A DNA stretch of 64,000 nt. Origin: Octopus sinensis (lineage: Eukaryota). Below the pieces are notes generated by a model. It worked only from the letters and a program-made list of their open reading frames with translations, had not been told where the DNA came from and searched no databases. Position 1 is the stretch's first letter; every line of letters begins with the position of its first letter. Shown here one piece after another: positions 1-64,000 of the stretch. The stretch lies in contig NC_043007.1 in the NCBI RefSeq assembly GCF_006345805.1, positions 75,082,001 through 75,146,000 of the forward strand, read 5' to 3'. The position numbers and the translations under genes were made by a program.

Positions 1-586
1 CCATACACATTTATGTATCTATCATATATATTTCTGAATAACTTGCTTTCTCATTATTCATTATGGACAATAATGAATAAATGTTATATAATGCTATTAA
101 ACCATATTTGTATGTAATAATATCAATAATTGATTATTGAACTTAAAGCTTTGTTAGATCTTACTAATTAATTAAGATTAGTTTGGTTATTTTGTGATGC
201 CAAGTTTCCATAATCATTAATTTGCAATCTGAACAATGATTAAGATCATTTTGTATCAGTGAAAAGATAGGAAAAAAATATTCCTGCCCAATGTTAACAT
301 AAACTTATAACAAAGAAAATTAACATTTCAGCGTTTATTTTCTTGAAAATATGTATAAATATTTAAAAGTTTCTACTATTGTTGTTGTTAATTTCATATT
401 GGATAAATAGAAAATATCTGTATAAAATTCAATAGAATTTTATTGATATTTTAAAGTATTTCTCAATGAAAATATTCTTCAAATATTTCCAATTATATTT
501 TTGTATTTTTGCGATGATATACTTTTCCGCCATTTTGCAATATGGTTTTATTATGATAAAATATTTCATTGTGGCTGTTTTTGTAG

Positions 587-748
587 CGAGGAGATTGATT
601 ACATCATGATGTGTGTCGATGTGGACCAGGATGGAAAAGTTGATTATGATGAATTTACTGAGCGTTTCCATAATCCAGCAAAGGATATTGGTTTCACCAT
701 GGCAGTCTTATTGACTAATCTTTCTGAACACTCACCCAATGATCCACG
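587..748 (+). CDS. RyR: Ryanodine receptor exon (EF-hand region)
   Basis: tgtag|C...CG|gtaatg; phase 2-2; EEIDYIMMCVDVDQDGKVDYDEFTERFHNPAKDIGFTMAVLLTNLSEHSPNDPR matches the RyR motif RFHxPAKDIGFxxAVLLTNLSEH. Confidence 0.97.
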
Positions 749-918
749 GTAATGAAATAAATTAATATTCAATTTTGATTTTATTTTGTGTCCCCTACAA
801 TCTAAAACATTCTTGTATTATATGTCTAGTTTTGTACCCATTTTTAATGCAGCTCACAAAAATGGATTTTAATCATTAAATACAGTGGAGTATCCTGTAT
901 ATAAGCTGCTCTCTAAAT

Positions 919-1172
919 CAGTGGTTCTCAATTTGGGTTTATATGGCCCTTCAAGGTCCATATGAAATTTGGTTGTTCAAATTTATGTACAATAAAATTG
1001 TTATATTTCTACAATTACACAAAATGTTTTAAAATTTTGTAATATAAATCTTAATATTTAATCATAAAAATATAATAGGAGATTTTAGACATCAAACAGC
1101 TATGAGGGTGTCTCTTCTGAGTAAAATAGAAATCAATGGTGTCTGTAAGCAAAAAATTGTTGAGAACCATTG
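919..1172. mobile_element. hAT-type MITE
   Basis: Termini CAGTGGTTCTCAA...TTGAGAACCATTG; 8-bp flanks ctctaaat (911-918) and ttctaaat (1173-1180) resemble an hAT target-site duplication. Confidence 0.75.
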
Positions 1173-1653
1173 TTCTAAATTTACAAATTGAATAAAAAAT
1201 TTTTTCTGAAGAAAATTATATTCACCCAAAAAGGTAAAATTTGAACAACAGAGCACAAGCAGACTATGCATGAATATAAGTGGCTGGGAAATGTGTACAA
1301 ACAGTTCGTTAATGTCTATATATGCATTTTATGTGGCTTTCAAGTTTTCGGGTTTTATACAGAAAATGATAATGTTTCTCATATTTTTTGCTAAAAACAT
1401 AACCTTGGATGAGAGGAGTAAGACAAAGGGAAAACCACAAACATACATATATATAGAAATTATATAGAAAATTTATAGAAAAACAAAAGATGAAGACAGG
1501 TGTAGGAACAACGAAAAAGTGTATTAGTTTGATGCTCAGGAAAATGAAAAAGTCTTTTATGTTTCAAGCCAACACTCTTCAACAGAAAGGAATAAGAGAA
1601 AATAAACAGAGGAAGAATGAAAAAAACTTGTAGATTTAGTGGTTAAGCATATA

Positions 1654-1689
<36 letters not shown>

Positions 1690-1849
1690 TTTACTGTTGA
1701 TGGATGGACAAATAAAACAACATTTCATGTTTTTATATGGAGTTTGGATATGACTTATATTTATATGTATTTCAATTAATCATGCAACGAATAATTTGGT
1801 TAATGAACAGGGCTTCAGAATTGCATATATTCATATATAGTAGTGCCAC

Positions 1850-1882
<33 letters not shown>

Positions 1883-1980
1883 GGTGTGTGTGTGTGAATA
1901 TTATTTATTTGTTGTCACTTAAAATCTTACTTTTTTGGCTTGTTGTACAAGGACTATATTTTATTATATTCTTTCCTTAG

Positions 1981-2137
1981 GCTTGAGCGCTTCCTTGAGA
2001 AGGCTCGAAGTGTCCTTGATTACTTTAAACCTTACTTGGGCAGAATAGAGATCATGGGTAGTGCCAACAGAATTGAACGTATTTATTTTGAGATCAAACA
2101 GTCACAGATTGACCAATGGGAAAAACCTCAAATCAAG
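1981..2137 (+). CDS. RyR: RyR exon
   Basis: ccttag|G...AAG|gtaaat; phase 2-0; [52 protein letters not shown]. Confidence 0.97.
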
Positions 2138-2489
2138 GTAAATAAAGATTACTTCTTTTGATTTTGTTAAGCTTTTTCCGTTCAACTAACTTTCCTTTAT
2201 AAAATATTTTTCTTCGGATTTATACATCCTCACCACAACATTCGTCTATATATAAGACTTCTTTCCTATTAGGAATTCTTCAAACAGAGAATCAAATAAT
2301 AAAAAGGAGAATATAATGTATTATGTCCAACCCATGTCAGCATGGAAAATAGACGTTAAACAGTGATGATGATAATGATAATTTGATTTTGAGTCTGAAG
2401 AATTTCTAAAAGGAAATTTCTTACATGTTTATTCAACATATACAACTTTGCAAGTCCTATTAGCAAATGAAACATGTAATGGTGAATAA

Positions 2490-2850
2490 TATATCCCGTA
2501 TATATATAAGCCTCGACTGGCTTCTGTGCCGGTGGCACATAAAAAGCACCATCCAAATGTGGCCGATGCCAGCGCCACCTTGGTTGGCTCCCGTGCCGGT
2601 GGCACGTTAAAAGAACCAACCGATCATGGCCGATGCCAGACCCCCCCCCCCTGGCACCTGTGCAGGTGGCACATAAAAAGCACCCACTACACTCGCAGAG
2701 TGGTTGGCGTTAGGAAGGGCATCCAGCTGTAGAAACACTGCCAGATCAGACTGGAGCCTGGTGCAGCCCCTGGCTTCCCAGACCCCGGTCGAACTGTCCA
2801 ACCCGTGCTAGCGTGGAAAACGGACGTTAAACGATGATGATGATGATGAT
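2490..2850 (-). mobile_element. Dispersed repeat family flanked by (CAT)n/(GAT)n (SINE or LINE 3' end)
   Basis: Same sequence (gtttaacgtcc...ccatgctagcatgggttgga...ctggatgcccttcctaatgccaaccactc) recurs at ~11000-11540, 14110-14370 and 25270-25650, each abutting cat/gat repeats; a related fragment is at ~27350-27440. Confidence 0.7.
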
Positions 2851-3224
2851 GATGATATATATATATACATACACTTGTATATAATATATATATATATACA
2901 TATGTACGTTATATATACATAATATAATATATGATGTGTGTGTCAGAGACAGAGAGAGAGATGGTCATCATTCAATGTCCATGTTCCATATTGGCATGAG
3001 ACTCGCATAAAATACCGATTCTATTTTTTTTTCTTCTTTGGTAGACGTTTAACATCGTTACTGGAATAAGCATAAAATTTAATTTCACAGTTAAAAAATT
3101 AGAGAAATTATGTAAAAAGGACAGTAAAATGATCAACAGCCATGCTGTCATTGCTTGTAAGAGTTGATATGCTTTATTTTCTTCACATTTATCTTAAATG
3201 TTTTTTTCTTCTTTATTATCCTAG

Positions 3225-3323
3225 GAATCTAAACGATCATTTTTGCACAGCGTGATCAATGAGGGAGGAGATAAAGAAAAACTGGAAAGTTTTGTCAACT
3301 TTTGTGAAGACACAATCTTTGAG
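3225..3323 (+). CDS. RyR: RyR exon
   Basis: cctag|GAA...GAG|gtaagg; 99 nt; [33 protein letters not shown]. Confidence 0.97.
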
Positions 3324-4672
3324 GTAAGGACTTGCCATTGTAGTAATGTTTTTTGTTATCAATATCATTTTTACCTTCACTATCATCATCATCGTTACAT
3401 TTGTTCCAATCCTTCTTTATATCACTATCATTAACAATGCTATCATTATTGTCATTCTCATTATAATCATTATGAAAGCACATGGCCTAGTGGTTAGGGT
3501 GTTGTATTCATGATAGTAAGATCGTAGTTTTAATTCTCAGACCCAGCAGTGCATTGTGTTCTTAAGCAAAGTACTTCATTTCAGGTTGCTCTTGCTAACT
3601 CAGCTCTAAATGAGTAAACCCTGCAATGAACCGACACCCTTTTGATGGTCAGTGGCATGAACTAAGTCACTTATGTGCCATGAAAATAAAAAAAACTGCC
3701 TGATGAATCATAGAACTCAAGAGAGAACACACTTATTATTATCGTTATAAACGATACACATAATATCAATTCGTAGTGAAAGATAAAAATATTGATTTAA
3801 AATATCTATATGAAATTTTAGAGAGAATACACTTATTATCATCATTATAAACCATATACTTCATATCAATTCCTGGTGAAAGATAAAATGATTTAAATTC
3901 TATATGAAATTTTAGACTGATGTATATATTGTTCTTATTATTAATATTATGACATATGGAATAAAAACATTAAGTCATAATATTGTTTTAGACTTCAAAT
4001 TATATCTATTTAAAGATTAAAATATAGGAGTTCATATTCTAAGTATTGATACCCTAGATCTAAGTATTTAAGGAGTGGAGCATAGATTTTCCTGTAAGTC
4101 AGACTGCTTCATGGCCCCACCAGACAAAATGGAAAAGGTGTTGTCCCGGAGGATGGTGAAGGAATTGCTGTGGAACTCATGAGGCTTGCACTTGTAGACA
4201 GACATCTCTGCCTCTATAGCAGTGAACAAGAATATGGTCCAGAGGCCAAGAATGCCAGAGGTCCCCACTACCACAGGCTTCACCATAAGCCTGTTAGAGA
4301 GATTTTCTTCTTCAATTTTGTTTCCATTTCTTGCTGAGTGTCTTCCCAACACCTAAGGCACAGAAACTCACTGTATACATTCATAGGCCGTTAAGATAAA
4401 TGCACCAGAGTGCTCATTTACAAAATCAAATAAAGTTATGTAGAAAAATATTTATTATATGGAAAGTTATTGTTCTTATGGCAGCAATGATTTTCTCAGC
4501 ACCTGTGAAGTACCAGTTAAAACAATCTTCTGCATTTCTTGCAGAGGCCAGGAATCATTCTCAAATAATTTTCAGTTCCTTTTCTGATCATTCCTAATGC
4601 TCCTACAATCACTGGTATCGTAATGACCTTGAGATGCCACATTTATTATTATTATTATTGTTGTTATTATTA

Positions 4673-5041
4673 TTCTGAAAGACTCACATAGTTCTTAATT
4701 ACCGGTTATTCTTTACTTGAAAGCAAGCAATAACAAATCATTAAAGGTTTCAAATAGTGCCTTCTCCTGTGACTTAGAATGCGAGCTGTACCCAACTATG
4801 TTGTCTTCTGAATCATCTTGAGCCTGACAGCAGCTCCAATATTCTTAATATGGTTTTCAAAACCTTTGGAGAGTGTTCCTAATGCTCCAATTGCCACTAG
4901 TATCACCATTACTTTACAGATGTCCCATAACTTTCCCATCTCATCCTGCAGTGGCTGGTATTTCTCAATCTTTTCTGTTCCCTTACATTTCACCCTCGAA
5001 TCACCTGGTATTGCAATATCTATTATCTTCACTTCACCCTC

Positions 5042-5042
<1 letters not shown>
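4673..5042 (-). mobile_element. 5'-truncated non-LTR retrotransposon with restriction-like endonuclease (R4/Dong-like)
   Basis: IDIAIPGDSRVKCKGTEKIEKYQPL...VAIGALG is the REL C-terminus; (TAT)n on both sides. Confidence 0.75.
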
Positions 5043-5096
<54 letters not shown>

Positions 5097-5123
5097 GTTA
5101 TCATTATTATTATTTATCGTCAG

Positions 5124-5197
5124 ATGCAACATGCAACGAGTATCACCGGGGAGGAGTTGAAGTTGTCATCTGTGATAGGTGGTGTAGGAGCAGGAAG
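5124..5197 (+). CDS. RyR: RyR exon
   Basis: gtcag|ATG...AG|gtgagt; phase 0-2; MQHATSITGEELKLSSVIGGVGAG (continues FE-MQ motif). Confidence 0.9.
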
Positions 5198-5483
5198 GTG
5201 AGTGTAATTTTGTTTTGTCATACAACATAATTTTGTATTATTTTTTAAATTTTGTCTGAAGGATTAAGGATAGGAGATTCTATACATGTTTTTCTATATG
5301 TATACCTTTGCAACATTTATCCTGTAATGAAACACCTGTAACATAGAATTAAAAATATACCAAATTTTTTCTGGTCTTTTGTTTTGATATAAATAAATAA
5401 CATTTCAATGCGGCATGCATGAATAATTGTGAAGATCACTTTACATGAAACCACTGGTTGCCTTGTTAACCCACAAATAAAAA

Positions 5484-5537
<54 letters not shown>

Positions 5538-5575
5538 TTTAATTTTGACATGTATATCTATTTTTCTTTTGACAG

Positions 5576-5776
5576 CATTTTAGAGCCCGTGAAGGCAACA
5601 TATCGTACCATTCGAGATTTCATCGGATCCTTATTATCATTGTTCACATGGTCCAATATCAAGAATACATATCATACATTCCGCAGTATGACCTACGGAC
5701 AACTGTTTATGATGATCCTAAAAGGAAATTTCCAATTTGGACTATCAATATTAACACTGATATTCCATATATTCTG
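5576..5776 (+). CDS. RyR: RyR exon (amphipathic/hydrophobic region before divergent region 1)
   Basis: gacag|C...TG|gtaagt; 201 nt, phase 2-2; SILEPVKATYRTIRDFIGSLLSLFTWSNIKNTYHTFRSMTYGQLFMMILKGNFQFGLSILTLIFHIF. Confidence 0.9.
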
Positions 5777-6477
5777 GTAAGTAAATTGTTACAGATATGA
5801 AAGTCATTCTCTAGAACAGGGATGGGCAAATTTGATAATGCCAGAAGCAAATTTCATGTTCTTAACAAACAAATGGGGTGTATGTGAACATAGGAAAATA
5901 ATGAATGTTTAATTTCAAAAATCCATAAGTTTGTAATTTGTATTAAATAAGTCTTAAAGCTTAATACAGCAAAAAGAGAAAAATAGAATAAATAACAGAC
6001 TTAAAAAGTAAGTTCTGAGGTCAATTCATTCAATTAAAAATTCAAGGTGGTGCCCCAGCATGGCAGTAGTTAATGACTGAAATAAGTAAAAGATAAAGAT
6101 AAGATACAAACACACACATGCACACACACACACACACACATATATATGCAACTGTAGCCAGTAAATCAATGAGAAAAATATTATATATATGTATGATATG
6201 TATGTATATATATATAATATGTAGGTGTGGCTGTGTGGTAAGAAGTTTGGTTCCCAATCACATGGTTCTAAGTTCAGTCCCACTGTGTGGCACCTTGGGC
6301 AAGTATCTTCTATATAATCAGGCCAGTCAAAGCTTTGTGAGTGAATTTGATAGACAGAAACTGAAAGAAGCTCATCATATATGTATATATATGTGTGTGT
6401 GTGTGTGTGTTAAATAAAATGAGACCACACAGCTAAGGCTGTGTGGAATTTTCAGGACATTTATAAAGAGAAAGCTA

Positions 6478-6525
6478 GCCTTACAGCTGTTTCTGGGATA
6501 TTAGGGATATCCCTTCATCAGAGAC
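6478..6525 (-). ncRNA. Minimal type I hammerhead ribozyme (Penelope-type variant)
   Basis: Minus strand reads GUCU-CUGAUGA-A-GGGAUAU-CCCUA-AUAUCCC-A-GAAA-C-AGCU-G-UA/AGGC: core intact, 7-bp stem II, palindromic short stem III, 4-bp stem I. Confidence 0.65.
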
Positions 6526-6642
6526 GATGTGAGATGGTTAAATAGAGGGAAATAGTAGAGATCAATGTAAGGAGTTATTTTTAAAAAGATGGAAATGAGA
6601 AGAATGAAAGGAAATATATATATATATAATATATATATATAT

Positions 6643-6990
6643 ACGAGCAAAATGCCCCCTGTCAAATGGACGGTGCTGAGTTGTCAAATACTGAAACCAA
6701 ATTTTCTCAAAACAACTTGTACAACCGTCCCATTTTGTGGCATTATTTCAAGCCAGCAGGCTTTTTTTGTGCAAGCTGCATGTGCATTTTTCTCATGTAC
6801 GATTGTAGCAGCTGAAGTACTTGCACATACAAATGTACGTTCCCACGGCTTTATCGATCGCATTCTCACCTGGAATCGATTTTTGCAATTTTTTCAAGCC
6901 TTATACACGCCCTGATACCGTTGGTATCTACATATCAAATTTGAGTGCAATCGGATGCAGGATGCCCGAGATCCTAGAAGACACACACAC
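6643..6990 (-). mobile_element. Non-autonomous Helitron-like element
   Basis: Homologous to 18061-18429, which on the minus strand starts A|TCTATTATATA and ends CTCA|T. Confidence 0.55.
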
Positions 6991-7368
6991 AGACATATAT
7001 ATATGTATATGTATGAATGTATGTATGTATGTATGTATGTATGTATGTATGTATGTATGTATGTATGTATGTATGTATGTCAGTGTGTGTGTCTTTGTGT
7101 CTGTGTTTTTTCCTCCACCACTGCTTGACAGCTAGTGATAACTTAGTGATTCAGCAAAAATAGAATAAATAACAGACTTAAAAAGTAAGTTCTGAGGTCA
7201 ATTCATTCAACTAAAAAATTCAAGGTGGTGCTCCAGTATGGCCACAGTTAATGACTGAAATAAATAAAAGATAAAGATAAGATAAGACACACAAGTGCAC
7301 GAGTGTGCACACACACTCATATGCACACATATATGTATAATATACTTATCTGCAATTTTGATTCATGT

Positions 7369-7650
7369 GGAGGCGCAATGGCCCAGTGGTTAGGGCAGCG
7401 GACTCTCGGTTGTAGGACCAGGTTTTCGATTCCCAGAGCGGGCGTTTTGAGTGTTTATTGAGCAAAAAGACCTAAAGTTCCATGAGGCTCCGGCAGGAAG
7501 TAGGAGTGAACCCTGCTGTACTCTTTCACTACAACTTTCTCTCGCTCTTTTTTCTTGTTTCTGTTGTACCTTTGTGTCACGCTGATTCTCCCCAAGAACT
7601 ACATTAAGGGTACATGTGTCTGTGGAGTGCTCAGCCACTTGCACATTAAT
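7369..7650 (+). mobile_element. tRNA-derived SINE (family D)
   Basis: Head ggaggcgcaatggcccagtggttaggg...gtt(t)tcgattccc with A/B-box-like motifs; second copy at ~20311-20695. Confidence 0.7.
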
Positions 7651-7974
7651 AAATGAGCTGTGACATCACTGGTGCCAATCTGTATCCGTCTTTGCCTTTC
7701 CCTTGGATAACATTGGTGGCATGGAGAGGGGAGGCTGGTATGCATGGGTACCTACTGGTCTTCCATAAACAGCCTTGCCCAGACTTGTGCCTCGGAGGGT
7801 TAACTTTCTAGGTGCAATCCCATGGCCATTCATGACTGAAGGGGGTCACAACACAAATTTTGATTTGTAATTAAGTCTGTAATTTTATAATATTAAAATA
7901 ATTCCTATTTCTTAAAATACAGTTGTTGATAAATGTCTTAATTTCTTATATTTGTCAATATTTATTACTAAAAG

Positions 7975-8208
7975 GACTTTAGCCAAATTCTTGATAAATA
8001 TGATGATGGGTGATCGAGGTATGGAGGTGACTTCAGATGCTGTAAAGGCTGCTGCTACCAAACACCCCCCTGCTATAATGCCTGCTCCATTGGCATTAGG
8101 AGCCCCAGAAACGCCTAGTGGAGCGGCACCGGCAGGACCAAAAGTTACACAAGAAAATGGAGGACCTGTTAAAACGTTCCCTGCTAAGAAGGAAAATGGT
8201 CTGAAAGA
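7975..8208 (+). CDS. RyR: RyR exon (divergent region)
   Basis: aaaag|G...GA|gtaagt; 234 nt, phase 2-2; WTLAKFLINMMMGDRGMEV...KKENGLK. The acceptor was chosen by phase; its pyrimidine tract is weak. Confidence 0.8.
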
Positions 8209-8505
8209 GTAAGTTAAAGCTCATTCACTTCTTTCATTTCTAACACCATTATTACTTGTAGTATTGTGATGTCATTATTATTATCATTATCAAGGCAGTG
8301 TGTGGGCAGAATCATTAGCTCACCAGACAAAATGTTTAGTTGCATTTCGTCCACCTTTATGTTCTGGGTTCAAATTCCGCCGAGGCTAATTTTGCCTTTT
8401 ATCCTTTTGGGGTTGATAAATTAAGTATCAGTCAAGCATTGGGGTCAAAATGATCAACTATACTCCTCTTCTCAAATTCCATGCTTTGTGACTATAGTAG
8501 AAAGG

Positions 8506-8544
<39 letters not shown>

Positions 8545-9029
8545 GAATGAGAGAGGAATGCATGCCTTCAAATTGACACTGGGGTACAAATATACAAAGC
8601 CCAATATACCCATCATGACTACCCGTCTGATAAGGATACACCAGGTACATGCATCACAACCATATGTGCATGACATAGTGTTCTCATATCAAGATAAATG
8701 ATGCATGACCTTGCAGGTTGGTGCCAGTTAGAATTTTTTTCAGGTCAAGTAGCCCATCCCACTTAAAAAGTTCCTGAATGAGGTTTGTTTAAGAATGAAC
8801 AAAGCACTCAGATTTCCAAAAGTGAAAGATTCAAACCCCAAGGAATTCCTCTCTACACACAGCTGTAATGCTCCCCAACTACTCCCACTTGTGATAAGAG
8901 ATGTACATATTGTCAGCCACCAAGGGACATGTTCAACTGGCAAAGGTCAAGCAACTGACTAGTAAATCTGTGGTATTGACCAGAATATCTGTTATAACCC
9001 ATACAACTACTACTAATACTAATATAGGG

Positions 9030-9350
9030 TGAGGGCACATGGCTCAGTGGTTAGAGCATCAGGTTCACAATCATGACGTAGTGAGTTCAATTCCCAGACC
9101 AGGCTGTGTTGTGTTCTTGAGCAAGACACTTTATTTCACATTGCTATAGTTCACTTAACTGTAGAAATGTCACTGGTACCAAACTGTATTAGCCTTTACT
9201 TTTCTCTTGGATAACATCGGTGGCACAGAGAGGGGAGGCTGGTATGCATGGGTAACTGCTGGTCTTCCATAAACAACCTTGCCCAGACTTGTACCTTGGA
9301 GAGTAACTTTCTAGATGCAATTCCATAGTCATTCATGACCAAAGGAGGTC
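9030..9350 (+). mobile_element. tRNA-derived SINE (family E)
   Basis: Head ggctcagtggttagagc...gagttcaattcccagacc; tail ...ccatagtcattcatgaccaaaggaggtc; copies or fragments at ~7650-7850, 15551-15690(-), 47905-48200(-), 55565-55875(-). Confidence 0.7.
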
Positions 9351-10108
9351 TTTACCCTTTACCCTTTTACAAGGGTGATGAGCTGGTAGAATCTTTAACT
9401 CATCTATAAGGCGGCGAGCTGGCAGAAACATTAGCATGCCAAGTGAAATGCTTTACAGTATTTCGTCTGCCATTATGTTCTGAGTTCAAATTCCACTAAG
9501 GTCGATTTTGCCTTTCATCCTTTCAGGGTCAATTAAATAAGTACCAGTTATGCACTGGGGTCGATATAATCAACTTAGTCCATTTTGTCTGTTCTTGTTT
9601 GTCCCCTCTGTGTGTAGCCCCTTGTGGGCAGTAAAGAAATAAGAATCTTTGGCTCATCGGACAAACTGCTTAGCGGCATTTCTTCTGACTCTTTACATTC
9701 TGAGTTCAAATCCCACAAAGGTCAACTGTGCTTTCATCCTACTTGGTCAGTTAAATAAAGTACCAATCAAGTACTGGGGTTGATATAATCAACTTGCCCT
9801 TCCCCTCAAAATTGCTAACCCTGAAATGAAAATATTAATATTATAGGCACAGACATGTGTGCATGTGTGTGTGTGTGTGTGTGTGTGTTTGTGTGTGGTA
9901 AGAAGGTTGCTTCCCAACCACATTGTTCTGTGTGTCACCTCAGGCAAGTGCCTTTTATAATAACCCCAGGACAACCAAACCTTTGTGAGTAAATTTGGTA
10001 GATGAAAACAGAAAGAAGCCTATCATATATATATGTGTGCATGTATGTGTGTGTGTGTTGTTCAGTTTGTCAGTTAAGGATTCACAAGTTCCTTATTTAT
10101 TCCTTCAG

Positions 10109-10229
10109 ATCTATCAGTGTGACAGAGGGACAGACGGCACCAGAAGTTGATGCTACAACAATAAATGGTAGTGTACCATCAAAAGAATTACCTTCAGCTA
10201 CCTCTGAAGGTCCAAATGAAATGCTTTTG
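10109..10229 (+). CDS. RyR: RyR exon (divergent region)
   Basis: ccttcag|A...TTG|gtaagt; phase 2-0; SISVTEGQTAPEVDATTINGSVPSKELPSATSEGPNEMLL. Confidence 0.78.
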
Positions 10230-10582
10230 GTAAGTGTTCTAATAACTAAAGTATATTTCTTTTTTTATAACTGGAGAAAGTATCTCAGAATTATTTTAAG
10301 GTGTTGCAGCAGGAATGTTTATTTATTCAAAATCTTTATGAAGAGGTCTAATAAGAAGAAAATATAGCCTTGTTTATCCTTGAACTTGTCAAAAATCACA
10401 TGCCCTTTCTACCTCATACCCAACTCAACATTTTTAATTAATTTTAATTTTAAATAAGTCTCTCTTTCTTATCCAGAATTAATCATTAAAAGTAACGATT
10501 TCTTCTCCTCAATACAGGTACAATAGTTAATAATTAAAAATTAGTGATAGTAGAGGGAGGTTCACTACATTATATTAACCAG

Positions 10583-10800
10583 CGGCGAGCTGGCAGAAAC
10601 GTTAGCACGCCGGGCGAAATGCGTTGCCGTATTTCATCTGCCGTTACGTTCTGAGTTCAAATTCCGCCGAGGTCGATTTTGCCTTTCATCCTTTCGGGGT
10701 CGATTAAATAAAGTACCAATTACGCACTGGGGTCTTAATCCCTTTGTCTGTCCTTGTTTGTCTCCTCTGTGTTTAGCCCCTTGTGGATAGTAAAGAAATA
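10583..10800 (+). mobile_element. tRNA-derived SINE (family A)
   Basis: ggcgagctggcagaaacgttagcacgcc...gagttcaaattccgccgaggtcga...gtaaagaaata; other copies at ~8295, 9410, 29416, 30470, 34258, 37680, 50062-50640 (tandem), 61622, and 62985-63460 (-, tandem). Confidence 0.85.
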
Positions 10801-11849
10801 TATATTAACCCCCGCTAAACTATATTAGGTATATTGTATGTTTTTCAAAATTTGTGTCTTAGGGTAATAATCTACAGTGGGGGTTTTAGAATTAACAGTT
10901 GACATTGTTTATTGTTTTTATAAAATAAATATCTTATTCTGACTCGGTACATACTTCATGAAGAATCTTACCTAACCCAACAACACACACATCATCATCA
11001 TCATTATCATCAGTTAACATCTGTTGTCTATGCTGTTGTCTCTGCTGGCATGCTGGAATGCTGCACCAGACACCAGTCTGATTTGGTATGGTTTTCTATG
11101 GCTGGATGTCCTTCCTAATGCCAACCACTCCAAGAGTGTAATGGGTGCTTTTACATGCCACCAGCATGGGTGCCATTTGCATAACACTGGGGTACATTTA
11201 CATGTCACCAGCACAGGTGCCAGTTTGTGTGACACTGGTATCTGCCATGTCTGTGATTTTGCTTGGCTTCGTGGGTCTTCTTCTCAAGCATGACATAATG
11301 CCAAAGGTCTTGGTCATTGCCTCCATGAGGCCCAGTACTCAAAAGGATCCCAGCCACCTCGCCTCTATGAGGCCCAATACTCAAAAGGAATTCAACCACC
11401 TCGCCTCCATGAGGCCCAATACTCAAAAGGAACTCAGCCACCTCGCCTCCATGAGGCTCAACACTTGAAAGGAACTCAACTATTTTGCCTCCGTCAGGCC
11501 CAGTGCTCAAGAGGAACTCAGCCACTTTGCCACTGTGAGGCCCATATATAATATTAAATCTATAGAGCATTTTTATTAAAAATAATAAATGAGGTCAAAC
11601 TGAGTTTTTCTTCTTAATTCTAAGTTGAGAATATGAGTTAACATTCAGATTAATCAGCCAAATCTAATGTTTATTTATTCACATTGTTTTGAATTACCCA
11701 TGTGTTGTCTCACAGTTTCGAGGTTTTTGATGCTATGATTATTCATTTTTAGAATGACATTGTAGGGTAGGTATGATAAGCCAGATGTTGCCAGTTTAAC
11801 CCTTCAGCATTCAGATTACTCTATCAAATGTAATGTTAATTTATTGGCA

Positions 11850-12016
11850 TAGGCGCAGGAGTGGCTGTGTGGTAAGTAGCTTGCTTACCAACCACAAGGT
11901 TCCGGGTTCAGTACCACTGCGTGGCACCTTGGGCAAGTGTCTTCTACTATAGCCTCGAGCCGACCAAAGCCTTGTGAGTGGATTTGGTAGACGGAAACTG
12001 AAAGAAGCCCGTCGTA

Positions 12017-12072
<56 letters not shown>

Positions 12073-12300
12073 CGTGTGTGTGTTTGTAAGGAGTTGTGTG
12101 TCTGTGTTTGTCCTAGCATTGCTTGACAACAGATGCTGGTGTTTTTATGTCCCCGTTACTTAGCGGTTCGGCAAAAGAGACCGATAGAATAAGTACAGGG
12201 CTTACAAAAGAATAAGTCCAGGGGTCGAGTTGCTCGATTAAAGGCGGTGCTCCAGCATGGCCACAGTCAAATGACTGAAACAAGTAAAAGAGTAAAAGAG
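11850..12300 (+). mobile_element. tRNA-derived SINE (family B) with internal (TA)n(TG)n
   Basis: ggcgcaggagtggctgtgtggtaagtagcttgc...gggttcagt(a/c)ccactgc...(TA)n(TG)n...gactgaaacaagtaaaagagt; copies at ~12545, 14758, 22550, 23135, 33061, 51750-52258(-), 54439. Confidence 0.85.
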
Positions 12301-12719
12301 TAAGAGTATTGTTTTGAGTTAATCATGCATTATCTTATAGTTTCATGGTTTCAATGATGCGATAGTTTATTTTTAGATTGACATTGTAGGTAGGTGTGAG
12401 AAGCCAGATCAGGGCAGTTTAAACATAAAAGAGGACTGAATATGACTGGTTCAAATGCTAAAGGGTTGAAATAGTATAGAAATTTATTGTATTAATTGCA
12501 AAACTCTGAAGTAAAATGTCAAGAATATATCAAGAATAAATTTAGGCACAGGCAGGGCTGTGTGGTAAGAAGCTTGCTTACCATCCACATGGTTCCGAGT
12601 TCAGTCCCACTGCGTGGCACCTTGGGCAAGTGTCTTCTACTATAGCTTCAGGCCGACCAAAGCCTTGTGAGTGGATTTGGTAGACAGAAACTGAAAGAAG
12701 CCCCTCGTATATATGTATA

Positions 12720-12756
<37 letters not shown>

Positions 12757-13073
12757 ATGCGTGTGTGTGCGTATGTATGTTTCTGTGTCTGTGTTTATCC
12801 CCCCAACATCGCATAACAACCAATGCTGGTGTGTTTACGTCCCCATAACTTAGCAGTTCAGCAAAAAAGACCGATAGAATAAGTACTAGACTTACAAAGA
12901 ATAAGTCCTGGGGTCGATTTGCTCGACTAAAGGCGGTGCTCGAGCATGGCCGCAGTCAAATGACTGACACAAGTAAAAGAATAAAAGATAAAAGAAAGGA
13001 TAGTATTGAATATCAAAGAATGTATTGACATTACGATGTAGATATTTTAATTGTCCATTTTCTTTCATTATAG

Positions 13074-13144
13074 GAAGAAAAATTCTTGATAGCTGAATCA
13101 GTGCCAGAAATTCCAGCTCCAGCTGGAACATCTACAAACGAAGC
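13074..13144 (+). CDS. RyR: RyR small exon (divergent region)
   Basis: cattatag|GAA...GC|gtacgt; phase 0-2; EEKFLIAESVPEIPAPAGTSTNEA; needed to bridge phase between 10229 and 13921; not in the ORF track. Confidence 0.75.
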
Positions 13145-13540
13145 GTACGTTTTCTTTCTACTTTAAAATATATGAATAATTTAAATGTCTTTTCCTTTTC
13201 AATAAACTTACACAATTATTGATTGACTCAAAGGAGTGTTTGATAAGACACATTCTGGTTGATGAGACACATGTCAAAAAACTGGTATCTCAAAATCCTT
13301 TGCACCAATGAGGAAAGTATTTTATGAATGCAGTCATAGTAAAAGGAAGAAGTTGTTCTCCTGTGACATGCACAACAGCAACCAGCATATTTACATTTGA
13401 ATCTTTTGGACCATAATTAAGTATAAATCTGCAGCTCATCATTTTAGAGCTTACTGTAAACAGTGCAAATAATGAAAATATAATATAAACAGTCAATAAT
13501 AAATCTCAGAGCGAGTTATAAACAGTAGCAACAACACATC

Positions 13541-13857
13541 GTGATGTATATTTGCCATTTAAATATGGCTAACCCCTAAGGGTGGATGCTACTATAGTTT
13601 GTAGCCTCAGGAGGACACCTCCTCCAGCTGGCTATAGACACACTTTCAGTGCCCTATCAGTATTTGCAAATACTGATAAGGCACAGAAAGTGTGTCTATA
13701 GCCAGCTGGAGGAGGTGTCCTCCTGGGGCTACAAATACTGATAGGGCACAGAAAGTGTGTCTATAGCCAGCTGGAGAAGGTGTCCTCCTGGGGCTACAAA
13801 CTACATTAGCATCCACTCTTAGGGGTTAGCCATATTTAAATGGCAAATATACGTCAC
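13541..13857. repeat. Near-perfect palindrome (fold-back MITE-like) with a 65-bp tandem duplication in the right arm
   Basis: Left arm 13541-13666 is the reverse complement of the right arm around the centre cagtatttg|caaatactg; 13668-13732 is repeated at 13733-13797. Confidence 0.9.
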
Positions 13858-13920
13858 AATATAAACAGTGATTTTCATAAATAGTATTAATCTAAAACTT
13901 TGCTGTTATTGTTTTTACAG

Positions 13921-14047
13921 AACTAATGGCACTCCAACGACCGATAGCGGCAAGGGAGAAGAGCTCGAAGGTGAAGAGGGTATTGTTGCAGGAGAGGAAG
14001 AAGTACCTTATGAAACCAAAGCATTTGATTATGGAAAATATATCCTG
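13921..14047 (+). CDS. RyR: RyR exon
   Basis: ttttacag|A...CTG|gtaatt; phase 2-0; TNGTPTTDSGKGEELEGEEGIVAGEEEVPYETKAFDYGKYIL. Confidence 0.85.
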
Positions 14048-14369
14048 GTAATTATCAATAATATTTTTTTGCAATATTGAAGGTTGTAATCTGGCAGAAT
14101 TGTTAGAACATCATCATCATCCACATCATCATTTAACATCTGTTTTTCCATGCTGGCATGAGTTGGACAGTTTGACAGGAGCTGGCAAGCCAAAGAGCTA
14201 CAATGGACTCCAATTGTCTGTTTTGGCATGGTTTATATAGCTGGATGCCCTTCCTAATACAAACCACTATGCAGAGTGTAGCGGATGCTTTTTATGTGGC
14301 ACCAACACAGGAGCTTTATATGTGGTGCCAGCATGGGATCATTTTATGTGGTACCAGCATACCAGCTTC

Positions 14370-14500
14370 TTCTACATCTTCTTCTTCTTCTTCTTCTTCT
14401 TCTTCTTCTTCTTCTTCTTCTTCTTCTTCTTCTTCTTCTTCTTCTTCTTCTTCTCCTCCTTCTCCTTCTTCTTCTTCTTCTCCTTCTTCTTCTTCTTCTT
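14370..14500. repeat. (CTT)n microsatellite
   Basis: Direct reading. Confidence 0.95.
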
Positions 14501-14724
14501 CTTTATTCCTGAGTAGAGTCTAATGACTCTCCATTTTGTAATTATTTGCATTGACTCTTGATAAACTTTTGTTTATCCTTTTGTCACCTGTGCTTGATGT
14601 ATATGGTGTCCCTGCATACCATTGCCCGGGAATAACACAGGTAACGGATACTTATTGTATACACGGATATTTTATACCTTAGTTGGTTACTACAACTGCT
14701 AACTCTCTCTCTCTCTCTCTCTCT

Positions 14725-14759
<35 letters not shown>

Positions 14760-14932
14760 CACAGGAGTGGCTGTGTAGTAAGCAGCTTGCTTACCAACCA
14801 CATGGTTCTGGGCTCAGGCCTACTGCATGACACTTTGGGCAAGTGTTTTCTACTATAGCCTCGGGCTGATCAAGGCCTTGTGGATTTGGTAGACAGAAAC
14901 TGAAAGAAGCCCGTCATATATATATATGCATG

Positions 14933-14963
<31 letters not shown>

Positions 14964-15183
14964 TTGTATATGCTTGTGTGTCTATGTTTGTCCTCCCACC
15001 CCTGCTTGACAACCAATGTTGGTGTATTTACGTCCCTGCAACTTAGTGGTTTGACAAAAGACACAAACAGAATAAGTACTAGGCTTACACAGAATAAGTC
15101 CTAGGGTCAATTTGTTTGAGCAGTGCTCCAGCATGGCTGCAGTCAAATGACTGCAACAAATAAAAGAGTAAAGGAATAAAAGA

Positions 15184-15219
<36 letters not shown>

Positions 15220-15685
15220 TATGCTCAGTATAATCTTCAGACAGATTCAGTCTGGTTCTGTTTTCTGACAAGGTTACTTCAGTAAATTAGTGGTATGGTC
15301 CATTCACTGAAACTTCCACACTGTTTCTATCAACTTCATTTCACTGTCAAGCTGTAGGTCAATCTAAGACATTGACAGAATCTACTTGTCCTTGATGCCA
15401 TGCACTGAGTCTGAACACAAGACCTCATGGTTATGGAGTGAATTTCTTAAACACTTGGCTATTTCCTGTGATCATCGAGGGAACATTAAAACATGCAACA
15501 CATATTTTAACTGAAATTTCATTAGACTCTGCTAATAATAATAATAATAAAGACCCCCTTCGGTCATGAATGACCATGGGATTGCACCTAGAAAGTTACC
15601 CTCCTAGACACAAGTCCGGCAAGGTTGTTTATGGAAGACCAGCAGTCGCCCATGCATACCAGCCTCCCCTCTCCACGCCACCAGT

Positions 15686-15722
<37 letters not shown>

Positions 15723-16074
15723 TAATAATGATAATAATAATAAGAAGAAGAAGAAGAAGAATTATTCATCCTTGTAGTTAGCTTGTGAGATTATTGGTGT
15801 GAACATGTGTGTTGACACAGATTTTGTTGTATCTTGGGAAATTTGTTAGGCCAATAATAAATACACACTAGTTCTGTTTCACTTTTTTTTTATTATTATT
15901 TATTTGTCAATTGGTTCATTATTTGCTTCAGATCTTCCTAAAACACAACAAAACGGAAGAATATTTTCATTTTCTTTAATTCTTGATACAAATTTGATAA
16001 AGTTTCGAAATTAGCAGACATAACAGAAATTAAACATTCCTACCATTAATAAACTGTTTCTCTTATCTTTGCAG

Positions 16075-16161
16075 AGTTATTTTGCAAGAAACTTTTATAA
16101 TTTCAAATACGTGGCCTTGGCTCTTGCTTTCTTCATCAACTTTATATTACTCTTTTACAAG
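16075..16161 (+). CDS. RyR: RyR exon (TM helix S1)
   Basis: ttgcag|AGT...AAG|gtatgc; SYFARNFYNFKYVALALAFFINFILLFYK. Confidence 0.97.
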
Positions 16162-16432
16162 GTATGCACATTGCTATTTTTAATCATCATTAACATTGCC
16201 TATAATTAACAATTTTTTGACTATTTATCTCACTTTTTAACATTGCTGTTATCAATAACTATTCATCAAAGTAGGGCAGCAAGCTGGCAGAATCGTTAGC
16301 AAGCTGGAATAAATGTCTTACCAATCGATTTTGTGCTAGGGATTCAACAGTGTTAGATAGAAATCCAATTATGTAGCCTTGCACTCATCAGAGGTAGCTG
16401 TTATGGAATGAAATATGGTGATTGCATATATA

Positions 16433-16826
16433 CTAGCAGTATCGCCCGGCGTTGCTCGGGTTTGTTTCAACCCTTTAGAATTGGAATTTTTGAAAAGTAA
16501 AACTTTTGCATTATGTAGCTTGTTATTCTCTTTAAGTGAACATTTTTCTGGTTGAAATACACCTAAAAATGGCGACACAGCAGTCAAAAAATCGTTAAAA
16601 AAATAGGGATTTTCATAGAAAAAAGCACCTTTTTGATGTAAATAATTTTTGGTCTTAACATGGTCCGATTTGAATTTTATCTTTTACGGAATAAAGAGTA
16701 AACCTTCTTCTATCATACTCTCAATTTTGGTCAACTTGCGCCACAGGGTCTCGGAGGAGATGGTGTTAGTTGAAGGCTACTAAACGTGCCACACACAGAC
16801 AACTTCAGCTTTATATATATATATGA
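16433..16826 (-). mobile_element. Non-autonomous Helitron (~395 bp)
   Basis: Reverse-complement copy of 53148-53543; 3' hairpin CCCGAGCAACGCCGGG followed by CTAG|T. Confidence 0.8.
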
Positions 16827-16908
16827 GGTAGTAATGTATATTTGTGAAATAGTTACCAATAAATATATTGTAATCTTTATACCACTAAATGTAAATGTAT
16901 TGTTTCAG

Positions 16909-17280
16909 GTGAACAAGGTAACTCAGGCTATGGTTGGAGGAGAGGAGGAAAGCACTGGAAGTAATGGAACATCTGACGATGATGATGCTGAAGAGGTTGT
17001 GATGATGGAAGAAGATGTGGACTATTTGTTACCAGTTTTAGAAGTGTTAGCAGTATTACATTCAATAGCCTCCTTCTCAATGTTGGTGGCTTATTATTGC
17101 CTCAAAGTGCCTTTAGTAATCTTTAAACGAGAAAAAGAAATTGCTCGTAAACTAGAATTTGAGGGCTTGTATATCGCTGAACAACCTGATGAAGATGATA
17201 TTAAAGCTCAATGGGATAAGCTTGTCTTAAGTACGGGCTCCTTCCCTCAGAGCTACTGGGATAAATTCGTCAAAAAGAAG
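16909..17280 (+). CDS. RyR: RyR exon (S1-S2 loop, S2, S2-S3 loop)
   Basis: tttcag|GTG...AAG|gtaagt; 372 nt; ...[37 protein letters not shown]...[14 protein letters not shown]; a second in-frame AG ends at 16917. Confidence 0.96.
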
Positions 17281-18060
17281 GTAAGTTTAAGGCTATGATG
17301 AAAAATTCAGAATGTCATTAACAAATAATAAACAGCCATAGAAAATCTTTTTAAGCTTTTTTACTGGTTAACTGAACTTAAATATCGATTAGAATGTATT
17401 TTCAGCTCAGAAAAAATTCAAAATTTTCTTGGTAATTCAGTAATGTTTAAAAAATAGAAACAAATATTTAAATTTTATTTGGCAGACATGGTAGGGTCTT
17501 TTGGGATTCTGTTTTCATTTTTTTCATAGTGTAAAACTAATTATAAAAGTTATTTAAGATCATCAAAACAATCATCAAGCTCAGCTGAAGCAATCTTGTT
17601 TGGTTTATCAACTTGAGATCCATCATTTTAAAAATATCAGAATCACAAAATACAGAACACATTCAGAATGCCTAAATGCTTACACAGTATACTCAAAATA
17701 GAGACAATCCCACCAGCCCATCACTAAAATACCAATTAAAAAATAAAGCTCAACACTGCCAATCAACCCTTTCAAACATGCTAAGCATATTCCTTAAATG
17801 TCAGGTTAAAATTTTCTTCCAGAAAAAAGACCCACACATACATACGTACACAGGCACACACACACACACAGAGTCGGACAGTTTTTCATAAGTCAAAAAA
17901 AAAAGCACACTCAAAAATACTTTTTTCTTTTGAGCAATCATATTTAATGTAGTTGTTGATTATGGCCAGTCAGTAAGTTATCATTGTTAAGAACAATAAT
18001 AGACAGGAAACCAATTGTAAACTTTCTCACCAACAATAACAGACATTTATATAAAATATA

Positions 18061-18379
18061 TGAGCAAAACGCCCCCCCACCCCCGTCTAATGGACAGTGC
18101 TGAGTTGTCAAACATTTAAACCAAATTTTCTCAAAACAACTTGTCCGACCATCCCATAGAGAAACACTGATTTAACCTATATTTGAGACACCAGCAAAAG
18201 ACAGTTTTCGACTGATGTACTTGAGCATACAAATGCACATTCCCACGGCTTTATCAATCACATTCTCACCTGGAATCGATTTTGTAATTTTTTCAAGACT
18301 TATACACCCCATAATACCGTCGGTTTCTACATATCAAATTTGAGTGCAATCTGATGGAGGATGCGCAAGATCCTAGAAG

Positions 18380-18411
<32 letters not shown>

Positions 18412-18429
18412 CGGATTTTATATAATAGA
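18061..18429 (-). mobile_element. Non-autonomous Helitron-like element
   Basis: A|TC start, internal (TG)n, CTCA|T end; homologous to 6643-6990. Confidence 0.55.
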
Positions 18430-18615
18430 TTATTTTAAAAGTTTTTGCAAAAAATACTTGATACTGTCACAGATGAAAATTATTAATAATAAAAAATAAT
18501 CTGAAAAAAATACAAACCTTTTGGAAGGCATTTTCCGTATTGTGTGTAAGCACTTCCATTGTTAATTTTTTGAAATGCACATGTATTTACCTTGATGAAT
18601 GTGTTACTGTTGTAG

Positions 18616-18737
18616 GTCAGACTACGATATGCTGAACAGTATGATTATGAAAGCATCAGTAATCTGCTAGGTATGAAGAAAGGAGATTCAATAACCATAG
18701 AAGATACAGTTGAGCATACTGGAATGTTGCCAGCTTT
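18616..18737 (+). CDS. RyR: RyR exon
   Basis: tgtag|GTC...TT|gtaagt; phase 0-2; VRLRYAEQYDYESISNLLGMKKGDSITIEDTVEHTGMLPA. Confidence 0.93.
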
Positions 18738-18889
18738 GTAAGTACTCACTTTTCTTGGTTTTTATATCTCTTAAGTCATTGTCACAAAATTATGTTCATA
18801 GCAGCTAGTGGAATGCCTTCAACATCTCCCAATAGCTCACTGCTGCTTTGTATAAAATATTCAAATAATTTTACTTTTGTAGTAAAAGT

Positions 18890-19130
18890 GGAGGCGCGTG
18901 GCTTAGTGGTTAGGGTGTCAGCATCATGATCGTAAGATTGCAATTTCGATTCCTGGACCGGGCGACACGTTGTGTTCTTGAGCAAAACACTTCATTTCAC
19001 ATTTCTCCAGTCCACTCAGCTGGCAAAATGAGCAACGCTGCGATGGACTGGTGTCCCATCCAGCTGGGGAAGACATACGCCATTGAAACCGGGAAACCGG
19101 GCCTATGAGGCTGGCTAGGCTTTGAAAGGG
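18890..19130 (+). mobile_element. tRNA-derived SINE (family C)
   Basis: ggaggcgcgtggcttagtggttagggtgtcagc...tttcgattcctggacc; near-identical copy at 60176-60420; diverged copies at ~3483, 31750(-), 51370. Confidence 0.8.
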
Positions 19131-19550
19131 CATATTTATTATTTTTTTTTTTTTTGTGTGGTAAAAGGTAAAGGCCTGTGGCCTAGTGGTTAGGTTTTTG
19201 CCCTCACAATTTCAAGATTATGATTTTGATTCCTAGACAAGGTGATGCATTGTGTTCTTGAGCAAAGCATTTCATCATGCCTTGCTTCAGTCTGCTGAGC
19301 TTTAATGAGTAAACCTGCTAGAGGCTAGCATCTTATTCAGAGGGAATGATGTGATCTTGGTCACTTAAACACCATGGAAACCAGATAACTGGCTCTATGA
19401 GTTCAGGGCATTAAGACAGTCATTTTCAAATGATGATGATAAAGATATAGTAAAAGTAACAATTAAACTAATTAAATTGGAAACTTTACACAACTTTATT
19501 GACCCATCAGTTTTACTTGATTGTTTGTCTGTTATTTTATCTTTTCTCAG

Positions 19551-19611
19551 TCTCTCAAATATGGATTGGCAATATCAACTTTGGAAATGGGGTGTCATTT
19601 TTACTGATAAT
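19551..19611 (+). CDS. RyR: RyR exon
   Basis: ctcag|T...AAT|gtaagt; phase 2-0; LSNMDWQYQLWKWGVIFTDN. Confidence 0.96.
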
Positions 19612-19851
19612 GTAAGTTGAAAGAAGCCTTTTTTCTGTTTTGTGGGAAATTTATTTCCTTTCTAGTAAATAAGTAAATTTGAAAGTCAGCAAAATGCTTC
19701 TGTGGTCTGAGTTTGTTTTTTATATATATGCTATTTTTGTAACATCAAACTGGAAACATGTCTATAAGACATACAAATGTATGTGTTAAACATTTCTATA
19801 ACACATACTCCAATTGTTACCACATTCGTTATTTTCTTTTTCTTTTACTTC

Positions 19852-20078
19852 TTAACCTTTTCATTACCAACCCGGCTGAAACTGGCTCTGGCTCTGAGTA
19901 CAAATGTCTTGTTTTCATAAGTTTTGAATTAAAATTTCCCACCAAACTTTAGTCACAATTTATGTTCCTAACGCTAGCTGAATTATAACCAAGTTATTTT
20001 ACTAAATTCTTTGTTATATTTAAAAATGATTGAAAGAAACAGAGTATCTCAAAATAAATACAGTAACGAAAGGGTTAA
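19852..20078. mobile_element. piggyBac-like MITE
   Basis: TTAA|CCTTTTCATTAC...GTAACGAAAGGG|TTAA; related TTAACCCTTTAGC-type elements at ~11640-11840, 12315-12470, 29790-30010, 38620-39050. Confidence 0.65.
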
Positions 20079-20877
20079 AGAGAAACAGCTTTCTCTTAAT
20101 TGCTTTATTTTAATTTTCTATGTCATGTAAGTTTTATGGAATTGAAACTTGAAAAATTTGTCTTCTCTGAAACAAATGAGTAAAATGTTGATGTAACTTT
20201 TGAAATGGCTGCTAAAACAGAAATTATTGACAAAAAAAAAGTTCTAGATTGATATCAGTCTAAGAATAAAGTGAGCCTTTTTACTGTGGTGAGGAGTAAA
20301 ATGATGAAAGTGTGGAGACGCAATGGCCCAGTGGTTAGGGCAACGGACTCGCGGTCATAGGATCGCGGTTTCGATTCCCAGATCGGGTGTTGTGAGTGTT
20401 TATTGAGTGAAAACACCTAAAGCTCCACGAGGCTCCGGCAGGGATGGTGGTGATCCCTGCTGTACTCTTTCGCCACAACTTTCTCTCACTCTTACTTCCT
20501 ATTTCTGTTGTACCTGTATTTCAAAGGGCCGGCCTTGACATTCTCTGTGTCATGCTGAATATCCCCGAGAACTACGTTAAGGGTACATATGTCTGTGAAG
20601 TGCTCAGCCACTTACTCGTTAATTTCACGAGCAGGCTGTTCCATTGATCAGATCAACCGGAACCCTCGTCATCATAACCGACAGAGTGCTTCCATCCAAA
20701 ATGATGAAAATCAATGTTAGGGAGAAAAAAATATTTTAATTACATTGGAAATTTAAATCATTGGTAGAGGGAGGAGTAAGAAGGAAAGAAGAAGAAGTCA
20801 AACATTATAGATATACCAAAAATGGAAATGAATAAGTGAGAAAACGTGGATATATGTTTTGTGAACAATCTTCTAGG

Positions 20878-21048
20878 TTTAGGAATGGTTATGTTGCCAG
20901 TTTAGCCAATAAAAACACACGCACTATATATTTGGTGTTAATTTGCTTCAGCTTTATTTATTTTTTACATTAATCTTAATCTTATTTCGGCCAAATATAT
21001 AGTGCGTTTATTTTTATTGGCTAAACTGGCAATATGGCCATTCCTAAA
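20878..21048. mobile_element. MITE with ~58-bp terminal inverted repeats
   Basis: tttaggaatggttatgttgccagtttagccaataaaaa...gcactatatatttgg versus ccaaatatatagtgcg...ttattggctaaactggcaatatggccattcctaaa. Confidence 0.7.
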
Positions 21049-21858
21049 TACAACATCTGTTTCAACACACGATTTCACATCAAGAATGTTGCAAAACAAA
21101 TATATAAATGTAACTTCTAGGTTTAGTTTTAAATATTGTTAAAGGAAGTAGTCCAAATCCATTCCTAATAGAGAAGCTGTAGAATAAATTTAAAGTAAAT
21201 TTGAGTGATGGTGATTGGTTGGAGTTTTTCATCTTTAAAGGGAAATGTCAGTTTGAAAGTATGTGAATTTTTCCGCATATGATTAAAAGTTTTTTTATTT
21301 CTTCTTCCCATTTTGGAGTGGGACATGGCTAGGTTTAAGATTTTCCTACATGACTAATTCTTCATGAACAACTTAAATTTTATTTCTGCTGTATTAAAGC
21401 ATGCCATGAGATGTAAAAGGATGTTAAGTTTGTCACCTTATCTTTCATGGATATCTGTGCTCTGGGAAATGACCAGTGGCTGAAACAATGGAAGAAAGGA
21501 AAAATTATATAAGATAAAATTTTAAAACCTAAATATTCTGTACATTCCCTCCAGAATGCATTTTAATATTTTTTGAATAAAGAATTATATTGTAAATTAG
21601 AAATAAATTATTTACTCTAACAACATTTAAAACTAAACCAGGATTATCATTCTTGGAATTATGTCCTTTGTCATTTTTCATTCCAACTTCTGCAAACATT
21701 CTCTGACTGATCTCTTTTTCTTTCCTCTCCAGGTAATTTAAATAGTCTCTTTTTTTTTTCTTCATTTATTTTAAGAAATTACATGGAAAATGTAATTCTT
21801 TTCATACAGTATAAAAGCTTATTAACTTATAAATCATTCTATTTTTGTCTTCCTCTAG

Positions 21859-22005
21859 TCATTCCTGTACATTCTGTGGTATTTCACCTTCTCTGTGCTG
21901 GGCAATTTTAACCACTTCTTCTTTGCTGCTCATCTAATTGATGTTGCTATTGGATTCAAAACTTTGAGAACTATTTTGCAATCCGTTACACACAATGGAA
22001 AACAG
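21859..22005 (+). CDS. RyR: RyR exon (S3, S4, S4-S5 linker)
   Basis: ctctag|TCA...CAG|gtaaat; [49 protein letters not shown]. Confidence 0.97.
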
Positions 22006-23294
22006 GTAAATGGAACTTTTTACTAAATGGAAATTCTTATGGCAAATTATTGTTGACCTAAATTCTATATACTAAATGAAAAATTTAGTTGTTGTCATTT
22101 CTGCCCACCCCATTACTCAGATTTTAGTGAAACCCAATCAGTTGTTGACCTCAAATCTGTATAAATTTCTATTGCAAAATATAATTTGTAGCTACACACA
22201 CACACACACACACAACACACAGATGACGTGTTAAAACAGCTGTAATCAATTGACCTGATTATAATAAATATTTCTTGCAATGTCAAAGCTGACTGGCAGG
22301 ATTTTAATTCAATCATTAATCAATGAAATTAATTACTATTCAGCATGTTATCATCTGTGCCTTTCTTACAGATCTGATAGTGATGTCTCAATAAATTGTA
22401 TGAAGATAATAGTAATAATAATAATAGTTTTAAATTTTGGTGCATAACCAGTAATTTTAGGGAGTGGAAGTTAGTTGCACGATAATGTATTTTATGATTT
22501 AAGTTTGCATTTTTCAAAACAACTCAGTATTGAAGTGAAAGAAAGGAAGAGGCATGGCTGTGTAGTAAGAAGCATGCTTCCCAACCACATGTTTCGTGGT
22601 GTGTGTGTGTGCGCGCACGCGCGTGTGTGTGTCTGTGTGTCTGTGTGTCTGTGTGTGTGTGCGTGTGTGTGTGCGTGTGTGTGTGTGTGTGTGCATATGT
22701 GCGTGTGCATCTTTGTGTCTGTGTTTGTCCCCCAGCACCACTTGACAACTGGTGTTGGTGTGTTTACATCCCTGTAACTTAGCAGTTCAGAAAAATGTGA
22801 CTGATAGAATAAGAATAAGTCCCAGACTTTAAAAGCAAAATACACACTGGGGGTGAGTCATTCAGCTAAAAATTCTTCAAAGCAGTGCCCCAGCATGACC
22901 ACAGTCTAACAACTGAACAAGTAAAGGCAAAAAAAGTAAAAGAAAGGGTTCATATTGTATATTTGAAAGGATTAATAAAGTTTGTTAATTAGCTATCACT
23001 AATCATACTCATGCAACATCTTACAAGAAACAAAAATAATTCTAAAAATGTTTTCCCAATGCAGCATCACAAGCAAGCTCATGAGTTGTTGAGAAAAGAA
23101 AGATATTTCATATATGAAATAAAATCAATAGAAGTGACTGTGTGATAAGTAGCTTGCTTACCAACCACATGGTTCCGGGTTCAGTCCCACTGTGTGGCAC
23201 CATGGGCAAGTGTCTTCTGCTATAGCCTCGGGCTGACCAAAGCCTTGTGAGTGGATTTGGTAGACAGAAACTGAAAGAAGCCCGTCGTATATAT

Positions 23295-23328
<34 letters not shown>

Positions 23329-24070
23329 ATTTGTGTGTATGTGTTTGTCCCCACCAACATCGCTTGACAACCGATGCTGGTGTGTTTACGTCCCCGTAAC
23401 TTAGTGGTTTGGCAAAAGAGACCAATAGAATAAGTACTAGGCTTACAAAGAATAAGTCCTGGGGTTAATTTGCTCGACTAAAGGCAGCGCTCCAGCTTGG
23501 CCACAGTCAAATGACTGAAACAAGTAAAAGAGTAAAGAGTATAAAAAATCTTAAGAAAAACAGTGAAGATTATTTAGACAACAGAGTAGTGCCCCAGCAC
23601 AGCGGTGGTGCCCCAGCATGGCCGCAGCCTTCGGGCTATAACATTTTTAAGGATTTAAGGATTTAAATTGAGAATGTACTTGAAAAAAAAAATGTTAAGA
23701 GTATTTTTAAAGCTTGAATTGGACAGTTGATAAACAGTTACTTAGCTGGGGATGGCAAGGGGCTAGTCAGCACAGGGCAACACTTTTATGATGGTGGAAC
23801 TTTGGGGTCTGCTGTATAAGCCAGTGATGAGTTATATTGAAATATAGGGGCACAGGCAACAAACCTAAAAGGTAACTCATGAGCACACATTCTAGCTATA
23901 TTAAAGTTGATAAGACTTCTAATGATGATGGTTGAATAATTTCTAAGTTTCAATTGGTATAAAATTATGAAACATGAATTAAAATATGACTGAAAATTAT
24001 TATTAAAATGCAAAACATATATATTTGGAGATGGTCATACTTCTTGTCAATTAAACACACACACAATATA

Positions 24071-24636
24071 TTGGGTTGTCCGGAAAGTTTGTGCTGATTT
24101 TAAAGGAAAGAAAAAGGTCAATAAATACTTGCCATTACATTTTTAATCAACCAAATATGAACAATTTTGTTGCACAATGCATCTCCATCTTTCCTTTAAC
24201 TTGAAAATACCCTCTTCTCAGAATTGAGGTGGTTTCATGGCAAAGAATTCATCAAGGTATCTTTTTACGTCATCCAAGGAATTCAAATTTTTATCATTAA
24301 GACTATTCTGCAGAGACCTGAATAAGTGGAAATCCAATGGAACAATATCTGGTGAACATGGAGGGTGGGATAACACATCACAGCCAAGCTGCAGCAATTT
24401 TTGTCTGGTTCCCAAAGCATCAAGTGCTGAAAATGAACTTTCTTATCTTCCAATTTTAAAGGGTTACAGAATTAACACAGGTTATAAGAACATAAACCTT
24501 CTTCCACTAAAAGATAGCTTAAACTGTGCTCTAAATGGAGGTATAGTAAGATCCTATTTTATGGACTCAACCATGTTCTAAAATAAGTCGAAATATAAGC
24601 TACTATAAATCGGCACGAACACTCCAGACAACCCAA
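24071..24636 (-). mobile_element. Internally deleted mariner element (~565 bp)
   Basis: TA-flanked TIRs TTGGGTTGTCCGGAAAGT...CAGACAACCCAA; encodes QKLLQLGCDVLSHPPCSPDIVPLDFHLFRSLQNSL (C-terminal transposase, YSPDL-type motif). Confidence 0.9.
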
Positions 24637-24859
24637 TACATGTTCTTCACTTCAGCTTTATTATTATTCTTATTTTAGTGTCCTTTGTCTGAAATCTTTT
24701 GTCAGACACCCTGTGACCTCCTCAGTGATACCCCATCCCTCGTTGTCTCCTCTTGTTCTGTTTAGTCCATTCTCTCTTTCACAAAATATTTGTGATAAAA
24801 TTTCATTTTGTTTGGGAAGTTGAAAATTTCTGATGATGCTTATTTGTCTCCTTTTGCAG

Positions 24860-24991
24860 TTGGTGCTTACTGTGATGTTGACAAGTATTGTTGTATATAT
24901 CTACACAGTCATAGCCTTTAACTTCTTCAGGAAGTTCTATGTCAAAGAAGAGGATGGTCAAGTTGATTACAAATGCCATGACATGGCTACA
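24860..24991 (+). CDS. RyR: RyR exon (S5 and luminal loop)
   Basis: ttgcag|TTG...ACA|gtatgt; [44 protein letters not shown]. Confidence 0.97.
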
Positions 24992-25918
24992 GTATGTATT
25001 TTCTTTTGATTTTGGTTTTATATTTGTTCATACTATACCTCTTTTATTCAAGTAGCTGCAAGCCAATTTCCCCACACTATGCCAGAAGTTTGTCCCTCAT
25101 TAGTATTGTTGGGTTAACAATATGAGGCAGGATCAGAAATTTGAATTTAAAATCAAGGAATATGAGAGAATATGAAGAGTTCACATGAATGAAATGTCAT
25201 CTGGATTTACTCTCAACAACATCTCTTATTTATTTTTCACTGCCCTTAAAAGATACAATACTGTCTTTATACTGGCACTTGGACCCTGTGCTAGTAGGGT
25301 GCGAAGAGCACCATCTGAGCATGATCATTGCCAGAGCAGCTAACTGGCTTCTGTGCCGGTGGCAGATAAAAGGTACCATTCGAGCGTGATCATAACCAGC
25401 GTCGCCTTAATGGCACTTGTGCTGGTGGCACATGTAAAAGCATTTGAGTGAGGTCGTTGCTAGTACCATCTGACTGGCTCCCCTGCCAGTAGCATATAAA
25501 AGCACCCACTACACTTGCGGAGTGGTTGGCATTAGGAAGGGCATCCAGCTGTAGAAACTCTGCCAGATCAAGAATGGAGCCTGGTGCATCCATCTGGTTC
25601 GCCAGCCCTCAGTCAAATCATCCAACCCATGCTAGCATGGAAAGCGGACGTTAAACGATGATGATGATAAATATATAATGTAATTTTTTTTTTATTACCT
25701 ATGGTGAAATTCTTACAATTTCTTATTAGGGGTAAAATCTAAGAGATTTATTTCTCTACAACTATATAAATATCCGATATACAAGAAAACTGAATGTAAA
25801 AGCAATCATTGAATGTAGCACGTAAAATATTCTAGTTTTCCTTACTAAACTGTTAACCCCAGTTATTTTATTTCTCTTCAAACAATCTCTTTATTATAAA
25901 TTTATTTTCTTTTTTCAG

Positions 25919-25967
25919 TGTTTTGTCTATCATTTACATACTGGCCTCAGGGCAGGAGGGGGAATTG
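25919..25967 (+). CDS. RyR: RyR exon (pore helix and selectivity filter)
   Basis: tttcag|TGT...ATTG|gtaagt; phase 0-1; CFVYHLHTGLRAGGGI(G). Confidence 0.97.
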
Positions 25968-26099
25968 GTAAGTCACTTCTAACCTCAATATATCTTGGAA
26001 TAAAAAATTTTAGATAATTTTTACAAAGTCCCAATTTGAAATATGAAATTATGTAAAAAATATTTCATTTTTTAATTTTTTAGTTATATCTGAATTTGC

Positions 26100-26280
26100 A
26101 TAAAATTTACATCTATTTTACATCTAATTTACATCTATTTTACATTATCTTACATCTAATTTATATCAAATTTACATCTATGATACATCAGATTTATATC
26201 TAATTTGCATCAAATTTGCATCTAATTTACATCTATTTCACTTTTTATTTACATCTCTTTTACATCTAATTTACATATAT
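26100..26280. repeat. Degenerate 10-bp minisatellite (TTTACATCTA)n
   Basis: About 15 imperfect copies in the intron between the two pore exons. Confidence 0.8.
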
Positions 26281-26529
26281 TTTCCCATTATTTTTTGCAA
26301 AGTATCTTTAATGTTTGATATGTACAAAAATTATTTTTTATTTAATTTTATATGAATCCTATACAAGTCTTGTTGATGAGATATAAGGTATTACAAGAAC
26401 ACAGAAGACTGACTTGCTGTCATCTATATTTGCAAAGCTATATAAATGCAACCAAAATCAAATTGTTTATTTACTTGTTTAACAGTCTTAATTTACTTTA
26501 TCCATTTTATCTGTTCTCTTTTCTTTCAG

Positions 26530-26637
26530 GGGATGAAATTGAGCCAGCTGATGGAGATCCATCAGAAGCATACAGAATTATATTTGATATCACATTTTTC
26601 TTCTTCATCATTGTCATTTTGCTGGCTATCATTCAGG
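26530..26637 (+). CDS. RyR: RyR exon (S6)
   Basis: tttcag|GG...CAGG|gtatgt; phase 1-1; [35 protein letters not shown]. Confidence 0.97.
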
Positions 26638-28142
26638 GTATGTTACAAATAATTCAATTAAAATAACTCTCTAATTTGAGAAAATATTATTGTGTTATCT
26701 ATATTCATTCAAACCTTCATCCATTTTTACTCCTACCTATGTAATATTATCTACATCTACCCATCCCTTTTTATGTTTTTAGACCTACCAGCGACATCCC
26801 TCCAACCATCATCTATCCATTTTTTATACCTACATAGCATAGTATACCTACATAGCATATTCCTTCACTAATGTTACTATAGTTTGAATATGGTTTCCTT
26901 CAAGAAATATCACTATTAAATGAAAAGAATTACATGTAGTTATCACTTACAAGCGTCCAGTTTATGAATTTATAGCTTTACAAGAATCTACTAAGTTAAA
27001 AATAAGAACTAGTGAGTAACTCAATGTGCACTGCCCAAAACTTTATGTCCAAATCGATGAATATGTCTTTCAACTGAGCCAAAAACAAAATTGCTTAGGT
27101 GAGAGCTAGCAATCCACCCACCCAAACTCCCTAGCTCAGCACTATTGTAGTTGTTTTTATTCAATGTATTGGAAATATGCTGTGCTTGAGAAGACCTGGC
27201 AAGCCAAGTGAGACCATAACCACGTGGCCTATGCCAGGGGTTTAACCAGCCCACTTATGCATACCTTCCCTTCATTGGACACTAAACTCTACTTGTGAAG
27301 ACCTGTTGAGGCAAATGAAATCAAAATCGAAATCAAATTCGATGACTGGTATCCGTGCTAGTGGAGTGCCAAGAGCACCATCCGAGTGTGATCGTTGCCA
27401 GAGCAGCAAACTGGCTTCCGTGCCAGTGGCACATGCAAGTTCTTAATTAACATGTAATTACTAAGAACAAATTAATTCATAACATTGAGAACTATTTGTA
27501 TTATTAATGCTCGCATTCCTAGCATAAATAATTGTAAGCTTCTGTTGCCATGGACATATGTGCAACCTTTATATTTTTTTCCCCTGATTTAACATTAATA
27601 CTTGAAGCTTCAAAAATGAGCACTAAAAATGATAGAAACTTTTGTTCCAAAATCACATCTGACTCAAAAAGGCTTTTTGCTGTTGTGCAGAAGTTTTATC
27701 ACCTGCATTTGCCCCATGTATAAGATGCACCCTAATTTTTTCAATTAATATCAAGTATAAAACAGTGTGACTTACATATGAGTAAATACAATAAGTCATT
27801 AACACAGAGAAATTATTGGGTTGATATTATGTCAATCACTGATGAATGGTATTTGTTTCAAATTTTTTACCAAAGATATTTCAAGTATTTTCTGCAATCT
27901 GACTTTGAGCTATAAAAAAAACCACTTTCCCGATCAGCAAAATACTCTTAAAAAGATGGAATGGTCACAGCTAAAATGCCTTTGATCACAAGTTTACTCA
28001 ATTAGGATTGGCCTAGGGCTAAACAGCAACAATATTAACAACAATTAGAAATACACATACACTCCAACAGGTTTGTATATAATTTAATATTGCTTGGCAA
28101 GGAAGAATTTGGCATAAATTTGGTTTTTTTATCCCTCTACAG

Positions 28143-28207
28143 GTTTGATCATTGACGCTTTCGGAGAACTGAGAGATCAATTGGAACAAGTAAAAGAAGA
28201 TATGGAG
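28143..28207 (+). CDS. RyR: RyR exon (S6 gate and cytoplasmic extension)
   Basis: ctacag|GT...GAG|gtaaat; [22 protein letters not shown]. Confidence 0.97.
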
Positions 28208-29249
28208 GTAAATAGAAAATATAGCATGCTTACAAGTCCATTCTTTTAGCTATTTCAATGCTCATTGTTTAATTCCTTTATTATTGTATTTCAAACAAAA
28301 ATACACTGTTTTATGTATGTTAAATAATTTTGAAAAAGTTAAAACAATTTGAAAGAATTTAGTAAACTACCTAACTTTTTTTTCTCTGACTTTACATTCT
28401 GAGTTCAAATTCCAGCAAGGTTGACTTTGTCTTTCATCATTTTCGAGTTGATAAAACAACTACCAGTTGAGCACTGGTGAGGGTCATTATTATTAACAAG
28501 CTCCCTCTTCCCAAGTTTCTGGTCTTGTGCATATCATAGAAAGAAGTATTAACCATTTCAGAAAGTAATGCAAATTCTATTAGCCTTTCTTTCTGATTCA
28601 CATTTATATTGACCCATACACACTAGTACTTATGTTTTATCAATCTCTGATTAGCAAATGACTAAGTTACCTTTCGACACACCTTTTTACACTAGTATAC
28701 AGAAATAGAGAGACACTCACTCATGGATATTCCATTCATTAGACATTATTCGATCCAAAGCTGCAATAAAAGGTACTTGACCAGAGCACCTAACAGTGAA
28801 ACTGAATTTGAAATTGTATGGTTTATAAACAAACTTCTTAACTACACAGCTATACCAGCACTTATGTTAGAAATCAACATTGTTTTGTTTTTATATGCAA
28901 GTCATCATTTTTAATCTTGCTGTTCACTGCATAGGATGATAAGTTATCAGTTGGCTGCTTGGATCAGCAAATAACTTGTCCACTGAAGTCATAAACAGAG
29001 CTTCCAATTCTTATTAGATTAATTTAGTCCAGGGTGCTTCTGACTAATGAGACACAACAATGTTGAAACACCAGCCATCTCAGAGTCCATTGCACTAATG
29101 AATCAAGTGTTATAAACACATATTCATTACAAAAAAGAAACCGATCTTCTGTAGCAAGGTACAACAGTGATTAGCATATTTATGTTTGAATCTGCCAGAG
29201 TGTTTTTAGAATAAATATGAAAGTCATCATATCCTTATTTTATTTTCAG

Positions 29250-29350
29250 TCTAAATGTTTCATCTGTGGTATCGGCAAGGAATTCTTTGATAAAGTTCCG
29301 CATGGTTTCGACACTCATGTAATGAATGAACATAATTTTGCAAATTACAT
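29250..29350 (+). CDS. RyR: RyR exon (CTD zinc site)
   Basis: tttcag|TCT...AT|gtaagt; [33 protein letters not shown]. Confidence 0.97.
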
Positions 29351-30914
29351 GTAAGTATCTTTTTTTGATCACTTTTATTTTTCTTTATTTTTGTGTCATT
29401 ATTTGTATTAACTAAGGTGGCGAGCTGACAGAATTGCTAGCACGCTGAGCAAAATGCTTAGTGGTATTTCATCCATACTTACGTTTCTGAGTTCAAATTC
29501 CACCAAGGTCAACTTTACCTTTCATCCTTTTGGGGTTGATGAAATAAGTACCAGTTGTGCACTTGGGTTGATATAATTGACAAGCCCCCACTCCCCAAAA
29601 AGTTTCAGGCCTTGTGCCAAAAGAAGAAAGGATTATTTCACTAAACTTCAGCTCCAGAAAAAAGCTTCAGTTCCAACCAATACCAGCCCAGGACAATAGA
29701 TTATTGGAATTGTGAAAACATTAAACCAGATGCTTTACATTGCATTCTTAGTTCAAATCCCTTCCATAGCCTACTTAAGTGGTAGACTTAATCCTTTAGC
29801 ATTCACATTACTCTGTCAAATGTGATGCTTATCTATTCACATTATTTTGAATTAATTATGCATTATCTTGTAGGTTTAAGGTTTTCATGAGGTAATAATT
29901 AATTTTTAGAATGACATTGTAGGGTTAGTGTGAGAGGTCAGATTGGGCCAGTTTGAACATAAAACCAGTTGAATATTTGGCCAGATATGGCTGGTGTAAA
30001 TGCTAATGGATTGATCCATCATCAAGTAGGGTATCTTCAGCAGAATTCCCCCTGTTGCAAACAAACATGCCAGGTCTCCTGTTTGAGAACATCTTCCCTT
30101 CTTTTCATTAAACTCAGAAGCCTTGCGTTCAAGAAGATTGCCTTCTCACCTGACTAATGGATAAATAAATTACTTAACCTCTACAAAGACGTTGTGAGCT
30201 CCACAAGGAAATACAGCTGCCTTGCCTGGAATGGTGCAACCTTACATGCACAGATATCTTAGACAGCATAAAAAAAGGCCACCAAACAAATTGATGTGAA
30301 ACCTACCAAATTCTAACACCCTCTCGCAGATGTATTGTCTCTCTTGTTCTACCTCTTCTCCCACTACTATAGGGACTTTTGTTAATTGGTGTTGGCAGCT
30401 CTCATACTGATTCCAGTCAGGTCCATCTAGCAAACTCATCTCTTATAATCTATATTGCAACCACGCAAGGGCGGTGAGCTGGCAGAAACGTTAGCACGCC
30501 AGGCGAAATGCTTAGCAGTATTTTGTCTGTCGCCACATTCTGAGTTCAAATTCCGCCGAGGTCGACTTTGCCTTTCATCCTTTCAGGATTGATTAAATGA
30601 GTACCAGTTATGCACTGGGGTCGATGCAATCGACTTAATCCATTTGTCTGTCTTTGTTTGTCCCCTCTGTGTTTAGCCCATTGTGGATAGTAAAGAAATA
30701 TATATTGCAACCACACCCATCTCCAGGCTTCATTTTAAACACTTTTCTTGATCCTTTCTGTCAGTGGCATAGCTAGAGTGTGTATCACCCAGGGTACCCC
30801 TCAAATTTGCCTCCCCCCCCAACCCACATTGCCAAGCCTATACAGGTTTGCCATTTTCGACAAATGCTTGCTGTTTTCAGTTATAAAAAGAATTCATTTT
30901 TTTTCTTTTGACAG

Positions 30915-30966
30915 GTTCTTCTTAATGCATCTTATTAACAAACCAGACACAGAGTACACTGGACAA
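30915..30966 (+). CDS. RyR: RyR exon
   Basis: gacag|G...CAA|gtaaga; FFLMHLINKPDTEYTGQ. Confidence 0.97.
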
Positions 30967-31926
30967 GTAAGATTTTCTTTTTCCATTTTTATAACATGTT
31001 ACTCTACTTCTCAACTTGATCACACTTTATCTACTCTATATTTGCATCCAGCATGAAAGCAGAGAACAAATAATAGTGATACTATATAACACTATATATA
31101 TATATATATATAGTGAGAGAGAGAGAGAGGAATCTGAGGTTATAAGAGATAATGGTGTCATTGAGACCCAAAGGTGTCAGGTAATGCTGAATAAGTGCTA
31201 TAGACAGATCATAGTTAAGTTCCAGATTTGGTAATTTTGCGAATAAGGGGTTCAACGTTGGTTCTATGTCAGCATGTGTATATAAGAATTTTTTGCGTAA
31301 TAAGATAACAAACCAAGGCTGTGTAGATATTAGAGCATTTATAGATAGAAGGTCTTACAGCTGTTACACACACACATACACACACACACACACTAAGACT
31401 CATACACATGTGCATGCACACACACACACAAATATCATTCCTGGTTCTCCCTGGATTATTTTTCCTGTTTTTTTTTTACTTAATTTTTGAGAGCGGTTGA
31501 GTTCATTTTTAGTATTCTTATTTGTGAGAACAGTCAACCCTATTTCAGATATTCCCATTTTAAAAATCATCTGTGGCTAATTGTTGAGAGGACATTGGTG
31601 TTGCATTGGCCGAGGTTTGTGCTCTCTGAGTGTTCTTGTTAAGTATTGTTTCAGTTAGAAACTAGAAAACTCAAATACAAAAGGGTGTTACTTCTGCCGC
31701 ACCCTGTATATAAAGGTAAAGGTAATGGTTACCTTCCTGACTCATGCCAACTCATAAGGACTGGTTTCCCAGTTTCCATGGTTACTTATTTTTGCCAGCC
31801 GAGTGGACTGGAGCAATGTGAAATGAAGTGATTTGCTCAAGAACACAATGTGTCACTCAGTGCAAGAATCATAACTACAATCTTATGATCATGAGTCCAA
31901 GACCCTAGCCATGCACCTCGACACTG

Positions 31927-31973
<47 letters not shown>

Positions 31974-32222
31974 AGAAATATGTTACAAAAATAAAATAGA
32001 AACTACACATGGAAATGTAAGGGGAAAGTAAGAAGAAAAAGAAGTGAAAATGCACATTGGAAATCAAAAAAAGTAAAGGCTTTTTATGAAAAAGTTACGA
32101 TGGATATATACAATTAGATGAACTGAGGTAGGAATAAAAGTAATAAAAGTCATTATTGGGAATTCTTAAAGAGATTCAAAAGCATACTGGTTTCGTGAAT
32201 TTACTAATCATTGCTTTGAATG

Positions 32223-32294
<72 letters not shown>

Positions 32295-32324
32295 ACAGAC
32301 AGACAGACAGACAGATAGATAGAT

Positions 32325-32362
<38 letters not shown>

Positions 32363-32364
<2 letters not shown>

Positions 32365-32568
32365 TATAATGCAAAAAGATGGAATGAACAGGCTTTAATC
32401 CGAATCACAACAATTCTTTCTGTGTATTAACATCAGCTGTTAGTTATATATTTATATAATAATATGTGTAATATGTGAAGCACTCGGCAATTACCAGCTG
32501 ATACCAATGCACAGAAGCAATTTTAATGATTTGGATTAAAGCCTGTTCATTCCATCCTGTATTATAAT
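32363..32568. mobile_element. MITE-like inverted-repeat element
   Basis: gatggaatgaacaggctttaatcc versus ggattaaagcctgttcattccatc, with attataat at both ends. Confidence 0.6.
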
Positions 32569-33023
32569 TTTGCTTGAATGAATTCTGCATACACTAATGG
32601 ATTTCCACATGTATATCCTGTAAAAGTAGTAAAGTAGTAATCCTGCTGTATGATGGCATATGGTAACCAATAATCATATAGAAGCTTTGGAAAGCATGTT
32701 ATATGGTTATTACCCAGATAAATACACACACACAATGGCAATAACAGGGCAACAAGTCTACTATATAGTGTGTATCAAATGATACTGAGGGGGCAGCTGG
32801 GGGATTTTGTGTTTGAGGGTTGTGTCAGGGTTTTTTTCATACAGGTGGGCGATGGAACATTTTTTGGCCGACAGGTAGGCGATATTGCAATTTGGCACAA
32901 AAAGTTTGGGAAACACAGGTCTAACTCAAGGATACAACATGCCACTGGAGAATATCAAACTCCTGACCTTATGATCATGAGCTTTATACCCTAACCACTG
33001 AGCCACATTGCCTTCACAAATAG

Positions 33024-33063
<40 letters not shown>

Positions 33064-33232
33064 CGCAGGAGTGGCTGTGTGGTAAGTAGCTTGCTTACCA
33101 ACCACATGGTTCCGGGTTCAGTCCCACTGCGTGGCACCTTGGGCAAGTGTCTTCTACTATAGCCTCGGGCCAACCAAAGCCTTGTGAGTGGATTTGGTAG
33201 ACGGAAACTGAAAGAAGCTCGTCGTATATATG

Positions 33233-33263
<31 letters not shown>

Positions 33264-33486
33264 ATGTATGTTTGTGTGTCTGTGTTTGTCCCCCTAGCAT
33301 TGCATGACAACCGATGCTGGTGTGTTTATGTCCCCGTCACTTAGCGGTTCGGCAAAAGAGACCGATAGAATAAGTACTGGCCTTACAAAGAATAAGTCCC
33401 GGGGTCGAGTTGCTCGATTAAAGGCGGTGCTTCAGCATGGCTGCAGTCAAATGACTGAAACAAGTAAAAGAGTAAAGAGTAAAGAG

Positions 33487-33521
<35 letters not shown>

Positions 33522-33531
<10 letters not shown>

Positions 33532-33829
33532 CAAAGGAATTCCAACTCTGTTTTTATGTTTTATTTATATTCTTTATAATATTAATGTAGAATATAGAAT
33601 ATATAGTATAAATAATATGTATGCTGTATATAGTATAGAGTCCCTTAATATTCATATTCACTATTTCATCTATTCAATAAGACAATCAATACTTCATTTC
33701 ATTTTACTATATACACTATATACACTATATATTTATACTACATATTTTATATCCTTCATTAATATTATAAAGAATATAAATAAAACATAAAAAACAGACA
33801 GAGTTGGAATTCCTTTGAATAATATATAT
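33522..33829. mobile_element. MITE with ~70-bp TIRs inserted in (TA)n
   Basis: atatattattcaaaggaattccaactctg...ctttataatattaatg versus cattaatattataaag...cagagttggaattcctttgaataatatat. Confidence 0.7.
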
Positions 33830-34836
33830 CCCTCTATACACAATCATACAAACCCCTTTTTATTTATATATATGTGTGTGTGTTCTATACAATAGTACAT
33901 ATACTGTAAATGGTAATATAGTAATTTATTTCCTTTCTTCAATGACAACCCATTCAGTACTTTACTAGTTTAGAATTTGTGGAGCAGGGAATCAATGGGA
34001 CCTTTCAGCAGATTAAGTGGGATTAAGATAATAGTAGGCCAGGGGCCCACTACGAAATACCTCAAAGTATTTATGAATTTCTGGTCCTTTACATTCTGAT
34101 TTTAAATTCTGCTGATATCAACTTTGTCTTTCATTCTTCTTAAATACTGCAAATAAAATACCAGTCATGTGGTGGGGAGCTCACGTAATTGACTACACCA
34201 AATTGTCCCAAAAATGTGGGCATATGTTAGAAATTAATATTTCTTCAATTATAGACGACAGCAAGCTGGCAAAATCATTAGTGTGTTGGACAAAATGCTT
34301 ATCAGCATTTCCTCTGTCTTCACGTTCTGAGTTCAAATTCTACCAAGAATGACTTTGCCTCTTACCCTTTGGGGTTTGGTAAAATAAATACCAGTTGAGT
34401 ACTGAGTTTGATGTAATAGATTAATCCCCACCCCAAAAATTTCAGGCTTTGTGCTTATAGTAAAAAGAAATATTCTATGAATCATGACATTTCTATCTCT
34501 CTAACCATTAGCCATCTGTTTTTCATGTAAATTATTATATTCTAAAAAGTTAAAAAGAAAACCTCTATGTGTTCCAATGATCTGCAAGAAATAGCAGCCA
34601 GATCTCCCTTAAATCAACCCCTGTTGTCTTAAAAAGGAAGGACACTATAGATAATGAAGTCCTAGATACACTATGTCTAAATAAATGATAGGATGATCGA
34701 GGCTTGAATGTCTTCTCTGCCAGAGTTTATTAGGGGATAGATAACATCAACACAATATTTTAAATATTTCCACATTTTGTATTGTTATAATTATGTCTTA
34801 ACAAATTATGATATCAATTGTTTTGTTATGTTCCAG

Positions 34837-34935
34837 GAAACCTATGTTTGGGAAATGTATCAACAGCGCTGCTGGGACTTTTTCCCAGTTGGTGATTGCT
34901 TTAGGAAACAGTATGAAGATGAAGCTTCTAGCTGA
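34837..34935 (+). CDS. RyR: RyR terminal coding exon
   Basis: ttccag|GAA...TGA; [32 protein letters not shown]. Confidence 0.97.
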
Positions 34936-37900
34936 AAACAGAGCTGATCCATTTAACTGTGATTGATGTTAGGTAGTTGATCAACTACAGGTCGAGAAAT
35001 GTTCTTACCCGAATGATGGACCACAGACTTACAGATACCATCAGAATTTTATAGGACAAATATAAAAGTATTTTCACAACAGATTTCTGAAACCGAATTA
35101 CAACAGCTGTATCCACGATTAGAACATTTCAGAGCTGCCTCTGTCAGTTTGTGTGTATTTGTGTTTGAATATATGAGATCTTGTGTTCGGGAAGTAGCTT
35201 TAAATGTACGTGTGGATTCTCCTGTCTCCAGTTGTTCATCATGGAGACTACGAAGCAGAACTGTGGCCAAACATACCTTTAAAAAGAAATGCAAATATAT
35301 ACATGTATTTTAATCTTTGTGTTTGATAACAATACCTAACCATTTTGATTCTTCTTGATTCAAACCCCCACCCCCTCTTAATTGCAAATTTCTTTGAGGT
35401 TTTGGTCCTCTCTTGGAGGACCTTACTCTTTTCTTAAATTAAACAAAACAAATTTGTGCACATATCAATACAGATATAAATCAAAAGAAATGAAATATTG
35501 TCGTAAAACAAGAAAAAAATGAAACCCACCAAATTTTCTTATGATAGATTTTTATAAGTATTTTTTGAACTATATGGAAAATAAAAAAAAAGTCCATAAA
35601 AATGGAAATATTGCTATAATTTGATATTTATAACTTTTACCCTGATTTTCCATTTATGAAGTTTGAAACGGAGGACTTCAGAACCCAGTTTGGAAGTTCC
35701 CAGGTCCAGCTTTGTCCCTTCCAAGAATGAAAAACAAAAATAAAGATTTTAAAAATTGATTTTTTTTTTCCTAACTTATTGCATGTTTTCTGGGATTTTT
35801 TTCTACCAGTATATTCCTTTTTTTTTCCTTTCTCTATTTGAGATCTTAAATTATTATTATTTACATAGAGATTTCTTGGAAGACTGCATAGATATAAACT
35901 AATACAAGTAATAGCACAATATCGTATGATTTGATAGTGTGATATATTTTTCAATAGGTTTTCTTGAAGTGAGAAGCAGAACTAGATTAACAACTACAAA
36001 TAAAGTTTTTCTCCCTATTTCTTTTAAATAACAATCTAGAATTATTCTAATTAGGATAATAACTCAATGGTTCTTACGTTTTTTATGCCACATATCAATT
36101 GTGGAGGACTAAAACAGAAATACAAATGCACTTGTGATATCATTTTGATTCTCTATGGCTGCCATCATGGTACAGCAGTATATTCTTGGAATATTAAGTT
36201 TGTAACGCAGTTTCCAGTCACAAAGGTACAACTATTACAACTTTTCATATTCCTAACTTTGTACCTTTTAACATTTCTTGCCTAATTAAGAAATAATTAT
36301 TTTCACTCTTTCTTTCCATGAAAATTTTTCTTTCCCACTTTCTCTTCAACCACCACCAACCATTCCCTACCATAATAAACTAAGATGGACAGCAAAGAAA
36401 TTAAGAATATATTTTGTCACACTCTAACTTGTAAACTTATGAAACCTTTCTTTACAAACATTTAATTCCATCAGTTGGCTGTTTCTTTGGAAATGTGCCA
36501 AATAAACTTTCGCTGTTTGACTTTTTACACAATATCTTACACAACTGTAAAAATCTTACATGACTAAAAAAAAATCAAGACAAACTGATTAAAAAGTTGT
36601 TTAGAAATTACTTTGTCCAATCTTGTAATTTTTCTTCTTCTTCAGCAAGTATTTGTCAATTCAGAGGTGAACAGGGGGGCTGAGGGCAACTGTGTGTCTA
36701 ATGATTTGTAAGCTGCCATGCTGAAGTCAAATTCACTGACCAAGAGAAGGTTACAATAAGAGAGAAGGTTGTCTTCAGCTTTCTATCAGCACAGTTAACA
36801 GATCTTGACTTTGGGCTTTTTAACCAGTAAAAAAAAATATGCCAAATGATGTTCTAAGTTTGATCCTACTATGAAGTATTTGGGGCAAATGTCTTCTACC
36901 ATAGCCTTCTAGCAGAACTCACTTCTCTCAGAGCCTTCTACCATAATCTTCTGCCATAACTTTCACTTATCCCATATGTCTTCTGCCATAGTTTTCTAGC
37001 AGTCCTGTGAATAAAACTGAATGAGCATAATCTGTGAAGCCAGTCAGATGAATGGGATATGAAATTCAAAAACCAGCATTGTCATCACACAGTGCCACAC
37101 TGATTGTGATTGAGTATTACATTAAGGACCCTTGTGTCTGTAGAATTGTCAACCTTTTATATACACCAATACACTGAGGAGACAGTTCTGGTAATCAAAC
37201 AGCCAAAATGCTCATAATTGCAACTAATAGAAGATCTGTTTAATTTATTTACAATAGTCCATTCAAAACACTCAAAAAACTTATGACAGTCATTTCAAAT
37301 GATGACCCTGTCTCTGTTCTATGGATTAAGTCATTTGTTTCTGGATCATAAACATAAGGCCAAGTTGCATCTCTTGTCACCAGATCAGGAAAAATAACAT
37401 GGACACAGGCATGGTTATGTGGTAAGAAATTTACTTCCCAATCACATGGATCTAGGTTCAGTCACACTGTGTGGAACCTTGGGCAAGTGTCACCTACTCT
37501 AGCCTTGGGCTGACCAAAGCTTTGTGAGTGAATATGGTAAACAGAAACTGAAAGAAGATCATCATATATGTGTATGTATATAACTATCAACATCATCGTC
37601 ATTTAACATTGTTTAACATCCATCGTCCATGCATGTATGGGTAGGACTATATATATGTATATATATATATATGTATGTGCGGCGAGCTGGCAGAAACGTT
37701 AGCATGCCAGGCAAAATGCATAGCCATATTTCGTCTACCATTATGTTCTGGGTTCAAATTCCACCGAGGTCGATAAATTAAGTACCAGTTATGCACTGGG
37801 GCCGATGTAATCAACTTAATCCGTTTGTCTGTCCTTGTTTGTCCCCTCTGAGTTTAGCCCCTTGTGGGTAGTAAAGAAATATATATATACATATATTATA

Positions 37901-38874
37901 TGTATGTGTGTGTGTGTTTCTTTGTACTTAGAATGAGTACCAAGCTTAAAAAGAACATAAGCATTGGTGTCAATTCATTTAACTAAAATTCTTTGAGGTG
38001 GTGCCCCAGCATGGTCGCAACCTAATTTATTAAACAAGTAAAAGATAAAAGATACATCTTCATTGCCTTAAATGTTTTCAGCAGTTAAGACCAGATTTCT
38101 GTCCTTCTCTCTTTCAAATCATTTACCGGCTGCCGAGAAACCTACTTCACACAGACTTTCCAATAACTACGGAATTCCAACATCTTCTGCAATGCATATT
38201 TGACAACAGTCCTGTCATCCAGAAAACTCAAGGATTGTCACTCATCTATTGGCACAAATAAATTCTCCCAACTACTGGTGATGCTTGTCAAGTGTTGCAG
38301 TTGGTCTCCTTCTGTATAGTTTGTCTTCAAGGATGGTTTCCAGTTCTTTAACCTTTTAGCATTTCAAACAGCTTACATTGTTTTAGTTATCAGAAAAGTA
38401 ACAATTTACCTTTGCTACTTTAATGCTCATGGGATCCTTTGTATGTTGTTCTTTGAAGCTGATTTTATTTAGAAGTAAAAAATACACTTCTTTCCACTTC
38501 GAATTAAAAAGAAAAACAAAAATCACATACAAACATGGTTTATACACATGTGTGTATATTTCTTTTTAAAAAATCTTTTAAATAACTAAAACCAACTTAG
38601 AAGAGGTTCCTATTCAAACACTGGCCATATCCGGCCAAAAAGTATTCAGCTTCTTTTATGTTCAAACTGACCAGATCTGGTCGCTCACACCAACCCTACA
38701 ATATCATTTTAAAAATTAACAGCTACCCCATCATAATCTCATAGCTACAAGATAATGCATGATTAGTTCAAAACAATGTGGATGAAAAAGCATTAATTTT
38801 CGCAGAATAATGTGAAAACTAAAGGGTTAAACTTCGTTTATCTGAAGAAGTCTAACTCTTTAGCATTTCATCCA

Positions 38875-39328
38875 GCTGTATCCAACGCAAATATTCTAGC
38901 TGTTTTATGTTAAAATTCCCTACAATGTCATTCTAAAAATATACAAACACACTATTGGAATCTTGAAGCTACAAAAGGCATGATTAATTCAAAACAGTGA
39001 ATAAATAAGCATTGCATTTGACTGAATTATTTGAAATGCCAAAGGTCTAAAGGAGAAATTGCTCTTGTCAATGATGTCATCACTGTAAACATCCTGTAGC
39101 TTTCTGTGGATGTCAGACAGCCAGCACCACTATTCTGTCTGTCAATGATGACATGTTGCTTCTGCTTGGAACTTGTTTTTTGCCTACAATTAAGGAGAAC
39201 AGAATGAAGAGTTACTGCAGAGGATGAGCATCTGTATCTCTACCAACATGTACAGTTTGAAAGGCCTGTGTGAGTTAATAAACGGTTATGCCTACTTTTG
39301 GATTGCTTTCATTTCAAACATCATACAT

Positions 39329-39384
<56 letters not shown>

Positions 39385-39385
39385 T

Positions 39386-39423
<38 letters not shown>

Positions 39424-41309
39424 CACATAAGATGAAATAATGGTGCATTCAGTATTGAGAACCAACCTTCATGGCAGTTGATTTATTTGGTTGTCCGGAA
39501 AGTTCGTGCCGATTTATAGTAGCTTACATTTCGACTTATTTTAGAACAAGGTTGAGTCCATAAAATAGGATCTGACTATACCTCCATTTACAGCACAGTT
39601 TAAGCTTATTTTTTCGTTGAAGAAGGTTTATGTTCCTATAACCTGCATTAATTCTGTAACCCTTTAAAATGGAAGATAAGAAAGTTCATTTTCTGCACTT
39701 GATGCTTTGGGAACCAGACAAAAATTGCTGCAGATCGGCTGGGATGTGTTACCCCACTCTCCATATTCACCAGATATTGTTCCTTTGGATTTCCACTTCT
39801 TCAGGTCTCTGCAGAATAGTCTCAATGATAAAAATTTCAATTCCTTAGATGACGTAAATCACGTTGATGAATTCTTTGCCATGAAACCACCTCAATTCTG
39901 GGAAGAGGGTATTTTCAAGTTAAAGGAAAGATGGAGACGCATTGGGCAACAAAATGGTTCATATTTGGTTGATTAGAAATGTAATGGCAAGAAATTTATT
40001 GACCTTTTTCAGTCCTTTAAAAATTGGCATGAACTTTCCGGACAACCCAATAGTAACAGATCCAAACTGTAACCTGTCACTAGCCAAAATAGAACTAAAG
40101 CAGCCTCTTTTGTTTGTTGGGCTATTATGATCCAACTTTGTATTGAGGGCTCTCTTCTGGTTTGTAAGGCATGCAATATATGTTTTTTTTTTTTAATAAT
40201 GAATAAAACCTGAGAAGGTAAATAAATGTTAATTTACTCCAAGATCTGATATGATCGTTCCAGGCAAGATCTTTAGAAAAGAATATTTTTCTCTTTATTA
40301 ATTTAATCGTTATGTTGTAACGAAAAAACCTATTTTTCTCTTAATTTCTATGTCGTAAAGAAAAGAATTTTTACAGAATGACAAAAGTGGGGAAAAAAAT
40401 CTAAGTTTTTGGTGAAAAAAATTGACAAACATGTGGTTAATTGATTTCTTTACTTTTGGTGTTGTATAGAAAAGAAGAAAAGATTGTACAGGATGGCAAA
40501 AGTATGGGCCTGGATTGTGCGATTGGCTTTTAATGCCCAACGGCATGCACTGCAGGCTGTTGTGCTTAATAAACATACTTTTTGTCGCGAAATTCCTGTT
40601 ATTAGGAAACGATTTTTCATTGTGAAAAAACGAGTATTTTGCCATCATTTTCTTTTTAATCTTTTTATAAAAGTGAAAGGATTTCGTCTATTTATTTCTA
40701 ATGTCCACTTACGATGGTGATTCACTTGACTAGGAAAACTATACGTGAAGAATATCCAATACCAAACTATCTTAATCTAGAAATTGAAACTGCATTAAAC
40801 TTTGGCAAGTTATTTCATCTTATGTGTCTACACACACACACACACACAAACACACATGTATGATGTTTGAAATGAAAGCAATCCAAAAGTAGGCATAACC
40901 GTTTATTAACTCACACAGGCCTTTCAAATTGTACATGTTGGTAGAGATACAGATGCTCATCCTCTGCAGTAACTCTTCATTCTGTTCTCCTTAATTGTAG
41001 GCAAAAAACAAGTTCCAAGCAGAAGCAACATGTCATCATTGACAGACAAAATAGAGGTGCTGGCTGTCTGACATCCACAGAAAGCTACAGGATGTTTACA
41101 GTGATGACATCATTGACAAGAGCAATTTCTCCTTTAGACCTTTGGCATTTCAAATAATTCAGTCAAATGCAATGCTTATTTATTCACTGTTTTGAATTAA
41201 TCATGCCTTTTGTAGCTTCAAGATTCCAATAGTGTGTTTGTATATTTTTAGAATGACATTGTAGGGAATTTTAACATAAAACAGCTAGAATATTTGGGTT
41301 GGATACAGC
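38875..41309. repeat. Near-identical inverted duplication; arms 38875-39440 and 40810-41309
   Basis: Arms are reverse complements with only a few substitutions visible, plus a (TG)n length difference; spacer ~1.37 kb. Confidence 0.9.
39486..40050 (+). mobile_element. Internally deleted mariner element (same family as 24071-24636)
   Basis: TA-flanked TIRs; ORF 39707-39976 QKLLQIGWDVLPHSPYSPDIVPLDFHFFRSLQNSL...WEEGIFKLKERWRRI. Confidence 0.9.
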
Positions 41310-42204
41310 CAAAGATGAAAGACGGTGTTGAAGCTTGTATTTTATAGTGTACTATCGGCTCACCGGAATGTTTGGAAGACACTGTCTCTCGTGACCTAAT
41401 CAGAAGGCTGTGATTGGTTGGGTTGCGCACTGGTGCGTAACAGAGCAAGAGACAAAAGTGCACCAATACCAACCAATCAGAGTAGTGGACACAACAGGGT
41501 GCAAAAGGGCGGCCGAAGGCTAGCTGTTATCTACTACGTCCGTATTCATGTATATATAACAGAGAGAGAGCGAATTTCACTAAGCGTAAACTACATACGC
41601 ATTCACTCAAAATAACACGATGCATTTCTAAGTTTATTCTAGCAGAATGTTTTTCTCCAGCCTTTTTTCATCTGACAATAAGAATAAAAGCTCCTTACGT
41701 GTTTTTGTCATGCGTTTCTTTGCTGGTTTGTAGGACGCACAAACCACCTCTTATAAACGCATTTTTCTTTGCATCACGCGGCGTTCCATTTTTTTCTTCC
41801 TTTGGTGCCTGATCAACACCAAGTTTCTTGTATGTTGGAACTGCTTTCTTTTGCCACCATCTTTATGGCTTGACTAGCTTCGTTAGTCACTGTCGCTTTT
41901 CTAGCACCTACAGCCTTTGCCTCTGCAAACAACTCGCTGTTTTGCAGGCAAATTCTTGGCACTGCTCATTCTCATTGCAGCCAATATTCTTCTCTCATGT
42001 ACCTTGATACCTTGATTTTTTTGCATTCTCGTGATTTCCACTTAGCTGGACGTAGGTTCATCACATTTGCACATCAAGTTTTGCTGGCTACGCAACTTTG
42101 TTCACCTCTTCGCTGCAGAAATATCTTCTTTTTATCGTCTATTTTGTCTCCCACAAAATGACTCGTTGAAGAGGGGCTGTTTGTAGCTAATTCTAGTGGA
42201 CTTC

Positions 42205-45200
42205 CTCTCTCCTTTATTATATATATATATATCCGAACGTAGCAGATCCTTTGGCGGCTGTTTGGACTCTGACTGATTGGTATTGGCGCAATTTGTCTCT
42301 TACTCTATCACGCCAATATGCTACCTAATCAATCGAAGTCCCTAAATAAGATCACGTGCGACAGTCTGTTCACAATCCAATTTTGAGCCTACTGTTACTT
42401 ATAAATATTCAGCTTCTCCTTGTCTCGAGGTCTTTGGTTCCAGACCTTCTAAGGTTTAGCCACCGACCACATGACACAGCCAGTTCCAGTGACTCCGCCA
42501 GACAACACCCATCCAACAGCATTACAGCGACCTCCATCTTCACCGCGACCATTATGTCTCTCACCGACTTCATCAACAACATCTTTACATACATAGCACC
42601 AGCAACACTGCACAGTTTCAACCGATTTTCGCCAAACTTTACACGCACATTACTTATGTGCCAAGCATGGTCATGCATTATAACGTTTTCCCCAGAGCTC
42701 TTGCTTAAAGCGAGAAACTGTAGAAAAAATGTTTCGCACGGGGTTTTTTTCTCTAAAAAAAACTTTTGCAGTTTTCAACCGATATTCTCCGTTTTCTGTC
42801 TCTAAAGTTTTTGCACTCCGTGTATTTAAATTTACTTTTTCCACATCTGCATTTTGTAATTGAAGCTTCTAAACTCTGAGATAATGCTACCTAAGAAAAG
42901 ACCCCGTATTGGTCGCAAAACCACCCCAGCAGAAGCATCGAAGAGAAGGAGAGCAAATGAATCCTCGCATGAGACTGCACGAAGACATTCACAAAATGCT
43001 GCTTGCACAACCACCGCAAGAGCCATGGAAAGTGAGGAGCTGCTTAGCAGTCGCCAGATCGGAAATGCTTCATTAACAGCTTCAGTACATGCTAACCTGA
43101 GTCAGTCACAGCACATTATTCGTCGTACAAGGGATGCTACAGCAACTGAAGCTGCGCGAGCTGCAGACAACGAAAAACAGCGCGCCATTCGCCATACTAG
43201 GAATGCTGCAGCTGCACGAGGTTCAGAGGACGGAGAACAGTGCCATTCGCCAGAATAGAGATGCTACAGCAACTGCTGCTGCGCGAACTGCAGAGACTGT
43301 ACAAGATCGAAGTAGTAGGCTTGGGAATAATGTTCAGAGAAGAGGTAATGCCCGGGGCATTTCTAAACCCTGCAATTCACAGTGGCTCTTAAAAGCATTC
43401 CACTATGATCCCAATGTCAACTATGCCATCTATCCAGATATTCAGATCGGTGATATGTCATTTACTTGCCAGTTCTGAAACGCCAAAAGATGGTCAGGAG
43501 AAAATTTCGGAATGTGCTGCTCCAACGAGAAGGTCCAATTGCCCGCCTCCTTGAAGATCCACCACAGCCGTTGAAGCTTCTACTTGCAGGTACAACAGCA
43601 GAGTCGAAGTACTTCTTGGATAACATTCGAAAGTACAATTGCGCTTTTCAAATGACCTCTTTTGGGGCAAATATTGTCAGAGAGGATGGATTTATACCCA
43701 CTTTTAAAGTGCAAGGACAGGCGTATCACAGGATTGGATCATTCCAGCCTCTGAAAAATGAAGAACCTCGATTTCTTCAGCTGTACTTTGTTGGGAACTA
43801 CCATCAGCAAGCAAGCAGGCGAAACTCCATTTCACCTGGAGCTCATTCTGCCACTTTAGAAGATGATGCATTTTAGAAACAGCTATGTCCAAAGCTTCAG
43901 GTATGCTTTGGAAACAGAAACTACACCAAATTTTACCGTTGTAATAAACGCTGAGCAAAGACAATCTGGGGAACATGCAGGCTGCTATAATGCACCCACA
44001 TGCAATGGGATTGCTGTTGTCTTCCATGGTGACCAATACAAGAGCAGAGACATTGTTCTCAATCGTTGAGAGAATACAATACAAAGGACCACTGAAACAC
44101 AGAGATCCTACGATGCACTTCAGTATCCCCTTCTCTTTGTACATGGTGAGAACGGTTACCATTTTGGCATTCCAAAGCGTAGCACTAACAATGCTGGAGA
44201 GCAAATCAACAAAACAGTTTCATGCACGGACCGCTTTGACATGCAACAACTGCTTCAACCACCTACACAGGTCGCAGGAACTCTACCACCAATTTGCAGT
44301 TGATATGAATGCAAAAATGGAGTCTGAGAGATTGGGGTTCATAAAAAAAAATCAGAAAAGGCTGCGTTGTGACAGCTACATCCATCTTCGAAGTAGTATC
44401 GACAATGATGCAGCTCCCAGAAACATTGGACAAGTTTGCATTCTTCTATCTACTTTTACAGGAGGTCCCCGCTATATGCATGAGAGGACCCAGAGTACAA
44501 TGACATATGTGCGGCATTATGGGAGACCTGATCTATTTATCGCCTTCATATGCAATCCTTAGTGGCAGTAGTGAACTCTTTGCGGGTCAAAAACCCAAAG
44601 ACAAGCATGTCCTCATGGCCAGAGTCTTTCGGTTAAAGTTGATTAAACTGTTGGACTTCATCATAAAAAGTCAGGTACTTGGACATGTGAAATGTGACAT
44701 GTACACTGTGGAATGGCAAAAAAGAGGCACAAATGCAGTTGCCCGGCATAGAAGTAGGCTTCAGTGATGGAGTCTACAAGCTTGTGTTGATCGATATAGA
44801 GGACAAGATTGTTTCAATGGGTGGAAATGCTCTTCCTACATATGGTTTGCCCCAAACACTACGGGAAACTTCGAATTCTCTTCCCACATACATTCTTCAA
44901 GAACCGTCCTACGACATTGAGGCTCTCACGAGATATGTCATCCAAACTGAGCCTAAATTGCTTCCTGACCAGCAACGCTCTTACCGCATTATTGTTGACT
45001 GTGTGCTCTACCGAAGAGGAGGCATATTTTTCCTGGATGCTCCAGGGGGGGGGGACAGGAAAAACATACGTAACAAAGCTTCTCCTAGCCAAAGTTAGAC
45101 AGCACAAGGGCATCGCATTAGATATTGCGGAGATGGGGTTGCGGAGATTTTACTGCCTGGTGGCAGGACAGCACATTCTACATTTAAGCTTCCTCTCTAT

Positions 45201-46567
45201 ATGACAAGATTTGACATTCCTACTTGTCACATCAGTAAGAGCTCAGATAATGGAAAAGTGCTGAGAAGGTGTCAGCTCGTTGTGTTGGATGAATGCACCA
45301 TGACACACAAAGGAGCTCATGAAGCTTTAGACATCAGGGACTGTCAGGATCCCAAGGTGGGGGGAGGTGTCACACTTTTATTACCTGGGAATTTCAGGCA
45401 AACTCTTACAGTAATTCCCAAAGGAACCAGGGCGGATGAAGTCCGAGTGTGTCTTAAGTCCTCTCCATTATGACACCAGGTCACAATATTGCGTCTTAAC
45501 ACTAACATGAGAGCTCAACTGTACGGTGACCAACTGTCGGCAAAATTTGCTGAAGATATTTTGACTCCTGGTGAAGGCAAGATGCCTCTGGATACACGTG
45601 AAGAAATTCCACTCAGACCAGTTTGCACCATCATTAGTACCGTTAATGATCTCAAATCTGTTGTGTTTCCCAATCTGAGGGAAAATTACAAGAATCTCAG
45701 TTGGCTATGCGAAAAGGCAATACTTGCTCAAAAAAAAACCACTAATAATATCAATAATATCAGTGTCAATAATATTGACAATGTCAATATATATATCAAT
45801 TGTCAATAATATCCATGTCAGTAATATCAATGAGCAGCTGCTGCAGTTCATGCCTGGAATTCCGCAAGTCTTCAAGTCAGTTGATACAACACCAAATCCC
45901 GCACAGAATTCTTCAATTCATTGGAACCTCCGGGTCTCCCTTCCCACAGATTGGGACTGAAAGTGGGCATTCCAATAATGCTGCTGAAGAATTTGGATCC
46001 TCTGAGACTGTTCAACGCGGCACGACTGGTGGTGAAGAAGATGGTGCCACGTGTTATTGAGGCGGTCATTCTGTTCGTGTGAGTTTTGCGATGTCGAGCA
46101 ACAAATCGCAAGGGCAAACACTCTCTGTGGCAGGACTTCACCTGGAGGGTTCTTTAGCAGCGCTGCCGAAGTTGGCAAGTTTGTACAGTTCTGTATGCTT
46201 TTACTGAAAAATTGACTGTATTGTACGTTTTAGAAATTTTAGATTTCAATATTCTTTCTTTTTAACGGCGGTGCATCAGCATGGCCGCAGCTCTGAGCTG
46301 AAACTAAAAAAAAAAATGTATTTTCATCAATTTCAAGTCATTATACACCCATATATTTCAGATTTTCTAAGAAAAACCGTATTTTTCTCTATTTTTCGCG
46401 GTTGTGACATGTTTCAAAAATATTTTGTACATTTTTTGTGAATTTTGGTACGTTTTGGCATGGAATTCTGTACGTTTTTCAAAAGCACTTCGCGACGCTG
46501 GTCGTTAGACAAGAAAATAAGTATTCAAAGCGTTCACACCCCGAGCAATGCCGGGTACCTCAGCTAG
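42205..46567 (+). mobile_element. Decayed Helitron (RepHel pseudogene)
   Basis: Frameshifted motifs NIRKYNCAFQMTSFG, FKVQGQAYHRIGS, YVRHYGRPDLF, VEWQKRG, LDAPGG/GTGKT, VVLDECTM, GNFRQ, RLNTNMR, FAMSSNKSQGQTL; 3' CCCGAGCAATGCCGGG...CTAG|T at 46564-46567; 5' end approximate. Confidence 0.92.
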
Positions 46568-48956
46568 TTGTATATAAACTGACACCAGGTTTTTGACATA
46601 ACTAATGCAACAAGGAAACGTTTGAAAAACATGGATTTAAATTTGTTTTAACAGCTTCTCGTATCTCCATTGTTTTGAAATGTGCTATTAAAAGAAAAAA
46701 AGAAGCAGAAATTCCGACTTATGTAGAACAACTATTCCGAAAAGTACGGCAGGTTTCTTTTTTTTTTTTTTTTACATCTGACGTATCATTTGACAAATAA
46801 TTCGACGCTGAAATTCCAACGAGAAAGTTTTAGTTTTGCACATTCGGCGTTTTATTGTTTTACAAAACGAAGTAACAGCTTCCGCAGACAGAAATGTTAT
46901 TCAAAGATCAATTCTAAAAACAAAATTCATGTTTTAAAATACTACCAACCAGTATTTCAATGTTTCCAATCGGTTTCTTTTTTAAAGAGGTTTTAAAAAA
47001 TGAAATTCCTCCCGTGGCACCAAACTAGTTGTTATCGAATGAACTTCCGTGTTACTTTATTATGAATCTCTATGGGATTTCCAATTGAGCTATCTCCCAT
47101 TTTTTAAATGCTCCCTAGCCATTGTGTCGTATACGCATTACAAAGTAAAAGTTATTGTAGTAACAATACTAAATTGCTTGGTCTCGAAGATTTCACGTTT
47201 GAAATGGAAAGAACATCGACTATGTTTCGTACTTTAATAATTTTGGTGAAAATTTTTTTGAATTGCTTCGAAACATGAGGAAGTATATCCGAAATAATTT
47301 GAATAATTTGTTGCAAAAGAAATTAACCATTGCATTAATATCATATAAGTTGAAATTAAAAATAATTCAATTAAATGAAGCTAACAGCAGACTTATCCAT
47401 CAACATTTGATGATGGTAATAACGTTCCTCTTGATGTTAAGAAATTTTTTATTTTGCAAACTAGCAATGTTTGGACACAGCTTGCTATCATCTCCTCACT
47501 ACTTCTGTACGTGTATACTAATATTACTTTAAGGGTATCAAATCTAACGTTTTTAAGGAATTATCCACATATCATCTTGAGGAGCTGACCTATGTGGAAT
47601 GGATAAAAATTCATTCAAATACCGTTGTGGGACCGTTAGATATTTCCGTATCTAAAGATGATAAGGTGATATAGACTTTCAATTGAAATAGGAAATATAT
47701 AATCTGCCTAATAGTAACAAAAGTGAGTAACGCCTTCGTTATACGATCATCAATTTTTGGCTGATAAAAGCTGGTAAGTTACCAAACCAATAAAACAAAT
47801 GTTGAATATATTCGAAAATGAGTGTCGTAGGGGCATTTTTAAATAACTGTTTGATGAACTCGCATTATCAACCATTATTAAAAGATATCAATAAATAGGG
47901 TAAAAACTCCTTAGGTCATGAATGGCCATAGAATTGCACCTTGGAGTTTACCCCCCGAGGCACAAGTCTGAACAATACCAGTCTCCCCTCTCCACGTCAC
48001 TGATGCTATCCAAGAAAAAGGCAAAGGCCGATACAGCTTGGCACCAGTGACGTCGCAATTCATTTCTACAGCTGAGTGAACTGGAGCAACGTGAGGTAAA
48101 ATGTCTTGCTTGAGAACACAACGCACAGCCCTGTCCGGGAATCGAACTCACTACCTCATGACTGTGAGCCCGACGCTCTAACCACTGAGCCATGAGCCTG
48201 GACGTTAAAAAGAGATCAATAAATAGGTCATAGATAAGTGGGCAGTAGTAAAGAAGAGTAAAAAAAGTTTTCATATGGGGAACATCAGATAAAGGGTCAG
48301 TGGATGATTGAAGGGATCTCTGAAGAAAAATACGTTTGGAGCAAATAGAATATATGGGAATATCTGTTGACGAATGAACTGAAAAGAACTGGTTCAATAA
48401 AGGCGAAGAACTATGGCTGAAGGGAATGATTTGAACCATGGCCCCATAAATTCCTTTCGGCGTCGATAAAATAAGTACCACTTGAGTATTGGGGTCAATG
48501 TAATCGATTATCTCCCTTCCCCAAATTTCAGGCCTTGTACATGTAGTAGGAATGATTATTATTGTTGTTGTTGTTGTTATCATGAGAGAGCAGTGCATGC
48601 CATCAAAGTGACACTGGGGTAAAATATACGAAGCCCAGTATACCTATCATGATTACCCGTCTGATAAGGGTACACTAGGTACATGCATCACAACCATATG
48701 TGCGCGACATGGTGATCTCATATCAAGATAAACAGCGTATGACCTTACAGGTGGGGCCCAGTTAGAATTTTCTTCTGGTCGAGTAACCCATCCTGTTCAA
48801 AAGGTCCCTGAATATGGGTTGTTTAAGGAATTTGAACACTTTGTCTGGAAATCAAAGTCCCAGAGGATTTTTGCCTTCCCATTTTTGTCCATTACCTTTT
48901 CCGGTGTATGTTGGCACCAATATTATTATTATTATTATCATTATTATTATCATTAT

Positions 48957-49660
48957 TCAGTAGTTTTATTTTTATAGCGTGCTTTCACTTCACTACAGAG
49001 CGCAGCTCTGTGTGCCTTGGGTATGTGCTGTGATTTGTTGTGATGCTCTGATGGTTATTGTGTGGAAAGTGTTCTGCGTAGGATGTGTGCAGTGCCTAGT
49101 AGTGCAATTTTCTGTATGTTATATGTGTTTGTAAGTCCTGGTGTTTTTGTTATGTATTTGTCTGAATATTTTTTTATCATGCCTAATGCACCTACTATGA
49201 TAGGAATTGTTTCTGTTTTCAGATTCCACATTCTAGTTACCTCTATTTCCAGGTCTTTGTATTTTGAGAGTTTCTCCATTTCTTTTAGAGACACGTTGTC
49301 ATCAGCCGGTATTGATACATCAATTAGAAAGCATTTTTTTCCTCCATGGTCTCTGACAACTATATCTGGTCTGTTGGCCTTAATTTCTCTGTCTGTGTGT
49401 ATCGGCATATCCCAGAGTATGGTTGCTTTCTCGTTTTCTGTGACCTTTTCTGGTGTGTGCCTATACCATCTTTTTTCTGTTGTTATTCCATAATGTTGGC
49501 ATAGCTTCCAATGTATGTAGGTTCCAACTCTGTCATGTCTGTGAATATATTCCTTCTTAGCCAGGACTGGGCAGCTAGAGATAATATGATTTATTGTTTC
49601 TTGTCCATCTCCACATATTCTGCAGTTACTTGTAATATTTCTTTTCATTACATGTTTTTG
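48957..49660 (-). mobile_element. 5'-truncated REL-endonuclease LINE (R4/Dong-like)
   Basis: Open 197-aa frame: CRICGDGQETINHIISSC (CCHC knuckle), RHD, NRPDIVV...IDVSIP...EKLSKY (REL), IIVGALG; (TAT)n on both sides. Confidence 0.88.
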
Positions 49661-49675
49661 GTATTATCATTATTA

Positions 49676-49723
<48 letters not shown>

Positions 49724-51988
49724 TGAGAATACAAAATTAAAATCTGGCAACTTTTGCACAGTGATAATTATGGCTCACTCTGCCGTGAATCTTATGATAG
49801 TAAATGCGTGACAATCTCTGTATTGGTATTTCATATTCTCTCCCTTCACATCTCACTCAATATATATATATATATTTGAATTGTTTTTCCGTTTGAAAGC
49901 GATCGAGTAATTTTTTAGTATTCTCGTTTGTGAGAGCAGTCGATTTTATTTCAGATATTCTCATCTTAAAAATCATCTCCGGTTAATCAGTGAGAGGATG
50001 TTGGTGTTGCGTTGGCGGAGGTTTGCGCTCTCTGTGTGCTGTTGTTATTCTTACTTTAAAAGCGGTGAGCTGGCAAGCTGGACGAAATGCTTAGCGGTAT
50101 TTCGTCTGCCGTTACGTTCTGAGTTCAAATTCCGCCGAGGTCGACTTTGCCTTTCATCCTTTCGGGGTCAATTAAATAAGTACCAGTTATGCACTGGGGT
50201 CGATGGAATCGACTTAATCCGTTTGTCTCTCCTTGTTTGTCCTCTCTGTGTTTAGCCCCTTATGGGTAGTAAAAAAATAGGTATTTCGTCTGCCACTACG
50301 TTTTGAGTTCAAACTCCGCCGAGGTCGACTTTACCTTTCATCCTTTCGGGATCGATTAAATAAGTACCAGTTGCGCACTGGGGTTGATATAATCGACTTA
50401 ATCTGTTTGTCTGTCATTGTTTGTCCTCTCTGTGTTTAGCCCCTTGTGGGTTGTAAAGAAATAGGTATTTCGCCCGTCGCTACGTTCTGAGTTCAAATTC
50501 CGCCGAGATCGACTTTGCCTTTCATCGGGGTCGATAAATTAAGTACCGGTTACGTACTGGGGTTGATCTAATCGACTAGCTCCGTCCCCGCAAATTTCAG
50601 GCCTTGCACCTTTAGTAGAAATGATTATTATTCTTAGTTTAGTGTCTTTTGATTGAAAACCCCCTCAGCTTGTGACCTCTTCAACGACTCTCCATCCCAT
50701 GTGTCTCCTATTCTGTTTAGTTCATTCTGTGTTTCTGTAAACGGTTATTTCTTTTATTCTTTTTACTTGTTTCAGTCATTGGGCTGCGGCCATGCTAGGT
50801 TGCCGTCTTGAAGAATTTTAGTCCAACGAATGGATCCCAGTACTTTCTGTTTAAGCTTGGTATTTATTCTATCGATCACTTTCGCCGATGAGCGGTACTG
50901 CCTCCCAGGGGGCATTGGAAAGATTCAGCGTGGGGACGTTGAAGAAAAGTGGGGCAGTAATGGGTTAACTAAAAGGGGCCGATGAATGTAAATACAACAA
51001 ATTAATGGGTCGTTTAGGTCAGATTTTATTTATGAAATACAATTGTTTTGAATTTGCTGCAGAAAGTAGCCTACATTTGTGGTGGTGAGTGGAGGAGGGG
51101 ACTAGGAATGTGGCTTTGGTGTCAAGAGGGCGGTAGCACGAAGCTGTTTGGAAACCACGGATGTAAATGAATAGACGGGATTCAATTTCCCAGTATTAAT
51201 GTTTATGGCAAGTGATAATCATCATCATCAACATTACTCTTCATGTAAAAATTTGTAGCAGGGAGCGCCGTCAAGCGGTACAAGGTTCTCGACCACATCA
51301 TTCCGAATTCCGTTTCGAAAACCAGTTGAAAGTGCTTTGTTGTGCGGATACTCTATTCGGTGTGAAAGCAAGTGACCTAATGATTAGGCTGTTGCTCATA
51401 TGATCGTAAGATTTTGGCTTCGATTTCAGGACTAGGCGATGCTTTGTGTTCTTGAACAAAACGCTTCATTTCACATTGCTCCAATCCACTCTGCTATAAG
51501 TGAGTAACCCTGTCATGAACTTGTATTCCGTTCAGAGTGAATGTTGTGACTCCACTCATTCACCATGGGAACTGAGTAGCTGTCCCCCATGAGTCCTAAG
51601 ACTTGAGACAGTAATGGCCAGAAGACTTACTTTATTTTTTGCTTTTACTGTATTTGGAAAATATATGAACACCTCAAATTTATTTATTTCTCCCAATAGA
51701 TCTGGAATTTCGAGCTAAAGTATTTATGCTCGTGTGAAAAATATATACTCTTTTACTCTTTTACTTGTTTCAGTCATTTGACTGCGGCCATGCTGGAGCA
51801 ACGCCTTTAGTTGAACAAATCGACCCCAGGACTTATTCTTTGTAAGCCTAGTACTTATTCTATCGATCTCTTTTGCCGAACCGCTAAGTTACGAGGACGC
51901 AAACACACCAGCATCGGTTGTCAAGTGATGTTGGGGTGTGTGACATACACAGCTACACAAACATGTACACACACATACATACATATAT

Positions 51989-52094
<106 letters not shown>

Positions 52095-52614
52095 GACACG
52101 CTTCTTTCAGTTTCCGTTTACCAAATCCACTCAAAAGGCTTTGGTCGGCCCGAGGCTATAGTAGAAGACACTTGCCCAAGGTACCACGCAGTGGGACTGA
52201 ATCCGAAACCATGTGGTTGGTAAGCAAGCTACTTACCACACAGCCACTCCTGCGCCTATATGGACATATAAAAGAATAAAGGAACACACGAAATGAAGGT
52301 TTCTTTGCCCTTGTGTTAGTTAATCAAAATTTGTATCAGAATTGGAATATCCCTTAAGTAAAGAAATCATTAGCATATTTTAAATCTTAAAACTTGTATT
52401 TATTGTCTCTTAATTTAGGAGAGAAGAAAATAAGATGCTGTGGTATTCATATCTTTTCTAAATAAAGAATGTAAAGTGAAACGGTGTCATCTTGAAATCG
52501 AAACAGGAAGATGACATATTAACCAAATAAAATGTTTAAATATTCGACTGGACTTAGAGAAATTATTATTCTCTGTTGTACTGAGTTAAATAGTTGTCTT
52601 TGATTACATTGTAC

Positions 52615-53000
52615 CTCGTTGTTTGAGTTCAAATAATTCTTTAGCAATTTTACGAAATATTTGCTCGTTTGAATCTTTCAAAGCGTGAATCATTCGATGC
52701 AAGCATTCGTTTTCTTCTTTCAGCTTACAATAGCAGGACCTTGTAACCATGTTTGCTTTAATTTCTTTTATTTCATCTACAATATTTCTTATATCAAGCG
52801 AAGTGGAGTCACTATTGATGGTGATGTCACTAGAATCTCTTGATAGTTTTCCGTCAGAAATTGATCCAGGATAGAATGTGAATAACTGATTTTTATTTCC
52901 GACACGAATTCCGAAAACATCAGTGAGATCTACCTCCAGTCTATGACCTTTAGTCTCAAATCCAGAGGAAGAGTCAACATTTTCAGTGGCAGACATAGTT
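52615..53000 (-). CDS. Putative exon of an unidentified minus-strand gene (coiled-coil-like)
   Basis: Acceptor tttcctcatttcctacaag| at 53001, ATG at 52996, open frame MSATENVDSSSG...LKEENECLHRMIHALKDSNEQIFRKIAKELFELKQR, donor GAG|gtacaa at 52614; non-repetitive; no recognised homologue. Confidence 0.45.
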
Positions 53001-53147
53001 CTTGTAGGAAATGAGGAAATATATTCCAACAAATTAATTCCTCCTATTCACTCATATTTTTTTTTTAACTTCAAATGTATAAAAAGCGAAGTTTTAAACT
53101 TGTTAGATTTACATTATAAAACGTCATAATTATATATGATGCGTTTA

Positions 53148-53543
53148 TCTCTCTATACATATATAAAGCTGAAGTTGTCTGTGTGTGGCAGGTTTGGTAA
53201 CCTTCAACTAACACTATCTCCTCCGAGACCCTGCGGCGCAAGTTGACCAAAATTGAGAGTATGATAGAAGAAGGCTTGCTCTTCCTTCTGCAGAAGAAAA
53301 AAATTAAAATTGGACCATGTTAACACCAAAAATTATCTACATCAAAAACGTGCTTTTTTTTATGAAAATCCCTATTTTTTACGATTTTTTTACTGCTGTG
53401 TCGCCATTTTTCGGTGTATTTCAACCAGGAAAATGTTCACTTAAAGAGAATAACAAGCTACATAAGGCAAAATTTTTACTTTTCAAAAATTCTAATTCTA
53501 AAGGGTCGAAACAAATCCGAGCAACGCCGGGCGATACTGCTAG
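53148..53543 (+). mobile_element. Non-autonomous Helitron (~395 bp)
   Basis: A|TCTCTCTATACATATATAAAGCTGAAG...CCGAGCAACGCCGGGCGATACTGCTAG|T; a related 5' end starts at ~63905 and is cut by the window edge. Confidence 0.85.
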
Positions 53544-56394
53544 TTATGTATATAAAATTATAACCGTTATTTTCATGTCATTCATTTTATAATAGGATAC
53601 GATTTTAAGAAGTTCGAGGTCCAATTTTCTTGTTGCGTCGTCTAGGCTTCAAAAGAAAATGAAAACTTCAAACCGAATAGTAACTAAATTTTATAAATAC
53701 ATTACACACAAACACATGCGCTCGCACGCGCGCGTAATAATAAGGATTTAACAATGATCCTTATTATAACGCACGCGCGCGTAATAATAAGGATTTAACA
53801 ATGATCCTTATTATAATAATGATTGCGCGTATATCCGTATGGTATGATATTTAGTCTTTAACAAAAGAATGGACTTTCTGTGGGTTTTTAGCCCTATACG
53901 TCCATAGGAGATTCTTTCGCGAGGCGAATATCGACGTTCTATAACTTTCTACAGTGTAGCTATATTAAGTAAAATAAACAGAATGTTATTCTGAACTAAT
54001 TTTGCTTCCGTCGCTAATAACGAATTTTTAGCCTGCTGGCCGGTTATTTGCGACACCAATGATTTGTTAATTATTGTTTTTCTATATTAATAGAGGCTAA
54101 ATTTGTCTAAGCATACAGCTGCAAGTAGATACTTGCTACTGGTGGTACTCAAAGAAGCAGGTATCTTAGTTTAACAACTCTGCTGCTATTACTAGACGCT
54201 TTTTATCTGATAGCGATATTATTTTGTGGTTTTTAACACAAAAAGGCTTTCTCTAGACGAATACTGCATTTTTCTGCCTTTTAACAGAGTATCCACGTAC
54301 ATCGTGCAGCTTATTCAGTTGGTATTTTGACGTAGAAATTGTCATCAAAATATGAAAGAAAGTTTACAGAATGTCCATAAATTACCTCTTCAATTTGAGA
54401 AATTCAGAAGAGAAAAAGAAGGGAAAATAATAACTCATAGGCGCAGCAGTGGCTGTGTGGTACGTAGCTTGCTTACCAACCACATGGTTCCGGGTTCAGT
54501 CCCACTGCGTGGCATCTTGGGCAATTGTCTTCTGCTATAGCCCCGGGCCGACCAATGCCTTGTGAGTGGATTTGGTAGACGGAAATGAAAGAAGCCTGTC
54601 GAACATATGTATATATATGTATGTGTGTGTATATGTTTGTGTGTCTGTGTTTGTGCCCCTAGCATTGCTTGACAACCGATGCTGGTGTGTTTACGTCCCC
54701 GTCACTTAGCGGTTCGGCAAAAGAGACTGGGCTTACAAAGAATAAGTCCCGGGATCGATTTGCTCGACTAAAGGCGGTGCTCCAGCATGGCCGTAGTCAA
54801 ATGACTGAAACAAGTAAAAGAGTAAAAGAGAGTCAGAGTTCATTGGAAAGTACAGAAGGACAAATTAAGTTTTATTAGAAGCATCAGAACACTTCTTAGT
54901 GGGTTTCACTGGCTGCCTAGAAATTGGGAGATAGCTTTCAACTTTGATAGATACAATAAACTGTGGAAGTTGTAAAGATAATTTATGAATATCCTGTAAT
55001 ATTGTAAAAACAAACTAAACCTTTACTCGTTAACTTCCTGCCGTCAAGAGCAGACATCCACAGATAAATAAAATCCTTCTTGGCGAGAACTCCATAGAAC
55101 AAATTTTCATTTTGTAAAGCTTGCAAAATAAAAACACAAAAAAAAAAACATTGAATCACAGAGCAAAAAAGGAAATATATTTGATTTCGATGAAATTGAA
55201 TGATAATAATCCTTTCTATTATAGGCACAAGGCCTGAAATTTTGGGGTGGGGGAATAGTCAATTGACCCAGTGCTCAACTGATATTTATTTTATCAATTC
55301 CGAAAGGATGAAAGGTAAAATCGACCTCGGCGAAATAAGAACCCAGAGCGTAAAGACGGACGAAATGCCGCTAAGATTGTTTGGAACATCTCTCACCGAA
55401 CAAAAGTGAATAGCTGTTATAGCAAGGAAGAATAGCCAGCAGTGTGGAAAAAAATTGAACTGCAGGTCGTTGAACAACTGTATGGTATGAGGTCTAGAGA
55501 TGTGGTCGCACTGCATTTTCAAAAGCCGGTTTCATCCATGAAAGTTCATACGCCAAGAGATTGAGGGTAAAGGTACGGGTAAAGACTCCGCTTCGGTCAC
55601 GAATGACCATGGGATTGCACCTAGAAAGTTCCCCTCCGAGTCCGGGGAAGCTTGTTTGTGGAAGACCAGCAGTCGCCCATTCATGCCAGTATCCTATCTC
55701 CACGCCATTAATATTATCCAAAGCACCAGTGACGTCGCAACTCATTTCTACAGTTGAGTGAACTGGAGCAACGTGAAATAAAGTACCTTGCTCAAGAACA
55801 CAACACACAGCCCGGTCCGGGAATCGAACTTACAACCACATGATTGTAAGCCCGATTATCTGACCACTGAGCATGCATCTTCACTGAGAGCTTGAAGAGC
55901 GGTAATATATGCGTTGTGGGAGGTCGACTTTGCCTTTCATCCTTTCGAGGTCGATAAATTAAGTACCAGTTCCGTACTGGGATCGATCTAATCGACTGAC
56001 CCCTCCACAAAAATTTCGGGTTTTGTGCCTAGAGTAGAAAAGAATATATGTAGAGGGGAGTTGTTGGAAGTGACAAGAAGTAGGGCTTTATTACATAGAA
56101 TGAATGATGGTCAAAACATAATCGAACCGTTTATATAAATATTGTGTTGAGTAAAAACCGAAGTATGTCAACAAAGTAAATAATGTATTTTTTCAATAAA
56201 TGAAATCGTTACTAACGATCAGTAAACGTTGAAATCTCATGGAACCTTGAAAGCCTGTTTCAATGAATTCGATCAAATTTGATAACTTACAACAAATTGT
56301 CTACATGGCATCACTTCGAGTTAATTCCCCGATTAAAAACAAAAGAAAGCAGAGAGAGAAGCAACTGCACTGAAACGGCTTTACTCTTCTTTTC

Positions 56395-56554
56395 TTTTTT
56401 TTTTTTTTACTTGTTTCAGTCATTTGACTGTGGCCATGCTGGAGCACCGCCTTTAGTCGAACAAATCGACCCCAGGACTTATTCTTTGTAAGCCTAGTAC
56501 TTGTTCTAACGTAAACACACCAGCATCGGTTGTCAAGCAATGTTGGTGAGACAA

Positions 56555-56591
<37 letters not shown>

Positions 56592-56616
56592 ATATATATA
56601 TATATAATATATATAT

Positions 56617-56650
<34 letters not shown>
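56395..56650 (-). mobile_element. SINE family B, 3' half (split by the ribozyme array)
   Basis: Tail sequence cttgtttcagtcatttgactgtggcc...gcaatgttggtgagacaaacacac followed by (TA)n. Confidence 0.8.
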
Positions 56651-56921
56651 ATAATTAATTAATAAGGGTGAGAGAATTAGATACTAATTTAATAGTATGT
56701 CTATTCAACACAAGTGGCCTAGTGCTCCGAGAAACCTGGATAATTATATTTTATAATATATTATATATTTTTACAAAATAAATATAGAGAGTGGTCACTA
56801 TATGGCTCACTCTAGCACCAGTTAATCCAAAAGGTTTCAACCACAAAAATACATGTTTCCCATGAAAGTCAGTACGATTGTTAGCTCACACGGACAGGGC
56901 AAATAAAAAATAACAAAAATA

Positions 56922-57017
56922 CAGATTATTTTGGGACAATTGTTTCGCTATTAATGAATTAAATGTAATTTTACTTACAAAAAAATCCACTTGTAACTCG
57001 TCAGCCAAAACTATCTG
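56922..57017 (-). ncRNA. Type I hammerhead ribozyme, unit 1
   Basis: CAGAUAGUUUUGG-CUGACGA-GUUA...UAGC-GAAA-C-AAUU-G-UC/CCAAAAUAAUCUG. Confidence 0.82.
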
Positions 57018-57451
57018 GATGAAATCCACTCAATCACACGCCAGATTTTACCATAACGATAAATACACGTGTGGTTCAATTGATTACATCCGACGTTATA
57101 ATTCAAATGCCCCAACTAACAGCGCGCCAAACTTTCACCGGAAACAAATACTGCATTAGAAATAAATGCAGCATAATTATAATTAATTAATAAGGGTGAG
57201 AGAATTAGATACTAATTTAATAGTATGTCTATTCAACACCAAGTGGCCTAGTGCTCCGAGAAACTGGATATTATATTTTATAATATATTATAATATTTTT
57301 ACAAAATAAATATAAGAGAGTGGTCACTATATGGCTCACCTCTAGCAACAGTTAATCCAAAAGGTTTCAACCACAAAAATACATGTTTCCCATGAAAGTC
57401 AGTACGATTGTTAGCTCACACGGACAGGGCAAATAAAAAATAACAAAAATA

Positions 57452-57547
57452 CAGATTATTTTGGGACAATTGTTTCGCTATTAATGAATTAAATGTAATT
57501 TTACTTACAAAAAAATCCACTTGTAACTCGTCAGCCAAAACTATCTG
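57452..57547 (-). ncRNA. Type I hammerhead ribozyme, unit 2
   Basis: Identical to unit 1 as read. Confidence 0.82.
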
Positions 57548-57980
57548 GATGAAATCCACTCAATCACACGCCAGATTTTACCATAACGATAAATACACGT
57601 GTGGTTCAATTGATTACATCCGACGTTATAATTCAAATGCCCCAACTACAGCGCGCCAAACTTTCACGAAAACAAATACTGCATTTAGAAATAAATGCAG
57701 CATAATTATAATTAATTAATAAGGGTGAGAGAATTAGATACTAATTTAATAGTATGTCTATTCAACACCAAGTGGCCTAGTGCTCCGAGAAACCTGGATA
57801 ATTATATTTTATAATATATTATAATATTTTTACAAAATAAATATAAGAGAGTGGTCACTATATGGCTCACTCTAGCCCAGTTAATCCAAAAGGTTTCAAC
57901 CACAAAAATACATGTTTCCCATGAAAGTCAGTACGATTGTTAGCTCACACGGACAGGGCAAATAAAAAATAACAAAAATA

Positions 57981-58075
57981 CAGATTTTTTTGGACAATTG
58001 TTTCGCTATTAATGAATTAAATGTAATTTTACTTACAAAAAAATCCACTTGTAGCTCGTCAGCCAAAACTATCTG
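57981..58075 (-). ncRNA. Type I hammerhead ribozyme, unit 3 (altered 3' strand of stem I)
   Basis: Core intact (CUGACGA-GCUA...UAGC-GAAA-CAAUUGUC) but followed by CAAAAAAAUCUG. Confidence 0.65.
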
Positions 58076-58826
58076 GATGAAATCCACTCAATCACACGCC
58101 AGATTTTACCATAACGATAAATACACGTGTGGTTCAATTGATTACATCCGACGTTATAATTCAAATGCCCCAACTAACAGCGCGCCAAACTTTCACGGAA
58201 AACAAATACTGCATTTAGAAATAAATGCAGCATAATTATAATTAATTAATAAGGGTGAGAGAATTAGATACTAATTTAATAGTATGTCTATTCAACACCA
58301 AGTGGCCTAGTGCTCCGAGAAACCTGGATAATTTTTTGTAAGTAAAATTACATTTAATTCATTAATAGCGAAACAATTGTCCAAAAATAATCTGTATTTG
58401 TTATTTTTTATTTGCCCTGTCCGTGTGAGCTAACAATCGTACTGACTTTCATGGAAAACATGTATTTTTGTGGTTGAAACCTTTTGGATTAACTGGTGCT
58501 AAAGTGAGCCATATAGTGACCACTCTCTTATATTTATTTTGTAAAAATTTATAATATATTATAAAATATAATTATCCAGGTTTCTCGGAGCACTAGGCCA
58601 CTTGGTGTTGAATAGACATACTATTAAATTAGTATCTAATTCTCTCACCCTTATTAATAATTATAATTATGCTGCATTTATTTCTAAATGCAGTATTTGT
58701 TTTCCGTGAAAGTTTGGCGCGCTGTTAGTTGGGGCATTTGAATTATAACGTCGGATGTAATCAATTGAACCACACGTGTATTTATCGTTATGGTAAAATC
58801 TGGCGTGTGATTGAGTGGATTTCATC

Positions 58827-58922
58827 CAGATAGTTTTGGCTGACGAGCTACAAGTGGATTTTTTTGTAAGTAAAATTACATTTAATTCATTAATAGCGAA
58901 ACAATTGTCCCAAAATAATCTG
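58827..58922 (+). ncRNA. Type I hammerhead ribozyme, inverted unit
   Basis: Stem I 58827-58839/58910-58922; CTGACGA 58840-58846; stem II GCTA/TAGC; GAAA 58898-58901; GTC 58907-58909. Confidence 0.85.
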
Positions 58923-59358
58923 TATTTTTGTTATTTTTTATTTGCCCTGTCCGTGTGAGCTAACAATCGTACTGACTTTCATGGGAAATGTATTTTTGTG
59001 GTTGAAACCTTTTGGATTAACTGGTGCTAGAGTGAGCCATATAGTGACCACTCTCTTATATTTATTTTGTAAAAATATTATAATATATTATAAAATATAA
59101 TTATCCAGGTTTCTCGGAGCACTAGGCCACTTGGTGTTGAATAGACATACTATTAAATTAGTATCTAATTCTCTCACCCTTATTAATTAATTATAATTAT
59201 GCTGCATTTATTTCTAAATGCAGTATTTGTTTTCCGTGAAAGTTTGGCGCGCGCTGTTAGTTGGGGCATTTGAATTATAACGTCGGATGTAATCAATTGA
59301 ACCACACGTGTATTTATCGTTATGGTAAAATCTGGCGTGTGATTGAGTGGATTTCATC

Positions 59359-59453
59359 CAGATAGTTTTGGCTGACGAGCTACAAGTGGATTTTTTTGTA
59401 AGTAAAATTACATTTAATTCATTAATAGCGAAACAATGTCCCAAAATAATCTG
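59359..59453 (+). ncRNA. Type I hammerhead ribozyme, last inverted unit (stem III loop 1 nt shorter)
   Basis: CTGACGA at 59372-59378; GAAA-C-AAT-G-TC/CCAAAATAATCTG. Confidence 0.72.
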
Positions 59454-59599
59454 TATTTTTGTTTTTTTTTATTTGCCCTGTCCGTGTGAGCTAACAATCG
59501 TACTGACTTTCATGGGAAACATGTATTTTTGTGGTTGAAACCTTTTGGATTACTGGTGCTAGAGTGAGCCATATAGTGACCACCTCTTATATTTAATTT

Positions 59600-59778
59600 T
59601 ATATATATATATATATATTACAGCGGGCTTCTTCCAGTTTCCGTCTACCAAATCCACTCACAAGGCTCTGGTCGGCCCGTGGCTATAGTAGAAGATACTT
59701 GACCATGGTGTCACGCAGTAGGACTGAACCCGGAACCATGTGGTTGGTAAGCAATCAACTTACCACACAGCCACTCCT
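59600..59778 (-). mobile_element. SINE family B, 5' half (split by the ribozyme array)
   Basis: Minus strand aggagtggctgtgtggtaag...gaagaagcccgctg followed by (TA)n. Confidence 0.8.
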
Positions 59779-60820
59779 AGACAGTTGTTCTGGAGACTTT
59801 TGTAGGGTATATAATTTTCTTATTATTGTGTCTATTCTGCATAGTATTAACTTAAAGCTTCGTCAATTCCACTTAGACGACATTTAACTAAACTGGTGAG
59901 ACGCAGGCGTGACTGTGAGCTTAGAAGTTTTCTTCCCAACAACATGGTTCTGGAATCAGTCTCACTGCGTTACACCTTGGGCAAGTGTCTTTCACCATAG
60001 CTTCGAGTTGACCAAAGCTTTGTGAGTAGATTTGGTCGATAGAAACTGAAACCCGTCGTGTGTGTGTGTGTATGCGTGTGTGTGTGTGTGTGTGCGTGTG
60101 TGCGTGTATGCGTACGTACGTGTGCGCACATACATACATACATACATACATACATACATGCATACATATATATGTGGAGGCGCGTGGCTTAGTGGTTAGG
60201 GTGTCAGCATCATGATCGTAAGATTGTGGTTTCGATTCCTGGACCGGGCGATGCGTTGTGTTCTTGAGCAAAACACTTCATTTCACGTTGCTCCAGTCCA
60301 CTCAGCTGGCAAAAATGAGTAACGTTGCGATGGACTGGCGTCCCATCCAGCTGGGGAACACATACACCATGGAAACCGGGAAACCGGGCCCATGAGCCTG
60401 GCTAGGCTTCAAAAGGGCGCATTTATTATTATTATACATATATATATATATACATATATATATAATATGGTGTGTGTGTTGTCCCGCACCACCGTTTGAC
60501 AACTGGTGTTGATGCATTTACTTCCCCGTAACTTAGCGGTTCGACACAAGAGACTGATGGAATAAGTACCAGACTAGGTTTCACTGGCGGTGCCTTAACA
60601 TAGCCGCAGTCATTCGGAAATATACCATAAACATTAATAGAATGTAATTTTCTCGAAAGAGTAATTCGCACTGCCACAAATTGTACACAAACCGCACCTA
60701 TAAAACCAGTCGCACAAGGAAATAGAAGTATAGCTGAAGACCCAGTAATTAGTATTGCCACAGATTGCACATAAACCACACCCATAAAACTACTCACACA
60801 ACGATATAAAAATATAGCTG

Positions 60821-61195
60821 ACTAGTATTATAACCCGGTCTACTCGGGCCACATTTTAAAGATGAAGAATTAAAAAAAAAAACGAAAATTTTATTAAAAT
60901 TTTTTTCACAATGAAAAATCGTTTCCTAGCAGCCGGAATGTCGCAACAAAATGTATGTTTATTAAGCACAACAGCCTGCAGTGCATGCCGCTGGGCATTA
61001 AAAGTCAATTGCACAAACCTAGAGGGGCTCTGGGCTCCCTTCAATCGATAAAAAAATCACTCTTTTTGCCATAACAACCACATCTTTCTAGCTTGCGAAT
61101 TTTAACCATCGCGGGTCTCATCCTCATCACGCAATTAACCGTCAAAGTAAAATGTGCATACAATTTTCGTCCAAGGACTGTTTTATAGATATAGA
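60821..61195 (-). mobile_element. Non-autonomous Helitron
   Basis: Minus-strand 3' end CCCGAGTAGACCGGG-TTATAATA-CTAG|T; internal part homologous (inverted) to ~40520-40640; 5' end approximate. Confidence 0.65.
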
Positions 61196-63460
61196 AAACT
61201 CATTGGCGTTTAATGTGATGGCTAGTTATATAGTCTTCTTGGGCTATGCATATTGTAGGTTGCGTGTGAAGACGAGACTGTACTAAAGTTTGATTTCTCA
61301 GTACTTTAATCCATGTAGTTTATATGAAGAAAAGTGAATGGTGGCTGTAAAAAGAAAGAATAGCTAGCAGTTTGGGAAAAATCAAATTGCTTTTCCAAAA
61401 GTAAAAGGTAACTTCCGAAAACTGCAGGTCGTTGGACAACTGTATAACAGAAGGTCTAGATATACTCTTACTTGTTCTCTCTGTGGTCACACAACATTTT
61501 CAAAGGCCGGTTTCATGACTCATGAAAGCTCAGTGTCAAGAGATAGCAGGTCAAAGATTGAAGAGTAGTAGTATATGCGTAGAGGTGTGAGTTGTTAGAA
61601 GTGACATTAAGTGGGTCGTTAAAGGCGGCGAGATGGCGGAAACGTTAGCACGCCGGACGAAATGCTTAGTTGTATTTCGTCTGAGGTTATGTTCTGAGTT
61701 CAAATTCCACCGAGGTCGACTTTGCCTTTCATCCTTTCGGGGTCGATAAATTAAGTACCAGTTACGCACTGGGGTCGATGTAATCGACTTAATACCTTTG
61801 TCTGTCCTTGTTTGTCCCCTCTATGTTTAGCCCCTTGTGGGCAATAAAGAAATAAGAAACGTTAGCCTCCACCCCGCTACGCTAGTGTTCGTACCTGTTG
61901 CAAACGTGCCAAAATTCAAGTTCTTGTGGCTTATAATTATTTTGGATTTAGCTAGGTATGAAAACACTGCAAAATCGACCATTTGTTACACGTAACAAAA
62001 TAGGCTTTACGTAAACATATCTAAAATATTGCCAAAAGAAGTTTTCTCTCCAAGAGTCTGAAAAAACAAAAATAGGTAACTACTATACCCTGGTCACTAT
62101 TAATTTGTGTGATTTTAAGATGATTATCACCTTAGTTTCAAATATAGCAACTTAATCATTTAGGCAAATTAACCAAAACTTCAACCAATTTGTTTACCAT
62201 TCATATGGTCATATTTCCTAAAATATTTGTCCAAATTTCATAAATGAGGTATCAAAATGTTTAATTTTGGATGTTCTCCAAGAAATAGCATGGTAAAAAT
62301 TACATTTAAATATTTTCAAAAATTCATAGTTATACCAACTGTTAGGCGGGTAAAACACGTGTTTCTTATGAAGATCGCTGCCTCAACCATAATGAGTCAG
62401 CCAGAGACGATTAGCCGAGCCATATTCACATAAGTGTTAAAACGTTTTTATGGCGATACTTTTCCTTTTATGGAGATACATTAGTTCGTGATTCTAGACT
62501 AGGAAAATCTGAGAGCCATGGTTCAAATCTCAGTCGGGATCTCGTTACAGTAGTCTCGTTGCAGTGAGTTTGTCATACCGCAAACGAAACGAAAATATGC
62601 AGTAAAAAAATTAGCAGTTGAAACAACAAAGACAATTACATTTTGTAAACATTATTGAAACCATAAGGGCAAAATTTTCACAACCATAAGAGAAACGGTT
62701 CAAAATGGTCACAAAGCGTCACAAAGGATCACAATATAGACCAAATACATGGATAAACAGTCACAACACAGAAAATAATATCATACATATGTGTTTGTAG
62801 TTGGCAGACGATGTGCCGTAATGTTTTTCGCATTCTTTTTTTTTTCAAGGACAATAGCTTTTTATGCTGCGGGTGTCTGTGCATGTACATATAGGCGAAT
62901 TTTATGTTGTTTGTGGTTGTGTTGGTTGTGTTTGCATCAATATAAACTTTTTTGAAACTTCTTTTCTACTTTAAGCACAAGGCCGGAAATTTGGGGGAAG
63001 GGCCAGTCGATTAGATCAACCCTAGTACGCAACTTGGTCCTTAATTTATCAACCCTAAAAGAATGAAAGGCAAAGTCGACCTTGGCGGAATTTGAACTCA
63101 GAACGTAGAGACAGACGAAATACCTATTTCTTTACTACCCACAAGGGGCTAAACACAGAGGGGACAAACAAGGACAAATGGATTAAGTCGATTACATCGA
63201 CCCCAGTGCGTAACTGGTACTTAGTTTATCGACTCCGAAGAGATGAAAGACAAAGTTGACCTCGGCAGAATTCGAACTCAACGTAAAGACAGATGAAATA
63301 CTTCTTTTTTTACTACCCGCAAGGGGCTAAACACAGAGAGGACAAACAAGGACAGACAAACGGATTAAGTCGATTACATCGACCCCAGTGCGTAACTGGA
63401 ACTTATTTTTATCGACCCCGAAAGGATGAAAGGCAAAGTCGACCTCGGCGGAATTGGAAC

Positions 63461-63680
63461 TACGAGAGGTTGCTGAAAAGTTCCTGGCTTTGGATAAGAG
63501 AAAATACAGGAGGATCAGTTAATTATGATGTTACCTAACATAATTCATTCTCAGATTCACACACTCATTGCAGCTGTCCTTCCGTTTTTCTAAGCCCTGC
63601 AAAAGAACTTGGAAGGTTGGGCCTCCAGCCAGACCTTTCGCGGTACACTTAAAGCCAGGAACTTTTCAGAACACCCTCCT
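63461..63680. mobile_element. Tc1/mariner-type MITE
   Basis: TACGAGAGGTTGCTGAAAAGTTCCTGGCTTT...AAAGCCAGGAACTTTTCAGAACACCCTC. Confidence 0.65.
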
Positions 63681-63710
63681 CTGTGTGTGTGCGTGTGTGT
63701 GTGTGTGTGT

Positions 63711-63766
<56 letters not shown>

Positions 63767-64000
63767 ATCCTTCGGTATTGGCCTCTAGAGCATCAATATG
63801 AGGAAACGACGTTATTCACTCTCTTTTTCATCCTTGCCTCTCTGTCATGGGGGAAGGCTGTATGGGTGAATGACGTCGCCTACCAATACCGAAGGATTGC
63901 CATATCTTTATGTATAAAACTGAAGTTGTGTGTGTGAGAGACTGTCTCCTCCGATTTAGATTCCTAACTACTCCCACATTTTGCGGTGCAGTTTAACCAA

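What the first reader, a model, noticed from the sequence alone, without database searches (positions are those of the whole stretch)
56650..59600. Tandem ~530-nt repeat carrying type I hammerhead ribozymes: candidate cephalopod retrozyme / ribozyme-circRNA element
Seen in the sequence: all five complete units contain CUGACGA...GAAA-C-AAUU-GUC (the last has AAU instead of AAUU). In units 1, 2 and both inverted units this core is flanked by a 13-position stem I (CAGAUAGUUUUGG / CCAAAAUAAUCUG, one A.A mismatch, one G.U); unit 3 has an altered 3' strand. Stem II is long and structured: GCUA/UAGC, then AGUGGAUU/AAUUCAUU, then UGUAA/UUACA. There is no real ORF. Established knowledge: minimal type I hammerheads with a one-pair, palindromic-loop stem III are typical of Penelope-like elements and metazoan non-LTR retrozymes, cleave as dimers, and give circular RNA monomers. 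Inference: this is a young non-autonomous retrozyme whose multimeric transcript would cut at GUC|CC into ~530-nt monomers, which is long for this class. I am not aware of this family being described, but cannot check.
Basis: partly seen in the sequence, partly recalled or inferred. Interest (0 to 1): 0.93.

Follow-up and report, generated by a model that had tools for sequence, protein, structure and literature searches.

The report
Hammerhead-ribozyme retrozyme repeat array
A 2.9-kb block of 530-bp non-coding repeats, each carrying an intact-looking self-cleaving hammerhead RNA motif, has been inserted into a (TA)n microsatellite; it is a new family of an already known kind of mobile element (a non-LTR "retrozyme"), laid down head-to-head as Penelope-like retrotransposons are.

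Summary
Window 56654-59597 contains 5.55 copies of a 528-531-bp unit (32% GC, no real ORF). About 3.2 units lie on the minus strand and 2.4 on the plus strand, meeting head-to-head at 58333/58334. There are five complete type I hammerhead motifs and one truncated one. All invariant core nucleotides are present, helix I has 13 positions, and helix II is a long three-part stem. Helix III is 2 bp with a palindromic AAUU loop. A hammerhead descriptor finds four of them and none in 200 shuffled windows. Rfam scores them 30-31 bits, just under its cut-off of 34.

New here: the flanks are the two halves of a dispersed ~400-bp repeat, and at least seven other copies in the window are uninterrupted. 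The array is therefore an insertion into that repeat's internal (TA)n tract. Tandem units, an inverted 5'-truncated partner and an AT-rich target together match the published signature of Penelope-like-element retrotransposition.

Best reading: a non-autonomous non-LTR retrozyme. Cleavage, circular RNA, genomic copy number and host identity could not be tested. The 530-nt size is not exceptional, because published families span 51-972 bp. It is a new member of a known kind, of moderate interest.

The parts
56400..56560 (.). Left half of the target: a dispersed ~400-bp SINE-like repeat
   Evidence: blastn finds at least 10 homologous copies in the window. In at least 7 of them this half is directly followed by the right half, across only a microsatellite.
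56573..56653 (.). Left part of the split (TA)n target microsatellite
   Evidence: TRF: period 2, 42.5 copies. Paralogous copies carry (CA)n(TA)n at this place.
56654..58333 (-). Minus-strand array: 1680 nt, 3.17 units. Its 3' end, at unit column ~289, abuts (TA)n. Its 5' end is truncated at unit column ~193.
   Evidence: Unit alignment and coordinates; direct repeats spaced 528-530 bp.
56922..57017 (-). Hammerhead 1, complete, with the GUUA stem II variant. Predicted cleavage after 56935 on the minus strand.
   Evidence: Rfam RF00163, 31.0 bits, E = 5.7e-5; descriptor hit; sequence.
57452..57547 (-). Hammerhead 2, complete, with the GUUA variant. Predicted cleavage after 57465 on the minus strand.
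   Evidence: Rfam 31.0 bits; descriptor hit.
57981..58075 (-). Hammerhead 3: intact core, but the helix I 3' strand is damaged (CAAAAAAAUCUG).
   Evidence: Core found; fails the helix I test of the descriptor; sequence.
58326..58335 (.). Head-to-head junction of the two 5'-truncated arrays, with imperfect microhomology (TGGATAATT against TGGATTTTT; TT overlap).
   Evidence: The unit phases differ on the two sides (column ~193 against ~482), so the arms are not mirror images.
58334..59597 (+). Plus-strand array: 1264 nt, 2.38 units. Its 5' end is truncated inside hammerhead helix II. Its 3' end, at unit column ~160, abuts (TA)n.
58334..58394 (+). Truncated hammerhead: only the 3' part of helix II, GAAAC-AAUU-GUC and an altered helix I 3' strand. 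It has no CUGACGA.
58827..58922 (+). Hammerhead 5, complete, with the GCUA variant. Predicted cleavage at 58909|58910.
   Evidence: Rfam 30.0 bits, E = 5.6e-6; descriptor hit; fold -28.3 kcal/mol, z = -5.1.
59359..59453 (+). Hammerhead 6: complete core, but loop 3 is AAU, which destroys the ACAAUUGU palindrome. Predicted cleavage at 59440|59441.
   Evidence: The self-duplex drops from -6.4 to -1.6 kcal/mol.
59598..59620 (.). Right part of the split (TA)n target microsatellite
   Evidence: Sequence.
59618..59790 (.). Right half of the target SINE-like repeat
   Evidence: Ten other homologous copies in the window; in at least 7 of them it is contiguous with the left half.

Best explanation
This is one insertion of a non-autonomous, non-coding retroelement of the metazoan non-LTR retrozyme kind. 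Its unit is ~530 nt and carries one type I hammerhead ribozyme.

Shown by the sequence:
- Each unit has a hammerhead with every invariant nucleotide: C3-A9 as CUGACGA, G10.1-C11.1, G12-A14, A15.1-U16.1 and C17.
- Helix I is open and 13 positions long. Helix II is a 51-nt three-part stem. Helix III is 2 bp, and with its AAUU loop it makes the 8-nt palindrome ACAAUUGU.
- The block interrupts the (TA)n tract of a dispersed repeat whose other copies are uninterrupted.
- It consists of two tandem arrays joined 5' end to 5' end, each with its 3' end against (TA)n.

Inferred from established knowledge:
- A multimeric transcript of either array pairs neighbouring hammerheads through the palindrome into a double hammerhead and cuts after GUC. 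This releases ~530-nt monomers with 5'-OH and 2',3'-cyclic phosphate ends.
- A host RtcB-type ligase closes these monomers into a branched, highly paired circular RNA. In the circle the lone hammerhead, with its 2-bp helix III, is poorly active.
- A reverse transcriptase supplied in trans copies the circle or multimer for more than one turn, primed from both 3' ends of a break in AT-rich DNA. It is most likely that of a Penelope-like element, whose protein cuts and extends both strands at AT-rich sites.
- The two cDNAs are joined at a short microhomology, which gives the head-to-head tandem arrays.

From this locus at most about three full monomers could be released.
For: Motif:
- five complete cores;
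- Rfam Hammerhead_1 at 30-31 bits, E = 5.6e-6 to 5.7e-5, and no other ribozyme family on either strand;
- descriptor 4 hits against 0 in 200 shuffles;
- hammerhead fold z = -5.1;
- the only shared variant, C/U at position 10.2, keeps pairing with G.

Dimer mode: the domain-swapped double hammerhead is -55.2 kcal/mol against -44.0 for two single active folds. Short palindromic helix III acting as a dimer is the published rule (PMC4209133; PMC7229834).

Retrozyme features:
- tandem, 32% GC;
- no coding capacity;
- circular monomer 64-69% paired, linear fold z = -5.2;
- meets the criterion of at least 2 consecutive complete hammerheads;
- lies ~21.7 kb beyond the last ryanodine-receptor coding exon, so probably intergenic.

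Insertion: the flanks are two halves of one repeat, with at least 7 empty paralogous sites.

Penelope-like architecture: partial tandems plus an inverted 5'-truncated copy at the 5' end, and a (TA)n bias, are described for PLEs (PMC8557442). The PLE protein cleaves and extends both strands at AT-rich DNA (PMC11167929). Retrozymes are related to PLE pseudo-LTRs in Xenopus.
Against: - Only one locus was seen. No other copy occurs in the window, and none could be found elsewhere, so mobility as a family is unproven.
- No target-site duplication can be read in a microsatellite.
- No RT or GIY-YIG ORF is in the window, so the partner is unknown.
- The two 3' ends lie at different unit positions (columns ~160 and ~289), whereas PLE reverse transcription in vitro starts at one defined internal site.
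- No 30-40-bp PLE 'tail' is evident.
- One shared variant (U at 10.2 in two adjacent units) is not expected from a single circular template.
- Rfam's gathering score is not reached.
- Five near-identical copies give no real covariation.
- The opposite strand also folds well (z = -4.8), so fold stability is not strand-specific evidence.
Confidence: 0.72

Rival explanations
1. A hammerhead-bearing minisatellite or satellite that grew in place by DNA-level processes (slippage, unequal crossing-over, fold-back replication), without RNA-mediated mobility today. The hammerhead would be a relic.
For: Only one locus was seen. One variant is shared by two adjacent units, as unequal crossing-over would give. 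Satellite birth from PLE ends followed by unequal crossover is discussed in the 2026 preprint.
Against: The block interrupts a repeat whose paralogues are uninterrupted, so at least the founding event was an insertion. A single inversion of a direct array is excluded, because the outer end of the minus array is unit column ~289, not ~481. All core nucleotides are intact in all five copies.
Confidence: 0.12
2. The array is real, but its head-to-head arrangement is an assembly or read chimera, for example a long-read fold-back artefact.
For: Complex PLE-type structures are known to trouble assemblies. 21 of 33 variable columns are 1-2-nt indels, which may point to noisy long-read consensus.
Against: The arms are not mirror images, since the unit phase is ~193 on one side and ~482 on the other. 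Private variants are not shared between arms. The two outer flanks are the matching halves of one repeat in the correct order and orientation.
Confidence: 0.07
3. An integrated cDNA of an exogenous viroid-like or satellite circular RNA replicon, not a genomic retroelement family.
For: The element has a ~530-nt unit, is non-coding and highly paired, and carries a hammerhead. More-than-unit tandem copies are expected from copying a circle.
Against: There is a ribozyme in one polarity only. The type I hammerhead with a short palindromic helix III is the metazoan genomic type. AT richness matches the host window, 32% against 36% GC.
Confidence: 0.04
4. A hammerhead-like motif without catalytic activity, either chance or decayed, in an ordinary repeat.
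For: It falls below Rfam's gathering score. Helix II is atypically long. Some PLE hammerheads cleave poorly, or only with protein.
Against: 0 of 200 shuffles give any hit. Every invariant position and G10.1-C11.1 is kept in five copies, while the rest of the unit carries 33 variable columns. The deficit against Rfam comes from a 39-nt insertion in loop 2.
Confidence: 0.05

Closest known systems
Metazoan non-LTR retrozymes (Cervera and de la Pena 2020, PMC7229834; Li, Clavereau and Pollet 2026 preprint, 10.64898/2026.07.22.740005)
   Same: Type I hammerhead in every unit of a short tandem repeat; low GC; no ORF, LTR, PBS or PPT; highly self-paired monomer; short palindromic helix III that implies dimeric cleavage; probably intergenic location.
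   Different: The unit of 528-531 bp lies above the 170-400 nt of the 2020 description, though inside the 51-972 bp of the 2026 survey. Helix II is a 51-nt three-part stem instead of about 4 bp plus a loop. Expression, circles and copy number are unknown here. The host lineage was not covered in those papers.
Penelope-like elements and their pseudo-LTR hammerheads (PMC4209133, PMC8557442, PMC11167929)
   Same: Insertion architecture of partial tandems with an inverted 5'-truncated copy at the 5' end; AT-rich or (TA)n target; a hammerhead in the repeated part.
   Different: There is no RT/GIY-YIG ORF. The hammerhead is of the canonical type, not the 'minimal' PLE type. No tail is evident, and the two 3' ends lie at different unit positions.
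Hammerhead satellites: newt satellite 2, Schistosoma Sm-alpha, and the Dolichopoda cave-cricket pDo500 (~500 bp). The last is recalled from memory (Rojas et al. 2000) and was not checked here.
   Same: [quoted passage not shown]
   Different: Those are large, abundant arrays. Here there are 5.5 units at a defined insertion site, and abundance is unknown.
Plant LTR retrozymes (PMC4918200)
   Same: Non-autonomous, hammerhead-processed, with 600-1000-nt circular RNA intermediates.
   Different: The plant elements have type III hammerheads in LTRs, PBS and PPT, high GC, and are mobilised by Ty3/Gypsy elements.
L1 twin priming (Ostertag and Kazazian 2001; recalled from memory, not checked here)
   Same: Both ends of a target break prime cDNA on one RNA, giving an inverted, 5'-truncated pair joined at microhomology.
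   Different: Here both arms are longer than one unit (tandem), the target is (TA)n, and there is no poly(A).

Membership tests
Hammerhead ribozyme, type I (Rfam RF00163) | Invariant core: C3 U4 G5 A6 N7 G8 A9, G12 A13 A14, A15.1-U16.1, H17 | tested here: met
   CUGACGA ... GAAA ... GUC in five copies.
Hammerhead ribozyme, type I (Rfam RF00163) | Three helices around the core, with helix I open and helices II and III closed; G10.1-C11.1 | tested here: met
   Folds; Rfam alignment over model positions 1-45.
Hammerhead ribozyme, type I (Rfam RF00163) | Score at or above the curated gathering threshold (34 bits) | tested here: not met
   30.0-31.0 bits. The deficit is due to a 39-nt insertion in loop 2.
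Hammerhead ribozyme, type I (Rfam RF00163) | Helices supported by covariation | tested here: inconclusive
   Five near-identical copies. The only change in a helix is C-G to U-G at position 10.2.
Hammerhead ribozyme, type I (Rfam RF00163) | Site-specific self-cleavage | not testable with these tools
   Needs in vitro transcription.
Metazoan non-LTR retrozyme | Tandem repeat with at least two consecutive units, each carrying a complete type I hammerhead | tested here: met
   Three consecutive on the minus strand and two on the plus strand; criterion taken.
Metazoan non-LTR retrozyme | Unit size | tested here: inconclusive
   528-531 bp is outside the 150-450 bp / 170-400 nt of the 2020 paper and inside the 51-972 bp of the 2026 survey.
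Metazoan non-LTR retrozyme | Low GC; no ORF, LTR, PBS or PPT | tested here: met
   GC 32%. Longest ORF 81 aa, with no Pfam hit for the array's ORFs of 70 aa or more. PBS and PPT were not searched for specifically.
Metazoan non-LTR retrozyme | Highly self-paired monomer | tested here: met
   64-69% paired as a circle; -144.7 kcal/mol, z = -5.2.
Metazoan non-LTR retrozyme | Multiple dispersed genomic copies | not testable with these tools
   No host genome is available. Scans of viral, metagenome and prokaryote collections and of the protein collection found nothing related.
Metazoan non-LTR retrozyme | Expressed as linear and circular monomer RNA | not testable with these tools
   No transcriptome access.
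Penelope-like element (autonomous) | ORF with a telomerase-like RT and a GIY-YIG endonuclease | tested here: not met
   No RVT or GIY-YIG family in any of the 150 longest ORFs (>=70 aa) of the window.
Penelope-like element (insertion signature only) | Partial tandem plus an inverted 5'-truncated copy; AT-rich or (TA)n target | tested here: met
   compared.
Penelope-like element (insertion signature only) | 30-40-bp tail; a single defined internal RT start site | tested here: inconclusive
   No tail is recognisable. The two 3' ends fall at unit columns ~160 and ~289, both merging into (TA)n.
PLE 'minimal' hammerhead | No helix III, helix II of 6-8 bp, helix I of 4-5 bp, an unpaired nucleotide between A9 and G10.1 | tested here: not met
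   Helix III is present, there is no extra nucleotide, and helix I has 6 + 5 Watson-Crick pairs.
Viroid-like or deltavirus-like circular RNA replicon | Ribozymes in both polarities | tested here: not met
   Only one strand per unit carries a ribozyme.

The most novel reading that the evidence does not exclude
The family might be more than a passive PLE parasite. One possibility is a lineage-specific long retrozyme whose elaborated 51-nt helix II and ~430-nt body carry a function of their own, such as recruiting a reverse transcriptase or ligase. Another is that its head-to-head arrays yield ~1.2-kb hairpin RNAs that feed small-RNA pathways. A third is an endogenised copy of an exogenous viroid-like circular RNA of a marine invertebrate.
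Probability: 0.06. Interest if true: 0.75.

Novelty: new member of a known kind. Interest (0 to 1): 0.36.

Why it matters
Retrozymes are thought to spread through hammerhead-processed circular RNAs copied by Penelope-like reverse transcriptases. The link to those elements has so far been argued from co-occurrence and pseudo-LTR similarity in vertebrates, and the 2026 preprint states that invertebrates were not examined.

This locus is a clean natural example in an invertebrate-type genome. It shows a more-than-unit, two-armed, head-to-head insertion into a (TA)n tract, with empty paralogous sites for comparison. That is the product expected if both strands of an AT-rich break prime reverse transcription, as the purified PLE protein does in vitro.

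It also shows that a perfectly formed hammerhead with a long helix II falls below Rfam's threshold (30-31 against 34 bits). Such a motif is therefore invisible to routine ncRNA annotation, so counts such as the 235 Hammerhead_1 loci reported for the giant squid may be underestimates.

Beyond that it is an ordinary member of a known class.

Tried and rejected
**Searches that found nothing**
- Rfam at gathering thresholds on the whole window gave no hit. The whole-window E-value mode gave only microsatellite-driven miRNA pseudo-hits, and its filters lost the hammerheads.
- A metagenome scan with CTGACGAG-N35-65-CGAAACAATTGTC returned 5 loci. All are chance matches in GC-rich contigs without helices I or II.
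- Family-specific patterns found 0 matches in viral and in prokaryotic genome collections.
- I searched the 5.8-billion-protein collection with spurious ORFs of the repeat (81-aa antisense, 47-aa sense), hoping to reach other copies in Logan assemblies. Nothing was found. The negative is uninformative: the closest relative of the window's ryanodine-receptor exon there is only 91% identical in protein and 77.6% in DNA, with no intron alignment. The host and its close kin are therefore not in that collection.

**Host identity**
- I could not establish it. Contig records carry only run accessions.

**Other features looked for**
- ARAGORN finds no tRNA-like part.
- There is no PLE ORF in the window.

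**Ideas rejected**
- Fold energy as strand-specific evidence. The hammerhead strand folds at -144.7 and the opposite strand at -107.4 kcal/mol, but the shuffles differ likewise, so the z-scores are -5.2 and -4.8.
- A single inversion of a direct array, which the unit phases at the ends exclude.
- A fold-back read artefact, because the arms are not mirror images and do not share private variants.
- TRF as a detector, since its 500-bp period limit hides the array.
Full report
**1. What is there**

Window 56654-59597 (2944 bp, 32% GC against 36% for the window) consists of copies of one 528-531-bp unit.
- The repeat finder reports direct families spaced 528-532 bp and inverted arms that are 97-100% complementary.
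- TRF missed the array only because its longest period is 500.
- Cutting the sequence at the predicted ribozyme sites and aligning the pieces gives two arrays. The minus-strand array, 56654-58333, is 1680 nt or 3.17 units. The plus-strand array, 58334-59597, is 1264 nt or 2.38 units.
- Full units are 97.9-99.6% identical.
- Of 33 variable columns, 21 are 1-2-nt indels. All but one variant are private to a single unit.
- No other copy exists in the 64-kb window.
- There is no coding capacity. The longest ORF is 81 aa, and none of the five array ORFs of 70 aa or more hits Pfam.

**2. The hammerheads**

Five complete cores are present: minus 56935-57004, 57465-57534 and 57993-58062, and plus 58840-58909 and 59372-59440. 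A sixth copy at 58334-58381 is only the 3' half, cut by the junction.

Written out, each reads CAGAUAGUUUUGG-CUGACGA-[51-nt helix II]-GAAA-C-AAUU-G-UC|CCAAAAUAAUCUG.
- Every invariant position is present: C3-A9, G10.1-C11.1, G12-A14, A15.1-U16.1 and C17.
- Helix I, counted from the core, has six Watson-Crick pairs, then G.U and A.A, then five more pairs.
- Helix II has 4 bp, a 2x2 internal loop, 8 bp (two of them G.U), an internal loop, then 5 bp closed by 6 nt.
- Helix III is 2 bp (A-U, C-G) with the loop AAUU, so ACAAUUGU is an 8-nt palindrome.
- Helix I is the open one, which makes this type I.

Three copies depart from this form. The third minus-strand copy has a damaged helix I 3' strand. 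The last plus-strand copy has AAU, which breaks the palindrome; its self-duplex falls from -6.4 to -1.6 kcal/mol. The truncated copy lacks CUGACGA.

**3. More than chance**

- A descriptor requiring the core, G10.1-C11.1, a 4-bp helix II, helix III, UH and at least 5 bp of helix I finds four sites, none outside the array. It finds none in 200 dinucleotide shuffles of the window.
- The 104-nt motif folds at -28.3 kcal/mol against -13.6 +/- 2.9 for shuffles, z = -5.1.
- Rfam Hammerhead_1 aligns over its whole model at 31.0 bits for the GUUA variant (E = 5.7e-5) and 30.0 bits for the GCUA variant (E = 5.6e-6).
- This is below the gathering score of 34 because of a 39-nt insertion in loop 2. The default scan therefore reports nothing, and the whole-window E-value scan loses the hits to its filters.
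- No other ribozyme family matches either strand.
- The only variant shared between units is C or U at helix II position 10.2. Both pair with the same G.
- With five near-identical copies, covariation cannot be assessed.

**4. Which kind of hammerhead**

Cervera and de la Pena 2014 (PMC4209133) describe canonical metazoan type I motifs as follows: helix I of 6 bp, helix II of 4 bp, and helix III of 1-2 bp with a 2-4-nt palindromic loop, acting as dimers. They distinguish the 'minimal' PLE motif, which has no helix III, a 6-8-bp helix II, a short helix I and an extra nucleotide before 10.1.

The present motif has the canonical geometry. Non-Watson-Crick elements sit exactly where loops 1 and 2 normally begin. 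Whether they make tertiary contacts is my inference only.

A domain-swapped double hammerhead formed by two copies is predicted at -55.2 kcal/mol against -44.0 for two single active folds. This fits dimeric cleavage in multimers and poor activity in monomers.

**5. The monomer**

- As a circle it is 64-69% paired, and its minimum-energy fold contains helices I and II.
- The linear monomer folds at -144.7 kcal/mol, z = -5.2.
- The opposite strand gives -107.4 kcal/mol, z = -4.8. The stability is therefore real but is not strand-specific evidence.

**6. It is an insertion**

- The left flank (56400-56560) and the right flank (59618-59790) each have about ten homologues in the window.
- In at least seven places the two halves are contiguous, separated only by (CA)n(TA)n. 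Examples are 33469-33067, 12289-11857, 12981-12556, 54819-54445, 23529-23129, 15165-14763 and 51759-52251.
- The array thus splits the internal (TA)n of one copy of a dispersed ~400-bp repeat.
- The remnants of that tract are 56573-56653 on the left and about 59598-59620 on the right.
- A target-site duplication cannot be read in a microsatellite.

**7. Architecture**

- Both arrays have their 3' ends outward, against (TA)n. They end at different unit positions: column ~289 for the minus array and ~160 for the plus array. Both ends fall in A/U-rich stretches.
- The 5' ends meet at 58333/58334. Both are truncated, at column ~193 and at column ~482 inside helix II. The junction shows an imperfect microhomology, TGGATAATT against TGGATTTTT.
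- The arms are not mirror images and do not share private variants. The outer flanks match each other. A fold-back read artefact is therefore unlikely.
- A single inversion of a direct array is excluded, because it would place column ~481 at the outer end.

The published description of PLE insertions is the same. Craig et al. [quoted passage not shown] Frangieh et al. 2024 show that a purified PLE protein cleaves and extends both strands at AT-rich DNA (PMC11167929). Li et al. 2026 relate vertebrate retrozymes to PLE pseudo-LTRs and state that invertebrates were not examined.

**8. Mechanism proposed**

The motif, the insertion and the architecture are shown by the sequence; the rest is inferred.
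- A multimeric transcript is cut after GUC by paired hammerheads into ~530-nt monomers.
- These are ligated by an RtcB-type ligase into circles, as shown for other retrozymes.
- A reverse transcriptase supplied in trans, most likely from a PLE, copies the circle or multimer for more than one turn from both 3' ends of an AT-rich break.
- The two cDNAs are then joined at a microhomology.

Points that do not fit neatly:
- the two different 3' end positions, whereas PLE RT in vitro starts at one internal site;
- no recognisable tail;
- the shared U variant in two adjacent units, which suggests a heterogeneous linear template or a later unit duplication.

**9. Context**

- Ryanodine-receptor C-terminal exons lie on the plus strand from 16.8 to 34.9 kb.
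- The array is ~21.7 kb beyond the last coding exon, so it is probably intergenic.
- No RT or GIY-YIG ORF occurs in the window.

**10. Comparison and novelty**

- Its size exceeds the 170-400 nt of the 2020 description but lies within the 51-972 bp now reported.
- The held literature contains no description of hammerhead repeats or retrozymes in octopus, squid or cuttlefish. The one exception is a count of 235 Rfam Hammerhead_1 loci in the giant squid genome.
- I could not verify that the host is a cephalopod. The closest relative of the ryanodine-receptor exon in the protein collection is 91% identical and 77.6% in DNA, and the records carry no organism names. From memory, the flanking repeats resemble octopus SINE-like repeats; that is a lead, not a test.
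- No related copy could be retrieved from any collection.

**11. Verdict**

It is strengthened by the empty-site and architecture evidence. This is a new family of a known kind, and the size and novelty claims were overstated. Interest is moderate to low (0.36). Its value lies in being a clean natural product of PLE-style two-strand priming, and in showing that long-helix-II hammerheads escape Rfam thresholds.

Noticed in passing
window 16786-17298, 21916-22008, 24869-25003, 28142-28246, 29247-29351, 30916-30990, 34834-34929 (+): C-terminal exons of a ryanodine-receptor gene. They match Pfam RR_TM4-6 and the pore and C-terminal regions, and the last exon ends ...[11 protein letters not shown]. 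An EF-hand ORF is also present somewhere in the window.
   Followed up: partly
window ~42300-45500 (+): A degenerate Helitron: several ORF fragments with Helitron_like_N (E = 3e-23) and PIF1 helicase (E = 2.4e-25) domains, in a region of raised GC (43-44%).
   Followed up: partly
window 49055-49648 (-): An uninterrupted 197-aa ORF with a zf-RVT motif, probably the 3' part of a LINE-type retrotransposon. It is not a Penelope-like element.
   Followed up: partly
window, e.g. 11857-12289, 12556-12981, 14763-15165, 23129-23529, 33067-33469, 51759-52251, 54445-54819: A dispersed ~400-bp SINE-like repeat with an internal (CA)n(TA)n microsatellite of very variable length, reaching (AT)60 at 51975-52093. 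This microsatellite is the target of the retrozyme insertion.
   Followed up: yes
window 58245-58333 with 58570-58658, and the longer arms listed: Because the two arrays are head-to-head, a transcript reading through 58333/58334 would fold into a hairpin with stems of about 1.2 kb and a 236-nt loop. This is a potential source of double-stranded RNA and small RNAs.
   Followed up: no
window 53723-53816: A perfect 47-bp direct duplication. Each copy holds a hairpin (TAATAATAAGGAT...ATCCTTATTATAA) next to a CG-rich stretch. Its nature is unknown.
   Followed up: no
window 50096-50577: A 184-bp unit repeated 2.6 times (87% matches).
   Followed up: no
window 60056-60174, 12005-12085, 6964-7132: The Rfam E-value scan gives sub-threshold 'miRNA' matches (mir-297, mir-466, mir-1277 and others). 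All lie on (GT)n, (ACAT)n or (TA)n microsatellites and are false positives.
   Followed up: yes
window 56935-57004 and 57465-57534 against 57993-58062, 58840-58909, 59372-59440: The only variant shared between units, U instead of C at helix II position 10.2, occurs in two adjacent minus-strand units. This is not expected if all units were copied from one circular template.
   Followed up: partly
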